A program made the position numbers and the translations under genes. A stretch of 64,000 bases of DNA. It comes from an uncultured Candidatus Saccharibacteria bacterium. GTDB taxonomy: Bacteria; Patescibacteriota; Minisyncoccia; Phycocordibacterales; PALSA-1337. The notes below the pieces were generated by a model. The model saw nothing but the letters and a program-made list of their open reading frames with translations. It was not told the DNA's origin and ran no database searches. The stretch covers positions 7,582-71,581 of the forward strand of contig CAZYES010000001.1 in assembly GCA_964646515.1 (NCBI GenBank). The letters are read 5' to 3'. Positions 1 through 64,000 of the stretch are shown piece after piece (the first letter of the stretch is position 1; the number at the start of each line of letters is the position of its first letter).

Positions 1-20
1 ACGTGGCCGAGCACCATTCT

Positions 21-49
21 TAACGAAAATGTTCGCCAACGGGCGAACA
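21..49 (-). terminator. Intrinsic terminator for a minus-strand transcript
   Basis: 8-bp perfect stem TGTTCGCC (30-37) / GGCGAACA (42-49) with a 4-nt loop. On the minus strand it is followed by TTTTCGTTA (29..21). Confidence 0.5.
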
Positions 50-315
50 GTTACTTAACGGGAAGAGTATAACACAATTTATTTTATCTTGATATTGACA
101 GTCTCTTCTTTTAGATGTCTGCTGTTGAGCGGATTTATAAATTTATGGAACGTAGTTTTTTGATTGATATCGTAGGTTGATATCATTTTGCAGTACTTTG
201 TTGGTTTATATCGAGATTGTTGTGTGTGAAATAGGATCCACGTGGGTTCAGAGATACCTGGTAATTCCGAAATTTTCTTTTTTATATAACATATTGAGTA
301 AGTTTAGTAATGATT

Positions 316-324
316 TGCTATAAT
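316..324 (+). promoter_or_regulatory. Extended -10 promoter TGCTATAAT, 9 nt upstream of ATG 334
   Basis: Exact TGnTATAAT match; no Shine-Dalgarno site between it and the ATG. Confidence 0.5.
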
Positions 325-333
325 ATATGCAAT

Positions 334-2082
334 ATGTTTGTTGAAGATACCCAACTCTATAAATTTATTCTTGATTCTGGTCTTGTGGCCAAGTCCGATC
401 TCGACAATGCCAAGGAGGAGAGTGAGAAGCACAACAAACGTATAGGGGAAATTTTGGTCTCTCAGGGTAAGATTGACCCAGACAATTTACGGCGCATGCA
501 GGCTTATGTTTTAGGTATACCTTTTGTCGACTTGAAAAATTCAAAAATACCTTTTGAAACATTGTCACTCATTCCCGAACCAATCGCCAGGAGTCACAAT
601 ATTGTTGCCTTCAAAAAAAATGATGTGTCCCTAGAAGTAGCCATGTTAGATGTCAACGATCTGTCAGCTATTGATTTCATAAAAAAGAAAGTCAACCTGA
701 AGATTATGCCACGCATGACAGACACTGATTCGATGAAAGATGTGCTAGTTCAGTATCAAAAAAGCCTAAAAGCCGAATTTGGAGATATTATCCAAAAAGA
801 GACAGAGAGTTTGAAGATGATCTCTGAAGAAAAAGGCAAGCCAGTCTCAGAGAGTGATCTAAAGAAAATCGCAGAAGATCTACCTGTGGTACGCATCGTC
901 GACACCCTGATCAAGCACGCTATATTACAAAACGCTTCAGATATTCACATAGAACCCATGGAGGATCAAACTTTGGTCAGGTATCGTATCGATGGTTTGC
1001 TTCATGATGCCATGGTTCTTCCGAAACAAGCTGGGCCATCGGTAGTGGCGCGTATCAAAGTACTTTCCAATCTAAAGCTTGACGAAAAGCGATTGCCACA
1101 AGATGGAAGATTCAAAGTAGATATGAATAATGAGAAAGTCTCTTTTCGTGTTTCTATCTTGCCGACATATTATGGAGAAAAGACCGTGATGCGTCTTTTG
1201 AGGGAAGATATTACGGGATTTACTCTGGAATACCTAACTTTACATGGAGAAGGCTTGGAAAATATACACGAAGCACTTACGCGAACGACTGGCATGATTT
1301 TGACCACAGGTCCTACTGGCTCTGGAAAGACTACTACGCTTTACACTATGCTCGATATCTTGAATACACCAGATGTCAATATCTCTACTATTGAGGATCC
1401 TATAGAATATCAGGTAGCGCGCATCAATCAGACGCAAGTCAAACCAGAGATAGGTTTTTCCTTTGCCCAAGGGATACGCACTCTGGTTCGACAAGACCCT
1501 GATATTATTATGGTTGGTGAGATCCGCGATAATGAGACTGCTTCTTTGGCCGTGAACGCATCTCTTACTGGTCACCTTGTGCTTTCTACTTTGCACACAA
1601 ATTCTGCGGCTGGAGCTATTCCTCGACTAATAGACATGAAAGTTGAGCCGTTCTTATTGGTCTCTACACTTGATATATTGATTGGGCAAAGACTAGTTCG
1701 TCGTCTTACGGAATCAAAGAGAGAATATAAACTTTCCAAACCACAATTTGCCCAGTTGGAAAAAAAGGTCGATTTGGACCGCGTGTTACAATCACTAAAA
1801 GCAGAAAAAATAGTCAAACCAGATGATTCCTGGGACAAAATCTCGTTTTACAAAGATGTGCCTGGTCCAGAAAATGATGGGTTCAAGGGTCGTGTTGGTA
1901 TTCATGAAGTCATGAAGGTAACGCAACCAATAAAAGATCTCATTATGAAAAATGCAACGTCAGTAGATATCGAAAATCAAGCCAAGAAGGAGGGTATGCT
2001 TACTATGATCGAAGATGGCGTATTCAAGTGCGTACAGGGATTGACCACCATAGAAGAAGTTTTGAGGGTAGTATCAGAATAA
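334..2082 (+). CDS. pilB: Type IV pilus / T2SS assembly ATPase (PilB/GspE family)
   Basis: ORF 310..2082. MshEN-like N-terminus, Walker A GPTGSGKTT, Asp box DPDIIMVGEIRD, His box LVLSTLHTN. Start placed at in-frame ATG 334 because the -10 box lies inside the 310 start. Confidence 0.9.
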   Translation: MFVEDTQLYKFILDSGLVAKSDLDNAKEESEKHNKRIGEILVSQGKIDPDNLRRMQAYVLGIPFVDLKNSKIPFETLSLIPEPIARSHNIVAFKKNDVSLEVAMLDVNDLSAIDFIKKKVNLKIMPRMTDTDSMKDVLVQYQKSLKAEFGDIIQKETESLKMISEEKGKPVSESDLKKIAEDLPVVRIVDTLIKHAILQNASDIHIEPMEDQTLVRYRIDGLLHDAMVLPKQAGPSVVARIKVLSNLKLDEKRLPQDGRFKVDMNNEKVSFRVSILPTYYGEKTVMRLLREDITGFTLEYLTLHGEGLENIHEALTRTTGMILTTGPTGSGKTTTLYTMLDILNTPDVNISTIEDPIEYQVARINQTQVKPEIGFSFAQGIRTLVRQDPDIIMVGEIRDNETASLAVNASLTGHLVLSTLHTNSAAGAIPRLIDMKVEPFLLVSTLDILIGQRLVRRLTESKREYKLSKPQFAQLEKKVDLDRVLQSLKAEKIVKPDDSWDKISFYKDVPGPENDGFKGRVGIHEVMKVTQPIKDLIMKNATSVDIENQAKKEGMLTMIEDGVFKCVQGLTTIEEVLRVVSE

Positions 2083-2083
2083 T

Positions 2084-3304
2084 ATGTCACATTTTGTTTT
2101 CAAAGCAAAAAAACCTAGTGGCGAAATATATTCGGGCCAAAAGGACGTGGCTGATCGCTATGAACTTTATAAGATACTTCGTGGAAGCAATGAAGAACTT
2201 GTCTCTTTCAAGGAGAAGAAAGCTTCTCGAGGTATGAATATGAATATTTCATTTGGTAATATTTTTTCTCGTGTGAAAACAATAGAGAAGATAAATCTTG
2301 CCAGAAATCTAGGCTCTATGTTGGAAGCAGGACTAGATCTGTCTCGCGCTCTTTCTGTTTTGGAGCGCCAAACGAAAAATAGGGCCACGAGGGATGTTCT
2401 CACTGATCTTATTAGTGAGATAAGCAAGGGGGCAACATTTTCTGGATCACTGACCAAACATAGCAAAGTTTTTCCGCCTTTGTTTATATCGATGGTTCAT
2501 GCTGGTGAGCAATCTGGCACATTGTCTGATTCTCTGAAAGCAATTGCTGTTCAGATGGACAATACTTATTCTCTAGAGCGGCGTGTTCGTGGTGCTATGA
2601 CATATCCGGCAGTCATTGTCACTGCAATGGCAGTGATAGGTGTTCTCATGTTCATCTTTGTTGTGCCAACACTTCTCAAGACTTTTACTGATCTGAATGT
2701 TACTTTACCTTTTACGACGAAAGTGATCATTGCCGTCTCTGATATCATACAAAATTACGGTCTTTTGGTTTTGCTTGCCTTTGTCGTCTTGATCGGTGTT
2801 TTATATTGGTGGTCAAAGAAAGATATGGGGAAAAGATTTCTCCATATGATTGTTCTTAAAATTCCCGTTATAGGGACACTCATACAGGAAGTCAATACTG
2901 CGCGTACGGCTAGAACACTCTCGTCGCTTTTGGGGTCCGGCGTAGAGGTAGTCGAGGCGCTGGAGATAACGGCAAAGGTTGTCCAGAATGTCCACTTTCG
3001 CGCGGTACTAAATGAGGCTATTGCTACTATCAAAAAAGGCGATTTAATCTCGAAGACATTTTCTGAACATGAAAAATTGTACCCAGTATTTTTCTCCGAA
3101 ATGATAAACGTGGGTGAGGAGACTGGCAAAACAGGGGAAATGCTTCTCGGTGTAGCGAAATATTACGAAGAAGATGTTGGCCAAAAAACCAAAGATATGT
3201 CTGCTTTGATAGAGCCAGTCCTAATGATTGTAATCGGCGTGGCCGTAGGTTTCTTTGCTGTTTCCATGATCTCGCCTATATATTCGCTAGTGAATGTGAT
3301 CTAG
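2084..3304 (+). CDS. pilC: Type IV pilus / T2SS platform protein (PilC/GspF family)
   Basis: 406 aa with a duplicated GspF-like domain and 3 hydrophobic segments. Starts 1 nt after the pilB stop. Confidence 0.9.
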   Translation: MSHFVFKAKKPSGEIYSGQKDVADRYELYKILRGSNEELVSFKEKKASRGMNMNISFGNIFSRVKTIEKINLARNLGSMLEAGLDLSRALSVLERQTKNRATRDVLTDLISEISKGATFSGSLTKHSKVFPPLFISMVHAGEQSGTLSDSLKAIAVQMDNTYSLERRVRGAMTYPAVIVTAMAVIGVLMFIFVVPTLLKTFTDLNVTLPFTTKVIIAVSDIIQNYGLLVLLAFVVLIGVLYWWSKKDMGKRFLHMIVLKIPVIGTLIQEVNTARTARTLSSLLGSGVEVVEALEITAKVVQNVHFRAVLNEAIATIKKGDLISKTFSEHEKLYPVFFSEMINVGEETGKTGEMLLGVAKYYEEDVGQKTKDMSALIEPVLMIVIGVAVGFFAVSMISPIYSLVNVI

Positions 3305-3320
3305 ATTATTCTTTTTAGAC

Positions 3321-4625
3321 TCAAATCTCAATCCAATCTAGGATATCATATCCTCCTCCTGGCCCAGCAGAAAAAAGTGTGCTCGGAAGACCCGTGTCAT
3401 AAGTTACATTGGCGGTATTTTGCAGAACAATTTTGTAGGCGGTAACTTCTTTGGCGCTTACTCTTTGACCGAGGGTGATCTGTCCATGGTTGGCATAAGC
3501 AACTAGTGCCCCAGCGGATTGGCCCATGGCAACTGCGTTTGTGGATCCACCATTCTCAGCACTTCCATTTTGAGAAATGCAGAAGACAAATGAGTTTGGC
3601 GCGCCCGAACCCTGGAATTGAGTATTTTGTCCCACGGAAATAATACCACTAGTCGTGGAAGCCGATGGATTGTCGGCGATCAAAGCCACGTTTTGGCTCC
3701 CTAGGCTCGGATTTATCTTAATTATTGGGCCAGTTTGTGTATATATATTACCAACGACCCAAACTGGACCAGACATGGTCATCGTGACGCCGTTTCCTTT
3801 GATATAAAGATCGCAAGGTATTTTCGCTGGCCCGATGTCTTCATCCGATTCAATGGTATATTTGCCGCTAGTACATACGATTATATCGCCATTACTTGCT
3901 TGATCTTCCCACTCGGCTATTTGCGTGTCAGAAATTGGCATAGAGGCTTCAGGCAGATCAGCGCTATTTGGGAAGCAGTTTACGTTAGGGCATGGAGAGC
4001 CACCAACATCTGTGTTGCTAATAGTTTTATAAAAGGCCTTTTTTTCGATTGTAGAGTTTCTGATTGTGTGAGCATAGGCTGTGCCAGTAGCGTGAATTCC
4101 ATCTATCGATCCTGTTGCTTCTGCGGATATGGCGTCCCCATATATATAATTGCCCGCCCCGGTTATGGTGCCGTTGGAGAAAACATTTCCCGTAACACTG
4201 GATCGGTTTTGCATGACAAATCCACCTCGTCCCGACTGAATGCCATAATGGAAAGCTATCCCTGTTCCAAGAGAAAGATCAATTTGAAGTTTTCTTTGGT
4301 ACCCATTCACTTGTGCGTTGGTAGAAATTTTTTTGCCATTTTGCGTATTTTCAATGGTGACATTTGTTATGTTGGAATTGAGGCTGATGTTTAATGATGG
4401 CCCGATATTTTTGCCAGTCTTCAAACGGTATAGTGCTTCCTCAATGGCGCTATTGGCAGAGATGTATGATTGCTTTGAACTGATGGACCCTTTTGTTGAG
4501 GCAAAGTGGGCGAGTACGATATTAACCACGCCGATGATTATCACTATCACAATGGAAATAAATAAAAGAGTATTCAGGATGATTATATAGCCACCTTGCT
4601 TCTTGTTGTTGAGTCTATTTGTCAT
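3321..4625 (-). CDS. Pilus-associated large protein with a PilX-like hydrophobic N-terminus (putative minor pilin or tip protein)
   Basis: Last gene of the pilin operon. N-terminus KKQGGYIIILNTLLFISIVIVIIIG, followed by G/N/T/S-rich repetitive segments suggesting beta-rich structure. No recognised catalytic motif. Confidence 0.5.
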   Translation of the reverse strand: MTNRLNNKKQGGYIIILNTLLFISIVIVIIIGVVNIVLAHFASTKGSISSKQSYISANSAIEEALYRLKTGKNIGPSLNISLNSNITNVTIENTQNGKKISTNAQVNGYQRKLQIDLSLGTGIAFHYGIQSGRGGFVMQNRSSVTGNVFSNGTITGAGNYIYGDAISAEATGSIDGIHATGTAYAHTIRNSTIEKKAFYKTISNTDVGGSPCPNVNCFPNSADLPEASMPISDTQIAEWEDQASNGDIIVCTSGKYTIESDEDIGPAKIPCDLYIKGNGVTMTMSGPVWVVGNIYTQTGPIIKINPSLGSQNVALIADNPSASTTSGIISVGQNTQFQGSGAPNSFVFCISQNGSAENGGSTNAVAMGQSAGALVAYANHGQITLGQRVSAKEVTAYKIVLQNTANVTYDTGLPSTLFSAGPGGGYDILDWIEI

Positions 4626-4627
4626 GG

Positions 4628-5212
4628 TTATTGGTATGAATTCCTAAGTGTTGTGAAGCCACTGAATGTGCTTGTGGCAGGACCACTTTTCGTCAGATAT
4701 GGAATGTCTATGATGAAGTGTACGGCAGATGAGACGGGTGAAACTAAATAGTCGAAATAAAGGTCGGCTATTTTTACGTCGGTTGGAGAAATGTATTGAA
4801 TTTCGCCGGTATTGTCCATGTAGGCGACTCGGTTATTTGAGATAAAATAGCGTCTATCTATGGTTGTTGTCGTACTAGTTAACATATTTATGGATAGGGC
4901 GCCATTATTTGATCCAAGAATGCTTTGACCAGTGTTTATTATTTTGCCAGATCGGATGGCGCTCTCTATTTGTCCCATGATTACGGTTCCAACTTGGTTT
5001 ACGCGAGATGGAATAGCTACTGCTCTGTACCAACTGATGGTGTAATACAGGAATCCGGCAATTGCTCCGATGAGAAGGACTACTATTATTACGTAGATCA
5101 AAGTTTCCACCAATGTAAAACCTTTATTTTTTTCGGAAATTCCTTTTGCAGTAGTAAGTTTCCGATGGGTGAGTATTTTTGTAAACATTTTGTGTATGTT
5201 CTGAAAGTGCAT
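4628..5212 (-). CDS. Prepilin-type N-terminal cleavage/methylation domain protein (pilin-like)
   Basis: Class III signal KG|FTLVETLIYVIIVVLLIGAIAG; abuts neighbouring pilin genes. Confidence 0.8.
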   Translation of the reverse strand: MHFQNIHKMFTKILTHRKLTTAKGISEKNKGFTLVETLIYVIIVVLLIGAIAGFLYYTISWYRAVAIPSRVNQVGTVIMGQIESAIRSGKIINTGQSILGSNNGALSINMLTSTTTTIDRRYFISNNRVAYMDNTGEIQYISPTDVKIADLYFDYLVSPVSSAVHFIIDIPYLTKSGPATSTFSGFTTLRNSYQ

Positions 5213-5213
5213 G

Positions 5214-5699
5214 TTAATTTTGGAAGATATTGTGAAGTAGCATATTAGAGACTAGTAGCTCTTTGGGGGGACTTCCAGTAGAAGATATAGTGATGGTTAC
5301 GCTTCTTGTATCAGGATCAACAGTTCCTCCAGACGAGACTATGTCTTTTGATAAGTCGTCTCTTTGGACGGTGTTCATGACAAAAGAGACAGTAAATGCG
5401 TTGTTTACAGTAATTGGCGATAGAGAAACTGAATAAGAGACATCACTCCAATACAGATAGTAAGTTGTGCCGATATTCAAGGTGTCTATTTTCTCATCCC
5501 AACTCATATCTCGATAAAATCTCAAAGCTTCGGCGGCTTCTTCTGTCAGCAAGGCAGCCTGTGTGCGCTCGTTACTCTCTCTGGATATTCTGAGATACAG
5601 CTGAAAAGCTCCAGCTCCAGCGGTGACAACCGATATGATAATTGCCGCGGCGACTATCGTTTCTACGAGGCTGAAACCTTTTTTTGTGTTTTTTGTCAT
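5214..5699 (-). CDS. Prepilin-type N-terminal cleavage/methylation domain protein (pilin-like)
   Basis: KKG|FSLVETIVAAAIIISVV motif near the N-terminus; 4-nt overlap with the upstream pilin gene. Confidence 0.8.
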   Translation of the reverse strand: MTKNTKKGFSLVETIVAAAIIISVVTAGAGAFQLYLRISRESNERTQAALLTEEAAEALRFYRDMSWDEKIDTLNIGTTYYLYWSDVSYSVSLSPITVNNAFTVSFVMNTVQRDDLSKDIVSSGGTVDPDTRSVTITISSTGSPPKELLVSNMLLHNIFQN

Positions 5700-6163
5700 T
5701 TTATGATGTTAATATCTCCTTGGCTGCCTATAAAAATATTTTTTACACGAGAAGGATCTGTAATATATTGTATAGTTATTGTGGCCATAGTCTGTGGTAT
5801 ACCAGAAAGTCTAGCGAAAACTACACTACCTAGACTGTTGGGAGTAGTGGCGATCATATAACCATTTGTGACAGCGTAATTTTCGTTGGTTGTTGCTGAG
5901 GGATTGAATGAATTGCCCACGAAGTATGTGTAAGTAGTACTACCAAAATCTATTCCTGCCCCTGTTCCATTTTTTCCGAATGTGGCATTGATTTTTGCTT
6001 GTTCTAACTTGGAAACAATCGCGTCTGTAAGCGTGTTTATCTCACTCGATCGTTTTGCATTTATAAAAGCTTGGGTACTAATGCCGAAAAGCACGACCAT
6101 TATAATCATAACGACCAAAATTTCTATGAGAGTAAATCCTCTGTTATTGATTTGATCCCGCAT
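5696..6163 (-). CDS. Type IV pilin-like protein (first gene of pilin operon)
   Basis: NRG|FTLIEILVVMIIMVVLFG class III signal with Glu at +5. Confidence 0.85.
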   Translation of the reverse strand: MRDQINNRGFTLIEILVVMIIMVVLFGISTQAFINAKRSSEINTLTDAIVSKLEQAKINATFGKNGTGAGIDFGSTTYTYFVGNSFNPSATTNENYAVTNGYMIATTPNSLGSVVFARLSGIPQTMATITIQYITDPSRVKNIFIGSQGDINIIK

Positions 6164-6171
6164 GCGTAGTT

Positions 6172-6180
6172 ATTATATCA
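6172..6180 (-). promoter_or_regulatory. Extended -10 promoter TGATATAAT, 8 nt upstream of the pilin-operon ATG
   Basis: Minus-strand sequence reads TGATATAAT-AACTACGC-ATG. Confidence 0.5.
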
Positions 6181-6189
6181 TGATACAAT
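6181..6189 (+). promoter_or_regulatory. Extended -10 promoter TGATACAAT, 9 nt upstream of the tpiA ATG
   Basis: TGATACAAT-actgtttat-ATG. Lies back-to-back with the divergent pilin promoter in a 35-bp intergenic region. Confidence 0.5.
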
Positions 6190-6198
6190 ACTGTTTAT

Positions 6199-6984
6199 AT
6201 GACTAATAAAAAATTGATTGTTGGCAATTGGAAAATGAACCCGGCAACACTGGATGAGGCCAAGAGAATCGCCAGAAAGACTAAGAGGGTTGCTACACAA
6301 CTCAAGTATACAGAAGCAATAATCTGTCCGCCGTTTGCTTTCATTTCTGCTTGTGCCTCGAGAAAAAAAATATCGGGTTTTGGTCTTGGCGCACAGAATG
6401 TCTCATATGAAGAAGACGGTGCTCATACTGGAGAAGTTGGCGCGGTAATGTTGAAAAATATTGGTGTTCAGTACGTGATTGTTGGGCATTCCGAAGAAAG
6501 AGCGCGGGGAGACTCCGATTCAATTGTCGCGAAAAAAATCAAGACACTTCTCGATTTTGGTCTTACGCCGATAGTTTGTGTTGGCGAGACTGTGCGCAAC
6601 GAAGATGGTTCGCATTTTGAATTTATAAAAGTACAAATAAAAAATAGTTTTGTGGATGTGCCAAAAAAATACGCTGATAAGATTATTCTAGCTTATGAAC
6701 CAGTTTGGGCGATTGGCGCCAAGGAGCCGATGTCACCGGAGAATATATATGAGATGTCGCTATTTGTGAAAAAGACTTTTGCTGATGTTTTTGGACAAAA
6801 GCCAGCGATGAAGATGACTATTTTATATGGGGGCTCAGTAAATTGCAGAAATGCGGTAGATATTATTTCTATCGGCAAGATTGATGGATTGTTGGTTGGA
6901 CGTGAAAGTGTGAATATTGTTGGTTTTGTTGAACTCTTGAAGGCGGTTGATGGTATTTATTCCGGTAGGCCATCTGATTGCTGA
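6199..6984 (+). CDS. tpiA: Triosephosphate isomerase
   Basis: LIVGNWKMN N-terminal motif, VGHSERR-like IVGHSEERA, YEPVWAIG. Confidence 0.9.
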   Translation: MTNKKLIVGNWKMNPATLDEAKRIARKTKRVATQLKYTEAIICPPFAFISACASRKKISGFGLGAQNVSYEEDGAHTGEVGAVMLKNIGVQYVIVGHSEERARGDSDSIVAKKIKTLLDFGLTPIVCVGETVRNEDGSHFEFIKVQIKNSFVDVPKKYADKIILAYEPVWAIGAKEPMSPENIYEMSLFVKKTFADVFGQKPAMKMTILYGGSVNCRNAVDIISIGKIDGLLVGRESVNIVGFVELLKAVDGIYSGRPSDC

Positions 6985-7025
6985 TGATATATGTCGTTAG
7001 TCTTTTTGCTATAATTGTCCAATAT

Positions 7026-8204
7026 ATGAGAACGCTTCGAGATATAGAATTTTTGGAAAACGTAAAAGTATTATTACGTGCTGATTTCAATGTTCCTATA
7101 GAGAATGGCGCGATTGTTGACGATTTTAGGATTCGTGCCACTTTGCCTACGATAGATTATCTGACAAAAAAAGGCGCAAAAGTTATTCTTGTCAGTCATC
7201 TAGAATCGGCAGATGGTAAAAATCTATCGCTTGCGCCGATTGCTGATCATATAAATAGACTTGGGGTCAAGACAAGTTTTATAAAAGATATAAAGAAATC
7301 TTACGAAGTTATTGAAACTTGTGATCCGAAATCTAAAAACGGAGGCAGTTGTTTTTTGTTGGAGAATCTTCGCCTTTTTGAAGGCGAGAAGGCGAATGAT
7401 AGAAAATTTGCAAAAGAATTGGCTTCATTGGCAGACATTTTCGTAAACGACGCCTTTTCTGTTTGTCATCGTAAGCATGCTTCAATAATCGGCGTGACGG
7501 AGTTTTTACCGAGCTACGCAGGATTACAATTGGAAGAAGAGATCAGTCATCTTTCGATGGCTTTCAACCCCACTCGTCCATTTCTTTTTGTTTTGGGAGG
7601 AGCAAAATTCGAAACCAAGTTGCCATTATTGCAAAAATTTATTGATAAAGTCGATACGGTTTTTGTTGGTGGGGCGTTGGTTAATGATTTGTTAAAGTCA
7701 AAGGGTTATGAAGTGGGCAAGTCGATAACTTCAAAAACAGAAGTTGATCTTACTGATATTATAAATAGTCCAAATCTTTTGTTGCCAGTGGATATTGTTA
7801 ATCAAGATAAGGTCTGCAAGGCCGTTGGCAGGCTCTCGTCTGAAGATATTAACATGGATATTGGTCCAGAGACTTTGGCTTTACTTGTTGAGAAGATCAA
7901 ATCGGCCAGATTTATTCTTTGGAATGGCCCACTTGGTAAGTATGAAAGTGGTTTCAAAGAAGCAACGCTTCAATTTGCCAAGGCCTTAGGTGATATAACG
8001 GAAAAAAGTAAAAGTTATAATGACCAAGAAAAGGCTGTATCTATTGTTGGTGGCGGGGATACTTTGGCGACAATTTCTCTGTTGGGGATTGAGAGAGAAT
8101 TTACTTTTGTGTCTACAGGCGGTGGCGCTATGCTAGACTTTTTGGCCGAGGGAACGTTACCTGGTATTTTGGCACTGGAAAATTCACCTAAGCTTGTTCA
8201 TTAA
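7026..8204 (+). CDS. pgk: Phosphoglycerate kinase
   Basis: ORF 6978..8204. Conserved N-terminus (VLLRADFNVP) begins after ATG 7026; C-terminal STGGGA motif present. Confidence 0.9.
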   Translation: MRTLRDIEFLENVKVLLRADFNVPIENGAIVDDFRIRATLPTIDYLTKKGAKVILVSHLESADGKNLSLAPIADHINRLGVKTSFIKDIKKSYEVIETCDPKSKNGGSCFLLENLRLFEGEKANDRKFAKELASLADIFVNDAFSVCHRKHASIIGVTEFLPSYAGLQLEEEISHLSMAFNPTRPFLFVLGGAKFETKLPLLQKFIDKVDTVFVGGALVNDLLKSKGYEVGKSITSKTEVDLTDIINSPNLLLPVDIVNQDKVCKAVGRLSSEDINMDIGPETLALLVEKIKSARFILWNGPLGKYESGFKEATLQFAKALGDITEKSKSYNDQEKAVSIVGGGDTLATISLLGIEREFTFVSTGGGAMLDFLAEGTLPGILALENSPKLVH

Positions 8205-8261
8205 TGGATGTTGCGTGTGAAGAGCCTGGCGGTTTCGTGTTTGTAACTAGTAAAGACCTGT

Positions 8262-8648
8262 TTATTTTTCCAGTGAAGCAATTAGTTTTTTCTTGTTTGT
8301 CTCAAAATCTTTCTTATCTCCCTTTGTGTCTGATGCCGGGAATACCCAAATATGCGCATGGGGGACTTCTTCGCCCACGATTTTGCTCAAGATCACTTCT
8401 TGATTGAAAGCTTTTTTCTGTGCCAAAGCGATTTTGCTAACAATTTCGAAATATTGACCGATATTTGGGGATATTTTTTTGTCGGTTGTTATATCCCACA
8501 CCCAACGGTAGTGTTTTTTGGGAATTACCAATGAATGGCCGGGAGATTGTGGCCGTATGTCCAGAAATACTAGGAAGTCGTTGTCCTCGTACACTATATG
8601 AGCGGGAATTTCTTTTTTTACAATTTTGCAGAAGATACAATCATTCAT
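8262..8648 (-). CDS. HIT (histidine triad) family protein
   Basis: 128 aa; triad-like motif [10 protein letters not shown]; CIFCKI N-terminal motif. Confidence 0.85.
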
Positions 8649-8654
8649 ATAAAT

Positions 8655-8663
8655 ATCATATCA
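8655..8663 (-). promoter_or_regulatory. Extended -10-like box TGATATGAT, 6 nt upstream of the HIT gene ATG
   Basis: Minus strand reads TGATATGAT-ATTTAT-ATG. Confidence 0.4.
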
Positions 8664-8694
8664 TAGGCCAAGTCGTTTAGTGAGGTCGCGCACA

Positions 8695-8703
8695 TGCTAT
8701 ACT
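8695..8703 (+). promoter_or_regulatory. Extended -10 box TGCTATACT, 6 nt upstream of recJ ATG 8710
   Basis: TGCTATACT-ccattt-ATG. Confidence 0.45.
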
Positions 8704-8709
8704 CCATTT

Positions 8710-10533
8710 ATGTTTTATAATACTCGTCGTCAAATCACCGCAGAAGAACGTGTCAAAGTTGGCGTGACATCCGATCTGATTGCGCACCTGCTGTTTCATC
8801 GTGGCCTAGCCGATTTGGCTTTGGCCAAGGATTTTCTGGAACCAAACTATGAAAAAGGCACCCATGACCCGTTTCTCTTGAAAGATGCAGAAAAGTGTGC
8901 GAGGAGACTTATTCAGGCTATAAAAAATAATGAAAGAACGGCAATATATGCCGACTATGACGCCGACGGCATACCAGGCGCCGTAATTTTCAATGATTTT
9001 TTCAAGAGAATTGGTTTCTCTAACTATCTGATTTATATTCCCCACCGTCACGAGGAAGGTTTTGGCTTGAATATGGGGGCGGTCAGGGATTTGGCTAGTC
9101 AAGGTGTAAAACTTTTGGTTACGGTTGATTGTGGAATCACCGATGTCACACAGATTTCGGTTGCCAACGATCTGGGTATGGATGTGATAGTAACGGATCA
9201 TCACGAACCGCCACAGTTGCCGTCTGGCCAATCTCATCCAGCTTTTGCCATTGTCGATCATAAACAGATTGGTTGCGAATATCCTGATAAAAATCTTTGT
9301 GGATCCGGTATAGTCTACAAAATCATTCAAGGGATATTGAAAATTGATCGTTTTGGCCTCAAAGAGGGTATGGAAAAGTGGTTTTTGGACTTAGTCGGCA
9401 TTGCCACGTTGTCCGATATGGTCCCTTTGGTCGGTGAGAATAGAGTCTTTGCTTATTATGGCTTGTCAGTTTTGAGGAAAAGTCCGAGGAAAGGTTTGAT
9501 GCAGTTATTTCGTAAGCTGAAAATTGATCAGAGACACCTTTCTGAAGACGATATAACTTTTATGGTTACGCCCAGGATCAATGCTGCTTCCAGAATGGGC
9601 GTGTCGAGGGACGCTTTCAATCTCCTTGCTACCGATAACGATGATGATGCTTATAAATATGTTGAACATCTCGATAAGATCAATAATGAAAGAAAAGGGG
9701 TTGTGTCTTCCTTGGTCAAGGAAGTAAAAAAAATAGTGCGTGAGAGACACCCTGGTGTCGTCGGCTCCGCAGAGAAATCTTCTACTGCAAATTCGGAGTC
9801 GTCTCTACCAAACGTGATCGTACTCGGTAATCCAGATTGGCGACCGTCCTTGCTTGGACTAGTCGCCAACTCTTGCGCGGAAGAATTCGATCGGCCTGTT
9901 TTTCTTTGGGGAAGAGATGGTGACAATATTATCAAGGGCTCATGTAGATCCGAAGGCAAGACCGATGTCGTCAGATTGATGCGTGCTGCGCCGGTGGAGT
10001 CGTTCAGTCAATTTGGAGGTCACCACTATTCTGGTGGTTTTGCGGTAAGTAATGAAGAGATACATTATTTAGAGGAGAGGCTGAATGATGCTCACAATAA
10101 AATATTTAATTCGAGTTCTGTAGTCGAGAACGATAAAGGGGTTACTGAAGTAACTAGTAATAGTAAAAGCATAATTGATATGGAGCTTTCAATCGATGAG
10201 GTCGATTTTGGTTTGTGTGCTGATATCAACAAGTTGGCGCCTTTTGGGGTGGGGAATTCCAAGCCCATTTTTCTCTTTAGAAAAATTATACCTGTCGGGA
10301 TAAAGATGTTTGGCAAAAGTAAAGATCATCTCGAATTGATATTCAAAAAGAAGGATAATTCTAGAATATCGGCGATTTCATTTTTTGGTGCAAATAATAA
10401 GTGGGCTAAAAAAGTGAAAACCAATGGTGAAATTGATCTTATTGCTTCGATAGAAAAATCGGTGTATCGTGGCAGGGAAGAACTTCGATTGAGAATTGTA
10501 GATGTGTTCTTGGGTCCGATTGGTTTAGATTAG
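8710..10533 (+). CDS. recJ: Single-stranded-DNA-specific exonuclease RecJ
   Basis: ORF 8680..10533 (GTG). DHH-family motifs DYDADGI and VTDHH, plus a DHHA1-like region. ATG 8710 preferred because of the -10 box position. Confidence 0.85.
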   Translation: MFYNTRRQITAEERVKVGVTSDLIAHLLFHRGLADLALAKDFLEPNYEKGTHDPFLLKDAEKCARRLIQAIKNNERTAIYADYDADGIPGAVIFNDFFKRIGFSNYLIYIPHRHEEGFGLNMGAVRDLASQGVKLLVTVDCGITDVTQISVANDLGMDVIVTDHHEPPQLPSGQSHPAFAIVDHKQIGCEYPDKNLCGSGIVYKIIQGILKIDRFGLKEGMEKWFLDLVGIATLSDMVPLVGENRVFAYYGLSVLRKSPRKGLMQLFRKLKIDQRHLSEDDITFMVTPRINAASRMGVSRDAFNLLATDNDDDAYKYVEHLDKINNERKGVVSSLVKEVKKIVRERHPGVVGSAEKSSTANSESSLPNVIVLGNPDWRPSLLGLVANSCAEEFDRPVFLWGRDGDNIIKGSCRSEGKTDVVRLMRAAPVESFSQFGGHHYSGGFAVSNEEIHYLEERLNDAHNKIFNSSSVVENDKGVTEVTSNSKSIIDMELSIDEVDFGLCADINKLAPFGVGNSKPIFLFRKIIPVGIKMFGKSKDHLELIFKKKDNSRISAISFFGANNKWAKKVKTNGEIDLIASIEKSVYRGREELRLRIVDVFLGPIGLD

Positions 10534-10542
10534 GTCTCAAAA

Positions 10543-10551
10543 TGCTAGTAT
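10543..10551 (+). promoter_or_regulatory. Extended -10-like box TGCTAGTAT, 6 nt upstream of the rnhA ATG
   Basis: TGCTAGTAT-gttttt-ATG. Confidence 0.4.
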
Positions 10552-10557
10552 GTTTTT

Positions 10558-11301
10558 ATGAGAAAAAATCCTAGGATAATAATTTTTACAGATGGGTCTT
10601 CACGCGGTAATCCCGGTCCAGGAGGATGGGCCAGTGTTATAGTGACGGGTGTTTTGCCAAAAATAGAGAGTAGAAAAGCCACAGTGACAGAAATAGGTGG
10701 CGCAGAAAAGATGACGACAAATAATAGGATGGAACTTGTGGCGGCAATGCAAGGCATTTCACATACGCCACAAGGTTCAGAAGTAACCGTTTACACGGAT
10801 TCGTCATATTTGATCAATGGTATGACGAAATGGATCAAGAATTGGAAAAGAAATGGTTGGGTTACCAAGACCAAAGGTGATGTGTTGAATAAAGATATAT
10901 GGATAACGCTTGATCGATATGTTAACGAGAGAAGTATCAGTTGGAAATATGTTGGTGGGCACATTGGTATTGTGGGCAATGAAAGATGTGATCATATAGC
11001 CACTAGTTTTGCTGATGGTATAAAAATAGAATTATATAGGGGTTTTCTTTCTGGGTATGATTTGCCCAATATCGTGAATATATCGGAAGACGACAAAAAA
11101 GTTATGATAAAGGAAAACAAATCTTCTCGCTCGAGATTGAAAGCTTATTCATATGTGAGTTTGGTCAATGGCATCATCAAAATTGATCATTCTTGGGCGG
11201 AGTGTGAAAGACGCGTCAAGGGAGTCGGGGGCGCAAGATATAAAAAAGCGACAGATGCTAGTGACGAAGCTAAAATTATCGAGGGATTCAGTATGGCGTA
11301 A
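10558..11301 (+). CDS. rnhA: Ribonuclease HI with a C-terminal hybrid-binding-like domain
   Basis: N-terminal RNase H fold with DEDD candidates (FTDGSS, NNRMEL, YTDSSY, NERCDHIA). The C-terminal ~50 aa (AYSYVSLVNGIIKIDHSWAECERRVKGVGGARYKKATDASDEAKIIEGF) resembles the RNase H1 N-terminal hybrid-binding domain. Confidence 0.8.
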   Translation: MRKNPRIIIFTDGSSRGNPGPGGWASVIVTGVLPKIESRKATVTEIGGAEKMTTNNRMELVAAMQGISHTPQGSEVTVYTDSSYLINGMTKWIKNWKRNGWVTKTKGDVLNKDIWITLDRYVNERSISWKYVGGHIGIVGNERCDHIATSFADGIKIELYRGFLSGYDLPNIVNISEDDKKVMIKENKSSRSRLKAYSYVSLVNGIIKIDHSWAECERRVKGVGGARYKKATDASDEAKIIEGFSMA

Positions 11302-11413
11302 ATATGGTCGTAGAGTATGGTCGGGAGATTTCATCTGGATTTGATTTTTTATTTATCAAGATTTTAATCTTTTTTTATTGGGATTTTATCTAAGATGAGT
11401 ACGATTAACTCTC

Positions 11414-12841
11414 ATGAAGAGAGGGGTTTTTGTTTTTTGGAGTATTCTCGTTGCGGTCGCGCTTTTGCGTTTGTGGCAATCTTTCGATGTAAAGGCACCA
11501 GATCTTGGTATATGTGTGGGACAAAACGTCAATGGCACCGGTATAGTTTACGAGGAACCAGAACGCAAAGAAACAGGGCAGATCTTTATGGTGTCTGTCC
11601 ACAGATTGTCTGTTGCTAGCACCTCGGCTGGATGTCGTGGTGATTTTCTTATTCGTCTGAAGACCAAGTTGTATCCTAGGTTTGTTTATGGTGACCTAAT
11701 TGAGTTTAGTGGAAGACTTTCTTTGCCGATTAATTTTGGCGGTGCCACCGGAAGAACTTTTGATTACAAAGGGTATCTGGCCAAAGATGGTGTTTTCTAT
11801 GAAATCAAGAGTGCCACGGTCTCTACCGTAATAACGGGGTCGTCAACCCCCGAAAAGAACGTTGCAAATGATGGAGATTTAATTAAAGGTTTACATGCTA
11901 GTGACAATGGCGCAATTGGTTGGCTAGCTCCTACTCTTTATTCTCTAAAGAGAAACTTTGTAAAAAATTTAGAGAAGATTCTCGGTGAACCTCATGCCGC
12001 TTTGGCTTCTGGACTTGTTGTCGGAGAGAAAGCCGCTCTGGGTAAAGATTTACTGGATGATTTTCGAATAGTCGGGCTTATTCATATCGTCGTTTTATCT
12101 GGTTATAACATCACTATCGTCGGCGATGCCATGAGACGTGCTCTTTCGTTTTTCCCTAGGATCTGGGGAATTGGTCTGGGTGGTATAGGTATTGCTTTGT
12201 TTGGTGTCATGGTCGGCGGAGGCGCAACAGTGGTTCGTTCATGTCTTATGGCCGGCATTGCTTTGTCGGCAGATCTCATTCGCCGCGAATATAACGTTAT
12301 GCGTGCCCTTATTTTTGCGGGATTGGCCATGATAGTCCAAAATCCCATGATTCTTTTGCATGATCCTTCTTTTCAGTTATCATTTTTAGCTACAATAGGA
12401 CTTATATTACTTGCTGGTCCCATTGAGAGGCACCTAAGGTTTGTCCCAAAAAGATTTGGTCTACGTGGCATTGTTGCCTCTACCCTGGCCACACAGGTTT
12501 TTGTCTCTCCTTATATCTTGTACATGATGGGCCAGTTTTCAGTTATCGGGGTAGTCGTCAATATCTTGGTACTACCATTTGTTCCTATGACGATGTTTTT
12601 CGTTTTTGTAGCCGGAGTGGTTGGTTTTATATCGCTTTCTTTTGCACAAGTTTTCGGTTGGATTGCATACTCGTTGCTTTCATACGAATTATTTGTAGTA
12701 CGTCATTTTGCGCAGATGCCATTTGCTTCAGTCCATTTGCCATTATTTTCTGGTTGGTTAGTAGTTGGATTTTATAGCATGTTTTTTCTTATCTTATTAT
12801 TTGTCGCATGGAGAAGGAGAGTGCATGTAATATCACTATGA
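11414..12841 (+). CDS. comEC: ComEC/Rec2 DNA internalisation channel (OB/DUF4131 plus competence membrane domain; no MBL domain)
   Basis: 475 aa with an N-terminal TM, an OB-like region and multiple TM helices typical of the Competence domain. Confidence 0.8.
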   Translation: MKRGVFVFWSILVAVALLRLWQSFDVKAPDLGICVGQNVNGTGIVYEEPERKETGQIFMVSVHRLSVASTSAGCRGDFLIRLKTKLYPRFVYGDLIEFSGRLSLPINFGGATGRTFDYKGYLAKDGVFYEIKSATVSTVITGSSTPEKNVANDGDLIKGLHASDNGAIGWLAPTLYSLKRNFVKNLEKILGEPHAALASGLVVGEKAALGKDLLDDFRIVGLIHIVVLSGYNITIVGDAMRRALSFFPRIWGIGLGGIGIALFGVMVGGGATVVRSCLMAGIALSADLIRREYNVMRALIFAGLAMIVQNPMILLHDPSFQLSFLATIGLILLAGPIERHLRFVPKRFGLRGIVASTLATQVFVSPYILYMMGQFSVIGVVVNILVLPFVPMTMFFVFVAGVVGFISLSFAQVFGWIAYSLLSYELFVVRHFAQMPFASVHLPLFSGWLVVGFYSMFFLILLFVAWRRRVHVISL

Positions 12842-13824
12842 GGATCGTGGCCAAAACATTTATCATAACTTTGATTGTAATTGTGGCTACATTTATTTTT
12901 GGTCTTTATATATGGCGCGATGAACATCGCCCATCTATTCTGGAAATTTATGTCTTTCCTATGAAAAGTGGGCGTTCTATGTTCGTGCGTACGCCAGATG
13001 ATGTGAGAGTACTGATCGATGGTGGCTCAAATTCGGAAATCGTGCGTAAAATTACCGAAATATTACCTTTTTATTCAAGACGGATTGACATTGTGATTGC
13101 TACGAATGGTGACGGCAAAAATGTGTCGGGGCTGATCGATGTCGTAGATCGATATAAAGTTGGTCATGTATATATTCCGGCGGTAACGCTTCAATCTCTG
13201 GGCATAGCAAGCTCGACTGATCAGATCTATGGTACATTTGAAAGTGATCTTGTCAACAAGGGCATTGCGACTACCAAATTGTTGGCTGGCGATACCATAG
13301 ATCTTGATTCCAGAACAAATATTCGCATTCTATTTCCATTTAAGGACAATCAATTTGTTTATTCCAAGGCCAGTGCGCCAGAGTTGCTATTTGAAATAAT
13401 GATTGGTAATAATTTTTTGACATTTCTCGGTAATGCTTCAAATAAAATACAGAAGGCTATCGCTTCTTCAACTTTTTCCTCGTTTGTTTCTTTGGAAACT
13501 TCGTCGGCAGTAAAATCGATTCATCAGTCTCGCGTTCTAGTCCTTTCCCATAGCGCTTTACCGGCAAATATGTCGCCACAGCTTATGGGTAAAATACGGC
13601 CAGAATATTTGGTTTATTCAAGAGTAATAAGTCGTACGGTGACATCATCGCCCAGTAAATCATCAGCTCCTGTGACGAGTTCATCTAGCAGTGCTCGAAA
13701 GAAAAAAATGGTTATCGATCCGCTTGTCTCTGTTACAAATGAAAAGAGATTTAACTTAAAAGAAGGGAGAACAGTGAAAGTTGTTCTTGATGAGAAAGAT
13801 ATCAAAGTTATCGATCAACTTTAG
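12838..13824 (+). CDS. ComEC C-terminal metallo-beta-lactamase-like domain protein, metal ligands degenerate
   Basis: ORF 12808..13824. ATG 12838 overlaps the comEC TGA (ATGA). N-terminal TM, then ILEIYVFPMKSGRSMFVRTPDDVRVLIDGG and IDIVIATNGDGKNVSGL where ComEC MBL domains carry DVGQGD and THxHxDHxGG. Confidence 0.65.
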   Translation: MRIVAKTFIITLIVIVATFIFGLYIWRDEHRPSILEIYVFPMKSGRSMFVRTPDDVRVLIDGGSNSEIVRKITEILPFYSRRIDIVIATNGDGKNVSGLIDVVDRYKVGHVYIPAVTLQSLGIASSTDQIYGTFESDLVNKGIATTKLLAGDTIDLDSRTNIRILFPFKDNQFVYSKASAPELLFEIMIGNNFLTFLGNASNKIQKAIASSTFSSFVSLETSSAVKSIHQSRVLVLSHSALPANMSPQLMGKIRPEYLVYSRVISRTVTSSPSKSSAPVTSSSSSARKKKMVIDPLVSVTNEKRFNLKEGRTVKVVLDEKDIKVIDQL

Positions 13825-13844
13825 TTTTGCCCTATCCGTGTTTG

Positions 13845-14087
13845 CTAGATCAATCCAGCTTTTTTCAAGGTTTTGAGTGCGCCGTTTTTTTGGATTGTGC
13901 GCAGAGCTCTCGTAGACACATTCAAGACTATAGTTTTTTTCAGTTCGGGAACATAGATGCGCTTTTTTTGCAGGTTTGGGTACTTTCTAATTGTGCCACA
14001 AGGATTGAATTGTGTGGCACGAGTACGGTTCGAGTAGCGACCGCCTACGACCGATTTCTTCTGAGTTATAGCGCATATTTTTGCCAT
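13845..14087 (-). CDS. rpmB: 50S ribosomal protein L28
   Basis: 80 aa; MAKICAITQKKSVVGGRYSNRTRATQ is typical of L28. Confidence 0.9.
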   Translation of the reverse strand: MAKICAITQKKSVVGGRYSNRTRATQFNPCGTIRKYPNLQKKRIYVPELKKTIVLNVSTRALRTIQKNGALKTLKKAGLI

Positions 14088-14174
14088 GGTAGTATTGAGA
14101 AACTATGCTATCATAAATCGTCCCCTTAAATCAAGTGACAGGTTTCGAGGAGGGATGATCATAAGTGCCAAAAC

Positions 14175-14780
14175 ATGTTGCAGGTTTTATCTATAGTTAT
14201 TCTTATATTGTCAGTTATCATCCACGAAGTTTCCCACGGCTATATGGCTGATGTCTTGGGCGATCCTACGGCCAGACTGCAGGGTAGATTGACTCTGAAT
14301 CCAATAAAGCATATGGATCCGGTGGGTTCTGTGCTTATTCCACTGCTTACTACTTTTTTGGCCGGTTTTACTTTTGGCTGGGCGAAACCAGTTGTTTACA
14401 ATCCATATAATTTGAGAAATAAGAGGCAGGGAGAGTTTCTCATAGCTATCGCTGGTCCGTTTTCGAACCTATTACTCGCTTTAATTTTTGGGATGATTAT
14501 GCGGTTTACTATTGGTCCAGCGGGTATTATTACACCGTTTATAGAGATTGTCTCGTATATCGTTATTATCAATATAATTTTAGCGATCTTCAATTTGATT
14601 CCACTGCCGCCACTTGACGGCTCGAAACTTTTTTTGGCTTTTTTGCCAAATCAGTATGGCCAAATCCGTGTGGCTCTAGAAAGATACGGGTCAATTTTTG
14701 TTATCATCGCAGTACTTTTTCTCTGGCAATTGGTTGTGCCTATAGTGCCTTTCATCTTTAATTTATTCACTGGCTTATAA
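14175..14780 (+). CDS. Site-2 protease family (peptidase M50-like) membrane metalloprotease
   Basis: HEVSHG (HExxH) in the first TM region; polytopic membrane protein; LNLIPLPPLDG motif. Confidence 0.8.
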   Translation: MLQVLSIVILILSVIIHEVSHGYMADVLGDPTARLQGRLTLNPIKHMDPVGSVLIPLLTTFLAGFTFGWAKPVVYNPYNLRNKRQGEFLIAIAGPFSNLLLALIFGMIMRFTIGPAGIITPFIEIVSYIVIINIILAIFNLIPLPPLDGSKLFLAFLPNQYGQIRVALERYGSIFVIIAVLFLWQLVVPIVPFIFNLFTGL

Positions 14781-14837
14781 ATATGTAGCGGTAGTTTTTG
14801 TTGTTTTGTGCCATATGCGGTGGACCAGTACACAGAG

Positions 14838-14866
14838 TTGACAATTTTTTGCGTATATGTAAGGAT
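14838..14866 (+). promoter_or_regulatory. Candidate promoter for the structured RNA (perfect -35 TTGACA, weak -10)
   Basis: TTGACA 14838-14843, 17-nt spacer ending in TGT, then AAGGAT 14861-14866. Confidence 0.35.
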
Positions 14867-14872
14867 TGACTA

Positions 14873-15298
14873 CAGATTAGTCTTGTCTGGGTGTTGTCGT
14901 GGTGTCGATGATGTTTCCGCGACGTTGGCATTATTGGCAACATCCAGACCAAATTTAGGGCTTGCCTAGAACCCCATTCGCAGTTTTCCTCTGCTCGTGT
15001 GTTTGCTTCGATTGGTAGTTTGGCCAAGTCCATGGTGCCCCGACCGTCTTTCGTTGGCGTTTCAGCGGTCGGTGGCACCATTTACTCTTCCTGTTCTTTT
15101 ATTTTTATCACAGCGGTTGCTTTTGTCCTTTTGAGCCGTCTGTGATCAGGGTTGCCAGTGTTCCCCCCCCCCCCTCCCACAAACACTGGCACCCTGTCTC
15201 TTAGTCACCGTAAATGGGTTTATCGGACCTTTCTCCTTGTGTTCAATGCCCATTTGCCGTGGCACGCGCCGCAATCTTTCGTAGGTTGCGGCGTTTTT
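14873..15298 (+). ncRNA. Unclassified structured RNA candidate (strand tentative)
   Basis: GC-rich non-coding gap between the M50 protease and rpsL. Three long near-perfect hairpins at 15032-15081, 15107-15146 and 15147-15196. Two further helices contain G-U pairs on the + strand that become A-C mismatches on the - strand. Bounded by a promoter-like site and the terminator at 15267-15300. Confidence 0.5.
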
Positions 15299-15300
15299 CT
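15267..15300 (+). terminator. Intrinsic terminator
   Basis: 8-bp GC-rich stem CGCCGCAA / TTGCGGCG with an 11-nt loop, followed by TTTTTCTT. Confidence 0.7.
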
Positions 15301-15444
15301 TGCATAAAAAATCATTGCATGCTAAGTTGTTGTAATTACCCTTATAAGCAGGGTTTATTAAATAAATTTAGGCAATAATGAGTAATCGTCACAAGCAGTC
15401 CTTTTGGAGACGACTAAAGCTTGTGTGGTGAAGAATTTCAGTTT

Positions 15445-15864
15445 ATGCCAACGATCAATCAACTTACGAGATCTTATCGAAAGCGTTTCAAACAGAAATC
15501 CAAGTCTGTAGCCTTGACTCGTACCTTCAATACTATAAAAAATCGTCCAACCTTTTTTCCGGCACCGTTTAAGAGAGGTGTATGTACAAAAGTTACTACA
15601 AAAACTCCAAAGAAGCCCAACTCTGCCATTAGGAAGATTGCTCGCGTGAGGCTCACTAACGGGATGGAAGTTACGGCCTATATTCCTGGCGAAGGACACA
15701 ATTTGCAAGAGCATGCTGTGGTATTGCTTCGTGGCGGCCGTGTTAAGGATGTAGGTTTACGGTATTCCATTGTGCGTGGTGTTTTGGATTGTGCCGGAGT
15801 GGAGAAGCGTCGCAAAGGTCGTAGTCAGTATGGTAACAAGAAGCCAAAGACGGCCACAGCTTAA
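15445..15864 (+). CDS. rpsL: 30S ribosomal protein S12
   Basis: MPTINQL N-terminus, KKPNSA(I)RK motif. ORF track begins at an upstream TTG (15421). Confidence 0.95.
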
Positions 15865-15948
15865 TTGATTTTAAATATACTAGGAAAAACTTTAGGCAAC
15901 ATAAACTATTTTGGCAAAATTCAAAATAAATTATCATAAGCAAATACC

Positions 15949-16419
15949 ATGCGAAGAAAATTAAACATAAAGAGGGAATTGAGACCGGATGTAACATATA
16001 ATTCTCTTAAATTATCTAAGTTCACGAATTATATTATGCAATCTGGCAAAAAAAATATCGCCAGAAAGATTGTTGTTGATTGCATGAATGAAATCAAAGA
16101 GAAAGCCAAGGTCGAAAACCCTTTGGAAATATTTGAGTCGGCCCTGAAAAACACGACTCCATCTATGGAGGTAAGATCACGCCGAGTCGGCGGGGCCAAC
16201 TATCAGGTTCCACGAGAAGTTCGTCCAGAGCGCAAGCAAGCTTTGTCTATGAAGTGGATTATTGAGGCAGCGCGTAATAAGAAAGGCAAGCCTATTCATA
16301 TTAAGTTGGCAGAGGAGATCATCTCCGCCTCAAAGAACGAAGGTGAAGCAATCAAAAAACGTGAAAATGTACACAAAATGGCCGAGGCCAATAAAGCGTT
16401 TGCGCACTTTGCTTGGTAA
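15949..16419 (+). CDS. rpsG: 30S ribosomal protein S7
   Basis: 156 aa; conserved VGGANYQVP and C-terminal AFAHFAW-type motif; follows rpsL. Confidence 0.95.
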
Positions 16420-16478
16420 TAAGTCGTCTTTTATTATTAGGGAGTAATTGAGTGTTTGTATATTAACATTAAATATTT

Positions 16479-18623
16479 ATGAAACGTGACTACCCGTTAG
16501 AACAAGTAAGAAACTTTGGAATTATTGCTCATATCGACGCTGGTAAGACGACTACATCGGAACGTATCTTGTACTATACGGGTATGACCCATAAAATTGG
16601 GGAAGTTCACGAAGGTGAGACGGTCACTGATTGGATGGAGCAAGAAAGGGAGCGCGGTATTACGATCACAGCGGCTGCCATTACTTGTTTTTGGAATCCA
16701 ACATACATGCCACCGACAGACGTTTCCAAAAAAGTGCGTTTCAATATTATTGATACCCCAGGACACATCGACTTTACTGTTGAAGTGAAGCGTTCTCTTC
16801 GAGTTCTCGATGGGGCAGTTGTGGTATTCGATGGTGTGGCGGGTGTTGAACCACAGTCCGAGACCAATTGGAGGTATGCCGATGACGAAAAAGTCCCACG
16901 GCTTTGTTTTATCAACAAAATGGACCGTATAGGCGCTTCTTTTGATAAGTCGTTCAAATCGATTCTAGAAAGACTCAACAAAAAAGCAGTTAGATTTCAG
17001 ATTCCTATTGGCTTGGAGGGGGGTCATGTTGGCGTTGTCGATCTGATGCGTATGAAAGCTTATTATTTTGAGGGTGAATTGGGTAACAAAATTATTGAAA
17101 AAGACATTCCCGCGGAATTATTAGAAGATGCAAAGAAATATCACGCAGAAATGGTTGAGAAGATTGTCGAACATGACGACCTAGCTATGCAGAAGTATTT
17201 AGAGGGGCAAGAAATCACCATTGGTGAACTCAAGGCAATTACCAGAAAAGCGGTTATCAATAATGACATGTTTCCTGTCTTTACCGGCTCTGCTTTGAAA
17301 AATGTTGGTGTGCAATTGGTTTTGGATGCGGTCGTTGATTATCTGCCATCTCCTCTGGATATTCCTCCAGTAAAGGGAATAAATCCGGAAACCGGCGAAG
17401 AAGTTGTTCGTCACGCTTCCGATGATGAGCCTTTTTGCGCTTTGGCTTTCAAGTTGCAGAATGATCCATTTGTCGGGGCTTTGACTTTCTTTAGGGTCTA
17501 TTCAGGAACTATAGAAGCTGGTACCTACATTTACAATGTCTCTACAGGCAAGAGAGAACGTCTAGGGCGCATGGTGCGCTTGCAGGCAGATCAGAGGGAA
17601 GAAGTCAAAAAAGTTTTTGCCGGAGAGATTGCTGCCGCCGTTGGACTCAAAGACGCGTTAACTTCAAACACTTTTTGTGATGAAAAAAACCCGATTGTAC
17701 TCGAGATTATCAAGTTTATGGAGCCTGTTATTTCACTTAGGATTGAGCCAAAGACCAAGGCCGATCAAGAAAAAATGGGTTTGGCGCTACGCAAGTTGAG
17801 CAACGAAGATCCGACATTCAAGATTTCTTCCAACCAAGAGACGGGCGAGACTATTGTTTCCGGAATGGGCGAGCTTCATCTGGAGATTATGGTTGATCGC
17901 ATGAAGCGTGAATTTAGTGTAGAGGCCAATGTCGGCGAACCGCAGGTAGCATATCGAGAAACTATCCTTGGTAGTGCCGAAGCCGAGCATAAATATATCA
18001 AGCAGACTGGCGGTAAGGGTCAGTATGGCCATGTAAGGTTGAACTTGAAACCTATGGAACCGTGGCCAGAGGGCGAAAAAATACCAAAGACCGTTCATCG
18101 TTATGATGATTTTGAATTTATGAACTCTATAAAAGGTGGCGTTATCCCCAATGAATTTATTCCTGCGGTAGAAAAGGGTGTTCATGAAGCCATGGGCCGT
18201 GGCATTGTTGCTGGTTACAAAATGGTCAACATTTCTTGTGAATTGACATTTGGTTCTTATCACGATGTTGACTCTTCGGAGATAGCTTACAAGATTGCTG
18301 CTTCACAAGCTTTTCAAGATGCCGCCAAGCGCGCCAAGCCAGTTATTTTGGAGCCCATAATGAAATTAGAGGTTGTCGCCCCGGAAAAATATATGGGTGA
18401 TATCAATGGCTCCATTGCTTCCAAGCGTGGTCAGATAGAGGGTAGCCAACCAAAAGGTCAAGCCATTTCTATTATTGCCAAAGTACCTTTGGCGGAAATG
18501 TTCGGTTATACCACTCAACTTCGTTCTATGACCTCCGGACAAGGAAGTGCCATGATGGAATTTGATCACTATGAAGTCGTACCAGCTAATGTGGCGGAGG
18601 AGATTGTGGAGAAAAGAAAGTAG
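16479..18623 (+). CDS. fusA: Elongation factor G
   Basis: 714 aa; GTPase motifs AHIDAGKTT, DTPGH, NKMD; str-operon position. Confidence 0.95.
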   Translation: MKRDYPLEQVRNFGIIAHIDAGKTTTSERILYYTGMTHKIGEVHEGETVTDWMEQERERGITITAAAITCFWNPTYMPPTDVSKKVRFNIIDTPGHIDFTVEVKRSLRVLDGAVVVFDGVAGVEPQSETNWRYADDEKVPRLCFINKMDRIGASFDKSFKSILERLNKKAVRFQIPIGLEGGHVGVVDLMRMKAYYFEGELGNKIIEKDIPAELLEDAKKYHAEMVEKIVEHDDLAMQKYLEGQEITIGELKAITRKAVINNDMFPVFTGSALKNVGVQLVLDAVVDYLPSPLDIPPVKGINPETGEEVVRHASDDEPFCALAFKLQNDPFVGALTFFRVYSGTIEAGTYIYNVSTGKRERLGRMVRLQADQREEVKKVFAGEIAAAVGLKDALTSNTFCDEKNPIVLEIIKFMEPVISLRIEPKTKADQEKMGLALRKLSNEDPTFKISSNQETGETIVSGMGELHLEIMVDRMKREFSVEANVGEPQVAYRETILGSAEAEHKYIKQTGGKGQYGHVRLNLKPMEPWPEGEKIPKTVHRYDDFEFMNSIKGGVIPNEFIPAVEKGVHEAMGRGIVAGYKMVNISCELTFGSYHDVDSSEIAYKIAASQAFQDAAKRAKPVILEPIMKLEVVAPEKYMGDINGSIASKRGQIEGSQPKGQAISIIAKVPLAEMFGYTTQLRSMTSGQGSAMMEFDHYEVVPANVAEEIVEKRK

Positions 18624-18677
18624 TAGACCAATCAAAATGGCGTCCGTGTATGTGTTATAATTCTAGATGTTAATTCT

Positions 18678-18800
18678 ATGAGATCACGAAATGTCACATA
18701 TATTATATATGTAGTGTTGTTGCTAATCTTGGCTCTAATGACTTTTTCACTTCCGGGCATGAATACGATACTTTCGGGTAAGGTTCTCGGTGCTTACTAG
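18678..18800 (+). CDS. Candidate 40-aa single-pass membrane peptide
   Basis: ATG..TAG ORF absent from the track (<60 aa): MRSRNVTYIIYVVLLLILALMTFSLPGMNTILSGKVLGAY. Basic N-terminus followed by a hydrophobic helix. Confidence 0.25.
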   Translation: MRSRNVTYIIYVVLLLILALMTFSLPGMNTILSGKVLGAY

Positions 18801-18810
18801 ATTTGTAGCC

Positions 18811-18819
18811 TGTGGATAA
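18811..18819 (-). promoter_or_regulatory. Perfect DnaA-box sequence (TTATCCACA on the minus strand)
   Basis: Plus strand reads TGTGGATAA. Intergenic, 25 nt upstream of the extended -10 box TGATACAAT (18844-18852). Confidence 0.4.
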
Positions 18820-18974
18820 CTTGCTTTTTATATATTTCTAACGTGATACAATTACTTGGCTATCCAAGATATGATCTCTCCGGAGACGTATCTTTTCTGT
18901 TTATTATAGATTCAGTATTATTAAATTTCATGAGCACCTAGTTGTTGGTGTTCATGAGCTAACTTGCAACAAAA

Positions 18975-20426
18975 ATGAAATTAGACAAATCTTTTTTTGG
19001 AAAGGAATTCAAGTATATTCTCATTCTTACTATTTTGGCCTGGATGGTTTATTCATTGCCACAAGTCAAGGAGTCTATGAGTAGACCGGTTGTTAGCGAT
19101 CCTGCCACAAGCAGTGTGGCGGCAGTAGGAGCGACTTCTGTGGCAACATGCCCCGGGGGATATATCTGTATACCTATTTCTCGGGCCAATAGTTATTGTC
19201 CAGCAGGATATACATGTACTCAAACGGCGACTACTTCACAGCCGTATATTAGTCTGAACGCTTCCTCGACCAATATCGGTCTAGGCCAATCTACAGTCGT
19301 ATTTTGGTCTACGAACAATGTGACCAATTGTGTCGGCACACAGGATGGCGGTGACGAGAAAGTGCCAGCCATATTCAGTGCTCCAGCCACAAGGGGCTCA
19401 TTTACTGTTACTCCATCACAAAGTGTCACTTATACATTGGCATGTTCTTTTGGGACAGTAGGTAAGATGTCAAAGAGTGTGACCATAAATGTGGGGCAAT
19501 ATCAATCATCTTGGCCAAGTTCTATTTCTGCGACTATAAATAGTGCGACTCCACTCAAGGGTCTTGTTCAAATATCAGAAACAGTGCCTACTTCCAATGT
19601 GTCATTGATGGTCTTCAATTTGAAATCGACGAACGGAACATCAACGCTTCGACAGATTAAGCTAAGTGTACAGATGAGCACATCTTCTCCCGATGCACGT
19701 TTATTTAACAACATGAAACTTAAGGCAGGTGGCAATATTTACTCGGCATTTTATATATATGAGCATAATAATATTGCAGATGTTGTATTCTCTGATATGT
19801 CAATAACATTGCCAAGCAATGCCACTGTCGCATTTATCTTAACTGCCGACATAGCTGCGGATTTACAGCGCAGGTTTGACGGTGTTGGTATTCGTGCGTA
19901 TCTTCAAGCAGATAAATCAAGTATATATGCCGAATATGGTGCTCGACAGTTACCAGTAAATATGGCGAATATTACAGGGAATACTCTTACACTTGTTAGT
20001 AATTCTCCTATCGTTAGTAATTTGTCGACCTTGTATGGCGTTCCCACTACTAACGGATATGGCTCTACTACCCAAAAATTTTCTTTCCGCTTTGCGATCA
20101 CGGCTAATGCAGATCCGATCTATTTGTCGAGATCATTGAATAGCGCTATTAGTACTTCAACTGTGCCCAATCCTAGTAATATATTTATTTCCCCTATCAG
20201 CTTTTCTGATACTGATGCGAGTGGCGATGGCCCAGGATATTTATATATTGCTCCTGGCCAAACGAAGACCTTCACTGCTATCTACTCAGGTTCTGGTCAG
20301 AGTTCAGCAGTTGGTACGTTCAACGTAAGTGCTATCAACTACGGAACGTCATCAGATGCTCTTACCTCGGCATCTATAACTTCGTCGCAGATCACCAACG
20401 GATTAAAAGCAGTCTTGTTTCATTAG
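18975..20426 (+). CDS. Secreted or anchored hypothetical protein with paired CPxGYxC motifs and beta-sandwich-like repeats
   Basis: 483 aa; N-terminal hydrophobic segment; CPGGYICIP and CPAGYTCT motifs. Architecture resembles the ORF at 62234. Confidence 0.75.
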   Translation: MKLDKSFFGKEFKYILILTILAWMVYSLPQVKESMSRPVVSDPATSSVAAVGATSVATCPGGYICIPISRANSYCPAGYTCTQTATTSQPYISLNASSTNIGLGQSTVVFWSTNNVTNCVGTQDGGDEKVPAIFSAPATRGSFTVTPSQSVTYTLACSFGTVGKMSKSVTINVGQYQSSWPSSISATINSATPLKGLVQISETVPTSNVSLMVFNLKSTNGTSTLRQIKLSVQMSTSSPDARLFNNMKLKAGGNIYSAFYIYEHNNIADVVFSDMSITLPSNATVAFILTADIAADLQRRFDGVGIRAYLQADKSSIYAEYGARQLPVNMANITGNTLTLVSNSPIVSNLSTLYGVPTTNGYGSTTQKFSFRFAITANADPIYLSRSLNSAISTSTVPNPSNIFISPISFSDTDASGDGPGYLYIAPGQTKTFTAIYSGSGQSSAVGTFNVSAINYGTSSDALTSASITSSQITNGLKAVLFH

Positions 20427-20460
20427 TTATTAATTATTAGTCACGGTAATAACGAACAAA

Positions 20461-20490
20461 ATGCCTCTTTCAGGGGCATTTTGTCTATTT
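20461..20490 (+). terminator. Intrinsic terminator
   Basis: AUGCCUC / GGGGCAU stem (7 bp including one G-U), 5-nt loop, then TTTGTCTATTT, with an upstream A-tract. Confidence 0.65.
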
Positions 20491-20718
20491 GAGGGAAAAT
20501 TTGCGACTTTTTTGACTCTGTGCTAGTCTAGTTGGTACGCGCTATCCTGCGTTTTCATATTGTTCTTCATCAGTCAATTAACTTGAAATGATGGAGGAAT
20601 GTGGAGGTAACTATTAATAATTTATCCCCTTTTTGGGCATGTATCGTTAGTGTTCATACGCACAAGCATTAACGATAATGTCCAAGGACTGGGGCAATAA
20701 AATAATAACAAAAATATT

Positions 20719-21906
20719 ATGGCAGCAGAATTCAATCGTTCCAAGCCACATGTCAATGTAGGCACAATTGGTCACATTGACCACGGCAAATCTACTTTGA
20801 CCGCCGCTATTTTGGCTGTTCAAGCCAAAAAGGGGTTGGCCAAGATGAAAGCTTACGCGGATATTACCAAAGGTGGTACTGTACGCGATGCTACAAAGAC
20901 CGTTACTATTTCTCTCTCACACGTCGAGTATGAGAGTCCAAATCGTCACTATGCGCATATCGATTGTCCAGGGCACGCTGATTTTATAAAAAACATGATT
21001 ACTGGTGCCGCTCAGATGGACGGTGCCATCCTCGTAGTTTCTGCTACTGACGGTGTTATGCCACAGACTCGCGAACATGTACTTTTGGCTTTTCAAGTCG
21101 GAGTACCAAAGATCATTGTATTTTTGAACAAGTGTGATCTCGTTCCAGAAACCGATCTTATCGATCTCGTAGAGGAAGAAGTGCGTGAACTTCTCACCAA
21201 AAATAAGTTCGATGGAAAGAATACCCCGGTTATTAGAGGCTCGGCTTCCAAGGCTCTCGAGGGTGATGCGACTTGGTCTACCAAGATAGACGAACTCATG
21301 AATGCTCTCGATACCTATATTCCTACCCCCGTACGTGAAGTTGATAAACCTTTCCTTATGCCGATCGAAGACATCTTTTCTATCGAAGGTCGTGGGACAG
21401 TTGTCACCGGTCGCATCGAACGTGGCAGTATCAAACTCAATGACGAAGTAGAGATTGTCGGGTTCAAAGATACTACCAAGACAGTTGTCACTGGCATAGA
21501 AATGTTCAACAAATCTCTAAAGGAAGGTATGGCAGGGGATAATGCTGGTCTACTTCTCCGTGGTACAGCCAAGGATGCTGTCTCTCGCGGGCAAGTTCTC
21601 TCAAAACCAGGTTCAGTAAAACCGCATAGCGAGTTTGAGTCTGAAGTTTATGTTTTGAAGAAAGAAGAGGGCGGACGCCATACGCCGTTCTTTACTGGCT
21701 ATAAACCGCAGTTTTATATTCGTACTACTGATGTAACTGGTGAGGTGACTCTTCCTGAGAAAGTAGAAATGGTCATGCCTGGGGATACAGTTACGTTCAA
21801 GGTGAAATTGGTTGCTCCAGTTGCCCTAGAAGCACAACAGCGTTTTGCCGTTCGTGAAGGAGGCAAGACAGTCGGTGCCGGTGTCGTGACTAAGGTTATT
21901 GCCTAG
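20719..21906 (+). CDS. tuf: Elongation factor Tu
   Basis: 395 aa; [21 protein letters not shown] motifs. Confidence 0.97.
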
Positions 21907-21948
21907 TTGCATTTGTCATTATCGTTAGCTCTAAATTCATACAGGCTC

Positions 21949-21987
21949 GGAAGCAAAGTCATGTAACAAAAGCCAGTCTTTGCTTCC
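21949..21987 (+). promoter_or_regulatory. 10-bp perfect hairpin abutting the rpsJ ORF start
   Basis: GGAAGCAAAG (21949-21958) / CTTTGCTTCC (21978-21987) with a 19-nt loop and no U-run. Confidence 0.4.
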
Positions 21988-22401
21988 ATGATAATGATAA
22001 GAAAAAATATGTCGACAACAAAAACAACAATCAAAAAAGACACAACTTCAAAGGCCAAATCGCCACGTGTCCGCAAAGCCAAGGTATCGGGCGAAGTACC
22101 GCATCTTCGTATCCGCGTGCGTGCATATGAGCACAAGATTCTCGACGCATCGCTCAAGCAAATCATGGATACCGCCAATCGCTATGATGCGGAGATCCAT
22201 GGTCCGGTGCCACTGCCGACGGAGATCAAGAAGTATACTGTCAATCGTTCTTCGTTTATTGACAAAAATTCTCGCGAGCAATTTGAGATGAGAGTACATA
22301 AACGACTGATCGATATTATCAATCCAAATGCCAAAGTTATCGAAGCGCTTACCAACATGAGCTTGCCGTCGGGAGTGAATATCGATGTAAAGATGATGTA
22401 A
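21988..22401 (+). CDS. rpsJ: 30S ribosomal protein S10 with a K/T-rich N-terminal extension
   Basis: Conserved core LRIRVRAYEHKILD...PLPTE begins about 35 aa into the ORF. Alternative starts at 21994 and 22009. Confidence 0.9.
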   Translation: MIMIRKNMSTTKTTIKKDTTSKAKSPRVRKAKVSGEVPHLRIRVRAYEHKILDASLKQIMDTANRYDAEIHGPVPLPTEIKKYTVNRSSFIDKNSREQFEMRVHKRLIDIINPNAKVIEALTNMSLPSGVNIDVKMM

Positions 22402-22402
22402 T

Positions 22403-23032
22403 ATGAAATTCATTTTAGGTAGAAAGCTGAATATGACACAGATTTTTGATGCTTCTGGAAAAGCTATTCCGGCCACGGTTGTTTCTGCGCAGGGGAATGT
22501 GGTGACCCAGGTCAAATCAAAAGAGGTTGATGGTTATGAGGCTATTCAAGTAGGTGAGGGATCTATCAATCCGGGTCGTATTAACAAGGCTCAAAAGGGG
22601 CACATGAAAGAACTCGGTTCATTTTCTTCACTCTGCGAATTTCGTACGGATGGTTGTGAGACATCGACCGAGGCCAAACCACTTTTCAAAGTCGGTGACA
22701 AAATAGACGTCTCCCAATTCAAAGTTGGCGATACTGTTACAATTAGGGCCGTGTCCAAGGGCAAAGGGTTTCAAGGTGTTGTGAAGAGACACGGTTTTGG
22801 TGGTGGTCCCAGATCTCACGGTCAGAAACATTCCGAGCGCGAGCCGGGCTCTATTGGTGGCGGTCTTCGTACGCATGTGCCTGTAGGTATGCGCATGGCG
22901 GGTAGGATGGGTAGCGATCGTGTGACCGTTGCCAATCTCAAGATTGCGCATATAGACCAAGAAGAAAATGTCATATATGTTTCCGGTGCCATTCCTGGAA
23001 AAAGGGGAACGTTGGTAGAAATTATAGGATAA
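22403..23032 (+). CDS. rplC: 50S ribosomal protein L3
   Basis: 209 aa; GKGFQGVVKRHGF motif. Confidence 0.95.
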   Translation: MKFILGRKLNMTQIFDASGKAIPATVVSAQGNVVTQVKSKEVDGYEAIQVGEGSINPGRINKAQKGHMKELGSFSSLCEFRTDGCETSTEAKPLFKVGDKIDVSQFKVGDTVTIRAVSKGKGFQGVVKRHGFGGGPRSHGQKHSEREPGSIGGGLRTHVPVGMRMAGRMGSDRVTVANLKIAHIDQEENVIYVSGAIPGKRGTLVEIIG

Positions 23033-23040
23033 CAATAAAT

Positions 23041-24567
23041 ATGCGACGATTTAATGTTAAAAAGTTTATAAAAAACAAGTACTTTATTGGTGCGTTTGTT
23101 ATTGCTGTTATAGTTATTTGTTTTGTTTTTTGTAAGGGTGATTCTTCGTTGGGCTTCGAATTTGCAAAAGTGAAAACGGGTGATGTTGTCCAGAAAATTA
23201 GCGTTACTGGTAGAATTTTGGCTATGAATAACGCTGACTTGGCTTTTGGTAAATCCGGTATCGTTGCCATAGTTAACGTAAAAGTAGGTGATCATGTGAA
23301 AAAGGGAGAAGTTATTGCTTCATTGGATAGTTCTTCCGATAGGGCCAATCTAGCTTCTGCTCAAGCCAAACTTGATGATATGACGCGTAGTTTGAGGCCA
23401 GAGGAATCGCAAGTTGAGCAATCAAAAGTTGATCTTGCCAAAGTAGTACTTGATAATGCCAAGAGAGATGCTCTAGATGCTGTACGCGCAGGTTATGCTC
23501 AAGCGATGAATGCGGTTAATAATTATGTTGATAATTTTTTTACCAATCCTCAAAGCGTCAATCCCACGGTCAATATTTATACGCAATCTGATAATGAGAA
23601 AAATTCAGTTTCCTTAAAACGCATTGTAGTATCCGAATCTTTTGTTAAATGGAAAAAGGCTATTGATGTAACGACTAGTACAGATAACGTGTCCGATTTG
23701 GTCTCGCAGGCTAGTGGATATCTAGACCGTGTCAAGGATCTGATGGACACTATGTCTGTCGTGATCAGCAACTTAAATCCCGGCAATTCTGGCTTAGTCC
23801 AATCAGCGATCGATATGCATGTCTCCAATATGAATTCTGGTTTAATTGCCTTAAATCAAGCTATTACTTCTGTTTCTAGTGCTAGGGCGGAATTAGAGAG
23901 CGCTTCTTCTAGTTATGATCAAGCCAATGACAATTACACATTGAAGCTAGCGGGTAATTCTTCAGACTCCATCAAGGCTCAGTCTGCTTCATTAGATTCG
24001 TTCAGAGCAGAGTTAAATAAAGGCGTGATTTTTGCCCCCTTTGATGGGATTATTACGCGTGTTGAACCTACTATAGGTGAATTTGCCTCTTTGGGCCAGA
24101 CAGCGTTCAGTATCATTGAAGATAATGGTTACAAAATTGAAGCTTTTGTACCAGAGGCTGACATTGCCAAGATCAATTTGAACGATCTGGCCTCTACGAC
24201 TCTTGATGCTTACGGCCAGAATGTTGATTTTCCCTCGGTAGTTACCACGATTGATCCAGCAGAAACTATTCTTGAGGGAGTGCCTACATATAAAGTGACA
24301 TTGAGATTTATAGAAAGCGATTCTCGTCTTCGCCCGGGGATGACTGCTAATTTGGAGATTTTAACCGATGAACGTAGTAATGTGCTTATAGTTCCAGCGC
24401 GTGCGGTAGTCGATGACGATGGTTCCAAGACCGTACGTGTTTTGAACTCTGATGGTAAGACTTTCACCCCTGTTTCGGTGAGGGTTGGATTAAAGGGTTC
24501 AGACGGTGTGATTGAAATTATTTCTGGTGTCTCGGAGGGCGAAGAAGTAGTGACCTATATCAAATAA
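23041..24567 (+). CDS. HlyD/MacA-family periplasmic adaptor (membrane fusion protein)
   Basis: 508 aa; N-terminal TM, long coiled-coil-like region, barrel-sandwich motifs; precedes MacB-type ABC genes. Confidence 0.8.
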   Translation: MRRFNVKKFIKNKYFIGAFVIAVIVICFVFCKGDSSLGFEFAKVKTGDVVQKISVTGRILAMNNADLAFGKSGIVAIVNVKVGDHVKKGEVIASLDSSSDRANLASAQAKLDDMTRSLRPEESQVEQSKVDLAKVVLDNAKRDALDAVRAGYAQAMNAVNNYVDNFFTNPQSVNPTVNIYTQSDNEKNSVSLKRIVVSESFVKWKKAIDVTTSTDNVSDLVSQASGYLDRVKDLMDTMSVVISNLNPGNSGLVQSAIDMHVSNMNSGLIALNQAITSVSSARAELESASSSYDQANDNYTLKLAGNSSDSIKAQSASLDSFRAELNKGVIFAPFDGIITRVEPTIGEFASLGQTAFSIIEDNGYKIEAFVPEADIAKINLNDLASTTLDAYGQNVDFPSVVTTIDPAETILEGVPTYKVTLRFIESDSRLRPGMTANLEILTDERSNVLIVPARAVVDDDGSKTVRVLNSDGKTFTPVSVRVGLKGSDGVIEIISGVSEGEEVVTYIK

Positions 24568-24651
24568 ATGGTTTTGAAGACGTAATTACTCTGGGAAGGC
24601 CCCAATCGGGGGATATGGTATGGGTATTTCTGTCAAAATCCAATTAGCATT

Positions 24652-25368
24652 ATGAATATAATTGAAGTCACTAAATTAAAAAAATCATATCGCGATGGTT
24701 CCGATACTGTTGCCTTAGATGGCGTCACATTTTCCGTTAGAAAGGGTGAGTTTATGGCTATCATGGGACCATCTGGCAGTGGCAAGTCTACACTTTTGCA
24801 TATTCTTGGGCTTTTAGATTTACCAACTGGTGGGCAATATGTTTTTGATGGCAGGAATATTTCCACATATTCTGATTATGAACTAGCCAATTTGCGTAAT
24901 CGTAAGATTGGCTTTGTTTTTCAGATGTTCAATCTTTTACCACGTACATCCGTTTTGGCGAATGTAAAATTGCCTCTATACTATTCAGCTGTACCTGAAA
25001 GCGAGTGGGATGATAGGGCCAGAAAAGCGATAGAAGATGTGGGTCTTGGTCATCGTCTAGGCCATCAACCCTCTGAGCTTTCTGGTGGTGAAAGGCAACG
25101 TGTGGCAATAGCTAGGGCTTTGGTTACTAATCCGGAGATTATTTTTGCCGATGAGCCCACTGGCAATCTCGATTCCAAGTCAGGGAAGAAGGTTATGAGT
25201 ATCATTCAACATTTGAACGAAGAATATGGGAAAACCATTATTCTCATTACCCACGAGACTTCAACGGCTGAACATTCCGAACGGATTATTCGTCTATTAG
25301 ATGGTCAGATAGAGAGTGATGTCAAAGTGGCAAAGAGGCTGTCCGCTAGTGATGAGTTTGTGAAATGA
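24652..25368 (+). CDS. ABC transporter ATP-binding protein (MacB/LolD type)
   Basis: Walker [10 protein letters not shown], signature [15 protein letters not shown], Walker [13 protein letters not shown]. Confidence 0.9.
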
Positions 25369-25404
25369 TAAAATTACAACGTATAGTCTAATAATCAAGA
25401 AAAA

Positions 25405-26640
25405 ATGACTTGGCGACATCTGTTCAAAACTTCATTAAAGGGACTTACTACCAATAGATCCAGATCTTCTCTTACTATTCTTGGTATAGTTATTGGTATT
25501 ACGGCGATAATACTAGTGGTATCTTTGGGTGCTGGTGCCAAGGCGTTGATCTTGGGACAAGTACAGGGACTGGGCACGAATACGATTGCCATAATTCCTG
25601 GCAGGGAACCGACGGGGATGTCGGACATTTCTTCTTTATTCGGCGATTCATTGAAGGAAAAAGATTTGGTAGCACTTCGCAATAGGGCCAATGTTCCTGG
25701 ATTGAAGTCGATTATGCCAACGGTTATGGGGGCAGGTTCAGCCTCTTATGGTTCCAACACTTATCAAGTTTCAGTTTTCGGAGGCACCGAATTGTTGGCG
25801 GAGATCTTTGATTTGCACCCTAAGGGAGAATTTTTCACTACGGACGATGTTATCTCTAAGAATGACGTTGTAGTTTTGGGGTCAAAAATTAATGAAAAAC
25901 TTTTCAATTATGATAATGCCGTCGGACAGAAGTTAAAAATAAAGAACCGCAATTTCAAAGTCGTGGGTGTTCTGCCGGCCACTGGAGGTGGATCGCTTTT
26001 TAATTTTGATGATATGGTTCTGATGCCATATACTACCGCGCAAGATTATATTTTTGGGCAGAAATATTTCAGCAGGTTAATTATCCAAGCGATAGATGAC
26101 GCATCTGTGAAAGCTACGACTTATGATATTGAAGTAACACTTCGTGAATCTCACGGTATTACTGATCCTGACAAAGATGATTTCACAGTGCAGACTCAAC
26201 AAGATTTGGCAGATCGACTTTCAACTATTACTAATATCTTGACTTACTTTTTGGTAGCGGTGGCTTCAATCGCTCTTTTCGTGGGCGGTGTTGGTATCAT
26301 GAACATCATGCTTGTGGCTGTGACCGAGCGTACGCGCGAAATCGGTTTACGCAAAGCCTTGGGCGCAACAGATAAGGATATTTTAAAACAATTTCTTTTA
26401 GAGGCGGTTCTTTTGACAATCATTGGTGGCATTATAGGCATAGTTCTCGGTGCGTCCCTAGCATTTTTAACTGCTATAATATTATCTAAAGGTCTTAGTG
26501 TTAATTGGCAATTTATTTTTCCATGGGGCGGTGCGGCTCTCGGTTTTTGTGTCTCTGCAATAATTGGTCTTGTTTTTGGCGGTTATCCCGCTAAACAAGC
26601 TTCAAAGAAAAGCCCTATTGAAGCACTACGATATGAATAG
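25405..26640 (+). CDS. ABC transporter permease (MacB/FtsX family)
   Basis: 411 aa; N-terminal TM, large extracytoplasmic domain, C-terminal FtsX-like 3-TM bundle (REIGLRKALGA). Confidence 0.85.
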   Translation: MTWRHLFKTSLKGLTTNRSRSSLTILGIVIGITAIILVVSLGAGAKALILGQVQGLGTNTIAIIPGREPTGMSDISSLFGDSLKEKDLVALRNRANVPGLKSIMPTVMGAGSASYGSNTYQVSVFGGTELLAEIFDLHPKGEFFTTDDVISKNDVVVLGSKINEKLFNYDNAVGQKLKIKNRNFKVVGVLPATGGGSLFNFDDMVLMPYTTAQDYIFGQKYFSRLIIQAIDDASVKATTYDIEVTLRESHGITDPDKDDFTVQTQQDLADRLSTITNILTYFLVAVASIALFVGGVGIMNIMLVAVTERTREIGLRKALGATDKDILKQFLLEAVLLTIIGGIIGIVLGASLAFLTAIILSKGLSVNWQFIFPWGGAALGFCVSAIIGLVFGGYPAKQASKKSPIEALRYE

Positions 26641-26694
26641 CAGTGTTTATTGGGATGTGTCTATTTATGGTAGTTTGATTTGAATAAGGGGCTA

Positions 26695-26715
26695 GAATCT
26701 CTCGAGAGATTTTGT
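26695..26715 (+). terminator. Perfect 16-nt palindrome followed by a T-rich tract
   Basis: AATCTCTCGAGAGATT (26695-26710), then TTGTTATT; lies downstream of the permease stop. Confidence 0.4.
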
Positions 26716-26781
26716 TATTATTGATTAGCTGGGATGTATATAGGCATTTGACTTCGAGGGGTTGCTTTGTTAGCATACCCC

Positions 26782-26812
26782 ATAAGCTCCGCGGAGCTTA
26801 TTTTCTTCATTT
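26782..26812 (+). promoter_or_regulatory. Perfect 20-nt palindrome plus T-run, 33 nt upstream of rpsS (terminator or attenuator-like)
   Basis: ATAAGCTCCG/CGGAGCTTAT (26782-26801) followed by TTTCTTCATTTTC. Confidence 0.4.
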
Positions 26813-26833
26813 TCTCGTAAATTTTTTAATATA

Positions 26834-27184
26834 ATGCCACGATCACTAAAAAAAGGGCCATATCTTGATGAGAATCTTTTGAAGAAGATTTCTGGCAAAA
26901 AGCCTGCAACAACTGGTACCATCAAGACCTGGGCGCGTCGTTCACAAATATCGCCGGAAATGGTCGGCTTTACCTTTGGTGTACACAATGGCAAGACGCA
27001 TATAGATGTATTTATAACCGAGGACATGGTTGGGCACCGCCTCGGTGAATTTTCGCCAACTAGAAAGTTCTTGCGTCATGGAGGCAAGATGCAGAAGGAG
27101 ATCGAAATGAAGGCCAAAGAAGCTGAAATGGCCGCGGCCAAATCTGCAAAAGAAGCCGCAACTGCTGTAGCTACCAAAAAATAA
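26834..27184 (+). CDS. rpsS: 30S ribosomal protein S19 with a K/A/E-rich C-terminal tail
   Basis: [19 protein letters not shown] and VHNGK motifs. Confidence 0.95.
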
Positions 27185-27193
27185 TTTACTTTT

Positions 27194-27607
27194 ATGATAA
27201 CCGCTTCACTCAAAAACTATAGGATCTCGCCCAGAAAGGTTCGTTTGGTTGCGGATATGATTCGTGGTAAAAATGTTGTGGAAGCCAAAGATATCCTTGG
27301 TCATGTTATCAAAAGAGCCAAGCACCCCATATCTAATCTTCTCGATTCTGCTGTTGCCAATGCTTCTCACAATCACAAGATAGACAAAGAGACTCTTTTT
27401 GTAAAGGAGATCCGTGTAGATCAAGGTTATGTTTTGAAACGTAGTCAACCAATGGCAAGAGGATCAGCTTTCCCAATCAAAAAGAGAACAAGCCACGTTG
27501 TTATTGTTTTGTCTCCGAAGTTGGATAATGCAAAGGTGGTGAAGTCATCCAAAGTCAAGAAATCGGTAGACAAGAAAGACAATAAAAAGACAACAGCTGT
27601 TAAATAA
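27194..27607 (+). CDS. rplV: 50S ribosomal protein L22
   Basis: RISPRKVRLVADMIRGK motif; K-rich C-terminal tail. Confidence 0.93.
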   Translation: MITASLKNYRISPRKVRLVADMIRGKNVVEAKDILGHVIKRAKHPISNLLDSAVANASHNHKIDKETLFVKEIRVDQGYVLKRSQPMARGSAFPIKKRTSHVVIVLSPKLDNAKVVKSSKVKKSVDKKDNKKTTAVK

Positions 27608-27616
27608 TATATTCAC

Positions 27617-28291
27617 ATGTCCCACACCGTTCACCCATATTCACATAGGCTAGGAGTTATACGCGATTGGAAAAGTCGTTGGTTTAACACCGACCGAGAT
27701 TATCGCAAAGCTCTCAAGGGCGATTTGCTCATTCGTGAATTCTTACAAAAAGAACTTCGTTCCAATTATATTGGCGGGCTAGATATTGAGCGTAATCAAA
27801 AAACCTTAAAGGTAATTGTAAAGACTTCTCGACCGGGTATGCTTATTGGTAAAGCTGGTGATGGGGTGACCAAGCTCCGTGCCAAAATACTAAAACTTTT
27901 GAATAACAACAAGATCAAACTTGATGGGCAAGAGCTCAAAGTTGAGATCGAAGAAGTGCGTAGCCCAGAGTCAAATGCCATGATAGTGGGCATGATGGTT
28001 GCCGAATCATTGGAAAAACGTCTACCATTCCGACGCGTCATGAAACAGACGATAGAAAAAGTCATGGCCAACAAAGATGTCAAAGGGGTTCGTATCCGTC
28101 TGGGTGGCCGTCTCGGAGGTGCCGAGATCGCTCGTAGCGAAGAGTTGAAAAAAGGCCAAATTCCTTTGCAAACGTTACGCGCTGATATAGATTTTGCTCG
28201 TGAGAAAGCACATATGACCTATGGTGATATTGGCATAAAGGTTTGGATTTATAGGGGTGAGATTTTTAAAAAAGACGTAAAAAGTAATTAA
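27617..28291 (+). CDS. rpsC: 30S ribosomal protein S3
   Basis: HPYSHRLGVIRDWKSRWF N-terminus, KH domain, GRLGGAEIAR motif. Confidence 0.95.
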   Translation: MSHTVHPYSHRLGVIRDWKSRWFNTDRDYRKALKGDLLIREFLQKELRSNYIGGLDIERNQKTLKVIVKTSRPGMLIGKAGDGVTKLRAKILKLLNNNKIKLDGQELKVEIEEVRSPESNAMIVGMMVAESLEKRLPFRRVMKQTIEKVMANKDVKGVRIRLGGRLGGAEIARSEELKKGQIPLQTLRADIDFAREKAHMTYGDIGIKVWIYRGEIFKKDVKSN

Positions 28292-28309
28292 TTCCATACT
28301 TCCAATACC

Positions 28310-28732
28310 ATGCTATTTCCAAAGAAAGTAAAACATCGCAAGTGGTTTACCATGCGTATGCATCCAGAAAAGGAAGCGTCACATTGCGATACCCGAGGCG
28401 TTGATTTGGCCTTTGGTTCTTTTGGTCTGAAAGCAATGAAGTATGGTCGTATTACTTCCAACCAAATTGAGGCCGCCAGGAAAGTCATGGCTCGTTATGC
28501 CACAAAATCTGGCAAGGTGTGGGTTAGGATTTTCCCAGATCATCCCTTTACGCAAAAGCCGGCAGAAGTAAAAATGGGCAAGGGCAAGGGTGATCCTGTT
28601 GGATTTATTGCCGAGGTCAAACCGGGGCGTATTGTTTTTGAGATTGATGGCGTTGAGCAAAAGATCGCTTCGGAGGCTCTCAGGAAGGCTGGCACAAAAT
28701 TACCTATCAAAACAAAAGTAGTCAGTCGATAA
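28310..28732 (+). CDS. rplP: 50S ribosomal protein L16
   Basis: [12 protein letters not shown]-terminus, [16 protein letters not shown] motifs. Confidence 0.95.
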
Positions 28733-28759
28733 TAGGTATACAGAAATACTTTTATTAAC

Positions 28760-28957
28760 ATGAAAATGAAAGAAATTACAAATAAAACTACGACAGATTT
28801 GAGTAAGCTTATTTCCGAAAAACGTGAAGCTCTCAGGGTTTTTCGTTTTGGTGGGGCAGGAGCAAAGACCAAGAACGTGAAAGAGGGCCGCGCGATCAAA
28901 AAAGATATAGCAAGAATGATGACGGCGTTAACAGATAAAAAACATAGGGGCGAGTAA
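28760..28957 (+). CDS. rpmC: 50S ribosomal protein L29
   Basis: 65 aa; L29-like helical sequence; operon position between rplP and rpsQ. Confidence 0.85.
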
Positions 28958-29025
28958 TCTTTGTATATGATCCAAAATACGAATCCTCGACAAATTGTAG
29001 TAATTCAAGTAATATCACCAATCAC

Positions 29026-29283
29026 ATGATGCCAAACAAAACAACTGAAAAAAAGCTAAAGCGCCAGATGTTCGATGGCGTGGTTGTTTCTGACAAGATG
29101 AAAGATACCAGTGTGGTCGAGATTGAAAGATATGTAAGACATGCGAAGTATCATAAGTTTCAAATAAAAAGGACGAAATTGATGGCACATGACCCGGGCA
29201 ATACGAAAAAGATAGGTGATAAAGCAAAGATCGAGTCATGCAGACCGATTTCGAAGAGGAAAGCGTTCAGGGTTATTGGTTAG
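29026..29283 (+). CDS. rpsQ: 30S ribosomal protein S17
   Basis: GVVVSDKMKDTSVV...YHKFQIKRTKLMAHD...CRPISKRK motifs. Confidence 0.93.
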   Translation: MMPNKTTEKKLKRQMFDGVVVSDKMKDTSVVEIERYVRHAKYHKFQIKRTKLMAHDPGNTKKIGDKAKIESCRPISKRKAFRVIG

Positions 29284-29304
29284 ATATTAAATTGCATTAC
29301 CAAA

Positions 29305-29676
29305 ATGATACAACCGCGTACAATAGTGAATATAGCAGACAATTCTGGAGCCAAAATAGGGCGTATTTTCAAAGTACTTGGTTCCTCTAAAAAACGCTAC
29401 GCAGGACTTGGCGAAGTGGTTGTACTTTCTGTACAAAAAGCTGAGCCACGAAAAACGATCAAAAAGAAAGATGTTTTGCATGCCGTAGTTGTGCGTCAGA
29501 CCAAGCCGGTTCGTAGAAAGGATGGTTCTTACATCCGCTTCGACGAAAATGCCGTAGTAATTATCGAAAAAGAGAAGAAAGAGCCTGTTGCGGGACGTAT
29601 TTTTGGGCCCATCCCTCGTGAAGTTGGTGAGGCGGGATTCAAGACCATTGCTTCCAAAGCGGCTGAGATTGTGTAA
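29305..29676 (+). CDS. rplN: 50S ribosomal protein L14
   Basis: MIQPRTIVNIADNSGAK N-terminus. Confidence 0.96.
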   Translation: MIQPRTIVNIADNSGAKIGRIFKVLGSSKKRYAGLGEVVVLSVQKAEPRKTIKKKDVLHAVVVRQTKPVRRKDGSYIRFDENAVVIIEKEKKEPVAGRIFGPIPREVGEAGFKTIASKAAEIV

Positions 29677-29710
29677 TTTTGATTTTTCAATTCAATTTAA
29701 TTTAACCACT

Positions 29711-29929
29711 ATGCATGTAAAAAAAGGAGATATTGTTCAAATATTATCAGGTGACAATAAAGGTAAGACGGGCAAGATCGTTAAGGTATTTCCGCGTGAA
29801 AATAAAATAGTCGTAGAAGGCGTGAATGTTATCAAAAAACATCAACGCGCAAGAAAAGAAGGCCAAAAAGGTCAGACGGTAGAGATAGCGATGCCTTTTG
29901 ATGCTTCAAAAGTCAAAATTAAAGTCTAA
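29711..29929 (+). CDS. rplX: 50S ribosomal protein L24
   Basis: MHVKKGDIVQILSGDNKGKTGKI (KOW motif). The ORF track starts further upstream, inside rplN. Confidence 0.9.
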   Translation: MHVKKGDIVQILSGDNKGKTGKIVKVFPRENKIVVEGVNVIKKHQRARKEGQKGQTVEIAMPFDASKVKIKV

Positions 29930-29934
29930 AAATC

Positions 29935-30489
29935 ATGTCATACAAAACAATTTACGAACTCAATAAGAACTCTTTTGAAACTTTGAAGACTCCTCTGGCT
30001 ATAGAGAATCCTATGCAGACGCCAAAGTTGGTGAAAGTGGTTGTTTCCAGTAGTTTTGGTTCGATCAAAGATAAAAAGAAGATCGAACTTATTGCCGATA
30101 GATTGGCGAAAATCACTGGGCAGAAACCTGCTGTTCGTGTAGCCAAGAAAGCTATTGCCACATTCAAGACTCGCACGGGCGATCCCATTGGTTATCAAGT
30201 AACTCTACGTGGCAAGCGGATGACAGAATTTTTAGATCGCCTGATTCATATCGCTCTGCCTCGTACCAAAGATTTTCGAGGACTTTCTAGAGATTCAGTC
30301 GATGCCATGGGTAATTTTACTATAGGTATAAAAGAGCATACGATTTTTGCAGAGACTGCTGACGAGGATCTAAAAGATGTTTTTGGCATGGCCGTTACTA
30401 TCGTTACTACCTCTAGCGACAAAAAATCTACTTTAGCGTTTCTCGAGTGTATAGGTTTGCCCCTAAAAAGGGTAGGAGCAAAGAGATAA
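29935..30489 (+). CDS. rplE: 50S ribosomal protein L5
   Basis: 184 aa; LPRTKDFRGL and FGMAVTIVTT motifs. Confidence 0.95.
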   Translation: MSYKTIYELNKNSFETLKTPLAIENPMQTPKLVKVVVSSSFGSIKDKKKIELIADRLAKITGQKPAVRVAKKAIATFKTRTGDPIGYQVTLRGKRMTEFLDRLIHIALPRTKDFRGLSRDSVDAMGNFTIGIKEHTIFAETADEDLKDVFGMAVTIVTTSSDKKSTLAFLECIGLPLKRVGAKR

Positions 30490-30570
30490 TCGATAACCAT
30501 ATTGCTTTATAATACATGGGGCTCTTTTATTTCCCATGAATTGTGATAGTCTGATGAAACGATACTAACC

Positions 30571-31401
30571 ATGATTATTGATGGCCGTGTAACTAGAGAA
30601 GCTTTGTTTCCAGGACTTGAGCGAAGAGCCCAGGCGCTTTCTTTTAGACCGACATTGGCGATCGTCCAAGTGGGCAATAGACCTGACTCCACAGCTTTTA
30701 TTCGTGCCAAGAGGGCGTTTGCCAAGAGGGTTGGTGTCAACGAGAAACATATACAGGTGCCAGAAAATATTTCACAGAACGAACTTATTGATATTATAAA
30801 GAAATGTAATATTGATCTTTCTATTCATGGGATAATAATACAGTTACCTTTGCCTATACATATTGGAAGGGACACGGTAATCGATGCCATAGATCCGAAA
30901 AAAGATGCCGACGGTTTGACTGCTACCAATGTGAAACTTTGGTTAGAAGGCAGAGAAGATTGCATAATGCCCGCTACGGCTCGAGGTATCAAACATTTAC
31001 TGAATTATTACAAGATAGATCTATTTGGCAAGCACGTAACAGTTGTCGGTCGCTCGATGCTTGTAGGTAAGCCGATTGTCGCTATGTGCTTGAATGAAAA
31101 TGCCACAGTTACAGTTGGTCACAGCAAAACCAAACATCTTGCAGAGGAGACAAAAAATGCGGATGTTTTGGTTGTGGCTGTTGGAAAACCGGGTTTAATT
31201 GATGAAAAGTATGTAAAGAAGGGGCAAGTTGTTATTGATGTTGGCATTAGTCGCACCCAGGACAACAAACTTATTGGTGATGTTGATTTTAATTCAGTTT
31301 CAAAGAAAGTATCTGCCATTACTCCCGTACCAGGTGGCGTTGGTCCCATGACGGTATTTTCATTATTTGAGAATCTTATTGGTCTATGTGAGAAATGGTA
31401 G
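30571..31401 (+). CDS. folD: Bifunctional methylenetetrahydrofolate dehydrogenase/cyclohydrolase
   Basis: IIDGR N-terminus, GIIIQLPLP, VVGRSMLVGKP, TPVPGGVGPMT motifs. Confidence 0.93.
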   Translation: MIIDGRVTREALFPGLERRAQALSFRPTLAIVQVGNRPDSTAFIRAKRAFAKRVGVNEKHIQVPENISQNELIDIIKKCNIDLSIHGIIIQLPLPIHIGRDTVIDAIDPKKDADGLTATNVKLWLEGREDCIMPATARGIKHLLNYYKIDLFGKHVTVVGRSMLVGKPIVAMCLNENATVTVGHSKTKHLAEETKNADVLVVAVGKPGLIDEKYVKKGQVVIDVGISRTQDNKLIGDVDFNSVSKKVSAITPVPGGVGPMTVFSLFENLIGLCEKW

Positions 31402-31480
31402 AGGCCTATATTGGCTTATTTGCTCTATAATCAATAAGACGATACCATGTATTTATTATTAATAATTTATATTAAACAAT

Positions 31481-32266
31481 ATGAATAACATACCTGAAAA
31501 TTTTTGGAAGTTAGCTCGAGTCCTGACTGTTGTTTTGATGGTACTTCTGGCTGTAGTGGCGATAAAAGAATTCAAAGCTATTGGTTACGTTGGTGCCAAT
31601 CCAAATATGATGAATACGATTACGGTAGATGGCAGTGGAGATGTCGTGGCAATGCCTGATCTTGCAACCTTTTCATTTACGGTGACTGAAAATTCCAAGA
31701 CTGTAGCGGAGGCCCAAGCCAAGCAAGCAACCAAGGTTAACGCTGCTCTGAAAGCTGTACGGGATAGTGGTGTGGCTGATAAAGACATAAAAACACAGTC
31801 TTACAGTATAAATCCGCATTATGAATACCAAAATAGTGTTTGTACAGCCTATAGTTGTCCTCCTTCAAAGTCTATTTTGACTGGGTACGATGTGAGTCAA
31901 AGTATTCTAGTTAAGGTGCGCGATCTTGAAAAAGCCGGAGCGTTGTTTACTTCAATAGGTTCGCTCGGCGTAGACAATGTTGGCGGTCTTGATTTCTCTG
32001 TTGATGGTCCAGACACCATAAAAGCTCAAGCTCGTAGGGAGGCGATCAAGGACGCGCAAGCCAAAGCCGATGAATTGGCAGAGCAACTAGGCGTACGTTT
32101 GGTCCGTATTACCAGTTTCTACGAATCCGGCAACCCCACTCCGATAGTCTATGGTATGGGCGGAGCAAAAGATGAAGTAGTTAGAGTGCAAACAGCCACG
32201 CCGGAAGTACCAACAGGAGAGCAAAAAGTGACGAGTAATGTGACGATTACTTACGAAATAAAATAG
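31481..32266 (+). CDS. SIMPL/DUF541 family secreted protein
   Basis: 261 aa; N-terminal TM/signal; family-like pattern (TQSYSINP, coiled C-terminal region with AKADELA). Confidence 0.7.
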   Translation: MNNIPENFWKLARVLTVVLMVLLAVVAIKEFKAIGYVGANPNMMNTITVDGSGDVVAMPDLATFSFTVTENSKTVAEAQAKQATKVNAALKAVRDSGVADKDIKTQSYSINPHYEYQNSVCTAYSCPPSKSILTGYDVSQSILVKVRDLEKAGALFTSIGSLGVDNVGGLDFSVDGPDTIKAQARREAIKDAQAKADELAEQLGVRLVRITSFYESGNPTPIVYGMGGAKDEVVRVQTATPEVPTGEQKVTSNVTITYEIK

Positions 32267-32379
32267 ATCTGGCTTTGAGATCACGGCCGATTTAATGTGA
32301 GCAGTAGTTGCCAATAAGGTGGTTGTTATTTTTGCGTAGACTGTGTATATTTTGGGGTAGAGCTTTGAAATTTTGAATT

Positions 32380-32913
32380 ATGAAAACTATATATGTCTAC
32401 TTTGGCAATGTTGCTACGCTTAGTCAGACACAAAGAGAGGTTCTTGATCAACTCCAACGTCACTTGGAATATAGTCTGAATAAAGGTTGTATCCCAGATA
32501 ATACGTACTGTGAGTTAGTAATGGCCAATTCAGTACTTGTTAGTGGCGGTGGTTCTAATGGTCAATATCAATCTTGGCAAACCAATCATATTGTTTGTGA
32601 CGGCCTGATTGTTGTGCCAGTGTGTCCGTGTGATATAAAGACGGTGATCGAAGCCGAGGTCGCTGTTTCTGGGATCACTCCTCCTGATGCCGTAGTCGAT
32701 GATTACGGTCGCTTCAAGAGGCCGATACCTGTAGTAGATTTCTGTTTTGGCAGAAAGGCCAATGCGATGATCGAAATCCATGCCAATAGGGATTTCCATT
32801 TACAGTGCAAGGCTAGTTCGTTTGAACTTGTACCTGAGGCAAATGTTGAAAAATTGGCAGAAGAAGTTGCCCAAAAGTATCGCAGGTTTGCTGACTTCTT
32901 CTGTGCTTGCTGA
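32380..32913 (+). CDS. Hypothetical Cys-rich protein (orphan)
   Basis: 177-aa ORF with about 10 Cys (VCPCD, C-terminal FFCAC), no motif I recognise, and its own strong terminator. Confidence 0.55.
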   Translation: MKTIYVYFGNVATLSQTQREVLDQLQRHLEYSLNKGCIPDNTYCELVMANSVLVSGGGSNGQYQSWQTNHIVCDGLIVVPVCPCDIKTVIEAEVAVSGITPPDAVVDDYGRFKRPIPVVDFCFGRKANAMIEIHANRDFHLQCKASSFELVPEANVEKLAEEVAQKYRRFADFFCAC

Positions 32914-32932
32914 TATAGGCACCTGTCTCCTG

Positions 32933-32962
32933 AGCGCGTTTGTGATAACGCGCTTTTTGTTT
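32933..32962 (+). terminator. Intrinsic terminator
   Basis: Perfect 8-bp stem AGCGCGTT / AACGCGCT, 6-nt loop, then TTTTTGTTTG. Confidence 0.75.
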
Positions 32963-33050
32963 GATACTCTGGATGTGGCTGTCTGGGTGGTGTCTGATTG
33001 GTTCCGGATACATTTTGTATTCATTAACAAATCTAACCCAACACATCTCC

Positions 33051-33079
33051 TTGACTTTGTAGTTAAGGGGGTGTATATT
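33051..33079 (+). promoter_or_regulatory. Sigma70-type promoter for secE-nusG-rplK
   Basis: TTGACT (33051-33056), 17-nt spacer, TATATT (33074-33079). Confidence 0.6.
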
Positions 33080-33098
33080 TCTCCACAAGTTATCCCCA
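33079..33098 (+). promoter_or_regulatory. Two tandem near-consensus DnaA-box-like 9-mers at the predicted transcription start
   Basis: TTCTCCACA (33079-33087) and TTATCCCCA (33090-33098), each 1 mismatch from TTATCCACA. The second overlaps a CCCC/GGGG hairpin plus T6. Confidence 0.3.
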
Positions 33099-33128
33099 GC
33101 AGGGGTTTTTTAATAAAATAGAAATATC

Positions 33129-33305
33129 ATGAAAATCATCGAGTATATCAAAGAGACAAGATCGGAAATGAGCCATGTTAATTGGCCGACTAGACAACAG
33201 ACTATCAGATTTACTGCTCTTGTTATTATTGTCTCATTGGCAGTGGCGGCTTTGCTTGGGGTCTCGGATTTTGTGTTCTCAAAGCTACTCACATTACTAT
33301 TCTAA
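33129..33305 (+). CDS. secE: Preprotein translocase subunit SecE
   Basis: 58-aa ORF not in the track: MKIIEYIKETRSEMSHVNWPTRQQTIRFTALVIIVSLAVAALLGVSDFVFSKLLTLLF. The E..KV.WP motif, a single TM and the position before nusG all fit SecE. Confidence 0.85.
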   Translation: MKIIEYIKETRSEMSHVNWPTRQQTIRFTALVIIVSLAVAALLGVSDFVFSKLLTLLF

Positions 33306-33353
33306 TTAAAAATACAAGCTTACGTTTTGAGTCTTTGTATACTTATCTTATAT

Positions 33354-33899
33354 ATGACCAAACAACATACAACAGGCGAGCGGAATTGGTACGCGATACA
33401 CACATACGCGGGTTATGAGAATGCTGTTGCCCGTAATCTCAAACAACGTATCGAGTCTTTGGGTATGGAGGACAAGATTTTTAATGTAATCGTGCCGACT
33501 GAAAAAAAATTCAAGATCAAAAATGGCAAACGAGTAGAGGAAGAAGAGAAAATCTATCCCGGTTATGTCTTGGTAGAAATGATTGTTACCGATGATTCTT
33601 GGTATATAGTACGCAATACTCCAAGGGTTACAGGTTTTGTCGGTGCCGGTATATCGCCAGTACCACTTGATGATCGTGAGGTGGCTACCTTATTTGATCG
33701 TATGCAAAAAGGTAATACAGAACATTCTATTGATCTTATCCAAGGAGACTTGGTCAAAGTTGCCGATGGCCCATTTAAGGATTTTGAAGGCAAAGTCGCT
33801 GAAGTTGATACGCAGAGAGGCAAGATCAAAGTTCTAGTATCGATGTTCGGCAGAGAAACACCCGTGGAGCTCGACTTCTTGCAAGTTAAAAAAGTTTAA
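33354..33899 (+). CDS. nusG: Transcription termination/antitermination factor NusG
   Basis: NWYAIHTYAGYENAV NGN domain; KOW motif GDLVKVADGPFKDFEG. ORF track starts at upstream TTG 33327. Confidence 0.93.
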   Translation: MTKQHTTGERNWYAIHTYAGYENAVARNLKQRIESLGMEDKIFNVIVPTEKKFKIKNGKRVEEEEKIYPGYVLVEMIVTDDSWYIVRNTPRVTGFVGAGISPVPLDDREVATLFDRMQKGNTEHSIDLIQGDLVKVADGPFKDFEGKVAEVDTQRGKIKVLVSMFGRETPVELDFLQVKKV

Positions 33900-33916
33900 T
33901 ATAATATCCACTTACT

Positions 33917-34339
33917 ATGGCAAAAAAAATTATCAAGAAAGTAAAGGTTATTGCTCCAGCAGGGAAAGCTACCCCAGCCCCACCATTGGGGCCAACGCTT
34001 GGTCAAGCGGGTGTCAACATAGGTGACTTTACCAAGAAGTTTAATGATGCTACCAAAACAATGGTTGGTGACATGATACCTGTGCTCATCACTGTATATG
34101 AGGACCGTACATATAGTTTTGTTTTGAAGACTCCTCCTGCTTCAGCCCTTATTTTAAAGGCGCTAAAACAAGAAAAAGGCTCAGGTAAACCGAATACCAA
34201 GAAGATTGGCTCAATTACCAAGGCACAACTCAAGGATATTGCTGAGAAAAAGATGCAAGATCTGAACGCAAATACAGTAGAGATGGCGATGAAAATAGTG
34301 TCGGGATCTGCCAAATCCATGGGGGTAGAGATAAAATAG
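33917..34339 (+). CDS. rplK: 50S ribosomal protein L11
   Basis: [22 protein letters not shown] motif. Confidence 0.96.
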
Positions 34340-34361
34340 AGTGGATTTTTACTATTCTTTT

Positions 34362-34871
34362 TTAGTGATTTATAGCAACTTCATACTCCAATAGAATTGT
34401 TCCACTTTCTGTTTTTTGCAGGTTGATTAATTTCAGCTTAAAATCCATCTCTTTCTGAAATAATTTTATTCCGCTTCCGAAAATAACTGGCTCGATTGTC
34501 AGGTACATTTTCTTTACCAGTCCAGACTCCATAAACATCGTATAGATCTGTGAACCACCACAGATAGCGATTTCTTTGTAACCACGCGCTTCAAGATCTT
34601 TGATAAGGTCAATGGGTGATTTGGCGGTGATTTCGACACCGGCCGGTAGATCATGTAGAGGCGTTGGTGAATATACTATATTTAGTCGATCTTTCAGGGG
34701 TTTATTGAGAGTGAGCCAAGTATTCTGGCCCATGACGACAACGCCCGCGCGTTTAGTTATTTCCACAAATCTTTTCTTGTCTTCTTTACTTGTCCACGTG
34801 GCGGTATGGGTAGAGTTTTTGCCAATATATCCGTCTGCGGTTAAGGCGGCGGTTATGAAACAAGTGATCAT
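34362..34871 (-). CDS. Dihydrofolate reductase family protein
   Basis: 169 aa. The patterns ITAALTADGYIG, VVVMGQNTW and KPLKDRLNIVYS align with DHFR/RibD-C family motifs. Confidence 0.7.
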   Translation of the reverse strand: MITCFITAALTADGYIGKNSTHTATWTSKEDKKRFVEITKRAGVVVMGQNTWLTLNKPLKDRLNIVYSPTPLHDLPAGVEITAKSPIDLIKDLEARGYKEIAICGGSQIYTMFMESGLVKKMYLTIEPVIFGSGIKLFQKEMDFKLKLINLQKTESGTILLEYEVAINH

Positions 34872-34875
34872 GTAA

Positions 34876-35505
34876 TTATATTTTATGTCTTTCTTTTAGT
34901 GTTTTTATATCTCCTTTGTTGATTAGATCAATTTCGTCCTGCTCCTCCATCATTATGCCTTCGATAATGTCTTTTTTGTGATACTTGCTTGGTTTTGGTT
35001 TTACTTCGTTTTTTAATTCCTCGAATACTACTTGGCAAAGGCGCTCGCCGGGGAAGAGGCGAACAGCCTGAGAGCGAGTGTTGTTTCTTATGGGAAGTAC
35101 CAATTGACCATCGTAGCCCGCATCAATAATGCCCGTTAGATCTAGCGATAGACCTTTTCTATTGGTTGATGAGCGGGGATACAGGACGCCCATAATATCG
35201 TTCGGCATCTTTATCGATTCAAGTGTCGAGACTAATATATATTCACTGGGTAAAAGGTCAAAATATTGGCCCTGTTCCAGTTCCACGACGTCGAAATATT
35301 CATGATTACGTTTGTCAAAATGTGTTATATCGAGCGATTCGCGTCCGCGTGGGGTCATATGCCACATTTTTGGCAACATGAACGTGTAGCCCAAACGGAG
35401 GTCTACAGAGTGTTCTTGTAATTGGAATTGGTCGAGATTGGGCTTGAAAATGAGGTTGCCAGATTCCACGAGTTTCGTTATTTGTTTTTTAGTAATTATT
35501 GACAT
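34876..35505 (-). CDS. dCTP deaminase/dUTPase-superfamily protein lacking the Dcd catalytic Glu (probable dNTP pyrophosphatase)
   Basis: Dcd-like N-terminus (SVDLRLG) and PRSSTNRKGL. IIDAGYDGQLVLPIRNN aligns with E. coli Dcd RIDPGWSGCIVLEFYN, putting Pro at the Glu138 position, and resembles dUTPase motif 3. Confidence 0.7.
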   Translation of the reverse strand: MSIITKKQITKLVESGNLIFKPNLDQFQLQEHSVDLRLGYTFMLPKMWHMTPRGRESLDITHFDKRNHEYFDVVELEQGQYFDLLPSEYILVSTLESIKMPNDIMGVLYPRSSTNRKGLSLDLTGIIDAGYDGQLVLPIRNNTRSQAVRLFPGERLCQVVFEELKNEVKPKPSKYHKKDIIEGIMMEEQDEIDLINKGDIKTLKERHKI

Positions 35506-35551
35506 GACGGAGATATGAGATTGAAATTGGGAATAAAGACAAAATTTTTAA

Positions 35552-36388
35552 TCAAAGTATTAATTTCAGGCCCTTTATTGGTTCCATAGGATTATACTGC
35601 TTTGAAAGGTTTTCTACTATCTCGTCCAAAAGTTTTGGGTCTTTCTCTTCTGCTCTGTCAAATGAGTCCTGTGGAAGTCTCAGTTCGATCATCGGGTGAT
35701 CGTTGGTCCTTTGGATCAATTCTTGGGCACCTTCATAATGTGAGTCATAAATGTGCGCATTGGAGATTGAATGAGAGTAAATACCTGTTTTAACCCCAAG
35801 TTTTTGTGCTAGCATACATTGGAGTAGCGCAAAACCTGATACATCCGCTGAGAAACCAAGCATTACGTCGTTGGAGCGAACGATATTATGCAGATGTAGA
35901 CGTCCGGCGACAATATTAACTGTAAATGTGTAGGGACAAGGTACATTTTTCTTTTTTATCAAAGAAAGACCGTCTTGGGCTGGATCCCAAGTGACAACCA
36001 CGGCTTGTCTGGAGCTCGATTCTTTTTCTAACAATTTAACGAGCAGGCCCAGTTGGTCACGTCCGAAATGCTTCCTCCATCGGTATCCGTAGGCGACGGT
36101 AACGACGTCTCCTGGATTGGTAAAGTCATCCCAAATGTGTGTATAGTTGCGTAGAAAATCTTCCGGCTTCCTGGACCCGGAAATGAACCAGATCTGTTCG
36201 GCGACGAACATCTTGATAGGTGATTTTCGCAAAGTGAGTATGGGGAAACCATCTTTCTCTATATCTAGTTGGAAATGCACGCCGACCTTGACTCTGGTTT
36301 CATGCCCCGTACGTTCGCTAAATTCAACCATGCCATTTTTCATAATATCATGTACGATGTTTTGGTATATTTGGTCGAACTTGGTCAT
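35552..36388 (-). CDS. Thymidylate synthase / dCMP hydroxymethylase family enzyme with Asp at the pyrimidine-specificity position
   Basis: Collinear with ThyA (ERTGHET, DGFPILT, IWD, YGYRWR, catalytic Cys in VPCPYTF, AHIY). RSNDVMLGFSADVSGFALL aligns with ThyA RSCDVFLGLPFNIASYALL. Confidence 0.8.
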   Translation of the reverse strand: MTKFDQIYQNIVHDIMKNGMVEFSERTGHETRVKVGVHFQLDIEKDGFPILTLRKSPIKMFVAEQIWFISGSRKPEDFLRNYTHIWDDFTNPGDVVTVAYGYRWRKHFGRDQLGLLVKLLEKESSSRQAVVVTWDPAQDGLSLIKKKNVPCPYTFTVNIVAGRLHLHNIVRSNDVMLGFSADVSGFALLQCMLAQKLGVKTGIYSHSISNAHIYDSHYEGAQELIQRTNDHPMIELRLPQDSFDRAEEKDPKLLDEIVENLSKQYNPMEPIKGLKLIL

Positions 36389-36444
36389 GAGAATATCATT
36401 GTATATAATTACCGAGAGATTAACAATCTCGTATTCTAAAAATA

Positions 36445-36951
36445 ATGTCGCAAATTATTGAAAGTAGTGTCATGCAATATCCATATCTCCCAATAGGGAG
36501 GGCAATACAATATGTGCCAGCTAGCAATCGATTCATGGTTGAAGCCACACGGCTCCGAAATGAATGTTCGACTGATATCCACCATCCAACTGGCGCTGTT
36601 GTTGTTAAAGATGGCAAGATTATTGGTCGGGGAGCGAATCAATCGTCAATTAAGAGTAAAAAGTTGTTGGCCTTCCATAGGGATAAGTTTTGCATGAGGC
36701 GTTTTTTGAAGGTTTCTTCTGGTCATAAGTATTGGCTATGTCCTGGATGCGCATCATCCAAGCATCATGCCGAAGCGAGGGCAGTCAGAGATGCTCTAAA
36801 AACAAATAAATTATTAGTTGCCGGTGCCGACTTATATCTCTGTGGCCACTGGTGGTGCTGTAAGCCGTGTTGGGATGTTATGATAGGGGCGGGTATCAGA
36901 AATGTTTATTTGATTAATGATGCCAAGATGATGTTTGAGTTGAAAAGATGA
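36445..36951 (+). CDS. dCMP deaminase (ComEB / cytidine-deoxycytidylate deaminase family)
   Basis: HAE zinc motif (KHHAEARAV), CKPC (PCxxC-type) motif, extra Cys cluster CMRR...CPGC as in dCMP deaminases. Confidence 0.8.
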   Translation: MSQIIESSVMQYPYLPIGRAIQYVPASNRFMVEATRLRNECSTDIHHPTGAVVVKDGKIIGRGANQSSIKSKKLLAFHRDKFCMRRFLKVSSGHKYWLCPGCASSKHHAEARAVRDALKTNKLLVAGADLYLCGHWWCCKPCWDVMIGAGIRNVYLINDAKMMFELKR

Positions 36952-37001
36952 TTGGCGATTCGAAACATCGTTAGCGGACCGAGTAACCGTTAGTAAAAAT
37001 C

Positions 37002-37655
37002 ATGAGTCGCGGGATAAAAAACAAAACAAAGTTTATTGCCATAGAAGGGGGAGAGGGCTCTGGAAAGTCCTCTCTTCTTATTGCGCTCAAAGAAGTTTTG
37101 GGAAACTCGATTGTCTTGACTCGAGAACCTGGGGGTTCGCCATATGCGGAAGCCATACGTATGGCTACGCTCAAGAATCCTCTGGCCAAAACCGCGCCAG
37201 CTGAGACGACACTTTGTCTCATGTTTGCGGCTCGATTTGATAATACAGTTAATATGATAGTACCAGCTTTAAAGTCTGGATTGCCTGTAATAGCTGACCG
37301 TTTTGACGCTTCCTCTTATGCTTATAATGTTATAGCGCAATCGGACGGCGCGCTTGAAGATGTTTTTTGGAATTTACGAGAGAGATTGGCATCCGTTCCA
37401 GATCTTTATGTTTTTGTTGATGTTGATCCGGAGGAAGGTATTCGTCGAGCATATTCACGCAACCAGTCATTGCTCAAAGATCAGCAGTATGACCACTTCG
37501 ATGATCGCGAGATAATATTTCACAAAAAAGTTAGAAGTGGATATGTAAAATTTCTCAAAAAAGTACCACATGTGATTATCGATGCCAATCGTCCTTTTGA
37601 TATGGTAAAGAGGGATTTTATCTTGGAAATCAAAAAACAGTTGAAGATGTCCTGA
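37002..37655 (+). CDS. tmk: Thymidylate (dTMP) kinase
   Basis: P-loop IAIEGGEGSGKSS, TREPGGS, DRFDASSYAYN motifs. Confidence 0.88.
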   Translation: MSRGIKNKTKFIAIEGGEGSGKSSLLIALKEVLGNSIVLTREPGGSPYAEAIRMATLKNPLAKTAPAETTLCLMFAARFDNTVNMIVPALKSGLPVIADRFDASSYAYNVIAQSDGALEDVFWNLRERLASVPDLYVFVDVDPEEGIRRAYSRNQSLLKDQQYDHFDDREIIFHKKVRSGYVKFLKKVPHVIIDANRPFDMVKRDFILEIKKQLKMS

Positions 37656-37710
37656 TTTCCATTAGGAAATGTTTGACTTCCATAGTCATGGTAGATCTTT
37701 ACTCTTTTTG

Positions 37711-37719
37711 TGTTAGGAT
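37711..37719 (+). promoter_or_regulatory. Extended -10-like box TGTTAGGAT, 6 nt upstream of the glyA ATG
   Basis: TGTTAGGAT-ttactt-ATG. Confidence 0.35.
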
Positions 37720-37725
37720 TTACTT

Positions 37726-38943
37726 ATGAAAGATACACAATTAAAAAGACTTATAGATGCGGAGAAAAAGCGTCAGAAAAAAGTAGTCAATTTGATAGCT
37801 TCTGAAAATTACGTATCTAAAGATGTTTTGAGTGCACTTGGTTCGGAATTGACCAACAAATATGCCGAAGGATATTCTGGCAAAAGATACTATGGTGGCA
37901 ATGAGATCGTTGACAAGATCGAGGATTTATGTAAAGACAGGGCATTGGAATTGTTTGGTTTGGACAAAAATGAATGGCATGTCAATGTCCAGCCATTGTC
38001 TGGATCACCAGCCAATCTTGCCGTCTATACAGCTTTGATACCACAGGGAGGAAAGATTATGGGGATGTCATTGGATCATGGTGGTCATCTCACTCATGGT
38101 CACAAAGTTTCCGCCACTGGCAAGTTTTGGGTACAAGTTCCTTACGGATTGGATAGGACTACAGAAGTTTTGAACTATGATCAACTTCGTGATAAGGCAA
38201 TGTTTGAAAGACCGGCTATTATCGTTGCTGGTTATACTGCATATCCTAGAATTATTGACTGGGCCAGGATGAGAGAAATAGTTGATGTTGCAAACAATAT
38301 AGGTACCAAGTCCAATAGCCCACTTCTAATGGTAGACATGTCTCACATTGCTGGGTTGGTCGCTGGTAATGTATATCCCTCGCCTTTTCCTTATGCTGAT
38401 ATTGTTACCACTACGACCCACAAAACACTTCGTGGTCCGCGTGCGGCATTGATTTTTGTGAAAAAAGACGCGCGTGAGCTTGACAAGAAAATCGATAAAG
38501 CAGTTTTTCCTGGTTTACAGGGTGGACCACATATCAACCAAATAGCCGGAGTTGCGGTGGCGTTGAGGGAAGCCAAGATGCCCTCATTCAAGAGGTATGC
38601 TTCGCAAGTAGTGAAGAATGCCGCAATCTTATCTGAAGAACTGCGCACTCGTGGCTGGCGTCTGATTTCTGGTGGAACAGATTCACACCTAGTTTTGGTT
38701 GATACTTGGAACGATGGAAAGAAAAATGATCATGGCTCAGGCGGTGTCTCTGGTAAAGAAGCTAGCGATAGATTGGAAAGAGAGGGGATTATTGTTAATA
38801 AGAACGCTATACCATTCGATTCGAGACCGCCAGCTGATCCTTCGGGAATAAGATTGGGTACGGCAGCCGAGACAACTAGGGGGAAAAAAGAGAAAGATTT
38901 CAAAAAAATCGCAGAGAGAATCGATAAGATTTTGAAAAAATAA
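37726..38943 (+). CDS. glyA: Serine hydroxymethyltransferase
   Basis: 405 aa; LIASENY, GYSGKRYYGG, TTTTHKTLRGPR (PLP Lys) motifs. Confidence 0.96.
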   Translation: MKDTQLKRLIDAEKKRQKKVVNLIASENYVSKDVLSALGSELTNKYAEGYSGKRYYGGNEIVDKIEDLCKDRALELFGLDKNEWHVNVQPLSGSPANLAVYTALIPQGGKIMGMSLDHGGHLTHGHKVSATGKFWVQVPYGLDRTTEVLNYDQLRDKAMFERPAIIVAGYTAYPRIIDWARMREIVDVANNIGTKSNSPLLMVDMSHIAGLVAGNVYPSPFPYADIVTTTTHKTLRGPRAALIFVKKDARELDKKIDKAVFPGLQGGPHINQIAGVAVALREAKMPSFKRYASQVVKNAAILSEELRTRGWRLISGGTDSHLVLVDTWNDGKKNDHGSGGVSGKEASDRLEREGIIVNKNAIPFDSRPPADPSGIRLGTAAETTRGKKEKDFKKIAERIDKILKK

Positions 38944-39460
38944 AAAGTGCGGAAAGGTCAGAGCCTGAGCTCTAACTATCCCGCACAATGTAGTCTATAT
39001 CTCCAGGTGAGCCGAAACGAGTGGCTTTTGTAACGTTAGCCGGCAGTACTCTCGGAATCGAGTCAGGGTGGAAAAAAGGAAGGATGCCGTAGAATTGCCA
39101 TGTGGACCTATGGCGTAGACGCAAATGAACGATGGAGGAACCGATCTTTCTCTACGGAGAGGAGTCACTACATACTCGCTCTAGACTCTTCTTACTTTTG
39201 CATTTTCAAGCATCAAGTAGAAAAGAGACGACATGATTGGGACTGGAGCCACATTACCTCAATGTGTAGTCCTTTGACCTTCTTTTATCATGTTGAAGTG
39301 CGTCATCTGTTGTTTAGCGTGATCTATTTTGAGCTTTTTGTCAAGGGTTTTAATTTGCTACGTTGGTAAAATCGTGTTACTGTGAGAGGAGACTGATACA
39401 ACCACATCGAATTAGAAAGGATATTGTATTAAATGGATTTATACGAAGGCTTGCGCCTTC

Positions 39461-39988
39461 TTGCTCACAATATTTGCTTTTGTCCGTCTGGGCGGAACAT
39501 TATATTTAGAAAAAATTGTTGTAGCCCCATACTATTGGGTATACTTCCCGCACTGCATCAACACAGATGGTTTATTGATGGCCATCCCATTATTGTATGT
39601 AGAACAATTGGCGTTTTCCGTATTACTTTTGCTGTTCTACGACTTTATTGGGATTGACATCATTGGATTGGCTCACATCAAACACAAGATGTCTGGTAAG
39701 GGAGAGAAAATGAAGTTGCGCTTTCCTAGGTTTAGCAAGTTTCTCGGTAATCACAAGAATAGCGCCAAGGTAGTCAAGTTTTCTTTCTTGTCTTGGCAAC
39801 TTATCGCTTTTCTTGTCTTACTATGTATGCGTGTTGATGGCAAGAAAGGTCCGCGAGCCAAAGAATTCGCCATGTTATGCGGTAGCGTTATCATATCCAC
39901 CGCATGGTGGACACTTTTTTCGTTCTGGCTGTATAAGCCATCTTTGATCTTTATAAAGTCAATGGCTGATTACATAAAATTACATTAG
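39461..39988 (+). CDS. Hypothetical small membrane protein (start uncertain: TTG 39461 or ATG 39578)
   Basis: Longest ORF in an otherwise non-coding 1.1-kb gap. It has 3-4 hydrophobic segments and is followed by a terminator-like hairpin at 40000-40030. Confidence 0.35.
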   Translation: MLTIFAFVRLGGTLYLEKIVVAPYYWVYFPHCINTDGLLMAIPLLYVEQLAFSVLLLLFYDFIGIDIIGLAHIKHKMSGKGEKMKLRFPRFSKFLGNHKNSAKVVKFSFLSWQLIAFLVLLCMRVDGKKGPRAKEFAMLCGSVIISTAWWTLFSFWLYKPSLIFIKSMADYIKLH

Positions 39989-39999
39989 TAATTATTCGC

Positions 40000-40030
40000 A
40001 AAGCGTCTTCGTTTATCGTTGGCGCTTTTT
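40000..40030 (+). terminator. Candidate intrinsic terminator
   Basis: AAAGCG / CGCTTT 6-bp stem with a 17-nt loop, then TTTTATATT. Confidence 0.35.
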
Positions 40031-40071
40031 ATATTGGTTATGGCCACAATACTCGCTATTTTTCATTTTCT

Positions 40072-40080
40072 TGATACAAT
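40072..40080 (+). promoter_or_regulatory. Extended -10 box TGATACAAT, 6 nt upstream of the argS ATG
   Basis: TGATACAAT-aaattc-ATG. Same 9-mer as at tpiA and at 18844. Confidence 0.5.
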
Positions 40081-40086
40081 AAATTC

Positions 40087-41868
40087 ATGAAGGAAGAACT
40101 TATCAGTTTATTGAAGAGTGCCACAATCAGTTGTGGTATTCACGATACTTCTATCAAGATCGATTACCCAGAAAATCCAGACCATGGTGATTTTTCGACG
40201 AATGTTGCTATGATTAACGCCAAAAAACTGGGAACTTCGCCGAAAGATTTGGCAGACAAAATTATTGGTGAATTTAATAATCATTTACCTGATTTTGTTC
40301 AAAGCGTGGACGTTGCTGGTCCGGGTTTTATCAATTTTTTTGTGAAAGACGCAGAATTTGCCAGAGAAATATTGAAGATAAACAGTTCGATGAAAGACCC
40401 CTCATTTTCTTATGGTAGATTGAACGCCAGTGTTGGAGAAAAAATAATGGTGGAATACACGGACCCAAATACATTCAAGGTTTTTCATATTGGCCATTTG
40501 ATGTCAAATGCTATTGGAGAGTCCATTGTCAGATTGGCCGAATATTCTGGAGCGAAAATGATCAGATTATGTTATTCATCAGACATAGGTTTGCATATTG
40601 CCAAGGCGGTTTGGGCACTGCAAAAACATTTCGATGAAATGCCCAGTGATTCGGCCTCTATCCAGAGCAAAACTGAATTTTTAGGAAAAATGTATGTAGA
40701 AGGAGTCAAAAAGTATGACGAAGACGAAGATACAAAAATGGAAATAGATATTCTCAATAAGGTTATTTATGAGAGATCTGATCCTACGGTGATTGGACTC
40801 TATGAAAAAGGTAGACGATGGAGCCTAGAACATTTCGAAATGCTGTATAAAACATTGGGAACTTCGTTTGATGATATGATTTTTGAAAGCGACATGGCGC
40901 CAATCGGTCTAGAGATCGTTCGGGAATATATGAAAAAAGGCGTGTTTGAAGAGAGTCAAAATGCTGTAGTCTTCAGTGGTGAGAAGTTTGGATTGCATAC
41001 CAGAGTATTCGTGAACTCCAGAGGTATACCGACTTATGAAGCCAAAGATATCGGCCTGAACGTGACGAAATTTAAAAAATACCCAGATGCTTCGCAGTCG
41101 GTCATCATAACGGCCAATGAGCAAGATGATTATTTCAAGGTACTTATCAAGGTCTTGTCTCTAATTGATGAGAAAAATGGTTCGAAGACCAGGCATATCG
41201 GTCATGGAATGATGAGATTTATTGACGGGAAGATGTCATCACGCACCGGCAACGTGATTACGGCCGAGTCACTTTTTTCTGATATAAAAGAGATAGTTTC
41301 AGAGAAGATTGCTGACAGAAAATTTACCAAAGAAGAGGCAGATGAGATTTCTGATATTATCGTTGTTGGGGCCATCAAATATACGATCTTGAGACAATCA
41401 ATCGGTAGTGATGTGGCGTTCGACTCTGCCACCTCAGTCTCGTTTGAAGGAGACTCTGGTCCATATTTGCAGTATTCAGCAGTGAGGGCACGATCGATTA
41501 TCGAAAAGGCGAGAGAGGAGGGGATGATAGGGGCGCAAAAATCAGATACCGAATTTTTAGGAGCCAAGAATTTCAGAGAGGGAGATATATTATCGATAAA
41601 AATCGCAGAGAAAGTCGGAATGTTAGAGAAACTGATTGTCAGGTTTCCTCATGTTGTCGAAAGGTCTAGAGTTGAGTATGCGCCTCAGAATGTCGCCAAT
41701 TATTTGACATCTCTGGCTGGCGCCTTCAACAATTTTTATGCAACGCAGACGATTGTCGACAGGAGGGATGAGTTGTCGCCTTATTATTTGGCGCTAGTGA
41801 GGACGTTTTTGGAGACCATGACCAATGGCTTATGGTTATTGGGGATCAAGGTGCCAGATAAGATGTGA
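40087..41868 (+). CDS. argS: Arginyl-tRNA synthetase
   Basis: 593 aa; class I signature region (YTDPNTFKVFHIGHL), MSSRTG (KMSKS-equivalent), C-terminal anticodon-binding DALR-like domain. Confidence 0.92.
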   Translation: MKEELISLLKSATISCGIHDTSIKIDYPENPDHGDFSTNVAMINAKKLGTSPKDLADKIIGEFNNHLPDFVQSVDVAGPGFINFFVKDAEFAREILKINSSMKDPSFSYGRLNASVGEKIMVEYTDPNTFKVFHIGHLMSNAIGESIVRLAEYSGAKMIRLCYSSDIGLHIAKAVWALQKHFDEMPSDSASIQSKTEFLGKMYVEGVKKYDEDEDTKMEIDILNKVIYERSDPTVIGLYEKGRRWSLEHFEMLYKTLGTSFDDMIFESDMAPIGLEIVREYMKKGVFEESQNAVVFSGEKFGLHTRVFVNSRGIPTYEAKDIGLNVTKFKKYPDASQSVIITANEQDDYFKVLIKVLSLIDEKNGSKTRHIGHGMMRFIDGKMSSRTGNVITAESLFSDIKEIVSEKIADRKFTKEEADEISDIIVVGAIKYTILRQSIGSDVAFDSATSVSFEGDSGPYLQYSAVRARSIIEKAREEGMIGAQKSDTEFLGAKNFREGDILSIKIAEKVGMLEKLIVRFPHVVERSRVEYAPQNVANYLTSLAGAFNNFYATQTIVDRRDELSPYYLALVRTFLETMTNGLWLLGIKVPDKM

Positions 41869-41883
41869 TTCTAGATAATAAAA

Positions 41884-41892
41884 TGTTATAAC
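41884..41892 (+). promoter_or_regulatory. Extended -10-like box TGTTATAAC, 7 nt upstream of the ileS ATG
   Basis: TGTTATAAC-tacttca-ATG. Confidence 0.4.
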
Positions 41893-41899
41893 TACTTCA

Positions 41900-44800
41900 A
41901 TGAATCCAGTTAATGTGGAGAAAAATAATATAGAGGATAAGAAAATTGCAAAGACATCTCACGCCGAACGCGAAGAGCGCATTTTGGCTTTTTGGAAAGA
42001 GAATCATATTTTCGAAAAGTCTTTGACCAAACCGTCGCCAAAAGGTGAATACATTTTTTATGATGGTCCACCATTCGCCAACGGTTTACCTCATTATGGC
42101 CATCTACTTGCCGGGATTATCAAAGATGTTGTGCCAAGATTCAAGACTATGCGAGGTTATCATGTTCCAAGACGCTGGGGTTGGGATTGCCACGGTCTAC
42201 CAGTGGAAAATTTGGTTGAAAAAGAGCTTGGGCTGAAAAGTAAAAAAGACATTGTCAATTACGGTATTGAAAAATTCAATGAGGTAGCGCGCCAGAGTGT
42301 TATGCGTTATGCCGATGAGTGGAGAACGATAGTTCCGCGCTTGGGACGTTTTATCGATATGGATTCTTCCACAAACTCAGGCAAGGGGCATGATTATCGT
42401 ACCATGGACGCCTCTTACACGGAGACGGTCTGGTGGATATTCAAGCGGTTACATGACAAACATTTGATTTACGAAGGTTTCAAGTCTATGAATCTGTGTC
42501 CACGGTGCGAGACGACACTTTCGAACTTTGAGGTGGCACAGGGATACAAAGACATCACGGATATTTCCGTTACGGTTAAATTTAGAGTTAAAGATGAAAA
42601 ATTTGGGGGCAAAGACAGTTCAGACACATTCTTGTTGGCGTGGACAACGACTCCGTGGACTTTGCCAGGTAATGTTGCTCTGGCAGTTAATTCAAAAATT
42701 GATTATATAAAAGTTAGAATTGCCGAACAGGGCACTTTTATTCTTGCAAAGGACAGATTGTCGATCTTAAAAGATGCCAAATATGAAGTTGTCGAGACGA
42801 TTCGAGGTACAGCACTTATTGGAATAGGTTACGAACCATTATTTGACTACTATTCAAATAATACAAATCTTAAAGATCGTGCCAATGGTTGGAAAGTATA
42901 TGGCGCAGATTTTGTGACTACAGAAGACGGGACAGGTATCGTTCATATTGCTCCAGCTTTTGGGGCCGATGATTATATGTTATTGCAAAGATATAAACTT
43001 CCATTTGTCCAACACGTTACGACTGACGGCAAGTTCAAGAAAGAGGTTTCTGATTTCTCGGGAATGAGCGTGAAACCAATCGATACTAAAGATGAAAAAG
43101 ATGCTCATCAAAAAGCAGATGTAGAGATTATCAAATGGTTGGCGCACCACGATCTTTTATTTGCAAAAGAGAAATTGATCCACTCATATCCGCACTGTTG
43201 GAGATGCGATACGCCACTTTTGAATTATGCCTCTTCTTCATGGTTCGTGAAAGTGACAGACTTAAAAGGTAAATTAGTGGCGGAGAATAAGAAAGTTACT
43301 TGGGTACCGCCAGAGGTTGGTGAGGGTAGATTTGGTAATTGGCTCGAGGGGGCTCGTGATTGGGCGATCTCTAGAAGCAGGTTTTGGGGAGCACCAATAC
43401 CAGTGTGGAGAGAGGAATATCTGGAAAAAGATGGTAAAAACCTGTCGGCAGGTAAAACCAATTATAGAGCTGATGGTGATACGGAAAAGATTCACGTTGT
43501 TGGTTCAGTCGAAGATTTGAAAAAATACAGTAAAGCCAAAAATACCTATTATGTAATGAGACATGGTGAAGCAGAGAATAATGAAAAAGGTGTGCTCGAT
43601 GGTTCTGTATCGTCAGTTTTCAGATTGACCGATAAAGGCAGACAGCAAGTTGCCGATTCAGCTAAAAATTTCAAGAAATTACACGAAGATGTACTTATTG
43701 ATCTAGTCATTGTGTCGCCAATACTACGGACCCGCGAAACAGCCGACATTTTCATAGAGAACTTTGGGCTTACCAAAGATAAGATAGTTATTGACGAGCG
43801 TATCCGAGAGTACGATCCTGGCATTCTTGATGGTCACAAAATATCCGAATTAAAAGATATCATCAATGGCCAGGATAGGTTCACGTGGAAACCAGACGGT
43901 GGAGAGAATTATCAAGATATCAAAAAACGCATGGGAGATTTCCTGTATGAAATGGAAAACAAATATTCCAATAAATCAATCTTGATCGTTACGCACGAGA
44001 CACCGGCCTTACTCCTTTTTTCTTCGGCTTACGGACTGACTCTCTCAGATACCAAGTCTTTGCGCCCTTCCGGAGATTTCATCGCCAATGCAGAGATTCG
44101 GAAATTGGATTTTACGCCCCTACCGCACAATGATAGGCATGAACTCGATTTGCATCGACCATTTATCGATGATCTTCAGTTGAGGACGGACGAAGGTAAT
44201 AGGTTGGTTAGAGTGCCAGATGTATTCGATTGTTGGTTCGAATCGGGAGCCATGCCATATGCGTCAAATCATTATCCTTTTGAGAATGTTGGCTTTGAGC
44301 CAAAGCCCGGACCATTTAAAAAACCCAGAGGTTATCCTGCGGATTTTATTGCCGAAGGGCTAGATCAGACCAGAGGTTGGTTTTATTCGATGATGGTTTT
44401 GGGTGTAGCACTTTTTGGTAAGACTCCTTATAAAAAAGTCATCGTAAATGGGCTGGTTTTGGCGGAAGATGGTCAGAAGATGTCCAAACGCAAACAGAAT
44501 TATCCAGATCCGATGCGATTGGTAGACAAATATGGCGCAGATTCTCTCAGATTTTATCTTCTTTCATCTCCAGTGGTACATGGCGAGGATCTTTGCTTTA
44601 GCGAGAGGGGAGTTGACGAAGTCACAAAGAAGATAGTCAATCGATTGCTCAACGTAGTCTCATTTTACGAAATGTATGTCGGCGGGCTGAAGGCTCGTGA
44701 TATATTATCTAAAGTCAGCTCTAGTAATGTTCTTGACTTGTGGATATTGAACAGACTCAACGAGACTATCTCCATAGTAACAAAAGCGCTTGAAGCAGGT

Positions 44801-45580
44801 GAGCTAGATAAAGCAGTGAGGCCATTTATGGATTTTACAGATGATCTTTCCACTTGGTATATTCGACGCTCTCGTGACAGATTCAAGGCTCTTGCCGACA
44901 AGACAGCAAAAGTCGATTATCCTAATGATGAGGACAAAGACTCGGCACTTGCTACCACTTGTTTTGTGCTACTGACAACCGCAAAAATACTAGCTCCATT
45001 TATGCCTTTTTTGTCGGAAGAAATCTATTCGAGAGTTGGTGGTGATCTAGAGTCGGTACATCTCGAAGAATGGCCGACGGCGAATGCGGTCGATTCAACA
45101 TCGATCGGCTCCATGAATATAGTACGAGGCATTTCTTCCAAGGCGTTAGAGGCGCGCATGAAGGTGAAGATAAATGTGAGACAACCACTTGCAAAATTGA
45201 AAGTCAGAGACACAAATCTAAAGGATCTGGGCGCATCGCTTATTGGTCTGATCAAAGACGAAGTAAATATCAAAGAAGTATCTTTTGATTCCACTATTGT
45301 GAATGATATAGAATTGGACACAGTTATTACCCCTGAATTGAAGGAAGAGGGCATAGTCCGTGAGCTGATTCGTATTATCCAAGATTTGCGTAAGAAAAAA
45401 GGATTGACCATGAATGATAGGGTGGTGCTTTTCGTCGGCACCGATAATGTGGGAAAGGATCTGGTTGAAAAGAATCGTTCGAAGTTGATGGCCACGACGT
45501 CGCTAAGAGAGATAAAATATGACGGCACCGGTTCTGAAGAATTTAGGATTGGTGACTTGGTCTTTAGGCTATCTATATAA
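41900..45580 (+). CDS. ileS: Isoleucyl-tRNA synthetase (type 2-like) with an inserted histidine-phosphatase-superfamily domain
   Basis: HYGH signature (PPFANGLPHYGHLL), editing-domain motif TTPWTLPGN, KMSKR. Residues ~550-746 carry RHGEAENN, SPILRTRETA, REYDPG and VTHETP motifs between VGSVEDL and DLHRPFID. Confidence 0.92.
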   Translation: MNPVNVEKNNIEDKKIAKTSHAEREERILAFWKENHIFEKSLTKPSPKGEYIFYDGPPFANGLPHYGHLLAGIIKDVVPRFKTMRGYHVPRRWGWDCHGLPVENLVEKELGLKSKKDIVNYGIEKFNEVARQSVMRYADEWRTIVPRLGRFIDMDSSTNSGKGHDYRTMDASYTETVWWIFKRLHDKHLIYEGFKSMNLCPRCETTLSNFEVAQGYKDITDISVTVKFRVKDEKFGGKDSSDTFLLAWTTTPWTLPGNVALAVNSKIDYIKVRIAEQGTFILAKDRLSILKDAKYEVVETIRGTALIGIGYEPLFDYYSNNTNLKDRANGWKVYGADFVTTEDGTGIVHIAPAFGADDYMLLQRYKLPFVQHVTTDGKFKKEVSDFSGMSVKPIDTKDEKDAHQKADVEIIKWLAHHDLLFAKEKLIHSYPHCWRCDTPLLNYASSSWFVKVTDLKGKLVAENKKVTWVPPEVGEGRFGNWLEGARDWAISRSRFWGAPIPVWREEYLEKDGKNLSAGKTNYRADGDTEKIHVVGSVEDLKKYSKAKNTYYVMRHGEAENNEKGVLDGSVSSVFRLTDKGRQQVADSAKNFKKLHEDVLIDLVIVSPILRTRETADIFIENFGLTKDKIVIDERIREYDPGILDGHKISELKDIINGQDRFTWKPDGGENYQDIKKRMGDFLYEMENKYSNKSILIVTHETPALLLFSSAYGLTLSDTKSLRPSGDFIANAEIRKLDFTPLPHNDRHELDLHRPFIDDLQLRTDEGNRLVRVPDVFDCWFESGAMPYASNHYPFENVGFEPKPGPFKKPRGYPADFIAEGLDQTRGWFYSMMVLGVALFGKTPYKKVIVNGLVLAEDGQKMSKRKQNYPDPMRLVDKYGADSLRFYLLSSPVVHGEDLCFSERGVDEVTKKIVNRLLNVVSFYEMYVGGLKARDILSKVSSSNVLDLWILNRLNETISIVTKALEAGELDKAVRPFMDFTDDLSTWYIRRSRDRFKALADKTAKVDYPNDEDKDSALATTCFVLLTTAKILAPFMPFLSEEIYSRVGGDLESVHLEEWPTANAVDSTSIGSMNIVRGISSKALEARMKVKINVRQPLAKLKVRDTNLKDLGASLIGLIKDEVNIKEVSFDSTIVNDIELDTVITPELKEEGIVRELIRIIQDLRKKKGLTMNDRVVLFVGTDNVGKDLVEKNRSKLMATTSLREIKYDGTGSEEFRIGDLVFRLSI

Positions 45581-46213
45581 ATGTACTCGATTGTTACCAC
45601 TTACGGATTTGTCATCGATTCGCGACCACATGGCGAGGCGGGTCGAATATTGTCGATATTTACGCGTGATCTCGGGCTCGTCTTTGTAACTGCGCAAGGC
45701 ATACGTCTAGAAAAGTCGAAACTCCGTTATTATACACAGGAGTATTCATTTGGACGATATTCATTGGTAAGAGGAAAGGAATTTTGGCGATTAACAAGTG
45801 CGCAAGATGTTGATTCAAGGATAAAAATGTCTGTCTCCCCGGTCTCTCTTGCCGAGACAACGTGGGCTATAAAATACGTTAACCACAGACAAGAATTGAT
45901 TGCGCGTATCGCTTTATTATTGAAGAGGTTACTTCATGGCGAAGAGGCGCATGCAGAATTATTCGAGTGTGTCTATTCTTGTGCCGGATTTTTGTATGAG
46001 CAACCACATTTTACGGCTGAACGGTTAGAAACTTTCGAGTCGGTTGTAGTCTTGAGGATTCTACGTTTACTTGGTTACATAGGCGATGATCCATTACTCG
46101 GCGAAAAAATGCAATCGTCAAATATCACAGTCAAATTGTTGGATGACTTGGCAATGAAAAGAGTGTTGATCAATCAGCACATCAACAAGGCCCTGAGAGA
46201 ATCTCATCTATGA
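45581..46213 (+). CDS. recO: DNA repair protein RecO-like (no zinc-finger Cys motif)
   Basis: N-terminal OB-fold pattern (GFVIDSRPHGEAGRILSIFTRDLGLVFVTAQGIRLEKSKLR) and C-terminal LRILRLLGYIG resemble RecO. Confidence 0.65.
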   Translation: MYSIVTTYGFVIDSRPHGEAGRILSIFTRDLGLVFVTAQGIRLEKSKLRYYTQEYSFGRYSLVRGKEFWRLTSAQDVDSRIKMSVSPVSLAETTWAIKYVNHRQELIARIALLLKRLLHGEEAHAELFECVYSCAGFLYEQPHFTAERLETFESVVVLRILRLLGYIGDDPLLGEKMQSSNITVKLLDDLAMKRVLINQHINKALRESHL

Positions 46214-46263
46214 TTGGGAATAAGCAATTTCACTAAATAAGTTTTTTGTCATATAATATATTG

Positions 46264-48204
46264 GTGTCTACGTCAGATGATAAAAGTCATATCGATGAAT
46301 TGAAGAGTTCGCTATATTCGCGTACGGCGCCAGACGTTCGTACTAGAAGGAAACTCCGATTTTCCGAGGATACCCCCGAGATAAAGACCGATTGGGACCA
46401 TCCTGGAGAAATGGTAGAACCACCAGTAGAACTAAATAAAAAACACAAAGATCATTCCATGTCATTTTTTACCAAGTTACTTATCGGCTCTGTAGTTTTC
46501 TGTCTGATTGCCGTTGGGGTTGGCGCTTATCTGTTTTTCAATGGTTCCAATCTCATTTCTGCTGACAATATTGATATAAATATAGACGGTCCAGTATCTA
46601 TCTCAGGCGGAACCCCTGTTTCTTTCGATATTTCAATAATAAATAAAAACAACGTCAATTTGCAGTTGGTAGACATGACGGTTGATTTTCCTGTTGGCAC
46701 TACAGATCCGAATGATACCTCGGAGATTTTGCAGAATTACACTAAACTTATTGGTAATTTGCCAGCAGGCGGTTCCGCGCGCGAGACCATAAAGGCGATC
46801 ATCTTTGGTGAAGAAAATCTACAAAAAGAGATTACCGTGACGTTGACATACGGAGTAGAAGGTTCTACATCAGTTTTTACCAAGAGACGTACCTATGAAG
46901 TTCTTATCAATTCATCGCCAATCAACGTCTCAGTTTCTTCATTCAAGGAAATAACTTCTGGGCAAGAGTTTGATCTCAAAGTAAGTCTGAAGTCCAATTC
47001 TCAAGAAGCCTTGAGAAATGTTATGCTCAAAGCTTCATATCCCTTTGGTTATAGCTTTATTTCGGCAAATTTACAGCCACTTGTTGGAGATGCCATCTGG
47101 AAGGTTGGTGACATTCCCGCTGGAGGTGAACGCATCATAATTATTCATGGAAAAATTTCTGGAGAAGATAACGACACTCGAGTATTTCATTTTAGCGTCG
47201 GGGCACAAAGTATTAGTGACCCAAAAAACATTGGTACACAGTATATGGCGGTAGATCATAGTATGACTGTGGAAAAACCTTTTATATCTCTCAGCATATC
47301 AGTTGACAATGAAAGAGGTACCGAGGATTATGTCGGCCAATTTGGCAGATCATTGCGCGTAACTTTGACATGGTTTAACAATCTATCTAACTCTGTATCC
47401 AATGTGAATATCAGTACGAAATTGTCTGGCTCCGCTTATGACAAGACAACAGTTTTTCCTGATTTGGGTTTTTTCAATTCTGCTAATGATGAAATCGTTT
47501 GGAGCCAGAAAACCAATCCTGATTTGGCCTCGATCGGTGCTGGCGGTAGTGGAACGGTTTCTTTTACTATTACTCCCAAAAACAAAGGCACATCAATAAA
47601 CTTGATTACAAATCCGGTCATCACTCTGACCGCCAACGTGTCTGGGAATCGCACGCAAGAATCTGATGTTCCACGCTCGATTTCTTCGGCGGTCACTCGT
47701 AATATTCTTATCTCTTCAGACGTCTCTCTTTCTGGGCGAATTGTACGAACCATTGGCCCCTTCTTGAATACTGGACCGATCCCGCCAAAAGCTGAGAGAT
47801 CGACTACTTATACAGTAGTTTGGGATGTTGACAACACTTCCAATGCACTGAGCGGAGCACAAGTCACTGCTACTTTACCGTCGTATGTTAAATGGCAAAA
47901 CATGGTTAGTCCTAATACTGAAGATGTGACTTATGATCAGAACAGTGGCTTGGTCACATGGAAGATAGGGAACGTGGATGCTCACACCCTAAGTTCTTTG
48001 CGGAGAAAGGAAGTGGCTTTTCAAGTATCGTTTACGCCTAGTATCAATCAGGTCGGGCAATTCCCAACTATAGTCAATCAGGCTACTCTGGTTGCTACTG
48101 ACAGTTTCACCAATACCGCGCTTCAAAGCTCGCAAGGTTATTTGACCACTAGATTTAGCACAGACCCAGGATATAAGAGTGGTCAGGACATGGTCACGAA
48201 ATAA
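46264..48204 (+). CDS. Membrane-anchored hypothetical protein with a long beta-rich extracellular region
   Basis: ORF 46246..48204 (TTG). GTG 46264 lies 6 nt after TATAAT (46252-46257). One TM (FFTKLLIGSVVFCLIAVGVGAYLFF), then ~550 aa rich in S/T/N/V repeats. Confidence 0.75.
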   Translation: MSTSDDKSHIDELKSSLYSRTAPDVRTRRKLRFSEDTPEIKTDWDHPGEMVEPPVELNKKHKDHSMSFFTKLLIGSVVFCLIAVGVGAYLFFNGSNLISADNIDINIDGPVSISGGTPVSFDISIINKNNVNLQLVDMTVDFPVGTTDPNDTSEILQNYTKLIGNLPAGGSARETIKAIIFGEENLQKEITVTLTYGVEGSTSVFTKRRTYEVLINSSPINVSVSSFKEITSGQEFDLKVSLKSNSQEALRNVMLKASYPFGYSFISANLQPLVGDAIWKVGDIPAGGERIIIIHGKISGEDNDTRVFHFSVGAQSISDPKNIGTQYMAVDHSMTVEKPFISLSISVDNERGTEDYVGQFGRSLRVTLTWFNNLSNSVSNVNISTKLSGSAYDKTTVFPDLGFFNSANDEIVWSQKTNPDLASIGAGGSGTVSFTITPKNKGTSINLITNPVITLTANVSGNRTQESDVPRSISSAVTRNILISSDVSLSGRIVRTIGPFLNTGPIPPKAERSTTYTVVWDVDNTSNALSGAQVTATLPSYVKWQNMVSPNTEDVTYDQNSGLVTWKIGNVDAHTLSSLRRKEVAFQVSFTPSINQVGQFPTIVNQATLVATDSFTNTALQSSQGYLTTRFSTDPGYKSGQDMVTK

Positions 48205-48292
48205 TAAATAACAAAGAAGCGTGCTTTTAAATGTCTACTCTTGGTGGATTTTATCATTTGTTGGCTTTGTACATTTGAGGTAATATACTGTC

Positions 48293-49609
48293 ATGAATAA
48301 AAAGGAAAACATTATGGAGTCTATTACCTCTTTGGCCAAGAGAAGAGGTTTTATTTACCCGAGTTTTGAGATTTATGGCGGTTTGGCTGGTTTTTTCGAT
48401 TATGGTCCATATGGATTGGCCCTCAAGAATAATGTCAAGAATATCTGGTGGAAACAGTTTGTAACAGATCGTGAGGATATTTATGGTATCGATGGGGCTA
48501 TTGTCACAAAAAGAGATGTATTACAAGCCAGTGGACACGCTAGAGGATTTGCCGATATGCTCACAGAGTGTGAAAAATGCAAGCGTCGTTTTCGTCTAGA
48601 TCATCTTTCGGACAGGGTGAAATGTCCGGAGTGCGGAGGACGATTGGGCGAAGCTAGGCAGTTTTACATGATGCTTGAGACTCATATTGGCGCAGTAGAC
48701 GACGAATCTTCTCTGGCATATCTGCGTCCGGAGACTGCACAAAGTATTTTTACCAATTTTAAGAACATTATCGATTCTTTTCATCCTAAATTGCCTTTTG
48801 GCATTGCTCAGATCGGTAAGGCCTTTCGTAATGAGATTGCGCCGAGAGATTTTTTGTTTCGTATTCGAGAGATAGAACAAATGGAGGTCGAATACTTCGC
48901 AGAATCACAATCATGGCAAGAGCATTTTGCGGTATGGCAGAATGAAATAATGAAGTTTATCCATTCAGTAGGAATTGATCCAAACAAGGTCTCTCAGCTC
49001 GAGATTGCCGATGCTGACCGTGCTCATTATTCGAAACGCACCGTGGATTTTGAGTTTGATTTCCCATTTGGCAAAAAAGAACTTTACGGACTAGCGTATA
49101 GGACAGATTATGATCTTAACAATCATATGAAGGCTAGTGGCGTGGACATGTCGTACCTAGACGCAGAGACAAATAAAAAAATTATTGCACACGTGATCGA
49201 ACCGTCTCTTGGGGTCGATAGAACAATATTGGCTATTCTTTGCAGTGTATACACAGAAGATAATCTTGGCGGAGAAAAACGAATTCTTCTGAAGTTTCCA
49301 GCAAAGGTCGCACCAGTGAAAGTGGCAGTTTTTCCACTTCTTCGAAACAAACCACAATTGGTTGAAAAAGCAAGGGAAATTTACAAGATGATTAAAGGTA
49401 TTTTCCCAGCGACAGTTTTTGATGATAATGGAAATATCGGCAAACGCTACCGCCGACAAGATGAAATTGGCACCCCATTTTGTGTGACTGTCGATTTTGA
49501 GACGATTGAAAAAGGCGCAGGTGTCACTATTCGTGATCGTGATTCTGGTAGACAAGAGAGAGTGGAAGAAAAAGATCTGGTTCAATTTCTTGAACAAAAG
49601 CTTGGGTAG
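48293..49609 (+). CDS. glyQS: Glycyl-tRNA synthetase (class II, single-chain GlyQS type)
   Basis: RRGFIYPSFEIYGG, LRPETAQ, GKAFRNEI, SLGVDR motifs; C-terminal anticodon-binding domain. Confidence 0.93.
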   Translation: MNKKENIMESITSLAKRRGFIYPSFEIYGGLAGFFDYGPYGLALKNNVKNIWWKQFVTDREDIYGIDGAIVTKRDVLQASGHARGFADMLTECEKCKRRFRLDHLSDRVKCPECGGRLGEARQFYMMLETHIGAVDDESSLAYLRPETAQSIFTNFKNIIDSFHPKLPFGIAQIGKAFRNEIAPRDFLFRIREIEQMEVEYFAESQSWQEHFAVWQNEIMKFIHSVGIDPNKVSQLEIADADRAHYSKRTVDFEFDFPFGKKELYGLAYRTDYDLNNHMKASGVDMSYLDAETNKKIIAHVIEPSLGVDRTILAILCSVYTEDNLGGEKRILLKFPAKVAPVKVAVFPLLRNKPQLVEKAREIYKMIKGIFPATVFDDNGNIGKRYRRQDEIGTPFCVTVDFETIEKGAGVTIRDRDSGRQERVEEKDLVQFLEQKLG

Positions 49610-49664
49610 TCGGTCATAGTGCATCTCATGTTCAATTTCTGGATGGTATGTTACATTTAGAAAC

Positions 49665-50936
49665 ATGAAATTTAATAGAGTAACTCTCTCAAATGGAGTA
49701 CGTGTCATTACGGTGCCAATGACTGACAATCCATCGGTGACTATTCTTGTATTAGTTGGCGCTGGTTCTAAATATGAGACTAAAGAAATAAATGGTCTTT
49801 CTCATTTTCTAGAACACATGGTTTTTAAGGGCACTACCAATAGACCAAAGACCATAGACATTTCTAGAGAATTGGACTCGATTGGTGCCCAGTACAATGC
49901 CTTTACGGGGCAAGAACTTACGGGTTATTATGCCAAATCAGATGCCCGTCATCTAGACAAGATTATCGACGTTGTCTCTGATATGTATTTGAACCCGCTT
50001 TTTGACGCCAAGGAAATAGAAAAAGAAAAAGGGGTAATTGTTGAGGAAATTCGTATGTACCAAGACCTGCCTCAGCGGCGCGTGGACAATGTACTTATGT
50101 CACTTGTTTATGGCGATCAGCCTGCTGGTTGGGATGTGGCGGGCACAGAGGATAATGTTCGCTCATTCAATCGTGAACAACTTATTGATTATCGCAGTAA
50201 ACATTATGTGAGTAGGTCAACCACGGTCGTCATTGCCGGTTCGTTTGATGAAGAAAAAACAATCGAGGCTATCGGAAAGGCTTTTTTGAAAGTGCCCAAA
50301 GCAAATGCGGGGAGTAAGTTGGCTGTAACCGAATCACAGAGCGCTCCACAGATAAAAACCGAATTTAAAGAAACTGATCAGACCCACATTGTCATTGGTC
50401 TCAGAACTTTTTCTGTATTTGATGATAGGATTCCGGCTATGCATGTGCTCTCAACTATTTTGGGGAAGGGAATGAGCTCAAGACTTTTTTCTAAAATGAG
50501 AGACGACCTTGGGATCTGTTATTACATCAAGACAGAACACAGTCCGCTCACCGATCATGGGATATTGACGATCTCCGCTGGTCTTGATAATTCTAGGGTT
50601 GAAGAGGGAGTCAGACAGATCGTCGTTGAGTGCGAAAAGATCAAGGACGAATTGGTCAATGATGTGGAGCTTAAAAAGGCCAAAGATTATATTTCTGGCA
50701 CGACAATGCTCGAATTGGAGACTTCAGAAGCACGCGCCGAGTACTGCGGTCTCCAAGAGATCTTAAAGCGCGACATCGAGACCCCAGAAGAGATTATTGC
50801 CAAGATTAACAAAGTTACTGCTGGAGATGTGCGAAAGTTAGCTAGAGAGGTTTTTGTTAATGAGGGGTTGAATATGGCGATAATTGGTAAATTGAAAAAC
50901 GGCGATGGTCTCAAAGATTGTTTTAGGTTTGGTTAA
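49665..50936 (+). CDS. M16 family (insulinase/pitrilysin-like) zinc peptidase
   Basis: Inverted zinc motif HFLEHMVFKGT; 423 aa. Confidence 0.88.
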   Translation: MKFNRVTLSNGVRVITVPMTDNPSVTILVLVGAGSKYETKEINGLSHFLEHMVFKGTTNRPKTIDISRELDSIGAQYNAFTGQELTGYYAKSDARHLDKIIDVVSDMYLNPLFDAKEIEKEKGVIVEEIRMYQDLPQRRVDNVLMSLVYGDQPAGWDVAGTEDNVRSFNREQLIDYRSKHYVSRSTTVVIAGSFDEEKTIEAIGKAFLKVPKANAGSKLAVTESQSAPQIKTEFKETDQTHIVIGLRTFSVFDDRIPAMHVLSTILGKGMSSRLFSKMRDDLGICYYIKTEHSPLTDHGILTISAGLDNSRVEEGVRQIVVECEKIKDELVNDVELKKAKDYISGTTMLELETSEARAEYCGLQEILKRDIETPEEIIAKINKVTAGDVRKLAREVFVNEGLNMAIIGKLKNGDGLKDCFRFG

Positions 50937-50989
50937 TGACAAGTCATGATTTTGTTGTGCATCGCTAATAATAGCGGTATACTTTTGTC

Positions 50990-52087
50990 ATGAATGAGTC
51001 AAAAAACACCCATGTAGTAGTCAATACGGGTACTCTCATACGTTTTTTTCTCATTACAGTTTTGCTTTTGGTGTTGTACTACATCTCTGATGTCATCCTA
51101 GTGATTGTCGCTGCCATAGTCATCGCTTCGGCCATTGAACCCTTGATACGCAGATTGAAGAGGCGAAAGATACATCGGATTGTTAGCGTCATAGTCATAT
51201 ATGTACTTCTGGCACTTGCCCTTGCAGGGATTCTAATATTTTTCTTACCATTGGTCGTAAATGATATGGTGACTTTTCTTAATGGTCTACCGCATACGAT
51301 TTCACTGGGCAATCTCTGGAGTCCCTTATCTTCTGTTGGCGGTGACACTGTAGCCACTTCCCAGTCATTGTCAGGGAATACAATCTCCATATATGATTTT
51401 GTTGATGAGCTCAAATCTCTCATTGCTGGTACTAGTGCCGAAGTCTTCAAGACAGCTAGTGTGCTCTTTGGTGGTGTTCTTAGCTTTCTTCTGATTGTGA
51501 TTCTCTCATTTTATTTGGCGGTTCAAGAAGACGGAGTCGGTGATTTTTTACGCATTGTGGCTCCAGTCAAGCATCATGACTATGTTGTCGATCTTTGGGC
51601 TCGTTCTCAGCGTAAGATGGCCCTGTGGTTGCAAGGTCAGATTGTTTTGGGAATAATTGTGGGTATTTTGGTCTACATTGTCTTGTTGATTGTTGGTATC
51701 CCTCACGCGCTTTTGCTTGCTGTGCTTGCCGGTCTGTTCGAGATCATACCTGTTTTTGGACCAATCATTTCAGCTATTCCGGCAGTTGCTACGGCTTTTG
51801 CAGAACGTGGCCTAGGTATAGGTCTTTTGTTGGTTGGTCTGTATATTGTCATACAGCAACTCGAGGGTCAGCTTTTTTATCCTTTGGTAGTAAAGAAAGT
51901 TGTCGGCATTTCTCCTATTGTAGTTATCCTTGCTCTTGTTATTGGTGCCAAGCTCGCCGGTGTCTTGGGGGCATTGATTGCTGTACCGCTGTCGGCTGCT
52001 TTGATGGAGTATATTCATGATATTGAAAAGTATAAAAATGCAGAAAGAGCCGAGAGGGCCGTGATCAATAAGAAAACAAATGCATAA
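50990..52087 (+). CDS. AI-2E family transporter (UPF0118/PerM-like)
   Basis: 365 aa; ~8 TM helices; conserved C-terminal EIIPVFGP-type motif (FEIIPVFGPIISAIP). Confidence 0.8.
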   Translation: MNESKNTHVVVNTGTLIRFFLITVLLLVLYYISDVILVIVAAIVIASAIEPLIRRLKRRKIHRIVSVIVIYVLLALALAGILIFFLPLVVNDMVTFLNGLPHTISLGNLWSPLSSVGGDTVATSQSLSGNTISIYDFVDELKSLIAGTSAEVFKTASVLFGGVLSFLLIVILSFYLAVQEDGVGDFLRIVAPVKHHDYVVDLWARSQRKMALWLQGQIVLGIIVGILVYIVLLIVGIPHALLLAVLAGLFEIIPVFGPIISAIPAVATAFAERGLGIGLLLVGLYIVIQQLEGQLFYPLVVKKVVGISPIVVILALVIGAKLAGVLGALIAVPLSAALMEYIHDIEKYKNAERAERAVINKKTNA

Positions 52088-53552
52088 TACATCTAGATCA
52101 TTTTATATAACGACGACTTTGCCGTATGTCAATGCCGATCCTCATATTGGTTATGCCATGGAGCTTATTCGAGCCGATGTCATAGCTAGAGCAAAGAGGC
52201 TGGCTGGTTTTGAAGTATTTTTCAATATGGGTACCGATGAGCATGGCGTGAAAGTCTATCGTAAAGCCAAAGAGCAGGGCATTGATCCGCAAAAGTACGT
52301 GGATATTCTCGCAGAAAAATACAAACAACTTATTTCTGCCCTCAATATCATGAAAGAGGTCTGTTTTATTCGCACGACAGACCCACGTCATATGAAAGCG
52401 GCGCAAGAATTTTGGAGAGTCGTGAACAAGAACGGGTTGATTTACAAAAAAAATTATTCGGTCAAATATTGCGTGGGCTGTGAATTGGAAAAGACAGAGT
52501 CGGAACTTGTAGATGGCAAGTGCCCTCTGCATCCACTTACGGAATTGGACATTATTGAAGAAGAGAATTACTTTTTTAGGTTTAGTATTTTCCAGAGACA
52601 ACTTATGGAGCTGTATGAAAAAGACATTTTTGTTATTCCAAATTCACGGTTAAATGAAATACGCGCTTTTGTCGAACGGGGCATTGAAGATTTTAGTATA
52701 TCTAGATTGGCCAGCAAAATGCCCTGGGGCGTGCCAGTACCAGATGATGATGAGCATGTCATGTATGTGTGGTTTGACGCTTTGGTTAATTACATTTCTG
52801 TTATTGGTTGGCCAGATAGGGTAGACGATTTCAAGAAATGGTGGATCGATAGTGGCGGTGTTGTGCAATACTGTGGCAAAGATAATCTGCGTCAACAATC
52901 GGCTATGTGGCAGGCCATGCTCATGGCCGCAAAAATACCACCTTCGAAAGCCATTGTTATCAATGGATTTATCACTGGCGATGGTGGAGTTAAGATGTCC
53001 AAATCTCTGGGCAATACTGTTGACCCCTTTGCAATCATAAAGGAGTATGGCACTGACGCTTTGCGTTACTACGTCATACGTGAATTGAGTCCGCATGAAG
53101 ATAGTCCATTTACCATGGAGAAATTCAAAGAGGCTTATAATGCCCATCTGGCCAATGGTCTCGGCAACTTGGTTTCGAGAGTGATGAAGATGTCAGAGGC
53201 TAACTCGGTTAAATTCGACACGCAAATTTTTGATAGTCTTTCCGAATTTGCAGAAGTAAAAACCATGCGCAAAAAATATGATGAAGGCTTGGACAAGTAT
53301 GATCTGGCGCAATCTGCCAATGCTGTCTGGGAGTTTATTGCCAATACGGATAAGATTGTCCAGGAACGCGCGCCGTTCAAGAAAATAAAGACAGATAAAA
53401 TTGGGGCAGAGAGTGATATAAAAGAGCTATTGGCTAGGCTAAAATTGGTCGGTCTCATGCTCGCTCCTATATTGCCAGAAACTAGCACAAATATTATCAA
53501 TCTTGTCGAAAACAATAAGATGCCTGAAACGCCGTTGTTTATTAGAAAATAA
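52080..53552 (+). CDS. metG: Methionyl-tRNA synthetase (short form)
   Basis: TTTLPYVNADPHIGY (HIGH-type), KMSKSLGN, CxxC knuckle (CVGC...C); 8-nt overlap with the upstream gene. Confidence 0.93.
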   Translation: MHNTSRSFYITTTLPYVNADPHIGYAMELIRADVIARAKRLAGFEVFFNMGTDEHGVKVYRKAKEQGIDPQKYVDILAEKYKQLISALNIMKEVCFIRTTDPRHMKAAQEFWRVVNKNGLIYKKNYSVKYCVGCELEKTESELVDGKCPLHPLTELDIIEEENYFFRFSIFQRQLMELYEKDIFVIPNSRLNEIRAFVERGIEDFSISRLASKMPWGVPVPDDDEHVMYVWFDALVNYISVIGWPDRVDDFKKWWIDSGGVVQYCGKDNLRQQSAMWQAMLMAAKIPPSKAIVINGFITGDGGVKMSKSLGNTVDPFAIIKEYGTDALRYYVIRELSPHEDSPFTMEKFKEAYNAHLANGLGNLVSRVMKMSEANSVKFDTQIFDSLSEFAEVKTMRKKYDEGLDKYDLAQSANAVWEFIANTDKIVQERAPFKKIKTDKIGAESDIKELLARLKLVGLMLAPILPETSTNIINLVENNKMPETPLFIRK

Positions 53553-53603
53553 TTTTTTGTTCGCCAATATTCCTCTGATTATTTTTTATTGCAGGAGAAC
53601 GTT

Positions 53604-54434
53604 ATGAAATACGTAGATATACACGGTCATGTAAATTTTGCCACCTATGATGAAGACCGAGAGGCGGTTATTAATCGGGCGCAGGAAGCGGGGGTTGGGA
53701 TTGTCAGTGTTGGCGTGGATCTTCAATCATCAAAAAAGGCGCTTGAATTGGCCGAATCTCACCCAAACATGTGGGCTGTTGTGGGTATGCACCCGACCAA
53801 TGTCGCCGAATTTTCCAATAAAATTGGTAAAGACGATTTAAAATGCAGGGAGGCTAACTTAATGCAGGTTTTTGATTATGATGAATTCAAAAAGTTGGCA
53901 TTTCATCCAAAAGTTATTGCTATCGGCGAGTGCGGGCTCGATTACTTTCATTCCAAGACAGGAGATATGGATGGAGAAAGGGAAGTTTTTATCGAGCATA
54001 TAAATCTGGCCAACGAGGTCAACAAACCACTTATGCTACATGTAAGAAATGGTTCCACAGGATCCGCCTATCAAGAAACAATCGCTATTTTGAAGAGATA
54101 TGCAAAAGTGCGAGCGAATTTTCATTTTTTTGCCGGTACGCTCGAAGACATGAAGAGTGCTCTTGAAATCGATGCCATGTTTTCTTTTACGGGAGTAGTT
54201 ACTTTTGCTAGGAGTTATGATGAGCTAGTGAGGGCCTTGCCGGCCGATCGTATCATGTCGGAGACGGATTGTCCCTATGTGGCGCCTGTGCCATATCGTG
54301 GCCGTAGAAACGAGCCAACCTATGTCGTCGAAGTGGTCAAAGCGATTGCAGAGATCAGGGGAGAAAGATTCGAAGCATTAAGTGAGCAGTTATTGCAAAA
54401 CGCGCGTGATTTTTTTACTTGCATATCTCATTGA
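53604..54434 (+). CDS. TatD family metal-dependent hydrolase/DNase
   Basis: DIHGH N-terminal motif, GECGLDY, SETDCPY. A true SD (AGGAGA, 53593-53598) precedes ATG 53604. Confidence 0.88.
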   Translation: MKYVDIHGHVNFATYDEDREAVINRAQEAGVGIVSVGVDLQSSKKALELAESHPNMWAVVGMHPTNVAEFSNKIGKDDLKCREANLMQVFDYDEFKKLAFHPKVIAIGECGLDYFHSKTGDMDGEREVFIEHINLANEVNKPLMLHVRNGSTGSAYQETIAILKRYAKVRANFHFFAGTLEDMKSALEIDAMFSFTGVVTFARSYDELVRALPADRIMSETDCPYVAPVPYRGRRNEPTYVVEVVKAIAEIRGERFEALSEQLLQNARDFFTCISH

Positions 54435-54665
54435 GGAGCGTATAATTGTTGCGTGGATTAGAAATTTGCCTGCCCACCACAATATCTTTAACTAATATTC
54501 GTACTCTTGCGTGAACGTTATTATTGTGTTAGCCTCATTACACATTATAAGTAATCGTAACTAGTTCCTCGGTTTGCCCGTCCCATTGAGCGTTACTCTA
54601 TGAGAATGGTAGACAAGGATCTCGCTGTCAATCATCCGAAGCGAGCCACTGGTTGCAAACAAACT

Positions 54666-55166
54666 ATGGAAGAAAATATTCATGATGGACATTTGACAAC
54701 TTACGAAGTAGGGTATCTTTTGTCTATTGCTATTACCGAAGAGCATATTTTAGCCGAGGTTGATAAGATAAGAGAGATAATCACACTGGCTGGTGCCTCG
54801 ATCGTTACTGAAGGAGCGCCTCATCGTCAGGAGCTCTCTTATACCATGAGGATCAAAACAGTCTCTGGTTCCTATCAAAAATTCGATGAGGCATATTTCG
54901 GCTGGATCAAGTTCGAACTTGAATCTAGCAAGGTGGAGCTGGTCAAAAAGTCGATTGAAGATTTACCCTCGATCATTCGCATATTACTCGTCACCACTGT
55001 CAAAGAAAATACTTATTTGGGCAAGTCCGCCCCAGCTATCTCTACAGGTTTTGTCTCGAAACGCGCCACGATAGAAGGGCCAGTCAACATAGAAAAGAAA
55101 GATGTTACTCTGGCGACTCTAGAAGAAATGGACAAGAGTATCGATGAAATGGTTAAGGAGGCATAG
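54666..55166 (+). CDS. rpsF: 30S ribosomal protein S6 with a C-terminal extension
   Basis: YEVGYLL...LSY...IIRILLV pattern; position before ssb-rpsR. ORF track starts at 54600; ATG 54666 fits the conserved N-terminus better. Confidence 0.75.
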   Translation: MEENIHDGHLTTYEVGYLLSIAITEEHILAEVDKIREIITLAGASIVTEGAPHRQELSYTMRIKTVSGSYQKFDEAYFGWIKFELESSKVELVKKSIEDLPSIIRILLVTTVKENTYLGKSAPAISTGFVSKRATIEGPVNIEKKDVTLATLEEMDKSIDEMVKEA

Positions 55167-55234
55167 TTACGCTATGTATATTCTAGGACCGATGTCCTAG
55201 AACAAAAATAAAACTATTAATTAACCATAAAAAC

Positions 55235-55741
55235 ATGTACCTAAACAAAACGTTTATTATAGGGAATTTAACAAGGGATCCAGAGATTAGAATGTTGCCG
55301 TCAGGTATCAAAGTCTGTAGTTTTGGCGTTGCCATCAATCGTTTCTTTAAAGATAAAGATGGCATGAAGCAAGAAGCTACCGATTTTGAGAATGTCACGG
55401 CCTTTGGTAAGATAGGCGAACTCGCTGGTCAGTATCTCAAAAAAGGACAACAAGTTCTCGTTGAGGGCCGTTTGCAGACCAGATCTTGGGAATCAAATGG
55501 CGAAAAAAAGTATCGTACAGAAATTATCGCCGATAATATCCAATTTGGCCCCAAGGCCAGTGGTAATTATCAGAAATCTGCAAATACGGTCGGTACATCT
55601 TCTGAAACTCCTGGTCTACAGTCGCAGACCGAGCCACAGAGTGGAGAAGTGGGTGGGGAGTTGACTGGTGGAGCGGTAGAGAAAGATAATAAGATCGAAT
55701 ATCCGAGCGAAGAGATCAATCCGGATGATATTCCATTTTAA
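55235..55741 (+). CDS. ssb: Single-stranded DNA-binding protein
   Basis: OB-fold N-terminus (NKTFIIGNLTRDPE), disordered G/S/Q-rich tail ending in the acidic tip DDIPF. Confidence 0.93.
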   Translation: MYLNKTFIIGNLTRDPEIRMLPSGIKVCSFGVAINRFFKDKDGMKQEATDFENVTAFGKIGELAGQYLKKGQQVLVEGRLQTRSWESNGEKKYRTEIIADNIQFGPKASGNYQKSANTVGTSSETPGLQSQTEPQSGEVGGELTGGAVEKDNKIEYPSEEINPDDIPF

Positions 55742-55783
55742 CGATTAATCACGAAGTTTATAATTCACTGATTTGTATTAAAT

Positions 55784-55990
55784 ATGATGAAAAAACAATG
55801 TTATTTTAACCAGCATAATATCAAGTATATCGATTACAAAGATACGGAGATCTTAAAAAAGTTTCTCAATCCACACGGTCGTATTTTGAGTCGCAAACGC
55901 ACGGGTATATCGGCAAAATATCAGCGCCAGCTTGGTGTTGCTGTCAAAAGAGCAAGATTCATGGGACTTTTGCCGTATGTCGCTAGATAA
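55784..55990 (+). CDS. rpsR: 30S ribosomal protein S18
   Basis: 68 aa; YIDYKD...LKKFL...[10 protein letters not shown]...QRQL...[11 protein letters not shown]. Confidence 0.93.
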
Positions 55991-56010
55991 TCTGGCCTAA
56001 GAGTGAAAAA

Positions 56011-56043
56011 AGAAAGCGGATTTTTTTACCCGCTTTCTTTTGT
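56011..56043. terminator. Bidirectional intrinsic terminator between rpsR and efp
   Basis: 9-bp perfect stem AGAAAGCGG / CCGCTTTCT, A/T-rich loop, flanked by an A-run upstream and a T-run downstream. Confidence 0.75.
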
Positions 56044-56046
56044 TCA

Positions 56047-56616
56047 TTATTTGACTCTCTCACGGTATTCTCCAGTTTCAGTGTTGATACGGATGGTGTC
56101 TCCTTGGTTGACGAATAGGGGAACGTTGATAGTCGCGCCAGTCTCGAGAGTAATATTCTTTTGACCACCTGTGGCGGTGTCGCCCTTGACGTTAGGTGGT
56201 GCCTCGGTGACTTTCAGTTCTGCGATAATTGGCATTCTGAAACCTATTGGCTGATCTTTGAATAGGTACTGAGTGACAATAGTATTTGGTTTTAGGAATC
56301 TCCCCTGAGGTCCAACAATCTCTTCGCTTACTTTGAAACGATTGGCCGGATTTTCTGGATCAGAGAACCACCATTCGCCACGGTTATTATAAAGATACTT
56401 CATCTCCCTTTCTTCTATTTCGGCCTCTTCTACTTTTTCAGATTGATGGAATGAATATTCTGTGACTTTACCAGTCATGAGGTTTTTGAGTTTGGTGGCA
56501 TTTACCGGTTTCCTCTGTTGTTTGCGGAAAACGTGAGATGAGATGACCTCGAAAGGTTGACCATCGAGGACTATGTATTTTTTCTCGGTGATTTCGTTAT
56601 ATTCCAAAAGAGACAT
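56047..56616 (-). CDS. efp: Elongation factor P
   Basis: 189 aa; three-domain EF-P pattern; C-terminal GDTIRINTETGEYRERV. Confidence 0.92.
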   Translation of the reverse strand: MSLLEYNEITEKKYIVLDGQPFEVISSHVFRKQQRKPVNATKLKNLMTGKVTEYSFHQSEKVEEAEIEEREMKYLYNNRGEWWFSDPENPANRFKVSEEIVGPQGRFLKPNTIVTQYLFKDQPIGFRMPIIAELKVTEAPPNVKGDTATGGQKNITLETGATINVPLFVNQGDTIRINTETGEYRERVK

Positions 56617-56700
56617 GGCGTTGGATGTTAGATTACTGGATAATTCAAATGTTAAATTGGCCCATGTGGCCTTGTAACTTGGTGATATTTCTTTGTTGTT

Positions 56701-57801
56701 CTACTGTTCGTTAAGTCTGATGCGAATTTGTTTCAAGATCTCATCGCGTACCTTAGCATTTTCTTTGAGAAATTGTCTAGTGGCATCATAACCGCGTCCG
56801 AGTTTTGTCTCGCCGAATGAATACGAAGAACCGGATTTTTGTAATATAGAGTATTTCTCGCCCAAGGCAATGATTTCTCCTTCTTGTGATATGCCTTCAT
56901 TGTACATCAGGTCAAATTCCGTCTGTTTGAATGGCGCTGCGACCTTGTTTTTGACTACTTTGACACGCACTCGACCACCCATGATCTCTTCACCTTTTTT
57001 TATCTGAGCGATACGGCGAATGTCGAGACGTACTGAAGCATAGAATTTCAAGGCTTTGCCACCTGGTGTTGTTTCTGGATTGCCGAACATTACACCGATT
57101 TGCATACGGATCTGGTTGATGAAGATGACGATAGTTTTTGACCTGGCGACAATAGCGGTCAATTTGCGCAGGGCCTGTGACATCAGTCGCGCTTGTGTGC
57201 CTACATGATGTGCTCCCATATCTCCCTCGATTTCTGCCTTGGGTGTCAGCGCTGCGACCGAATCGATAACTACTACATCCATTTTGTTGGTGCGAATCAG
57301 GCTGTCTACGATCTCTAGCGCCTGTTCACCAGTGTCTGGTTGGGAAATGAGCAACTCGTCGATCTTTACGCCAAGACGTTTGGCATATTCTGGGTCCATG
57401 GCATGTTCAGCATCTATGTATGCGCAAATGCCATTACGTTTTTGTGCTTCGGCCACGATATGTAAGGCCAATGTGGTTTTGCCAGACGATTCTGGGCCGA
57501 AGATCTCGATAATACGTCCACGGGGGACTCCTCCTATTCCTAGTGCCCAATCGAGTCCGAGTGAACCAGTTGGTATAGCATTCACATTGACTCTGGGCTT
57601 TTCTCCGAGCTTCATTATCGAGTCTTCTCCGAATTTTGTACGGATAGTATCTAGGGCGTCACGGATGCTATCGGATGATTTCTTTTTTTCGTCTTCTTTT
57701 TTCGTATGTGGTTTTGTTTCTGTTACGCCATATTCTTCTTTTTGCGGTAGGTCCTGTTCTACTTTGGCCTCGTTTTTGTCTTTAGTTTTTTTAATAGACA
57801 T
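56701..57801 (-). CDS. recA: Recombinase RecA with a ~45-aa K/E-rich N-terminal extension
   Basis: Walker [19 protein letters not shown]1/L2 loop regions. The canonical N-terminal helix ([18 protein letters not shown]) starts near residue 49. Confidence 0.95.
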
Positions 57802-57862
57802 GTTTATTAATTCAATAAATTATTTTGATAATATGCAGGTGTGTCGGTATGATACCACAAAT

Positions 57863-58222
57863 CTATAATGTGCCAACGAGATCGAGCTCCTCACTTACAC
57901 TTCGTCCAAATTGATCATCTGCTTCGAATGTCAAAACATTCAAACCGGGCAGGACAATGATGACTTCGCTGAAATTTCCAAGTTCGTCTACTGATATAGC
58001 TTTCCCATTCATGGAGAGATTTTTTACTCTTTCGGCTTGACCACGGATAGTGATGATAGGGGATGATGTGCCTGTACCATTGGCTGGTTCATATATTTTG
58101 ATACTCGGTCCTTTGACATAATTGATTGAACGCCAAACTGCGTAGGTTACAATGAAACCAACGAGGAGTATTATACCTACCAGTCTTATAAATCTGATGG
58201 CCGTAGTTCGAGTCAGGGACAT
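57863..58222 (-). CDS. Hypothetical membrane-anchored protein (single TM plus small beta-rich domain)
   Basis: 119 aa; N-terminal TM RLVGIILLVGFIVTYAVW; immediately downstream of ftsK on the same strand. Confidence 0.6.
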   Translation of the reverse strand: MSLTRTTAIRFIRLVGIILLVGFIVTYAVWRSINYVKGPSIKIYEPANGTGTSSPIITIRGQAERVKNLSMNGKAISVDELGNFSEVIIVLPGLNVLTFEADDQFGRSVSEELDLVGTL

Positions 58223-58241
58223 GATTGATAGAAATTACAAA

Positions 58242-60509
58242 TCAGATTATTGATCCGTTTTGTTCGCTTGATGTCTCGATAGTGTCATCTTTTGTTTCTG
58301 CTCCGACCCCGATAATTTCTCGTGGTTTTGTGCCATGGGCTTTACCAACAACTCCTTTTTCTTCCAGCATATCTATAAGTTTGGCTGCTCGTGAATATCC
58401 TATGCCCAATTTTCTTTGTATATACGATGTCGAGGCCTTGCCAGCAGAAATGACTTCTTCACGCGCTTTCTCGTATAATTCATCCTTTTCTTTTTCCTCT
58501 ATTGAGTCGTCTTCTGTCATAGAATCAAAAACAGCGTTTGCACCAGCTTCTGTCGGCGTCAGATTTATTTCGTCAATGATTTCGTCCTTATATGAATCTA
58601 TCAAGTATTTGACCACTTTCTTTACTTCTGATTCGGAAATGAAAGCAGATTGTAGGCGTACTGGCTTGGACATTTCACCTCCGAGGTAAAGCATATCTCC
58701 TGCGCCGAGAAGTTTTTCTGCCCCCATTTGATCTAGAATAGTTCTAGAGTCTATTTGTGAAGCCACTTGCAACGCGACACGAGTGGGAATATTGGCTTTT
58801 ATCAGTCCAGTTATGACATTGACGCTTGGTCGTTGTGTCGAGATAACGAGATGAATACCGGTGGCACGACTCATCTGGGCTAGACGTACTATGGCCGATT
58901 CCAGTTCTCGTGGATATGATTGCATGATGTCGGCAAGCTCATCTATTACTATAACAATGAATGGCATTGTTTCTGGCATTCTAGATGGCGAGGTCTCATA
59001 TTTGTCGGCGTCTTTCTTGTATTTTTCTATTGCCGGTAGCAGGACGCTCTTGTGATATGAGTCTATGTCTCGCGAACCATATTTTTGCAACACTTCGAAT
59101 CTCCGGATCATCTCTTTTGATGCCCATCTCAAGGCAAGGATGGATTTTTTTGGATCGGTAATAACCGGAGTCAAAAGATGCGGGATTTTGTTATACATTG
59201 TCAGTTCTACGCGCTTTGGATCGATCATGATGAATTTCAGATTTTCTGGAGAGTTGCGGTAGAGAAGGGAAGTAATAAGGGCGTGAATAGATACAGACTT
59301 TCCGGCCCCAGTGGCTCCGGCGATGAGGATGTGCGGTGCTTTGCCGAGATTGCTAAAATGTGCTCGACCAGCAATATCTTTGCCCAGCGAAATAAGTAAG
59401 GGCTTTTCTGATTCTTGAAAATCGGATGAAGCCAAGAGAGTTGCCAAGCCGACAGTAGTTTTTGCCGTATTCGGTACCTCTATACCAACCAGAGACTTAC
59501 CTGGAATGGGGGCCTCAATACGTATGGGGTGCGCTGCCAAAGCTAGAGCCAAGTCGTTATTCAGAGCAACGATTCTTGATAGCTTTACGCCTTCTGCTGG
59601 CTTTAGCGCATATCGTGTGACCGATGGGCCGATAGAGATCTCATCCATCTCTACGGTGATGCCGAAATTTTTCAAAGTGCGCTTGATGATATTGGCATTG
59701 GCTTTGATATCACCTGTTTCTGGTTTACCACGGTCTTTTTCTAGGAGCGACAACGGCGGGGCGGTGTACGGTCTCAGATGAGGTACTACTACAGATGAAG
59801 CAAAACCGTATTCTTCATCATCCGTGAAGTCTAGAGAATTTCCTCTTTTATTTTTCATTTCTTGATTTTTGTCGGTTTCTTTATTTGAATTTGACCTTAC
59901 GCCGTCGACGTCTTTTGAATCTTTGGAAACATTTGTTACCGCTTTCAAGATAGCCGCTTCTTCATGGGCATCCATCTTGCCGTCCTTTTTAGTTTCTAAG
60001 ATTTTTTCCTTCTTGGCGAATAGTGAGAATATATCTTTCCAGGTAAAATATATATTGAACATCATCACAATCGAGACGACGAATATAGCAATAAGCAAAG
60101 TGGTGGTTGCCCAGTAATCGATTGTTTTTATCAGTGGGGTGGCGATCCAACGTCCAAAGATACCTCCCGCTCCGGCGTAGCAAATATGGATAATACCCAA
60201 ACCAGAGACTAGGAATAATATTGCCCCGACGCCTTTGGACATTTCAAATTTTTTCTTGAGTCCCTGCAGAAGTGATATACCTAACATGGCGAATATGGTA
60301 GGAATGAGATAGTAACCAATGCCGAAGAATTTGAAAGAAAACATAAATACATATTTTCCCACTTCACCGGCTTTGTCTATGGCAGCCAATAAGGAAAGTA
60401 TAGTTATCAAAAAACATAATATCGATAAGATAAGGTGTACGGTTTCGTCGCGCATTTCCTCCCAGAATCGAATCTTTTTTGGTATATCAAAGTCTTTTTT
60501 CTTTGCCAT
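58242..60509 (-). CDS. ftsK: DNA translocase FtsK/SpoIIIE
   Basis: N-terminal 4-5 TM helices, Walker A GATGAGKS, Walker B VIVIDELAD, C-terminal gamma (wHTH) domain. ORF track begins at GTG 60539; ATG 60509 is preceded by TGCTATAAT plus 7 nt. Confidence 0.93.
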   Translation of the reverse strand: MAKKKDFDIPKKIRFWEEMRDETVHLILSILCFLITILSLLAAIDKAGEVGKYVFMFSFKFFGIGYYLIPTIFAMLGISLLQGLKKKFEMSKGVGAILFLVSGLGIIHICYAGAGGIFGRWIATPLIKTIDYWATTTLLIAIFVVSIVMMFNIYFTWKDIFSLFAKKEKILETKKDGKMDAHEEAAILKAVTNVSKDSKDVDGVRSNSNKETDKNQEMKNKRGNSLDFTDDEEYGFASSVVVPHLRPYTAPPLSLLEKDRGKPETGDIKANANIIKRTLKNFGITVEMDEISIGPSVTRYALKPAEGVKLSRIVALNNDLALALAAHPIRIEAPIPGKSLVGIEVPNTAKTTVGLATLLASSDFQESEKPLLISLGKDIAGRAHFSNLGKAPHILIAGATGAGKSVSIHALITSLLYRNSPENLKFIMIDPKRVELTMYNKIPHLLTPVITDPKKSILALRWASKEMIRRFEVLQKYGSRDIDSYHKSVLLPAIEKYKKDADKYETSPSRMPETMPFIVIVIDELADIMQSYPRELESAIVRLAQMSRATGIHLVISTQRPSVNVITGLIKANIPTRVALQVASQIDSRTILDQMGAEKLLGAGDMLYLGGEMSKPVRLQSAFISESEVKKVVKYLIDSYKDEIIDEINLTPTEAGANAVFDSMTEDDSIEEKEKDELYEKAREEVISAGKASTSYIQRKLGIGYSRAAKLIDMLEEKGVVGKAHGTKPREIIGVGAETKDDTIETSSEQNGSII

Positions 60510-60516
60510 GGTAATG

Positions 60517-60525
60517 ATTATAGCA
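60517..60525 (-). promoter_or_regulatory. Extended -10 promoter TGCTATAAT, 7 nt upstream of ftsK ATG 60509
   Basis: Minus strand reads TGCTATAAT-CATTACC-ATG. Confidence 0.5.
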
Positions 60526-60751
60526 TTTTTTATTATCACCGCGAAAACTTATTGGGGTTAACATTGAATGGGATTAAAATCTCAGGATAGTAGAAGTATG
60601 TTGCGTGAAACTACTTGTGGTAATTGGCGTTATATTAGAAGCGTCTGGCCCCCATTTTGGTCATTTGAAAGTGGTACAAAAAGTTGTTCCTTGCATTGTC
60701 TAGTTACCCAAGTATTTTAGCTGGACGATTTTCTGATGGCGAGTTTTGTGC

Positions 60752-60779
60752 TTGCAAATAAAAGTCACAGGATTATAAT
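60752..60779 (+). promoter_or_regulatory. Sigma70-type promoter
   Basis: TTGCAA (60752-60757), 16-nt spacer, TATAAT (60774-60779), ~75 nt upstream of the 60857 ORF. Confidence 0.55.
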
Positions 60780-60856
60780 AGACATGTCAAAGACATACGA
60801 GTGTAGATCCCCTAAAGGACGCACAGGAAGTCTTCAAGGTCATATATTTAACTATA

Positions 60857-61657
60857 ATGGACAAAAAAAATACAAACAACAGTGAGTCCTTTAATGATCC
60901 ATTAAAGTGGAGATCGTTGGGTTTTTTCTCTGCTGAAGATTATCTGATATACATTTTCAAAAAGACAGAAAAAATCACGGCTGCTCTTTATTTGGTTTCT
61001 GGACTTCTCAAGGACGATGAACCTATCAAATGGGAATTGCGTGATAGGGGCATAGATCTCCTGTCTTCGTCTTTTATGGCATCGAGTTCTACTCCTGGAG
61101 ATAAAAATATGATTATACAGTCACTTTTTACCGCTGCCCTGGAAACACTTTCGCTTTTGAATGTAGCTAGGATTTCCAATCTTGTTACAGAGATGAATCA
61201 CAAGATTCTAGTGCGTGAAATTGATATGATTGTCAGTATGCTCCGCGATCGTTTGGCACAGAATGCGGAAAATGCCGGATATGTTTTGTCAGAGTCCTTC
61301 TTTAGGACACCAGATCTGTTTTCTTCTGGTTTTAGATCGGACAATAAGGACAGAGGGAAACGCGGAGTATTTAACTCTGTTGAAGGGGTTGCGGATAGCA
61401 ATCTCGGATCTTTGAAAAATGTAGATAATTCAAGGGTTATTCAAGGACATGTCAGTACTCAAGTAAAAAAGACACAGAGACAAGAGGCGATTCTGATCGC
61501 CCTCAGGGAACAGTCCAATCTGACTATAAAGGACTTTTCGAAAGTCATAAAAGACTGCAGTGAAAAGACGATACAACGTGAACTGTTGGAGTTGGTTGAT
61601 AGGGGGGTGATAAAAAGGGAGGGGGAAAGGAGGTGGAGTAGGTACTCATTGAAGTAG
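60857..61657 (+). CDS. Hypothetical regulator with a C-terminal winged-helix (DeoR/MarR-like) HTH
   Basis: 266 aa. The C-terminal 60 aa (RQEAILIALREQSNLTIKDFSKVIKDCSEKTIQRELLELVDRGVIKREG) fit a wHTH pattern; the N-terminal helical domain is unrecognised. Confidence 0.6.
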   Translation: MDKKNTNNSESFNDPLKWRSLGFFSAEDYLIYIFKKTEKITAALYLVSGLLKDDEPIKWELRDRGIDLLSSSFMASSSTPGDKNMIIQSLFTAALETLSLLNVARISNLVTEMNHKILVREIDMIVSMLRDRLAQNAENAGYVLSESFFRTPDLFSSGFRSDNKDRGKRGVFNSVEGVADSNLGSLKNVDNSRVIQGHVSTQVKKTQRQEAILIALREQSNLTIKDFSKVIKDCSEKTIQRELLELVDRGVIKREGERRWSRYSLK

Positions 61658-61853
61658 TGCCTCGCTCGATGTTTGGCCACCCATAATTTGGAGTAAGGAT
61701 ATGGGAAAAATGTAGGGAATTGACTTTTGGGTCTTTTTACACTAATATGGCTCTGTTAGTGGCTGTTGTCGGAAAATCTTAATTTTATGGATTTTTTAAC
61801 GGATTACCCCTTAATTTTACGTTTAATAATTTTGTGAATTTAACAATATGTGG

Positions 61854-61862
61854 TTATCCACA
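61854..61862 (+). promoter_or_regulatory. Perfect DnaA-box sequence TTATCCACA
   Basis: Exact 9-mer in the 570-bp intergenic region. A 1-mismatch box TTAGCCACA lies at 62094-62102. Confidence 0.4.
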
Positions 61863-62233
61863 AGTTCTTTTGCTTTACATCCCGTAGATGAGATATAATG
61901 TTTTGTAACGAGTGTGCAATCAGGTCGTCTAGTATTGCATACTTGTCCCAGAGCAGTAGTGCTTAGGGAAAATTTCTCTGCTTTGCTCCTAGAGTTTGAG
62001 TAGAGAAAAAGTCCGCTTTAGTTTTTAATAAAAAGTTAGAGCGTGACAAGTCGAACTTTGACAACTTAATAATATGTCACAAGTTCGTTTAGATTAGCCA
62101 CAAACTCTTTTTACTTTGCGTGTCGATAGCGCATTTTGTAAAAAGAAGTGGATTATTAGTTAGTTTATAAATCGCATTAACTTCTCCCTCATTATTAATA
62201 ATCGGAGAAGGTGCGTTAATTATTAAATCAAAA

Positions 62234-64000
62234 ATGAAAAAGTTTCTTATTGCATCTGGCGTTACTTTCTTAGCTTTCGCCACGATCGTAGGAGCACAGA
62301 CTCAGACCTTCAATTCCAACTTGACTGTTGGTTCGACAGGTTCCGAGGTTGTTGCTCTTCAGGAAGTTCTCTTGAATGCAGGATACGATATTCCGGCTCT
62401 TAGCAGTGGTACGGCTACCAAAGGTTATTTTGGTTCACAAACCAAATCAGCCGTTATGAAGTACCAAGCCGAAAACGGTATTCCTAACACAGGTTTCGTA
62501 GGTCCTCTTACTAGAGCAGCTTTGAATGCTGGTGGTCCAGTAGCTGGTGGTTCAGTAGTTTGCCCAGCGGGCTTCGATTGTACCCCGAACACCCCAGTAG
62601 TTGTTAATTGCCCAGTTGGATATACATGTATACCTAAGGGCAGTACAGTTCCTCCAGTTACCACAATAGGTGCTGAAGGTGTAATGACTACCAAGTTGGC
62701 CTCATCTCCTATTGCAGATTCGAACATAGTTATTTCGTCAAATGTTCCTGTGTATGGAATTGATGTCAAGGCACAAGGATCAGATATGGTCGTTGACCGC
62801 GTTCTTCTTCAGATGTCAGTCGGTGTGGGTACTGAAACTGGTAGCCCTAGCAACCCGGCTACTTTTGTGAGAACACTTTATGCTTATGATGGTTCTACTC
62901 TTTTGAAGAGTTGGAATCTTTCGCCTGCTGACTTCAACAAAGATTCATCCGATCGTTACTATGTAATAGCTTCAGGTATGCGTTTTGTTGTTCCTAAGGA
63001 CACAACCAAGACACTCACCTTTGCTGTTGACACCAGTGGTGTAGCGGCAGATATGAGTTCTCGTTATCTCAGAATTCAAGGTTATGCAGGAAACACCCAG
63101 AACGTACGTGCAGTTGATGGTGCCGGCTTGAGCAATTACACAGATATGTCTGGAACCAGCAATAGTCGTTTGCAAGTTTTTGCCACATCTGGCAACTCAA
63201 CGGTAACAGCTACGGTAAATTCAGCTCTTTCGCCAAAGTCCACAAATAACAAAGTTGACTCTACGGATGGTGTAAAGGAGCTAACTATGCAAGCTTTTGA
63301 TCTCAAGTCAACAACTGGTGCTTCAAAGGTCACAAAGATCTGTGCTTCAGCTGCTGCTACAACGACAGACAATCTTCCAACAACTTTGTATCTTTATGAT
63401 GGTTCATCTAGACTCGCTTCTGTTTCTGCATCAGCCAGTATTGGTGGGGTGGCCTGCTTTACTGACCTGACCATAAACATTGCGAAAGATGCCACCAAGA
63501 CGCTTTTGTTGAAAGCTGATTTTCCAAAAACAGTTCTTAACGCTTCGGCTTCAACTACGATCATAGCAAGTGGTGTAGTTTGGGAGAAACCAGATAGCAC
63601 TACTGCATCTAGTACTCCTTCTGCAGCTATTGCTAGTAACAATCAACGCTTTTACTCAGCGGCCCCTCAATGGAAGCTGGTTAGCGCGACTGCTGTAGCA
63701 AATGGCGCTGGATATAGTGGAGCAACTAGCTCGGTTACTGCCACCATGGTGTTAAGCGCAAAGGCTGTTGGTGGTGCTATGACAAAACCGGTTTTGACAG
63801 ACTTCGATATGGTCTTCGCTTCTAGTACGGTTGCCAATGGTGGTTATGTGGATGGTACTACCAGTATTGCTACTACTCCAGGAATTCAGGTCAGTCCTTC
63901 TGATGCCACGATCGGAGAGGATGGTACTTACACGGTCACATTGACTGGTACATTGTATTCAAACAGTGTTTCTGCAAGTGCTCCGTACTTCATGGCTGTT
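62234..64000 (+). CDS. Secreted peptidoglycan-binding-domain protein with CPxG[FY]xC motifs and repeated beta-sandwich-like modules (3' partial, runs off the window)
   Basis: Open frame from ATG 62234 to the window end (589 codons), absent from the ORF track. Signal peptide MKKFLIASGVTFLAFATIVGA; PG_binding_1-like GSTGSEVVALQEVLLNAGY...GYFGSQTKSAVMKYQAENGIPNTGFVG; CPAGFDCTP and CPVGYTCIP motifs. Confidence 0.8.
   Translation, partial: MKKFLIASGVTFLAFATIVGAQTQTFNSNLTVGSTGSEVVALQEVLLNAGYDIPALSSGTATKGYFGSQTKSAVMKYQAENGIPNTGFVGPLTRAALNAGGPVAGGSVVCPAGFDCTPNTPVVVNCPVGYTCIPKGSTVPPVTTIGAEGVMTTKLASSPIADSNIVISSNVPVYGIDVKAQGSDMVVDRVLLQMSVGVGTETGSPSNPATFVRTLYAYDGSTLLKSWNLSPADFNKDSSDRYYVIASGMRFVVPKDTTKTLTFAVDTSGVAADMSSRYLRIQGYAGNTQNVRAVDGAGLSNYTDMSGTSNSRLQVFATSGNSTVTATVNSALSPKSTNNKVDSTDGVKELTMQAFDLKSTTGASKVTKICASAAATTTDNLPTTLYLYDGSSRLASVSASASIGGVACFTDLTINIAKDATKTLLLKADFPKTVLNASASTTIIASGVVWEKPDSTTASSTPSAAIASNNQRFYSAAPQWKLVSATAVANGAGYSGATSSVTATMVLSAKAVGGAMTKPVLTDFDMVFASSTVANGGYVDGTTSIATTPGIQVSPSDATIGEDGTYTVTLTGTLYSNSVSASAPYFMAV

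Follow-up and report, generated by a model that had tools for sequence, protein, structure and literature searches.

In the canonical S10-spc-alpha cluster, the S10 operon runs without interruption as rpsJ-rplC-rplD-rplW-rplB-rpsS-rplV-rpsC-rplP-rpmC-rpsQ, and the spc operon continues with rplN-rplX-rplE and then rpsN-rpsH-rplF-rplR-rpsE-(rpmD)-rplO-secY. The transporters closest to the one discussed here come in two forms. In the MacAB-TolC pumps of E. coli and A. baumannii, MacB is a fusion of ATPase and permease and the adaptor measures about 370 aa. The S. pneumoniae Spr0693-0694-0695 and B. subtilis YknXYZ pumps, which work in cells without an outer membrane, are encoded by three genes (an adaptor, a separate ATPase, and a MacB-type permease), and to our knowledge neither is linked to ribosomal-protein genes. 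A third point of comparison is formed by promoter-proximal 5' stem-loops and intrinsic terminators (Gram-positive 5' stabiliser hairpins and ribosomal-protein leader attenuators), which combine a G+C-containing hairpin with a U-tract.

In the window (the whole 64-kb stretch of DNA that was analysed, which comes from an uncultivated Paceibacteria (Parcubacteria) bacterium of the candidate phyla radiation), neither ribosomal operon is contiguous, as three pump genes stand between rplC and rpsS, and rplE is followed by folD (Table 1). This gene content and order had been read from the open reading frames in an earlier note, and annotation with Pfam and NCBIfam agrees with it. The junction sequence likewise places the start codon (ATG) of the adaptor 8 nt past the rplC stop, a spacer that holds no terminator or recognisable promoter. 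With E. coli proteins as queries, tblastn found no rplD, rplW, rplB, rpsN, rpsH, rplF, rplR, rpsE, rplO, or secY along the whole 64 kb, so that L4, L23, and L2 are indeed absent between L3 and S19 and, as NCBIfam also indicates, the cluster does end after L5. The block from folD to rplK occupies the place 3' of rplE where rpsN to secY would be; rplJ-rplL is detached from rplK. Within the modules (rpsJ-rplC; rplD-rplW-rplB; rpsS to rplE; rpsN to secY-adk-map) the canonical order is kept, but here they are split over at least three loci, map is followed by ndk rather than by infA-rpmJ-rpsM, and rpsS and rplD each appear to have their own promoter and leader. The rpsJ product carries a basic N-terminal extension of ~40 aa, and public assemblies call its start at 21994. 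The tuf protein is 86-93% identical to those of relatives.

Table 1. Features of the locus, in positions of the window
Feature	Position	Strand	Basis
Promoter-like site: -35 TTGCGA (20501-20506), extended -10 TGCTAGTCT (20521-20529)	20501-20529	+	pattern scan, manual reading
Short hairpin with T-tract, 7 nt past the -10 TGCTAGTCT	20537-20552	+	manual reading
tuf (EF-Tu)	20719-21906	+	Pfam GTP_EFTU domains on the identical gene in locus L001
rpsJ (S10)	21988-22401	+	Pfam Ribosomal_S10, residues 41-135
rplC (L3)	22403-23032	+	Pfam Ribosomal_L3; tblastn with E. coli L3, E = 1e-38
HlyD/MacA-type membrane-fusion adaptor, 508 aa, N-terminal membrane anchor	23041-24567	+	Pfam HlyD_3, HlyD_D23, Biotin_lipoyl_2
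ABC ATPase, MacB/LolD/FtsE group, separate polypeptide	24652-25368	+	Pfam ABC_tran, 7e-34
MacB-type permease (MacB_PCD + FtsX), 411 aa	25405-26640	+	Pfam
First palindrome AATCTCTCGAGAGATT, then TTGTTATTATT; weak terminator-like hairpin	26696-26711	+	sequence
Predicted rpsS promoter: -35 TTGACT, 17-nt spacer, extended -10 TGTTAGCAT	26748-26776	+	promoter scan
Second palindrome ATAAGCTCCGCGGAGCTTAT (20 nt), rpsS leader hairpin: 8-bp stem, CGCG loop, then T-tract	26782-26801	+	
rpsS-rplV-rpsC-rplP-rpmC-rpsQ-rplN-rplX-rplE module	26834-30489	+	Pfam, NCBIfam, tblastn
rpsS	26834-27184	+	Pfam, NCBIfam
rplX	29711-29929	+	Pfam, NCBIfam
rplE	29935-30489	+	Pfam, NCBIfam
folD, SIMPL-domain protein, 177-aa ORF, secE, nusG, rplK	30571-34339	+	NCBIfam, Pfam
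folD	30571-31401	+	NCBIfam

The three pump genes encode a type VII (MacB-type) ABC exporter, as follows from the architecture of the permease (MacB_PCD at 2e-42 over residues 21-239, FtsX at 6e-22 over residues 285-404) and from its cognate ATPase, which retains intact Walker A, signature, and Walker B-type (FADEPT) motifs. The permease aligns end to end with the MacB structures 5gko, 5nik, and 5lil (E ~ 1e-54) and also matches the S. pneumoniae permease 5xu1_M (E = 4e-38) and the YknZ domain 5f9q. The adaptor has the lipoyl, beta-barrel, and hairpin domain set, scores 166 bits against TIGR01730 (RND_mfp; cut-off 94.9), which places it in the adaptor family, and has E. coli MacA (5nik_D) as its best solved relative. 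None of this amounts to orthology with MacAB-TolC: the permease reaches 235 bits against the MacB model NF007826 (cut-off 966) and the adaptor 83 bits against the MacA model NF008606 (cut-off 342), while the best NCBIfam matches of the ATPase (LolD, the MacB N-terminal domain, DarD, YbbA, and FtsE) include LolD, MacB, and DarD below their equivalog cut-offs. The pump thus shares permease architecture, MacA-like adaptor, and ATPase group with MacAB-TolC but differs in its unfused ATPase and permease and in its longer adaptor. The earlier note had called it tripartite, a term that here refers to the three genes of adaptor, ATPase, and permease; no TolC-family duct was annotated among the ORFs scanned in the window or the fetched loci. 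The group to which the organism belongs is thought to lack an outer membrane. In gene layout and cell type, the pump resembles Spr0693-0694-0695 and YknXYZ, although the sequence here is nearer to proteobacterial MacB, and the adaptors of those two pumps are absent among the adaptor's structure matches at E up to 1e-3. By analogy, the pump most likely works in the manner of Gram-positive MacAB-like systems, where ATP-driven mechanotransmission would drive a substrate out by way of the adaptor channel, starting from the membrane's outer face.

Relatives were sampled from genome and metagenome scans, and "closest" holds among the matches listed. The permease has more than 120 clusters at 74-81% identity, and those with a named source are all Paceibacterota, Taylorbacteria, or Patescibacteria. 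At locus L195 (permease 81% identical), the adaptor, ATPase, and permease genes are followed after 82 nt by L4-L23-L2, an antisense hisK, a gene for a 140-aa product, and S19 to L5. Loci L103 and L100 run from S10-L3 through the pump to L4-L23-L2, antisense hisK, and S19, whereas L016 has the pump after L3-L4-L23-L2, and L202 (permease 80% identical) has it far from any ribosomal gene. In the more distant relatives L135 and L140, the folD-SIMPL(-secE-nusG-rplK) block adjoins the pump. Linkage to the ribosomal cluster is thus common (six of the seven lineages inspected) but not obligatory. The comparison of synteny that the earlier note had suggested changes its picture in two respects. The pump does lie at the position of rplD-rplW-rplB, yet it has not replaced these genes, as both coexist in the clusters of the nearest relatives (L195, L103, and L100). 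Nor is the disruption an isolated oddity: in most Paceibacteria relatives sampled, unrelated genes fill 0.5-7.4 kb at the L2/S19 and L5/S14 junctions, where other phyla have gaps of 10-100 nt.

The missing ribosomal genes, which the earlier note had proposed to seek elsewhere in the genome, were found on other contigs assigned to the same population. An rplD-rplW-rplB module with its own predicted promoter and antisense hisK lies between tkt (transketolase) and uvrB (L110-L114, from the JGI and Logan sample series that also yielded the pump locus; both loci occur in SRR12447079). A third contig carries rpsN-rpsH-rplF-rplR-rpsE-rplO-secY-adk-map, with a predicted promoter, next to tRNA-Arg. The genes rplD, rplW, and rplB are hence not missing.

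The elements around rpsS indicate how such modules could be autonomous. The predicted rpsS promoter is the sole match in the 64 kb to TTGAC-N13-17-TGnTAnnAT, a motif that also precedes rpsS and rplD in L195, L103, and L100 as well as the organism's own relocated rplD (L110). The second palindrome starts 5 nt past the -10 box and 33 nt before rpsS, and its fold (-9.8 kcal/mol, z = -3.7) was matched in stability by 0 of 200 shuffles. The first folds at -8.1 kcal/mol (z = -1.05) and is indistinguishable from shuffles. Both palindromes had been recorded before, the second exactly and the first one base off (26695-26710). A hairpin with T-tract stands upstream of rpsS in 29 of 46 Patescibacteria loci and in none of 24 loci from other bacteria; upstream of other cluster genes it occurs in 0-2 loci for most, and in 12 of 56 for rplC. 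The rpsS leader stems differ in sequence among loci while complementary pairing is retained. The second palindrome was also considered as a scar of the junction, an idea rejected for a clade-wide leader hairpin just past a conserved promoter. Its stem, T-tract, and stable fold match the pattern of an intrinsic terminator, but its position between the conserved -10 and rpsS fits a 5' leader element just as well. It resembles the promoter-proximal stem-loops introduced above in lying within about 5-9 nt of the -10 and in conserving structure rather than sequence, but unlike the described ribosomal-protein leader RNAs it matches no Rfam family (the covariance models gave no hit at gathering score in the whole window). 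The rplD leader stem has only 4 bp (GCTC-N4-GAGC), which makes a DNA operator possible there.

As to transcription, the site at 20501-20552 is laid out like the rpsS leader, although its hairpin is no more stable than shuffles, and we infer that it may be the start of a tuf-rpsJ-rplC-pump unit. In relatives, a predicted terminator and "GCTATAATAAT" promoter set the pump off from rplC, whereas here the 8-nt junction takes their place; this species would thus have lost both elements. The pump probably shares a transcript, and translational coupling, with tuf-rpsJ-rplC, and this unit would end at the first palindrome, the weak terminator-like one. The hairpin of the second palindrome probably shields the rpsS unit from transcription running in from upstream, and the mRNA of that unit probably begins with this stem-loop.

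Taken together, the sequence comparisons make it likely that this ribosomal-protein supercluster is a reshuffled set of autonomous modules, each under a promoter of its own, with the pump as an old resident next to rplC. The ancestral order would be that of the nearest relatives, with the pump between rplC and rplD. As the pump coexists there with L4-L23-L2, it would be older, and the later event would be the removal of the promoter-rplD-rplW-rplB-hisK (antisense) module from the pump site to its present place between transketolase and uvrB. The unit could have moved without loss of expression because rplD and rpsS each appear to have had a predicted promoter and leader in the ancestor. Recombination is a plausible route of excision, since two similar promoter-leader elements would, as direct repeats, bracket exactly the departed segment. 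Against this route count the failure to find repeats or scars at the donor or acceptor site and an rpsS leader that looks purely rpsS-type and not hybrid.

This reading presupposes that the contigs are sound and correctly assigned. The sequence derives from a metagenome, and L4 follows L3 in 79 of the 80 sufficiently long L3-selected genome loci (among the loci listed), so that chimeric joins at rplC/adaptor, permease/rpsS, and rplE/folD, through faulty assembly or binning, come to mind. However, the exact adaptor and L3 proteins recur, flanked by the same genes, on at least 24 separately assembled contigs (JGI assemblies including 3300076256 and 3300076591; Logan SRR12447077, 079, 083, 087, 103, and 105), with identical order across all three joins in many samples and two assembly pipelines, from which it follows that the arrangement is not chimeric. 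The complementary L4-L23-L2 and S14-secY loci, without L3 and S19 neighbours, each stand on at least 23-24 contigs, and relatives show intermediate arrangements. An artefact, which the earlier note had named as its possible undoing, is essentially refuted and retains a negligible probability. It is also improbable that the L4-L23-L2 and S14-secY contigs stem from another co-occurring Paceibacteria population and that the organism's own copies lie elsewhere. The three loci do lie on separate contigs and were joined by a "fingerprint" of sources and contig counts, not by linkage or coverage. Yet the tetranucleotide correlation with the window is 0.969 for the L4-L23-L2 contig and 0.973-0.978 for the S14 to secY contigs, as between the window's own halves (0.975) and well above the nearest relatives among the matches listed (0.88-0.90). 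The G+C content is 0.412-0.422 (0.412 for the L4-L23-L2 contig) versus 0.416 in the window, and the loci share the samples SRR12447079, 3300076261, 3300076266, and 3300076591. Their gene content is exactly complementary: L3 is missing upstream and S19 downstream, and hisK has been kept. Clustered at 90%, the relocated L2 groups with the L2 inferred to come from L195, the locus that also has the nearest permease among the matches listed. Co-occurrence, similar composition, gene contents that complement each other, and a consistent phylogenetic placement would together assign the three loci to one genome.

Two further explanations concern the pump itself. It could have landed recently in the S10 operon as a horizontally acquired island, deleting rplD-rplW-rplB. 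Predicted genomic islands of Patescibacteria are reported to carry MacB-type genes (PMC12455944), and the positions in L202 and L016 suggest that the pump module can move. Still, such an insertion is very improbable. The earlier note had seen no flanking repeats, integrase, or transposase, and neither did we: ORF translations, Pfam, and NCBIfam revealed no integrase or transposase between 20.4 and 31.5 kb, and direct or inverted repeats flanking the pump are at chance level only. Composition, the remaining hallmark of a mobile island or transposon, does not deviate either, with a G+C content of 0.410 in the pump and 0.412 in the ribosomal block, and across six lineages pump G+C follows that of the host from 0.35 to 0.58. 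Pump divergence parallels that of the ribosomal proteins (78-81% identity to the closest relatives among the matches listed for the permease and 76-79% for the ATPase; 73-75% for L3 and 79-80% for S3), these relatives hold pump and L4-L23-L2 together, and the supposedly deleted genes exist elsewhere beside their ancestral antisense neighbour hisK. Given the tracking of host G+C and the absence of repeats and integrase, sequence comparison establishes that in this sub-clade the pump has long stood next to the S10 cluster and has been inherited vertically. Whether it stays there for a functional reason is a separate matter. If its output has to keep pace with ribosome production, the pump may have been kept in, and in this species fused to, the ribosomal unit for that reason; possible roles are the export of an envelope component that the cell cannot do without, or defence against compounds that target the ribosome. 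Conservation of permease and ATPase at ribosomal-protein levels across genera, the frequent linkage, and the 8-nt junction with terminator and promoter gone speak for such coupling. We nevertheless hold it to be rather unlikely: in relatives the pump is predicted to be its own terminator-bounded unit, its position within the cluster varies (and lies outside it in L202), a neighbourhood in small genomes can stay conserved without function, and the substrate is not readable from homology.

The break in the cluster bears mainly on marker-gene phylogenies and operon evolution. Phylogenomic pipelines often assume 16 syntenic ribosomal proteins per scaffold, and the earlier note's concern about concatenated phylogenies is justified, as the main contig yields only 10 of the 16 usual markers; quality or binning checks could wrongly call such a genome incomplete or chimeric. 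The problem extends beyond one genome, as kilobases of unrelated genes stand at L2/S19 and L5/S14 in many Paceibacteria relatives. Under the modular reading, the locus is a clear case from nature of an "unbreakable" operon coming apart, with internal promoters and leaders coming first and self-sufficient modules then becoming movable. More speculatively, and with only a low chance of being right, Paceibacteria clusters may be built of autonomous cassettes, each with a conserved promoter and a hairpin/U-tract leader that could be a new cis-regulatory element (for example, an autoregulatory attenuator or operator of the rpsS and rplD units), and the near-universal conservation of the exporter, at the level of ribosomal proteins, together with its predicted transcriptional fusion here to rpsJ-rplC may reflect coupling of ribosome synthesis to essential export in minimal cells. 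The rpsS/rplD leader hairpin and the highly conserved MacB-type exporter are in any case testable features of the cell biology of the candidate phyla radiation.

The exact adaptor and L3 proteins, with identical neighbors, are found on at least 24 contigs; the sources of these contigs are many JGI samples (e.g., 3300076256, with a 79-kb contig, and 3300076591) and separately assembled Logan runs (SRR12447077, 079, 083, 087, 103, and 105). The gene order of the window is no artifact. ORF listing and profile searches of the window, in which all listed genes from rpsL through rplK are on the forward strand (see the table), bear out both the gene list of the earlier note and its observation of a disrupted ribosomal-protein order. 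With E. coli proteins as queries, tblastn recovered the expected ribosomal genes, and it gave no match in the 64 kb for rplD, rplW, rplB, rpsN, rpsH, rplF, rplR, rpsE, rplO, secY, or rpoA. The missing genes are also absent from the contig stretches upstream (7.6 kb, with clpP, tig, H+-pyrophosphatase, nusA, and pilus genes) and downstream of the window, the latter carrying rplL-rplJ on the opposite strand, ~15 kb downstream.

Genes of the rearranged ribosomal-protein region (window positions)
Feature	Position	Strand	Remark
rpsL, rpsG, fusA, in order	upstream of 18975	+	
483-aa ORF	18975-20426	+	no family match, secreted-looking; between fusA and tuf
tuf	20719-21906	+	
rpsJ	21988/21994-22401	+	
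rplC	22403-23032	+	
HlyD/RND_mfp adaptor	23041-24567	+	508 aa; 8 nt past rplC
ABC ATPase	24652-25368	+	
MacB_PCD+FtsX permease	25405-26640	+	
permease-rpsS spacer			193 nt
rpsS, rplV, rpsC, rplP, rpmC, rpsQ, rplN, rplX, rplE	26834-30489	+	
folD, SIMPL-domain protein, 177-aa unknown, secE, nusG, rplK	30571-34339	+	

Some other features of this region deserve mention. The fusA/tuf junction (18624-20718) is likewise interrupted, and the inserts differ among relatives (in L103 a relB/yafQ toxin-antitoxin pair, in L106 two ORFs of 504 and 152 aa, and in L100 one ORF of 1394 aa), so that it looks like another insertion hotspot. Type IV pilus/type II secretion-like genes open the window (310-6163: a T2SSE ATPase, a T2SSF platform protein, and several N-methyl pseudopilin-like ORFs). 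Around secE-nusG-rplK (30571-31401 and 34362-38943) there is a compact folate/thymidylate set, namely folD, DHFR(-), dCTP deaminase(-), thyA(-), dCMP deaminase, tmk, and glyA. Compared with their E. coli counterparts, several ribosomal proteins are extended by basic or Ala/Lys-rich stretches (21988-22110, 27086-27184, and 27521-27607), i.e., ~40 extra N-terminal residues on S10 and C-terminal tails on S19 and L22; S5, in the organism's contig L199, is 252 aa long. Lastly, the gene after rplK is not rplA, with rplJ-rplL behind it, but an oppositely oriented dihydrofolate reductase gene (33917-34871). The rplJ-rplL pair lies ~33 kb beyond rplK on the minus strand (fetched locus L011, 16704-17614), and rplA was seen in none of the fetched loci, which is consistent with OD1-L1 Parcubacteria, described as lacking L1 (PMC5220378).

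At the sequence level, the pump falls unambiguously among the MacB-type (type VII) ABC exporters, and its adaptor is MacA-like. It is no ortholog of E. coli MacAB, since its proteins miss all equivalog cut-offs, its ATPase is a separate polypeptide, its adaptor has 508 aa, and no TolC was seen with it in the window or the fetched loci. Architecturally, it comes closest to the MacAB-like pumps of gram-positive bacteria that are likewise encoded by three genes (5xu1; YknXYZ).

Did this pump, which the earlier note located at the position of L4-L23-L2, replace these genes, or is it an old resident? Replacement does not hold, as pump and L4-L23-L2 coexist in four relatives. In the nearest one, L195 (81% permease identity), the order is adaptor-ATPase-permease-82 nt-L4-L23-L2-hisK(antisense)-140aa-S19…L5. 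L103 (80%) has S10-L3-adaptor-2 ORFs-ATPase-permease-2 ORFs-L4-L23-L2-hisK(-)-S19…L5 and then an HTH_38 gene, and L100 (78%) has S10-L3-ORF-pump-ORF-L4-L23-L2-hisK(-)-S19…L5…S8-L6-L18-S5, while L016 carries the pump behind the block (L3-L4-L23-L2-adaptor-…-ATPase-…-permease). Relative to L195, the permease (81% identical) and ATPase (79%) have diverged much like the ribosomal proteins (S3 79%, L16 88%, and L5 79%), with the adaptor at only 55%. Moreover, the G+C content of the pump tracks that of its host from 0.35 to 0.58, and no repeats, integrase, or transposase flank it in the window, just as the earlier note stated; target-site duplications were not found around it there either. Ribosomal-like divergence, host-like composition, and the lack of flanking mobile features point to long vertical residence of the pump. 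The earlier interpretation stands only in part: the order is disrupted, and the pump is an old resident rather than a replacement.

Wider searches place the pump in a broader context. The L3 scan (one genome per species; 80 loci among the matches listed) found L4 directly 3' of L3 in 79 loci, the exception being a contig that ends at L3. Its best matches were only 69-70% identical among those listed, and the nearest loci are titled Parcubacteria, Paceibacterota, Taylorbacteria, or Patescibacteria; L016 is one of the scan's loci, and the closer type-A relatives, absent from it, were obtained through protein look-ups. At 74-81% identity, the permease search returned over 120 clusters, and those with a source name are all labeled Paceibacterota, Taylorbacteria, or Patescibacteria. 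A metagenome scan with the permease was patchy: the organism's own contigs were not among the matches listed, and it supplied only L115, L135, and L140 as examples of context. In L115 (79%), of which the downstream side is visible, the order is pump-(424 aa, antisense)-S19…L5-S14…secY. L202 (80%) has its pump between serpin and TrmB genes, and ribosomal genes are lacking within 10 kb of it. Pumps at 60-63% identity adjoin folD-SIMPL(-secE-nusG-rplK) (L135 and L140), and those at 54-59% have no ribosomal neighbors.

Two small membrane proteins (161-174 aa with a HEAGH motif, and ~140 aa) accompany the L2/hisK/pump neighborhood in relatives (L015 12841-14598; L100 11229-11753; L103 11439-11924; L195 6636-7058), and neither gene occurs in any of the organism's fetched loci. 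L016 also has, ~1.5 kb 3' of the pump, an ORF (19844-20615) that resembles reverse transcriptases of group II introns or retrons and contains a YADD motif; the tuf and adaptor genes of this MAG are frameshifted, probably through long-read errors.

The missing genes were found elsewhere. Relocated L2 was sought with the L103 protein as query and a source/contig-count fingerprint of the window proteins. A first candidate chosen on contig count, P0221, belongs to another organism with canonical order; the matching L2, P0297, was found within a 90% cluster. It occurs on contigs from JGI 3300076261 and Logan SRR12447079, 081, 097, and 101, with SRR12447079 containing both this locus and the window arrangement. 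The contig reads rpiB-rpe-tkt-tkt-59aa-rplD-rplW-rplB-hisK(antisense)-uvrB-response regulator-uvrA-uvrC-ddl, in which rplD-rplW-rplB-hisK is the exact segment found between permease and rpsS in L195, L103, and L100, antisense kinase included. Its G+C content is 0.412 (window, 0.416), and in tetranucleotide composition it correlates with the window at 0.969, compared with 0.975 between window halves and 0.88-0.90 for the nearest relatives; by composition, this physically unlinked contig very probably belongs to the same genome. The rpsN…secY module was located likewise, the L6 search leading to P0439, on contigs from JGI 3300076252, 3300076266, 3300076261, and 3300076591 (r = 0.973-0.978 with the window), in the order ruvX-…-pilM-…-tRNA-Arg(TCT)-rpsN-rpsH-rplF-rplR-rpsE-rplO-secY-adk-map-ndk-….

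This third ribosomal locus has some peculiarities of its own. In L199, the rpsN module has pilM-like genes on its upstream side, and tRNA-Arg(TCT) sits directly 5' of the predicted module promoter (8967-9260). The 19-nt 3' end of this tRNA gene (CGATTCCTCCCGAGGGGAC) recurs ~200 nt further on, beyond a stretch rich in G+C, and looks like a putative att-type scar of an integrative element. Strains also differ ~5 kb upstream of rpsH (L198/L200 2205-4712 versus L199): some (L198 and L200) carry a REP_ORF2-G2P replication protein and a serine recombinase, the ruvX call being 139 aa versus 270 aa, and others have rpsT, a SocA_Panacea gene, and tRNA-Arg(GCG) at the same site.

Judged against the arrangement shared by L195, L103, and L100, several changes can be proposed for this species. 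The rplD-rplW-rplB-hisK module, with its own predicted promoter, would have left the site between pump and rpsS; the rpsN…secY module would have been detached and now lie beside tRNA-Arg; and folD-SIMPL-secE-nusG-rplK would have come to lie 3' of rplE. A terminator past rplC and a 'GCTATAATAAT' -10 box ~10 nt before the adaptor ATG, both present in L103, L100, and L016, would have been lost. Since only 8 nt are left at the rplC-adaptor junction, with AGGA 11 nt upstream, co-transcription and translational coupling of the pump with tuf-rpsJ-rplC are probable. In L103 (6166-6277), L100 (7549-7641), and L016 (13230-13296), 'GCTATAATAAT' is conserved ~8-12 nt before the adaptor ATG, which suggests leaderless or near-leaderless pump mRNA.

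As for the route of module exit, recombination is plausible because the departed segment is bracketed by two similar, predicted promoter-leader repeats. A conserved element (TTGACTTC-N15-TGTTAnnAT, 5-9 nt, a hairpin with a GCTC-N4-GAGC core, and TATTTT) precedes both rplD and rpsS in L195, L103, and L100, rpsS in the window (26748-26801), and rplD in L110, the organism's contig with the relocated block; it has no further match in these loci. No recombination scar was found at the exit or relocation site, nor target-site duplications around the block in L110, nor a leader of mixed rplD/rpsS type in the window, where the leader looks purely rpsS-type.

The earlier note placed two perfect palindromes between pump and rpsS. 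The 20-nt one is exactly where it was reported (26782-26801); the other is present one base away, at 26696-26711, and is only a weak terminator-like hairpin (z = -1.05). The former lies 5 nt past a predicted extended -10 box and folds stably (-9.8 kcal/mol, z = -3.7). A broad search of the 110 nt preceding each gene for hairpins (stem of at least 5 bp) with a T-tract behind them, with phylum and gene-by-gene controls, found them 5' of rpsS in 29/46 Patescibacteria loci versus 0/24 in other bacteria, 5' of rplC in 12/56 loci, and 5' of L4, L22, S3, L16, L14, L5, L2, and S10 in 0-2 loci of ~40-57 each. Stems vary yet remain complementary (e.g., AAGCTC/GAGCTT, CCCGC/GCGGG, GCGCC/GGCGC, and GACCC/GGGTT). 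Because loop lengths vary, they fall out of register in a MAFFT alignment of the 29 leaders, and the count therefore rests on per-sequence detection with these controls. Given this distribution and its stable fold, the second palindrome is best read as a clade-wide rpsS leader element. A promoter-like site and a hairpin in similar arrangement occur 5' of tuf (20501-20552). An Rfam search of the window yielded no matches.

Comparison with related genomes extends the picture. Where the L3 scan listed Paceibacteria loci, L2 and S19 are usually 0.5-7.4 kb apart, with unrelated genes on either strand in between, and the L5→S14 gap often exceeds 1 kb; in the non-Patescibacteria loci listed, both gaps are 10-140 nt. 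The ribosomal-protein cluster is modular in this clade. Other Patescibacteria loci vary further: L062 (an Elulimicrobiales MAG, 10001-17210), where L2 is followed by S14-S8-L6-L18-S5-secY and the whole S19…L5 block is absent, and L019 (10001-15705), where two ORFs and then folD come after L2.

In our full-text literature searches, neither disruption of the S10 cluster nor its linkage to a pump or MacB turned up for Patescibacteria, and no paper mentioning the sample accessions surfaced. Predicted horizontally acquired regions in the phylum include macB and ribosomal-protein genes (PMC12455944). With three separate loci, each on its own contig, the usual concatenation set of 16 proteins divides 10/2/4 in this organism. 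Its ribosomal-protein supercluster has undergone a real, population-fixed, modular rearrangement and contains a conserved MacB-type pump.

Follow-up and report, generated by a model that had tools for sequence, protein, structure and literature searches.

Gene organization of the cluster

The window, the whole stretch of 64,000 nucleotides that was analyzed, contains six neighboring open reading frames (ORFs) at 34362-38943, where the sequence-only reading had placed them. The genes encoding a dihydrofolate reductase (DHFR), a Dcd-like protein and a thymidylate synthase (TS) homolog are on the minus strand, and those encoding a CDA-fold deaminase, Tmk and GlyA are on the plus strand. The claim of a six-gene divergent cluster with FolD upstream held, the ORFs, their families and the position of FolD having all been verified. 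The features and their Pfam matches are as follows.

30571..31401, plus strand: FolD (methylene-THF dehydrogenase/cyclohydrolase); THF_DHG_CYH_C 1e-60, THF_DHG_CYH 2e-29
34362..34871, minus strand: dihydrofolate reductase, Thermotoga-type; DHFR_1 4e-17
34876..35505, minus strand: Dcd-fold protein, Pro138 in place of the deaminase Glu; DCD, PF22769 1e-34
35552..36388, minus strand: TS-family enzyme, Xp12 type; Thymidylat_synt, PF00303 4e-52
36389..36444, no strand: divergent intergenic region, 56 bp; consensus matches only
36445..36951, plus strand: divergent CDA-fold zinc deaminase; dCMP_cyt_deam_1, PF00383 5e-13
37002..37655, plus strand: dTMP kinase (Tmk); Thymidylate_kin, PF02223 2e-31
37726..38943, plus strand: serine hydroxymethyltransferase (GlyA); SHMT, PF00464 5e-154

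The intergenic region has promoter-like hexamers on each strand and a recurrent palindrome, AATTATATA(T/C)AAT, both of which are consensus matches only. Ribosomal-protein and aaRS genes flank the cluster region, no compositional anomaly was found within it, and the TS gene is the best conserved of the neighborhood (65-87% identity among orthologs, median 71%). On these grounds it has the look of a core gene rather than of a prophage. As part of the main reading, we lean toward the view that the cluster is a housekeeping thymidylate module on the core chromosome of a Paceibacteria-type CPR bacterium. Public annotation lists the CPR proteins as 'thymidylate synthase', 'dCTP deaminase' and 'deoxycytidylate deaminase'.

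The DHFR, encoded in the same orientation as the TS homolog, is bona fide; among solved structures, T. maritima DHFR (1cz3, 4.8e-30) is the closest to it. DHF arises only in reductive methylation, and the inferred role of the DHFR is to recycle the DHF so formed. GlyA would regenerate CH2-THF. Gene identity and synteny suggest that FolD supplies folate one-carbon units and is linked only loosely to the cluster, its gene lying no more than 8 kb from that of TS in 35 of 80 orthologous loci. Tmk scored 120 bits on TIGR00041 (cut-off 83) and retains the FAAR motif, the Arg of which reads thymine O4.

The TS homolog carries the Asp177 signature of Xp12

The residues of the TS homolog were read from HMMER alignments to solved TS structures and from MAFFT alignments with E. 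coli ThyA and T4 gp42. Both approaches agreed; residue numbers are those of E. coli ThyA. The catalytic Cys146 is retained (VPCPYTF), together with Glu58, Tyr94, Trp80 and Asp169. Relative to ThyA, His147 is replaced by Pro, Arg127 by Gln and Asn177 by Asp (RSNDVMLGFSADV vs. RSCDVFLGLPFNI), as the sequence-only reading had claimed, and the protein also has Val165, Phe83 and Asn143. Asp occupies column 177 of T4 gp42 as well. An Asn at this position would have refuted the earlier proposal; instead, Asp177 was present in all 80 TS orthologs, and this invariance argues that it is neither a chance substitution nor an alignment artifact. The orthologs likewise have Asn143 (80/80), Phe83 (80/80), Val or Ile at 165 (80/80) and Pro147 (77/80). 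Asp177 co-varies with these four changes, which are common to Xp12 TS.

When 138 TS-family sequences were aligned, Asp177 was found in 121, 107 of which have Asn143, and the 17 sequences with Asn177 all have Leu143. The TS homolog falls in a large Asn143/Pro147/Asp177 clade. In the neighbor-joining tree, the query clade is nested with Xp12 and PaMx74 in the Asn143/Asp177 clade, while T4 gp42 and canonical ThyA are both outside it. The motif WDPAxDGLxxxxxKNVPCP, an insertion, is shared with Xp12 TS. The C-terminal tail, YNPMEPIKGLKLIL, aligns with the ThyA lid, which by tail alignment is absent from T4 gp42. The homolog barely passed TIGR03284 (115 bits, cut-off 108) and was far below the cut-offs of seven of the eight NCBIfam ThyA models.

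Published diagnostics for this family are N177D for a dCMP substrate, L143D/E for a hydroxymethyl product and D169N for a 5-hydroxy product. Xp12 TS and five of seven metagenomic Asp177 homologs produced 5mdCMP in vivo (bioRxiv 10.1101/2024.12.05.627091). From the signature residues, clade membership and linked DHFR, the TS homolog is predicted to be a dCMP C5-methyltransferase that converts CH2-THF to DHF. Such an enzyme is favored over a hydroxymethylase because the lid is ThyA-like, Asp169 is retained, position 143 is non-acidic and a DHFR is linked. The substrate assignment, inferred from residues, is weakened by the fact that the phage relatives on which it rests are only ~35% identical.

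The Dcd-like protein lacks the deaminase glutamate

In alignments with Dcd and DCD-DUT enzymes of solved structure, the LVLPIRN segment of the Dcd-like ORF falls opposite their ...LELFN / ...LEFYN segment. The claim that Pro replaces Glu138 held, and Pro was found in 76 of 76 orthologs. The loop DLTG-IIDAGYDGQ, shorter by one residue than its Dcd counterpart, matches motif 3 of E. coli dUTPase, NLVGLIDSDYQGQ, confirming the proposed dUTPase-like motif; the pyrophosphatase activity proposed with it is only probable. The top-scoring matches were bi- and monofunctional Dcd enzymes (4xjc, 2e-19; TIGR02274, 118 bits). The AF2 model (pLDDT 71.8) superimposes on Dcd and DCD-DUT structures with TM scores of 0.7-0.87, also matches the Glu-less archaeal dUTPases 8y1w and 9ln0, and has a helical C-terminal extension of ~35 residues. 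Because the catalytic Glu is uniformly replaced, the protein is likely to be a dCTP and/or dUTP pyrophosphatase, a prediction from sequence and structure model. A dCTPase activity is not established, since the characterized Glu-less Dcd-fold enzymes that came up in the comparison are dUTPases.

The deaminase belongs to a CPR-restricted subfamily

The deaminase has HAE...CxxC motifs and a second His/Cys3 cluster, and H78/C83/C99/C102, H108-A-E110, C139 and C142 are invariant among its homologs. Only 296 homologs were found, and all of those with a taxon name are CPR/Patescibacteria. The nearest structures to its AF2 model (pLDDT 85.6) are the human, PBCV-1, S-TIM5 and T4 dCMP deaminases, with TM scores of ~0.5; the resemblance to dCMP deaminases is weak. 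The designation 'dCMP deaminase' in the earlier reading needs correcting: the fold is CDA, but the protein is very divergent and is not a recognizable ComEB/DCTD-type enzyme. Conserved synteny and phage precedent lead to the prediction that it acts on 5-methyl-dC nucleotides, the phosphorylation level of which cannot be assigned. The co-orientation of its gene with that of Tmk, and the FAAR motif of the latter, fit deamination at the monophosphate level.

Conservation of the cluster

Neighbors were counted in the 8-kb flanks of the TS gene for 80 orthologs from 80 species genomes. The deaminase/TS/Dcd-like triad is retained in 77 of the 80 genomes; the Dcd-like gene adjoins the TS gene, and the deaminase gene is divergently oriented to it, in 77/80 loci each. 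GlyA is in the cluster in 64 loci and Tmk in 38, while DHFR lies beside TS/Dcd-like in 43 and is missing from the 8-kb flanks in 37. The nearest TS relatives (43-51% identity) are encoded on contigs that are viral or phage-like and that also carry the same deaminase and Glu-less Dcd-like genes. One viral contig from IMG/VR (L098) and one phage-like contig from a metagenome (L096) have the triad, and their Dcd-like proteins also have Pro at the Glu138 site. Two proteins are fusions of an Asp177 TS, one with a deaminase (P0138) and the other with a PRA-PH pyrophosphohydrolase (P0159).

A proposed route to dTMP through 5-methyl-dCMP

What is established directly is which families the genes belong to, which residues are substituted and how invariant they are, how the gene arrangement is conserved, and how the TS homolog relates to the Xp12 clade. 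The best reading of these data, to which we assign a probability of about 0.55, is the route dCTP -> dCMP -> 5-methyl-dCMP -> dTMP; all substrates are inferred and nothing has been assayed. The Glu-less Dcd-fold enzyme would cleave dCTP, and probably dUTP as well, to give the corresponding monophosphate. The Xp12-type TS homolog would then methylate C5 of dCMP, not dUMP, with 5,10-methylene-THF, releasing DHF, and the divergently transcribed deaminase would act on the 5-methyl-dC nucleotide to yield a thymine nucleotide. Tmk would phosphorylate dTMP, while DHFR, GlyA and FolD would recycle the folate. As cytosine methylation is proposed to precede deamination, dUMP would not be an intermediate. 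The central inference of the sequence-only reading, a cytosine-type TS working with a pyrophosphatase, deaminase, kinase and folate recycling, is therefore favored by the evidence.

No paper describing a thymidylate route via cytosine methylation in cellular organisms was found in the literature searched. If the proposal is true, the usual order of methylation and deamination is inverted in the core genome of many of the ultra-small CPR bacteria, by an enzyme type of which the only members tested so far come from viruses with 5-methylcytosine in place of cytosine.

Alternative explanations

The sequence-only reading had offered three outcomes: 5-methyl- or 5-hydroxymethyl-dCMP for DNA modification, dTMP via 5-methyl-dC nucleotides, or merely a divergent ThyA. 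The second is best supported; incorporation of 5mC into DNA and the canonical route remain possible, any thyA or thyX elsewhere in the genome lying outside the evidence. Were the module used for DNA modification, some or all of the 5-methyl-dCMP would become 5mdCTP and enter DNA, giving 5mC for part or all of C as in Xp12, with the Dcd-like protein depleting dCTP and the deaminase diverting a share to dTTP. In support, the module is a functional copy of that of Xp12 and PaMx74, phages that have 5mC for all of their C, the closest TS relatives come from contigs of viral or phage-like character that encode the same partners, and a purified phage deaminase is active on 5mdCTP, implying a 5mdCTP pool. 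However, no kinase dedicated to 5mdCMP could be recognized, the one in the cluster being an ordinary Tmk above the dTMP-kinase cut-off, and a cell, unlike a phage, still needs thymidylate, with the cluster built around Tmk, GlyA and DHFR. Globally 5mC-substituted CPR DNA is unreported in the literature searched, which is weak evidence, and no cellular genome is known to us in which 5mC fully replaces C. This explanation is considered unlikely. A hydroxymethyl or 5-hydroxy product for hypermodification is less likely still. Asp177 is common to T4 gp42, MilA and the 5hodCMP synthases, but the TS homolog, like Xp12 TS, has Asn at position 143 rather than the Asp/Glu of hydroxymethylases, Asp169 is retained where the 5hodCMP synthases have Asn, the lid is present, the linked DHFR would be unneeded by a non-reductive hydroxymethylase, and no glycosyltransferase or other tailoring genes were found near the cluster.

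The canonical route would have the Dcd-like protein act as a dUTPase, the deaminase convert dCMP to dUMP, and a divergent ThyA methylate dUMP despite Asp177. All six genes suit such a Gram-positive-type pathway if the TS homolog accepts dUMP, the dUTPase precedent for Glu-less Dcd-fold enzymes agrees with it, and the homolog passes PF00303 and, marginally, TIGR03284, with complete methyl-transfer residues and lid. Against this, Asn177 is the known uracil determinant, the N177D/N229D mutants switch to dCMP, and the tested natural Asp177 enzymes that were found (T4 gp42, MilA, Xp12 TS and the 5hodCMP synthases) all use cytosine nucleotides. Asp177 also travels with four further active-site changes seen in Xp12 TS, most ThyA models are failed by a wide margin, and the deaminase is not of the standard type. 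We regard this route, too, as improbable, and the 5-methyl-dCMP route remains the preferred reading.

Comparison with known systems

The closest system, nearer than the T4 set invoked by the earlier reading, is the module of Xp12 and PaMx74, phages in which 5mC substitutes for C (bioRxiv 10.1101/2024.12.05.627091). Genes for pyrophosphohydrolase, TS, deaminase and DHFR functions neighbor one another in Xp12, PaMx74 and ZQG1. In the Xp12/PaMx74 module an NTP pyrophosphohydrolase, a TS homolog, a dCMP-deaminase homolog and DHFR lie side by side, and the TS shares Asn143, Pro147, a hydrophobic residue 165, Asp169, Asp177 and the WDPAxDGL...KNVPCP insertion. Selectivity for 5mC is common among phage deaminases encoded beside an Asp177 TS, and these deaminases have been suggested, as is proposed here, to draw thymine nucleotides from 5-methyl-dC nucleotides. 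In contrast, TS identity is only ~35%, the CPR pyrophosphatase has a Dcd/dUTPase fold where the phages have a PRA-PH/HAD hydrolase, and the CPR deaminase comes from a separate CPR-restricted subfamily, without significant similarity to that of Xp12. The phage genes are an early module, whereas the CPR genes are clustered on the chromosome as part of the core genome of 80 or more bacterial species, with Tmk and GlyA added.

The likeness to T4 gp56/gp42/cd/gp1 drawn by the earlier reading held in part. Pyrophosphatase, cytosine-specific TS homolog with Asp at the specificity position, deaminase and kinase recur, but the analogy to gp56 is functional only, as no alignment was obtained between gp56, an all-alpha MazG-type enzyme, and the Dcd-like protein. 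T4 gp42 has Asp143, Thr147 and no lid and makes hydroxymethyl-dCMP without DHF, and the CPR kinase is not of the gp1 dNMP kinase type. The canonical route (Dcd/Dut or ComEB -> dUMP -> ThyA + FolA + GlyA + Tmk) has the same folds, folate cycle and end product; the CPR cluster differs in a TS without Asn177, His147 and Gln165, a Dcd without its catalytic Glu, an atypical deaminase and a predicted swap of methylation and deamination.

The archaeal Dcd-fold dUTPases (P. furiosus P45, 9ln0/9ln3; T. pacificus, 8y1w) also lack the deaminase Glu, with Met at that site in 9ln0, and function as pyrophosphatases. They are only ~26% identical to the CPR protein, which scores best against Dcd enzymes and carries the C-terminal extension. 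Finally, the engineered E. coli N177D and L. casei N229D enzymes show that the same single-residue switch gives a dCMP methylase, although the CPR Asp is natural, invariant and accompanied by additional active-site changes.

Organization of the locus

The best reading of the locus is that thymidylate is made by way of 5-methyl-dC nucleotides. In the absence of any enzyme assay, this reading is only somewhat more likely than not, with a probability of about 0.55. Six ORFs, arranged as two divergent gene sets, occupy positions 34362-38943, and folD lies nearby:

34362-34871, minus strand, DHFR (PF00186, 4e-17)
34876-35505, minus strand, Dcd-like protein, an ORF with the Dcd fold (PF22769, 1e-34)
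35552-36388, minus strand, TS homologue, a 278-aa ORF of the thymidylate synthase family (PF00303, 4e-52)
36445-36951, plus strand, CDA-fold deaminase (PF00383, 5e-13)
37002-37655, plus strand, Tmk (Pfam)
37726-38943, plus strand, GlyA (Pfam)
30571-31401, FolD (Pfam), 3 kb upstream of the six-gene cluster

The family assignments made in the sequence-only reading were upheld by Pfam for all ORFs of the cluster. The best solved relative of the DHFR was the T. maritima enzyme (1cz3, 4.8e-30 over 155 residues).

The start codons of the TS homologue and the deaminase are separated by 56 bp, and promoter-like hexamers are found on both strands of this spacer (36389-36444). A palindromic AATTATATA(T/C)AAT element is located immediately upstream of the TS start and was found again in many of 63 orthologous intergenic regions (loci L010-L089). 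It is possible that the palindrome represents face-to-face -10 boxes or an operator. The spacer also contains a 6-bp inverted repeat, GAGATT-AAC-AATCTC, near 36416-36430.

The window belongs to the chromosome of a CPR (Patescibacteria) bacterium. Its G+C content is 39-43%, and the composition profile showed no local shift. The genes of the window include ribosomal-protein operons, EF-G/EF-Tu, secE-nusG-rplK, several aminoacyl-tRNA synthetases, recA, ftsK, comEC and recJ. Between 29935 and 34339, the ribosomal-protein cluster ends after rplE and is followed by folD and a SIMPL-family gene, then by a Cys-rich ORF of 177 aa that has no Pfam match (32380-32913) and by secE-nusG-rplK, which precedes and directly abuts the thymidylate island. 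A 483-aa ORF between fusA and tuf (18975-20426, plus strand) is also without a Pfam match. The isoleucyl-tRNA synthetase (41900-45580, plus strand, 1226 aa) was found by Pfam to have a PF00300 His_Phos_1 domain inserted between two tRNA-synt_1 segments. Farther upstream, at 8680-12841, RecJ, an ssDNA exonuclease, and ComEC, a DNA uptake channel, are close neighbors, a proximity that may fit a supply of dCMP through the salvage of dNMPs from DNA taken up by the cell.

An Rfam scan of the whole 64-kb window detected no family at gathering score and no tRNA, THF riboswitch, other riboswitch or leader RNA. No second thyA, thyX, dut, ung or DNA methyltransferase gene was found within the 64-kb window; the rest of the genome was outside the search.

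Active site of the TS homologue

The TS homologue was aligned with solved TS structures by HMMER and with E. coli ThyA, whose numbering is used here, and the T4 dCMP hydroxymethylase gp42 by MAFFT. The residue placement proposed earlier held in these alignments: Cys146 is kept, while His147 is replaced by Pro, Arg127 by Gln and Asn177 by Asp. Other active-site changes are Trp83 to Phe, Gln165 to Val and Leu143 to Asn. The residues concerned with the chemistry and with the phosphate and deoxyribose are retained (Arg21, Glu58, Trp80, Tyr94, Arg126, Arg166, Ser167, Asp169, His207 and Tyr209). Asn177, which confers uracil specificity on ThyA, is absent together with His147 and Gln165, and the query reads Asp177/Pro147/Val165. 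Asp177, Asn143, Phe83 and Asp169 are invariant in 80 orthologues from as many species genomes; Pro147 is present in 77 of them, and position 165 is Val or Ile in every one.

Seven of the eight NCBIfam ThyA equivalog models gave scores far below the cut-off, for example 136 vs. 327 bits, and only TIGR03284 was exceeded (115 vs. a cut-off of 108). The carboxyl end of the TS homologue, YNPMEPIKGLKLIL, corresponds in the alignment to YDPHPGIKAPVAI, the lid of ThyA; T4 gp42 has no such lid. According to published diagnostic rules (PMC13326640), N177D is diagnostic of dCMP as the substrate, an acidic residue at position 143 of hydroxymethylases (T4 and MilA) and D169N of 5-hydroxy-dCMP synthases. 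The query has Asp177, a non-acidic Asn143 and Asp169, the same combination as the TS of phages Xp12, PaMx74 and ZQG1.

Relationship to phage enzymes

In a search against 1.84 billion representative proteins, the TS homologue had 12,947 relatives. The correlated signature of the query is common to nearly all of the best 150, and relatives with the canonical Leu143/His147/Asn177 first appear at an E value of about 1e-35. The best matches among sequenced phages, at 35-39% identity, were Pamexvirus and its relatives (PaMx74, PaMx28, AAT-1, ZQG1 and Xanthomonas phages). The gene module of Xp12 is that of the Pamexviruses; the phage is assigned to Pamexvirus in one paper and to Bosavirus in its GenBank record. 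When assayed in vivo by LC-MS, the Xp12 TS homologue yielded 5-methyl-dCMP (5mdCMP), and five out of seven Asp177 homologues from metagenomes gave the same product (bioRxiv 10.1101/2024.12.05.627091).

The query and Xp12 TS share an insertion, WDPAxDGLxxxxxKNVPCP, which is missing from ThyA and T4 gp42, and the motif AYGYRWRxHFGRDQL. Both the CPR clade and the Xp12 clade fell inside the Asn143/Asp177 group of an NJ tree, which was built from distances and has no support values; T4 gp42 and ThyA lie apart from this group, and the identity between the query and Xp12 TS is about 35%. Furthermore, the gene linkage typical of Xp12-type enzymes, namely DHFR, a CDA-fold deaminase and a (here putative) dNTP pyrophosphatase, is present around the TS homologue. 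The relationship to Xp12, the diagnostic residues, the ThyA-like lid and the co-oriented DHFR gene together indicate that the TS homologue is likely to be a DHF-forming dCMP C5-methyltransferase, with both substrate and product inferred rather than assayed.

Domain fusions were observed among the representative proteins. Asp177 TS is naturally fused to a dCMP-deaminase domain in P0138 and to a PRA-PH pyrophosphohydrolase in P0159, and an HNH endonuclease domain lies ahead of the TS in P0171.

The Dcd-like protein

The Dcd-like protein has the Dcd-type fold of the homotrimeric dUTPase superfamily. It exceeds the cut-off of TIGR02274 (118 vs. 92.8), a dCTP deaminase model, and public records use the name dCTP deaminase for it. 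Pro takes the place of the catalytic Glu138 (E. coli numbering) both in the query and in 76 of 76 orthologues, whereas Ser111, Arg115 and Asp128 are retained. The loop preceding Asp128 is one residue shorter than that of Dcd and resembles dUTPase motif 3. An AF2 model (pLDDT 71.8) superposed on Dcd and bifunctional DCD-DUT enzymes, with Foldseek TM values of 0.7-0.87 against the E. coli, M. tuberculosis and B. halodurans enzymes. The model also superposed on 8y1w and 9ln0/9ln3, archaeal dUTPases of the Dcd fold from which the Glu is likewise absent. Three features of a Dcd-fold dUTPase of the archaeal P45 type are present: the Dcd fold, the missing deaminase Glu and the motif-3 Asp (Asp128). 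However, the score with NF002598 is only 52 vs. 130 bits.

The loss of Glu138, the motif-3-like loop and the structural matches to Glu-less dUTPases suggest that the protein cannot deaminate and is probably a dNTP pyrophosphatase. This function is inferred, and whether dCTP, dUTP or both are hydrolyzed cannot be read from the sequence; to our knowledge, no sequence rule tells the two activities apart in the Dcd fold. The analogy drawn earlier with the T4 dCTPase gp56 held only at the level of function, and gp56 gave no meaningful alignment with the Dcd-like protein. The phage enzyme is an all-alpha MazG-type protein.

The deaminase

The deaminase is distant in sequence from the characterized dCMP deaminases. 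Its best PDB sequence matches were RibD (3.6e-5) and TadA, at about 1e-5, and its score with the ComEB model TIGR02571 was 24 vs. 219 bits. The zinc motifs H-A-E and C-x-x-C (H108-A-E110, C139 and C142) are invariant, as is a further His/Cys3 cluster. Only 296 homologues were found, and all those with a taxon name belong to CPR/Patescibacteria. An AF2 model (pLDDT 85.6) was nearest to the human, PBCV-1, S-TIM5 and T4 dCMP deaminases, with a TM of about 0.5. Similarity to the Xp12 deaminase did not reach significance, and only the zinc motifs match the deaminase domain of P0138. The CPR enzyme therefore cannot be grouped with any 5mC-selective deaminase that has been assayed.

Conservation and mobility

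A 10-sequence TS alignment was used to scan one genome per GTDB species, and 321 genomes were found to encode a relative. The best 80, at 65-87% identity, belong to Taylor-, Kaiser-, Adler-, Colwell-, Nomura-, Vogel- and Liptonbacteria and other Paceibacteria-type CPR. The deaminase(-)/TS(+)/Dcd-like(+) arrangement is preserved in 77 of these 80 loci. Fewer loci include the other genes, with 64 for GlyA, 43 for DHFR, 38 for Tmk and 35 for FolD; the TS is the most conserved member of the gene set.

IMG/VR contained no relative above 48% identity. The nearest clusters, at 38-51% identity, are on viral or phage-like contigs, two of which carry the whole triad of TS, deaminase and Dcd-like protein. 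Both the IMG/VR viral contig L098 (IMGVR_UViG_3300033074_001185) and the phage-like metagenome contig L096 (JAWVHB010010884.1) encode an Asp177 TS and a deaminase of the CPR type, together with a Dcd-like protein in which Pro occupies the Glu138 site and the segment reads LVLPL or LVLPI. These contigs may represent phages of CPR bacteria with 5mC DNA.

The possibility that the locus is a prophage or a recently acquired island was considered and rejected. There is no shift in composition, and the flanking genes encode ribosomal proteins, NusG/SecE and aminoacyl-tRNA synthetases. Moreover, the gene order is kept across 80 species, and the IMG/VR relatives do not exceed 48% identity.

Proposed route and alternative explanations

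In the proposed route, the Dcd-like pyrophosphatase would convert dCTP to dCMP, with salvaged dCMP as an alternative source. The TS homologue would then convert dCMP and CH2-THF to 5-methyl-dCMP and DHF, and the deaminase would convert a 5-methyl-dC nucleotide to the thymine nucleotide. Tmk would act on dTMP, and the folate cycle would be closed by DHFR, GlyA and FolD. The same role has been proposed for the deaminase in the phage work, where 5mdCTP, and not 5mdCMP, was the substrate of the purified enzyme. Deamination at the monophosphate level is favored here by inference, because the deaminase and Tmk genes are predicted to be co-transcribed and the Tmk is ordinary. The literature searched yielded the phage work but described the pathway in no cellular organism, CPR or otherwise; this absence does not prove novelty.

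A canonical dUMP route catalyzed by an unusual ThyA is supported by the fold and the Pfam match, and by the presence of Cys146, Glu58, Tyr94, Arg21, Arg166 and Asp169. However, it appears unlikely, as Asn177, His147 and Gln165 are all replaced and Asp177 is found without exception in the 80 orthologues. It is very improbable that the TS homologue forms some other C5 product. A hydroxymethylase of the T4 gp42/MilA type was rejected, since Asn143 is not acidic in any of the 80, the ThyA-like lid is present and DHFR is linked. A 5-hydroxy-dCMP synthase of the RB69/DLP3 type was rejected because Asp169 is kept in all 80 with no D169N change; the lid and the linked DHFR also argue against it.

Two further readings would add to thymidylate synthesis rather than replace it. 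That some 5mC is incorporated into DNA as well is doubtful. In the bolder version, also unlikely, Paceibacteria-type CPR bacteria would use 5mdCTP in replication, with dCTP removed by the Glu-less Dcd-like enzyme, and 5mC would stand for much or all of their chromosomal C. In the DNA of Xp12, 5mC replaces every C, according to the paper that places this phage in Pamexvirus. If the bolder reading were true, these would be the first cells with nucleotide-level base replacement like that of Xp12.

Significance and comparison with known systems

Thymidylate synthesis is textbook metabolism, and no cellular route that bypasses dUMP (the substrate of ThyA or ThyX) is known to us. If the 5-methyl-dC route is correct, an entire class of bacteria would make thymine nucleotides via 5-methyl-dC nucleotides; in one scan, a TS relative was encoded by no fewer than 321 species genomes, the best 80 being Paceibacteria-type CPR with Asp177 throughout. 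The dUMP/dUTP problem, that is, dUTPase and uracil in DNA, would take a different form in these organisms. The routine labels thymidylate synthase, dCTP deaminase and dCMP deaminase would be functional misnomers in hundreds of genomes, as well as in the metabolic models derived from them, and pre-replicatively made 5mC in a cell would become directly testable. In addition, 5mC-selective deaminases for use in methylome sequencing might be sought in the CPR-restricted family, a new candidate source.

The hydrolase, TS, deaminase and DHFR genes lie side by side in Xp12, PaMx74 and ZQG1. Given that this enzyme set is common to the CPR locus and the 5mC phages, the 5-methyl-dC route, if true, would mean that core metabolism of cells and a DNA-modification module of phages are linked by evolution.

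What the first reader, a model, noticed from the sequence alone, without database searches (positions are those of the whole stretch)
43547..44137. Apparently intact histidine-phosphatase (PGAM-like) domain nested inside isoleucyl-tRNA synthetase
The 1226-aa IleRS is about 190 aa longer than usual. Between the conserved blocks ...HVVGSVEDLKKY... and ...LDLHRPFIDD...RVPDVFDCWFESGAMPYA, other type-2 IleRS have only a short linker. This ORF instead carries a contiguous segment with all four hallmark motifs of the histidine phosphatase superfamily, in order: RHGEAENN (catalytic RHG), SPILRTRETA, REYDPGILDG, and ILIVTHETP (second His). The reading frame is uninterrupted and the synthetase motifs on both sides (HYGH, TTPWTLPGN, KMSKR) are intact. 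This therefore looks like a domain insertion into a surface loop of the Rossmann fold, not a gene fusion artefact or an intein. I know of no described IleRS with an embedded phosphatase. A role in nucleotide or aminoacyl-adenylate-related chemistry, in regulation, or in moonlighting is conceivable but unsupported.
Basis: partly seen in the sequence, partly recalled or inferred. Interest (0 to 1): 0.72.

Follow-up and report, generated by a model that had tools for sequence, protein, structure and literature searches.

The report
Active phosphatase domain nested inside IleRS
This isoleucyl-tRNA synthetase really does carry a complete, apparently active histidine-phosphatase domain spliced into its catalytic core. 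This is an unreported but widespread design in the tiny-celled Patescibacteria, whose relatives keep the same phosphatase as a separate gene next to tRNA-synthetase genes, so the two enzymes probably work together.

Summary
ORF 41900..45580 (+) is a genuine type-2 IleRS of 1226 aa, and residues 548-746 form an intact His_Phos_1 domain (Pfam E=1.8e-27; AF2 pLDDT 95). The domain sits in the CP3 zinc-knuckle hairpin of the catalytic core. It is not an assembly artefact or an intein. All 120 closest homologues share the architecture, and all 121 sequences keep the catalytic residues (R554, H555, R610, E637, H699), although the domain is only about 45% identical among them.

The new context is as follows. 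In related Patescibacteria the same phosphatase subfamily is a standalone gene. Seven of the eight examined lie next to an aaRS gene, usually as argS-hp-ileS-recO, and one lies next to proS. The subfamily is also fused to the ArgRS C-terminus and to TsaC. Some IleRS carry 2-4 copies, sometimes at other sites.

The fold belongs to the small-molecule phosphomonoesterases (PspA, PhoE, CobC, GpgP), but no curated family threshold is reached, so the substrate is unknown.

My best reading is a bifunctional IleRS-phosphatase whose phosphatase is functionally tied to adenylate-forming tRNA enzymes (about 0.55). The main rival is a genetically linked but mechanistically unrelated housekeeping phosphatase (about 0.3). 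I found no literature describing it. I class it as a new variant of known kinds.

The parts
41900..45580 (+). ileS: type-2 isoleucyl-tRNA synthetase of 1226 aa with a nested phosphatase domain
   Evidence: ORF. TIGR00392 scores 868 bits against a cutoff of 621. Pfam finds tRNA-synt_1, Anticodon_1 and DUF5915. The best solved relative is 8C8U, P. megaterium IleRS2, at E=2e-204.
41900..43417 (+). IleRS N-terminal part (residues 1-506): first half of the catalytic domain, CP core, CP1 editing domain and CP2, up to the WGAPIPVW strand. It includes HYGH (42092-42103), the retained zinc site CPRC (42497-42508) and CWRC (43196-43207), and the editing motifs TTPWTLPGN (42647-42673) and APAFGADD (42950-42973).
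   Evidence: Identity among the 120 homologues is 75-86% for the catalytic parts and 68% for the editing domain.
43418..43501 (+). Variable, low-complexity extra linker (residues 507-534, YLEKDGKNLSAGKTNYRADGDTEKIHVV) at the position of the first half of the CP3 zinc knuckle. The Cys ligands are lost here.
   Evidence: The segment aligns in only 29 of 120 homologues, with 18% identity. Relatives without the insert have CxxC at this position. pLDDT is below 50.
43493..43540 (+). Conserved N-terminal junction (HVVGSVEDLKKYSKAK, residues 532-547). This is the CP3 hairpin strand leading into the phosphatase.
   Evidence: 80% mean identity across homologues. The GS.EEL motif is shared with insert-less IleRS2.
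43541..44137 (+). Nested His_Phos_1 (branch-1 histidine phosphatase) domain, residues 548-746
   Evidence: Pfam E=1.8e-27 in the full protein and 3.8e-29 alone. pLDDT is 84-95 in the full-length model and 95.1 with pTM 0.92 in the domain model. Foldseek top hits are PspA, TIGAR, GpgP, HFP, PhoE and CobC with TM 0.74-0.80.
43559..43564 (+). Catalytic Arg554-His555 of the RHG motif. His555 is the predicted phospho-accepting nucleophile.
   Evidence: Invariant in 121 of 121 nested homologues and in all standalone, fused and multi-copy domains.
43727..43729 (+). Arg610, the second phosphate-pocket arginine (SPILRTRET)
   Evidence: Invariant.
43808..43810 (+). Glu637, the predicted general acid (IREYDPG)
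   Evidence: Glu in 121 of 121 nested homologues. It is Glu or Asp in standalone forms.
43994..43996 (+). His699, the second catalytic histidine (IVTHETP)
   Evidence: Invariant.
44114..44173 (+). [quoted passage not shown]
   Evidence: 71% mean identity. The P.[NR]...LDLH.P motif is also present in some insert-less IleRS.
44138..45577 (+). [quoted passage not shown]
40087..41868 (+). argS (ArgRS, 593 aa), 31 nt upstream of ileS. It belongs to the conserved argS-(hp)-ileS-recO block.
   Evidence: Pfam finds Arg_tRNA_synt_N, tRNA-synt_1d and DALR_1. Synteny is shared with L001, L003, L005, L006, L007, L089 and L091.
45581..46213 (+). recO-like gene that starts directly after the ileS stop codon. 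It is the downstream member of the conserved block.
   Evidence: Pfam RecO_N, with the same order in related loci.

Best explanation
The gene encodes a bifunctional protein. It is a normal, complete type-2 IleRS (synthetic site, CP1 editing domain and anticodon-binding domains all intact). A catalytically competent branch-1 histidine phosphatase of the small PhoE/PspA/CobC/GpgP type is nested at the tip of its CP3 zinc-knuckle hairpin and joined by short, conserved junctions.

Shown: the domain is intact, it folds confidently on its own, and it keeps the full catalytic set (R554, H555, R610, E637, H699) in every relative. The architecture is lineage-wide in Patescibacteria. The same phosphatase subfamily also occurs as a standalone gene wedged between argS and ileS, as a C-terminal fusion to ArgRS, next to proS, and fused to the TC-AMP synthase TsaC.

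Inferred: the phosphatase works by the standard two-step mechanism of the superfamily. His555 attacks a phosphomonoester to form a phospho-histidine intermediate, Glu637 acts as general acid/base, and water then releases phosphate. I also infer that its activity is functionally tied to adenylate-forming enzymes of tRNA metabolism and is not there by accident.

Given coupling, my ranking of substrate classes is:
- about 50%: a small nucleotide-type phosphomonoester made or used in the aminoacylation cycle (AMP-like or 2'/3'-phosphorylated nucleotides), because the fold class and the acidic surface favour small molecules;
- about 25%: a phosphorylated aaRS protein;
- about 15%: a phosphorylated tRNA 3' end;
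- about 10%: something else.

The nested form most likely arose from the neighbouring hp gene. Whether that happened once or several times is unresolved.
For: Domain integrity:
- Pfam E=1.8e-27.
- pLDDT 95.1 and pTM 0.92.
- Foldseek matches to solved phosphatases with TM 0.74-0.80.

Selection on catalysis:
- All five catalytic residues are present in 121 of 121 sequences, while the domain is only 45% identical on average. The synthetase core is 75-86% identical.
- The residues are also retained in every copy of the multi-copy proteins and in the standalone and fused forms.

Not an artefact:
- All 120 top homologues carry PF00300.
- 21 named genomes have it at the same site.

IleRS is intact.

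Coupling:
- Seven of eight standalone hp genes are adjacent to an aaRS gene. L001, L005, L006, L007 and L089 show argS-hp-ileS, and L089 has overlapping stop and start codons. L091 has argS-hp with ileS on the opposite strand. L092 has proS.
- ArgRS::HP occurs in 3 clusters, one only 49% identical to the others.
- TsaC::HP occurs in 4 clusters.
- A second HP domain occurs at other IleRS sites, and tandem copies occur.
- The junctions are conserved at 80% and 71%, which suggests a fixed docking.

The IleRS proteins with an upstream hp gene are among the closest insert-less relatives of the query (52% and 46% identity). L001 groups with the query clade at 68% bootstrap.
Against: - No substrate can be assigned. 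No family member reaches any curated NCBIfam cutoff.
- Fusion is weak evidence in this phylum. Patescibacterial TsaC is fused to many unrelated domains: Ogt, TruB, 2H phosphoesterase, MPG, NUDIX and GNAT.
- Most of the neighbourhood evidence comes from one conserved block (argS-ileS-recO), which could persist through synteny inertia.
- Many Patescibacterial IleRS and ArgRS have no phosphatase at all, so it is not required for aminoacylation.
- The full-length AF2 model is poor (pTM 0.47) and no coordinates were available. Nothing can therefore be said about the distance between the phosphatase pocket and the synthetic site, the editing site or the tRNA path.
- The domain is net acidic (28 K+R against 33 D+E), which argues against direct tRNA binding.
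- At least Peribacteria are reported to have an ordinary inorganic pyrophosphatase, so there is no missing-PPase argument.
Confidence: 0.55

Rival explanations
1. Genetic hitch-hiker. The phosphatase is an ordinary housekeeping small-molecule phosphatase with no mechanistic link to aminoacylation. It happened to sit in the conserved argS-ileS-recO block. In these compact genomes it was fused to ArgRS by stop-codon loss and rearranged into a permissive IleRS surface hairpin. It is now locked in because both activities are needed.
For: - Promiscuous domain fusions in the same phylum, for example TsaC fused to Ogt, TruB, CPDase, MPG, NUDIX and GNAT.
- The CP3 hairpin and other IleRS loops tolerate unrelated inserts: Y1_Tnp and GNAT in P0184, and a PBECR1-like insert at the same site in L027.
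- The domain evolves much faster than the IleRS core (45% against 75-86% identity).
- Many related IleRS and ArgRS lack the phosphatase.
- The structural neighbours are metabolic phosphatases.
Against: - When hp is found outside the argS-ileS block it is again next to an aaRS gene (proS in L092) or fused to TsaC in unrelated surroundings. Landing there by chance is unlikely, given that aaRS genes make up a few percent of a genome.
- Nesting is not a simple read-through fusion. It recurs at the same site in at least four separated IleRS lineages, at other IleRS sites, and in 2-4 copies.
- The junctions are highly conserved.
Confidence: 0.3
2. Hidden glycolytic enzyme. The domain is the divergent cofactor-dependent phosphoglycerate mutase that some Parcubacteria appear to lack.
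For: - Jaffe et al. [quoted passage not shown]
- The best NCBIfam model for most family members is dPGM_arch.
- The window encodes TIM and PGK but has no PGM gene beside them.
Against: - dPGM_arch scores only 70-102 bits against a cutoff of 225. TIGR01258 pgm_1 scores 17.6-44 bits against a cutoff of 81.7.
- The nearest structures are phosphatases of about 200 residues (PspA, GpgP, PhoE, CobC), which rank above the true mutases.
- The motif after the acid residue is the short 'RLREIxxGxxxGK' form. From my own knowledge this is the PhoE/CobC type and lacks the extra dPGM substrate-binding segment.
- A glycolytic role does not explain the aaRS and TsaC association, or multiple copies within one IleRS.
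Confidence: 0.05
3. Non-catalytic module. The domain serves only as a structural substitute for the CP3 zinc knuckle, or as a phosphate- or tRNA-binding pseudo-enzyme.
For: In the query's subclade all four zinc-knuckle cysteines are lost (121 of 121), so the domain could be stabilising CP3. The junctions are conserved.
Against: - Every catalytic residue is invariant despite 55% divergence of the domain.
- Many nested IleRS still have the four cysteines, and many insert-less IleRS2 lack them. Cys loss is therefore independent of the insertion.
- Standalone homologues with the same residues exist.
- The domain is net acidic.
Confidence: 0.05
4. Artefact or selfish element: an assembly chimera, a read-through of two genes, an intein, or a mobile in-frame element.
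For: Insertion into a conserved essential gene at several sites and in several copies superficially resembles the behaviour of inteins or mobile elements.
Against: - The same architecture appears in more than 120 independent assemblies.
- The frame is uninterrupted and the GC content matches the flanks.
- There is no Hint or endonuclease domain, and the junctions lack the Cys/Ser...HN-Cys/Ser/Thr splice signature.
- The domain is ancient and divergent, not a recent spread.
Confidence: 0.01

Closest known systems
Bacterial/eukaryote-like type-2 IleRS (P. megaterium IleRS2, PDB 8C8U; T. thermophilus IleRS 1ILE; C. albicans IleRS 6LDK)
   Same: The full domain set is shared: catalytic HUP/Rossmann domain with HIGH and KMSKS, CP core, CP1 editing domain, CP2, CP3, anticodon-binding domain and type-2 C-terminal domains. 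E-values are 2e-204 to 3e-191. The CP-core zinc site is retained.
   Different: A phosphatase domain of about 200 aa, plus about 28 aa of extra linker, is nested in the CP3 hairpin where the solved enzymes have about 22 residues. The CP3 zinc-knuckle cysteines present in T. thermophilus IleRS and in many relatives are lost in this subclade.
Small branch-1 histidine phosphatases: PspA phosphoserine phosphatase (4IJ5/4IJ6), PhoE (1H2E), CobC alpha-ribazole phosphatase (6NRU, 6E4B), Rv2419c GpgP (4PZ9), riboflavin-pathway HFP (9MMH), TIGAR (3E9C)
   Same: Same fold (TM 0.74-0.80), similar size (about 200 aa), and the same catalytic Arg-His-Arg-Glu-His constellation.
   Different: Identity is only 20-26% and no curated family cutoff is met. 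The known enzymes are free-standing metabolic enzymes. Here the domain is nested in, fused to, or encoded beside aaRS genes.
IleRS with an N-acetyltransferase domain (NCBIfam NF040702 'ileS_w_GNAT')
   Same: It is a precedent for an IleRS polypeptide that carries a second, unrelated catalytic domain. One relative found here (P0184) carries both a His_Phos and a GNAT domain.
   Different: The extra domain is of a different family. The query scores 320 bits against a cutoff of 1999. I found no literature on the GNAT form either.
Bifunctional RNase H/acid phosphatase (Rv2228c type, NCBIfam NF005567)
   Same: A CobC/PhoE-like histidine phosphatase domain is fused to a nucleic-acid enzyme. It is the second- or third-best NCBIfam hit for this family at 47-84 bits.
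   Different: It is a terminal fusion, not a nested one. The partner is RNase H and the cutoff of 326 is not met.
CP1 editing domain of class Ia aaRS (a conceptual analogue)
   Same: A separate hydrolytic domain is nested within the connective-peptide region of the same catalytic fold and acts on a product of the synthetic site.
   Different: CP1 is ancient, universal in IleRS, ValRS and LeuRS, and has a known function. The phosphatase is confined to Patescibacteria, is absent from many of them, and has no known substrate.

Membership tests
Isoleucyl-tRNA synthetase (TIGR00392 ileS; type-2 / IleRS2) | Whole-protein score above the curated equivalog cutoff | tested here: met
   868.2 bits against a cutoff of 621.4, in two stretches on either side of the insert.
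Isoleucyl-tRNA synthetase (TIGR00392 ileS; type-2 / IleRS2) | Class I signature motifs HIGH and KMSKS | tested here: met
   HYGH at residues 65-68 and KMSKR at 860-864.
Isoleucyl-tRNA synthetase (TIGR00392 ileS; type-2 / IleRS2) | CP1 editing domain, anticodon-binding domain and type-2 C-terminal domains | tested here: met
   TTPWTLPGN and APAFGADD are present. Pfam finds Anticodon_1 and DUF5915. The protein aligns along the whole length of 8C8U IleRS2.
Isoleucyl-tRNA synthetase (TIGR00392 ileS; type-2 / IleRS2) | Isoleucylation of tRNA-Ile | not testable with these tools
   This needs an aminoacylation assay.
Histidine phosphatase superfamily, branch 1 (Pfam PF00300) | HMM score above the gathering threshold over nearly the full model | tested here: met
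   96.7 bits in the full protein and 102.2 bits alone, against a cutoff of 21.7. Model positions 2-182 of 194 are matched.
Histidine phosphatase superfamily, branch 1 (Pfam PF00300) | Catalytic core: the RHG Arg and His nucleophile, a second Arg, a second His, and an acidic general acid | tested here: met
   R554, H555, R610, H699 and E637 are present. They are invariant in 121 of 121 homologues.
Histidine phosphatase superfamily, branch 1 (Pfam PF00300) | The alpha/beta fold of the superfamily | tested here: met
   AF2 gives pLDDT 95.1 and pTM 0.92. The top 50 Foldseek hits are all histidine phosphatases or mutases, with probability 1.00.
Histidine phosphatase superfamily, branch 1 (Pfam PF00300) | Phosphatase activity through a phospho-histidine intermediate | not testable with these tools
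   This needs enzymology with an H555A control.
Cofactor-dependent phosphoglycerate mutase (NF038349 dPGM_arch; TIGR01258 pgm_1) | Score above the curated cutoff | tested here: not met
   dPGM_arch scores 83.6 bits for the insert and 70-102 bits for other family members, against a cutoff of 225. pgm_1 scores 17.6-44 bits against a cutoff of 81.7.
Alpha-ribazole phosphatase CobC (TIGR03162) | Score above the curated cutoff | tested here: not met
   61.5 bits for the insert and 63-99 bits for other family members, against a cutoff of 162.9.
Phosphoserine phosphatase PspA (NF045917) and SixA phosphohistidine phosphatase (TIGR00249) | Score above the curated cutoff | tested here: not met
   PspA scores 55.5 bits against a cutoff of 350. 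SixA scores 39.7 bits against a cutoff of 74.5 and matches the N-terminal half only.
IleRS with GNAT domain (NF040702) | Score above the cutoff and presence of a GNAT domain | tested here: not met
   320 bits against a cutoff of 1999. No GNAT domain is found in the query.
Intein | Hint domain and splice-junction residues | tested here: not met
   There is no Hint or intein Pfam hit. The junctions read KAK|NTYY and PHND|RHELD, with no Cys/Ser start and no HN-Cys/Ser/Thr end.

The most novel reading that the evidence does not exclude
The phosphatase is a dedicated guardian of aminoacylation. It would reverse inactivating phosphorylation of the charging machinery. The target could be aaRS proteins phosphorylated by HipA-like toxin kinases, or tRNA 3'-CCA ends that carry a 2'/3'-phosphate or pyrophosphate after attack by nuclease or RelA/SpoT-homolog toxins. 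On this reading the nested IleRS is a self-repairing or self-immune synthetase, and the argS-hp-ileS operon is a protected charging module. It would be the first aaRS with a built-in repair or immunity phosphatase.
Probability: 0.13. Interest if true: 0.9.

Novelty: new variant of a known kind. Interest (0 to 1): 0.68.

Why it matters
Aminoacyl-tRNA synthetases are among the most intensively studied enzymes. In bacteria the class Ia catalytic core is known to host only the CP1 editing domain as a nested catalytic module. This finding shows a second, unrelated hydrolase stably nested in CP3 of IleRS across large parts of the Patescibacteria, a phylum that accounts for a major share of bacterial diversity.

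The natural variants form a ready-made experimental series for asking what a phosphatase contributes to tRNA charging. The variants are a free gene between argS and ileS, an ArgRS fusion, a TsaC fusion, the nested form, tandem copies and second-site copies.

If the two activities are coupled, this would reveal a new layer of aaRS chemistry or protection, such as product handling, repair or anti-toxin immunity, in organisms with minimal genomes. If they are not coupled, it is a striking case of domain nesting into an essential enzyme by genome compaction.

The feature also has practical consequences. It splits HMM matches and leads NCBI to name these proteins only 'class I tRNA ligase family protein'. 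It may also confuse metabolic reconstructions, for example as apparent PGM or phosphatase gains and losses.

Tried and rejected
1. Misassembly, chimera or intein. I rejected these. More than 120 independent assemblies share the architecture, there is no Hint domain, and the composition matches the flanks.

2. 'The phosphatase replaced the CP3 zinc knuckle.' This was my own interim idea, and I withdrew it. Many nested IleRS keep all four cysteines and many insert-less IleRS2 lack them.

3. Inter-domain geometry from AF2. The full-length model was too poor (pTM 0.47, Rossmann core pLDDT below 50) and the tools give no coordinates, so nothing could be measured.

4. Counting nesting events.
- The IleRS NJ bootstrap tree places nested forms in at least four separated lineages. 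Two of these group with phosphatase-free IleRS, at 100% and 85% bootstrap.
- The phosphatase-domain tree is unresolved.
- I therefore cannot separate one origin plus losses or transfers from several origins. Only NJ was available, not maximum likelihood.

5. Genome-collection scan with the phosphatase-domain alignment.

6. Missing pyrophosphatase as a rationale for PPi hydrolysis. This is not supported, because Peribacteria are reported to have an inorganic pyrophosphatase.

7. Defence-system membership. There was no meaningful PADLOC hit.

8. Literature. There were 0 papers combining IleRS and 'histidine phosphatase'. Searches on fusions, CPR aaRS, GNAT-IleRS, AARS Online and a 2026 survey of 96,219 IleRS sequences found nothing relevant.

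9. Taxon names from cluster look-ups were mostly absent. Some record titles, such as 'uncultured Candidatus Saccharibacteria' and 'Gammaproteobacteria', look like automatic labels, and I do not rely on them.
Full report
**1. Observation**

The window has one uninterrupted ORF at 41900..45580 (+) encoding 1226 aa. NCBIfam identifies it as IleRS: TIGR00392 scores 868 bits against a cutoff of 621. The match falls in two stretches that flank the reported segment. Pfam places His_Phos_1 (PF00300) at residues 551-738 with E=1.8e-27. The segment 43547-44137 scanned alone gives E=3.8e-29.

GC content is continuous across the insert. Against the closest solved structure, P. megaterium IleRS2 (8C8U), query residues 18-506 and 746-1168 align to chain residues 7-460 and 483-891. 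So 239 residues here stand where the solved enzyme has 22.

**2. Where the insert sits**

In IleRS proteins without the insert, this short stretch is a four-cysteine zinc knuckle of the form CxxC ... GS.EEL ... DLH.P.ID ... CxxC. Query residue ~508 aligns to residue 483 of C. albicans IleRS. That position lies in the CP3 subdomain, which spans residues 473-534 in that enzyme. [quoted passage not shown] The phosphatase is therefore nested at the tip of the CP3 hairpin, between 'GSVEDLKKYSKAK' and 'PLPHN..ELDLHRP'.

In the query and its 120 closest homologues all four CP3 cysteines are gone, while the CP-core zinc site (C200/C203, C433/C436) is kept. I first read this as the phosphatase replacing the zinc knuckle. 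That reading is wrong in general. Many more distant nested IleRS keep the four cysteines, and many insert-less IleRS2 lack them.

**3. The domain is intact and under selection for catalysis**

- The domain-only AF2 model has pLDDT 95.1 and pTM 0.92. In the otherwise poor full-length model (pTM 0.47) the insert is still at pLDDT 84-95.
- Foldseek places it among phosphomonoesterases of about 200 residues: PspA phosphoserine phosphatase, Rv2419c GpgP, PhoE, CobC, a riboflavin-pathway HFP and TIGAR. TM-scores are 0.74-0.80 with 20-26% identity.
- Across 121 nested sequences the domain averages 45% identity to the query, against 75-86% for the catalytic core. Even so, R554, H555, N561, R610, E637, E669 and H699 are present in 121 of 121 sequences.
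- The two junction segments are 80% and 71% identical.
- No member of the family reaches any curated NCBIfam cutoff, whether dPGM_arch, CobC, PspA, GpmB or SixA. It is an uncharacterised subfamily and the substrate cannot be transferred by homology.

**4. Distribution**

All 120 best IleRS homologues (57-68% identity, 1142-1332 aa) carry PF00300. Where they are named, they are Patescibacteria, Paceibacterota, Parcubacteria or Taylorbacteria.

A search with the insert alone against 1.84 billion cluster representatives gave 629 hits below 1e-10. About 100 of the best 150 are IleRS, or contig-cut IleRS fragments, with the domain at the same site.

A scan of GTDB species representatives with the IleRS alignment returned the 80 best loci, which is a sample biased toward relatives of the query. 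Of these, 21 have the nested domain. They carry labels such as Paceibacteria, Minisyncoccia, Spechtbacterales and 'Patescibacteria group', as well as Peregrinibacteria and Peribacteria. Uhrbacteria, other Peribacteria, Saccharimonadales and all non-Patescibacteria in the sample lack it. Misassembly is excluded.

**5. The same phosphatase in other arrangements**

The standalone relatives are about 190 aa, 30-38% identical to the insert, and have the same catalytic residues. I looked up the genomic context of eight of them.
- Five show argS-hp-ileS-recO with an insert-less ileS of 918-984 aa: L001, L005, L006, L007 and L089. The intergenic gaps are tiny, and in L089 the stop and start codons overlap.
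- L091 has argS-hp with ileS on the opposite strand. Its ileS looked split only because of in-frame TGA codons, which indicate a UGA-recoded lineage.
- L092 has hp beside proS.
- L090 has hp beside recO on a truncated contig.

The window itself has argS, ileS with the nested hp, recO, a DUF11/CLIPPER-like gene, glyS, an M16 peptidase and an AI-2E transporter. This is the same block. The window has no second hp copy.

The subfamily is also found in these forms:
- Fused to the C-terminus of ArgRS, in three clusters, one only 49% identical to the others.
- Fused to the TC-AMP synthase TsaC, in four clusters.
- As two tandem copies in Peribacteria and Peregrinibacteria IleRS, L025 and L029.
- As a second copy at other IleRS sites: after the KMSKS region in P0145 and P0180, and after the DVFDCWFESG motif in P0189 and P0236.
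- As about four copies in P0149.

Every copy keeps the catalytic set.

**6. Evolution**

The IleRS proteins with an upstream hp gene are among the closest insert-less relatives of the query: L001 at 52% and L005 at 46% identity, against 63-74% within the nested clade. L001 groups with the query's nested clade at 68% bootstrap.

Nested IleRS fall in at least four well-supported, separated groups. Two of these group with phosphatase-free IleRS, at 100% and 85% bootstrap. The phosphatase-domain tree is unresolved. A single ancient nesting followed by losses or transfers cannot be told apart from repeated nesting at the same site with the methods I had. Moving an upstream gene into an internal hairpin is not a simple read-through fusion, and I can only speculate on a route, such as tandem duplication followed by two deletions.

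**7. What it most likely does**

The phosphatase chemistry can be inferred with reasonable confidence from the superfamily. This part rests on established knowledge and was not tested here. His555 forms a phospho-enzyme, R554, R610 and H699 hold the phosphate, and Glu637 acts as general acid.

The biology is less certain. The partners are IleRS, ArgRS, ProRS (by adjacency) and TsaC. They share ATP-dependent adenylate formation with release of PPi and AMP, and they do not share any one tRNA. Association with such enzymes recurs outside the ancestral block, in the proS neighbour and the TsaC fusions. That pattern is hard to attribute to synteny alone. I therefore favour functional coupling, at about 0.55.

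Several things count against over-reading this:
- Patescibacterial TsaC is fused to many unrelated domains.
- Many relatives do without the phosphatase.
- The domain is acidic and resembles small-molecule phosphatases.
- Peribacteria are reported to have an ordinary pyrophosphatase.

Within the coupling reading I rank the substrate classes in this order: a small nucleotide-type phosphomonoester first, a phospho-aaRS second, and a phosphorylated tRNA end third. The main rival, at about 0.3, is a housekeeping phosphatase that is only genetically linked.

The idea of a hidden dPGM is prompted by the report that PGM is missing from some Parcubacteria. I consider it unlikely, at about 0.05, given the sub-threshold scores and the phosphatase-type neighbours.

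**8. Novelty**

Both component families are well known, and automatic pipelines already record the domain combination. I found no description of it in the literature:
- There were no papers combining IleRS with 'histidine phosphatase'.
- Searches on aaRS fusions and on CPR aaRS found nothing relevant.
- AARS Online does not mention it.
- A 2026 survey of 96,219 IleRS sequences with annotated domain architectures mentions neither a phosphatase nor CPR or Patescibacteria.

NCBIfam's 'ileS_w_GNAT' model shows that IleRS with an extra catalytic domain has some precedent. I rate this as a new variant of known kinds, with interest 0.68. It is a real, widespread and unexplained feature of a textbook enzyme, and the natural variants make it directly testable.

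**9. Limits**

- No coordinates were available, so I have no inter-domain geometry.
- I used NJ trees only.
- Taxon labels come from record titles, and some of those are probably automatic.
- Neighbourhoods were sampled for eight standalone genes, not exhaustively.
- Whole-genome co-occurrence could not be computed.

Noticed in passing
L027:2827-6918 (MAG labelled Segetibacter sp., JANMMU010000071.1), IleRS residues ~575-786: A 1364-aa IleRS has a different insert of about 210 aa at the same CP3 site. The insert gives a borderline Pfam match to PBECR1, a phage Barnase-EndoU-ColicinE5/D-RelE-like RNase (27.4 bits against a cutoff of 27.6, E=5e-6). The CP3 hairpin tip may be a hotspot for insertion of RNA-related domains.
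   Followed up: partly
P0184 (1066 aa): One IleRS relative carries an in-frame IS200-like Y1 transposase domain (residues 340-461) inside the editing region, the His_Phos domain (680-854) and a C-terminal GNAT domain (935-1063). That makes three foreign domains in one synthetase.
   Followed up: no
L025:2887-7302 and L029:2869-7329; also P0145, P0180, P0189, P0236, P0149: Some IleRS carry two tandem phosphatase domains at the CP3 site (1472-1487 aa, Peribacteria and Peregrinibacteria). Others have a second copy after the KMSKS region or after the DVFDCWFESG motif, and P0149 has about four copies. All copies keep the catalytic residues. The tandem copies do not group with each other in the domain tree.
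   Followed up: partly
L091:2682-5609 (-), JGI 3300002231: This ileS appears split under code 11 only because of in-frame TGA codons. One falls at the conserved CWRC tryptophan position and another lies further on. The contig therefore comes from a UGA-recoded lineage (code 4 or 25), where hp is still flanked by argS and ileS.
   Followed up: partly
Proteins P0394-P0506: Patescibacterial TsaC (Sua5/YciO/YrdC) is fused to a wide range of partners. The most common is an Ogt-type DNA_binding_1 domain. Others are TruB, 2H phosphoesterase/CPDase, methylpurine glycosylase, NUDIX, GNAT and His_Phos. This shows a phylum-wide tendency toward fusions, many of them with nucleic-acid repair or RNA-end enzymes.
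   Followed up: no
window 43418-43501 (IleRS residues 507-534): A low-complexity stretch (YLEKDGKNLSAGKTNYRADGDTEKIHVV) precedes the phosphatase. It aligns in only 29 of 120 homologues, at 18% identity, and is modelled with pLDDT below 50. It is a second, lineage-specific expansion at the site of the lost first CxxC.
   Followed up: partly
window 18975-20426 (+): A 483-aa ORF with no Pfam match lies between fusA (EF-G, 16479-18623) and tuf (EF-Tu, 20719-21906), and so interrupts the usual S7/EF-G/EF-Tu arrangement.
   Followed up: no
window 10558-11301 (+): An RNase H gene of 247 aa has its RNase_H domain at residues 6-150 only. The remaining ~95 C-terminal residues have no Pfam match. In actinobacteria RNase H is fused to a CobC-like histidine phosphatase, but that is not the case here.
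   Followed up: no
window 1-64000: ARAGORN found no tRNA or tmRNA gene anywhere in the 64 kb. The window also carries type IV pilus genes (310-6163), tpiA-pgk (6199-8204) with no adjacent PGM gene, recJ and comEC. This gene content is typical of Patescibacteria.
   Followed up: no
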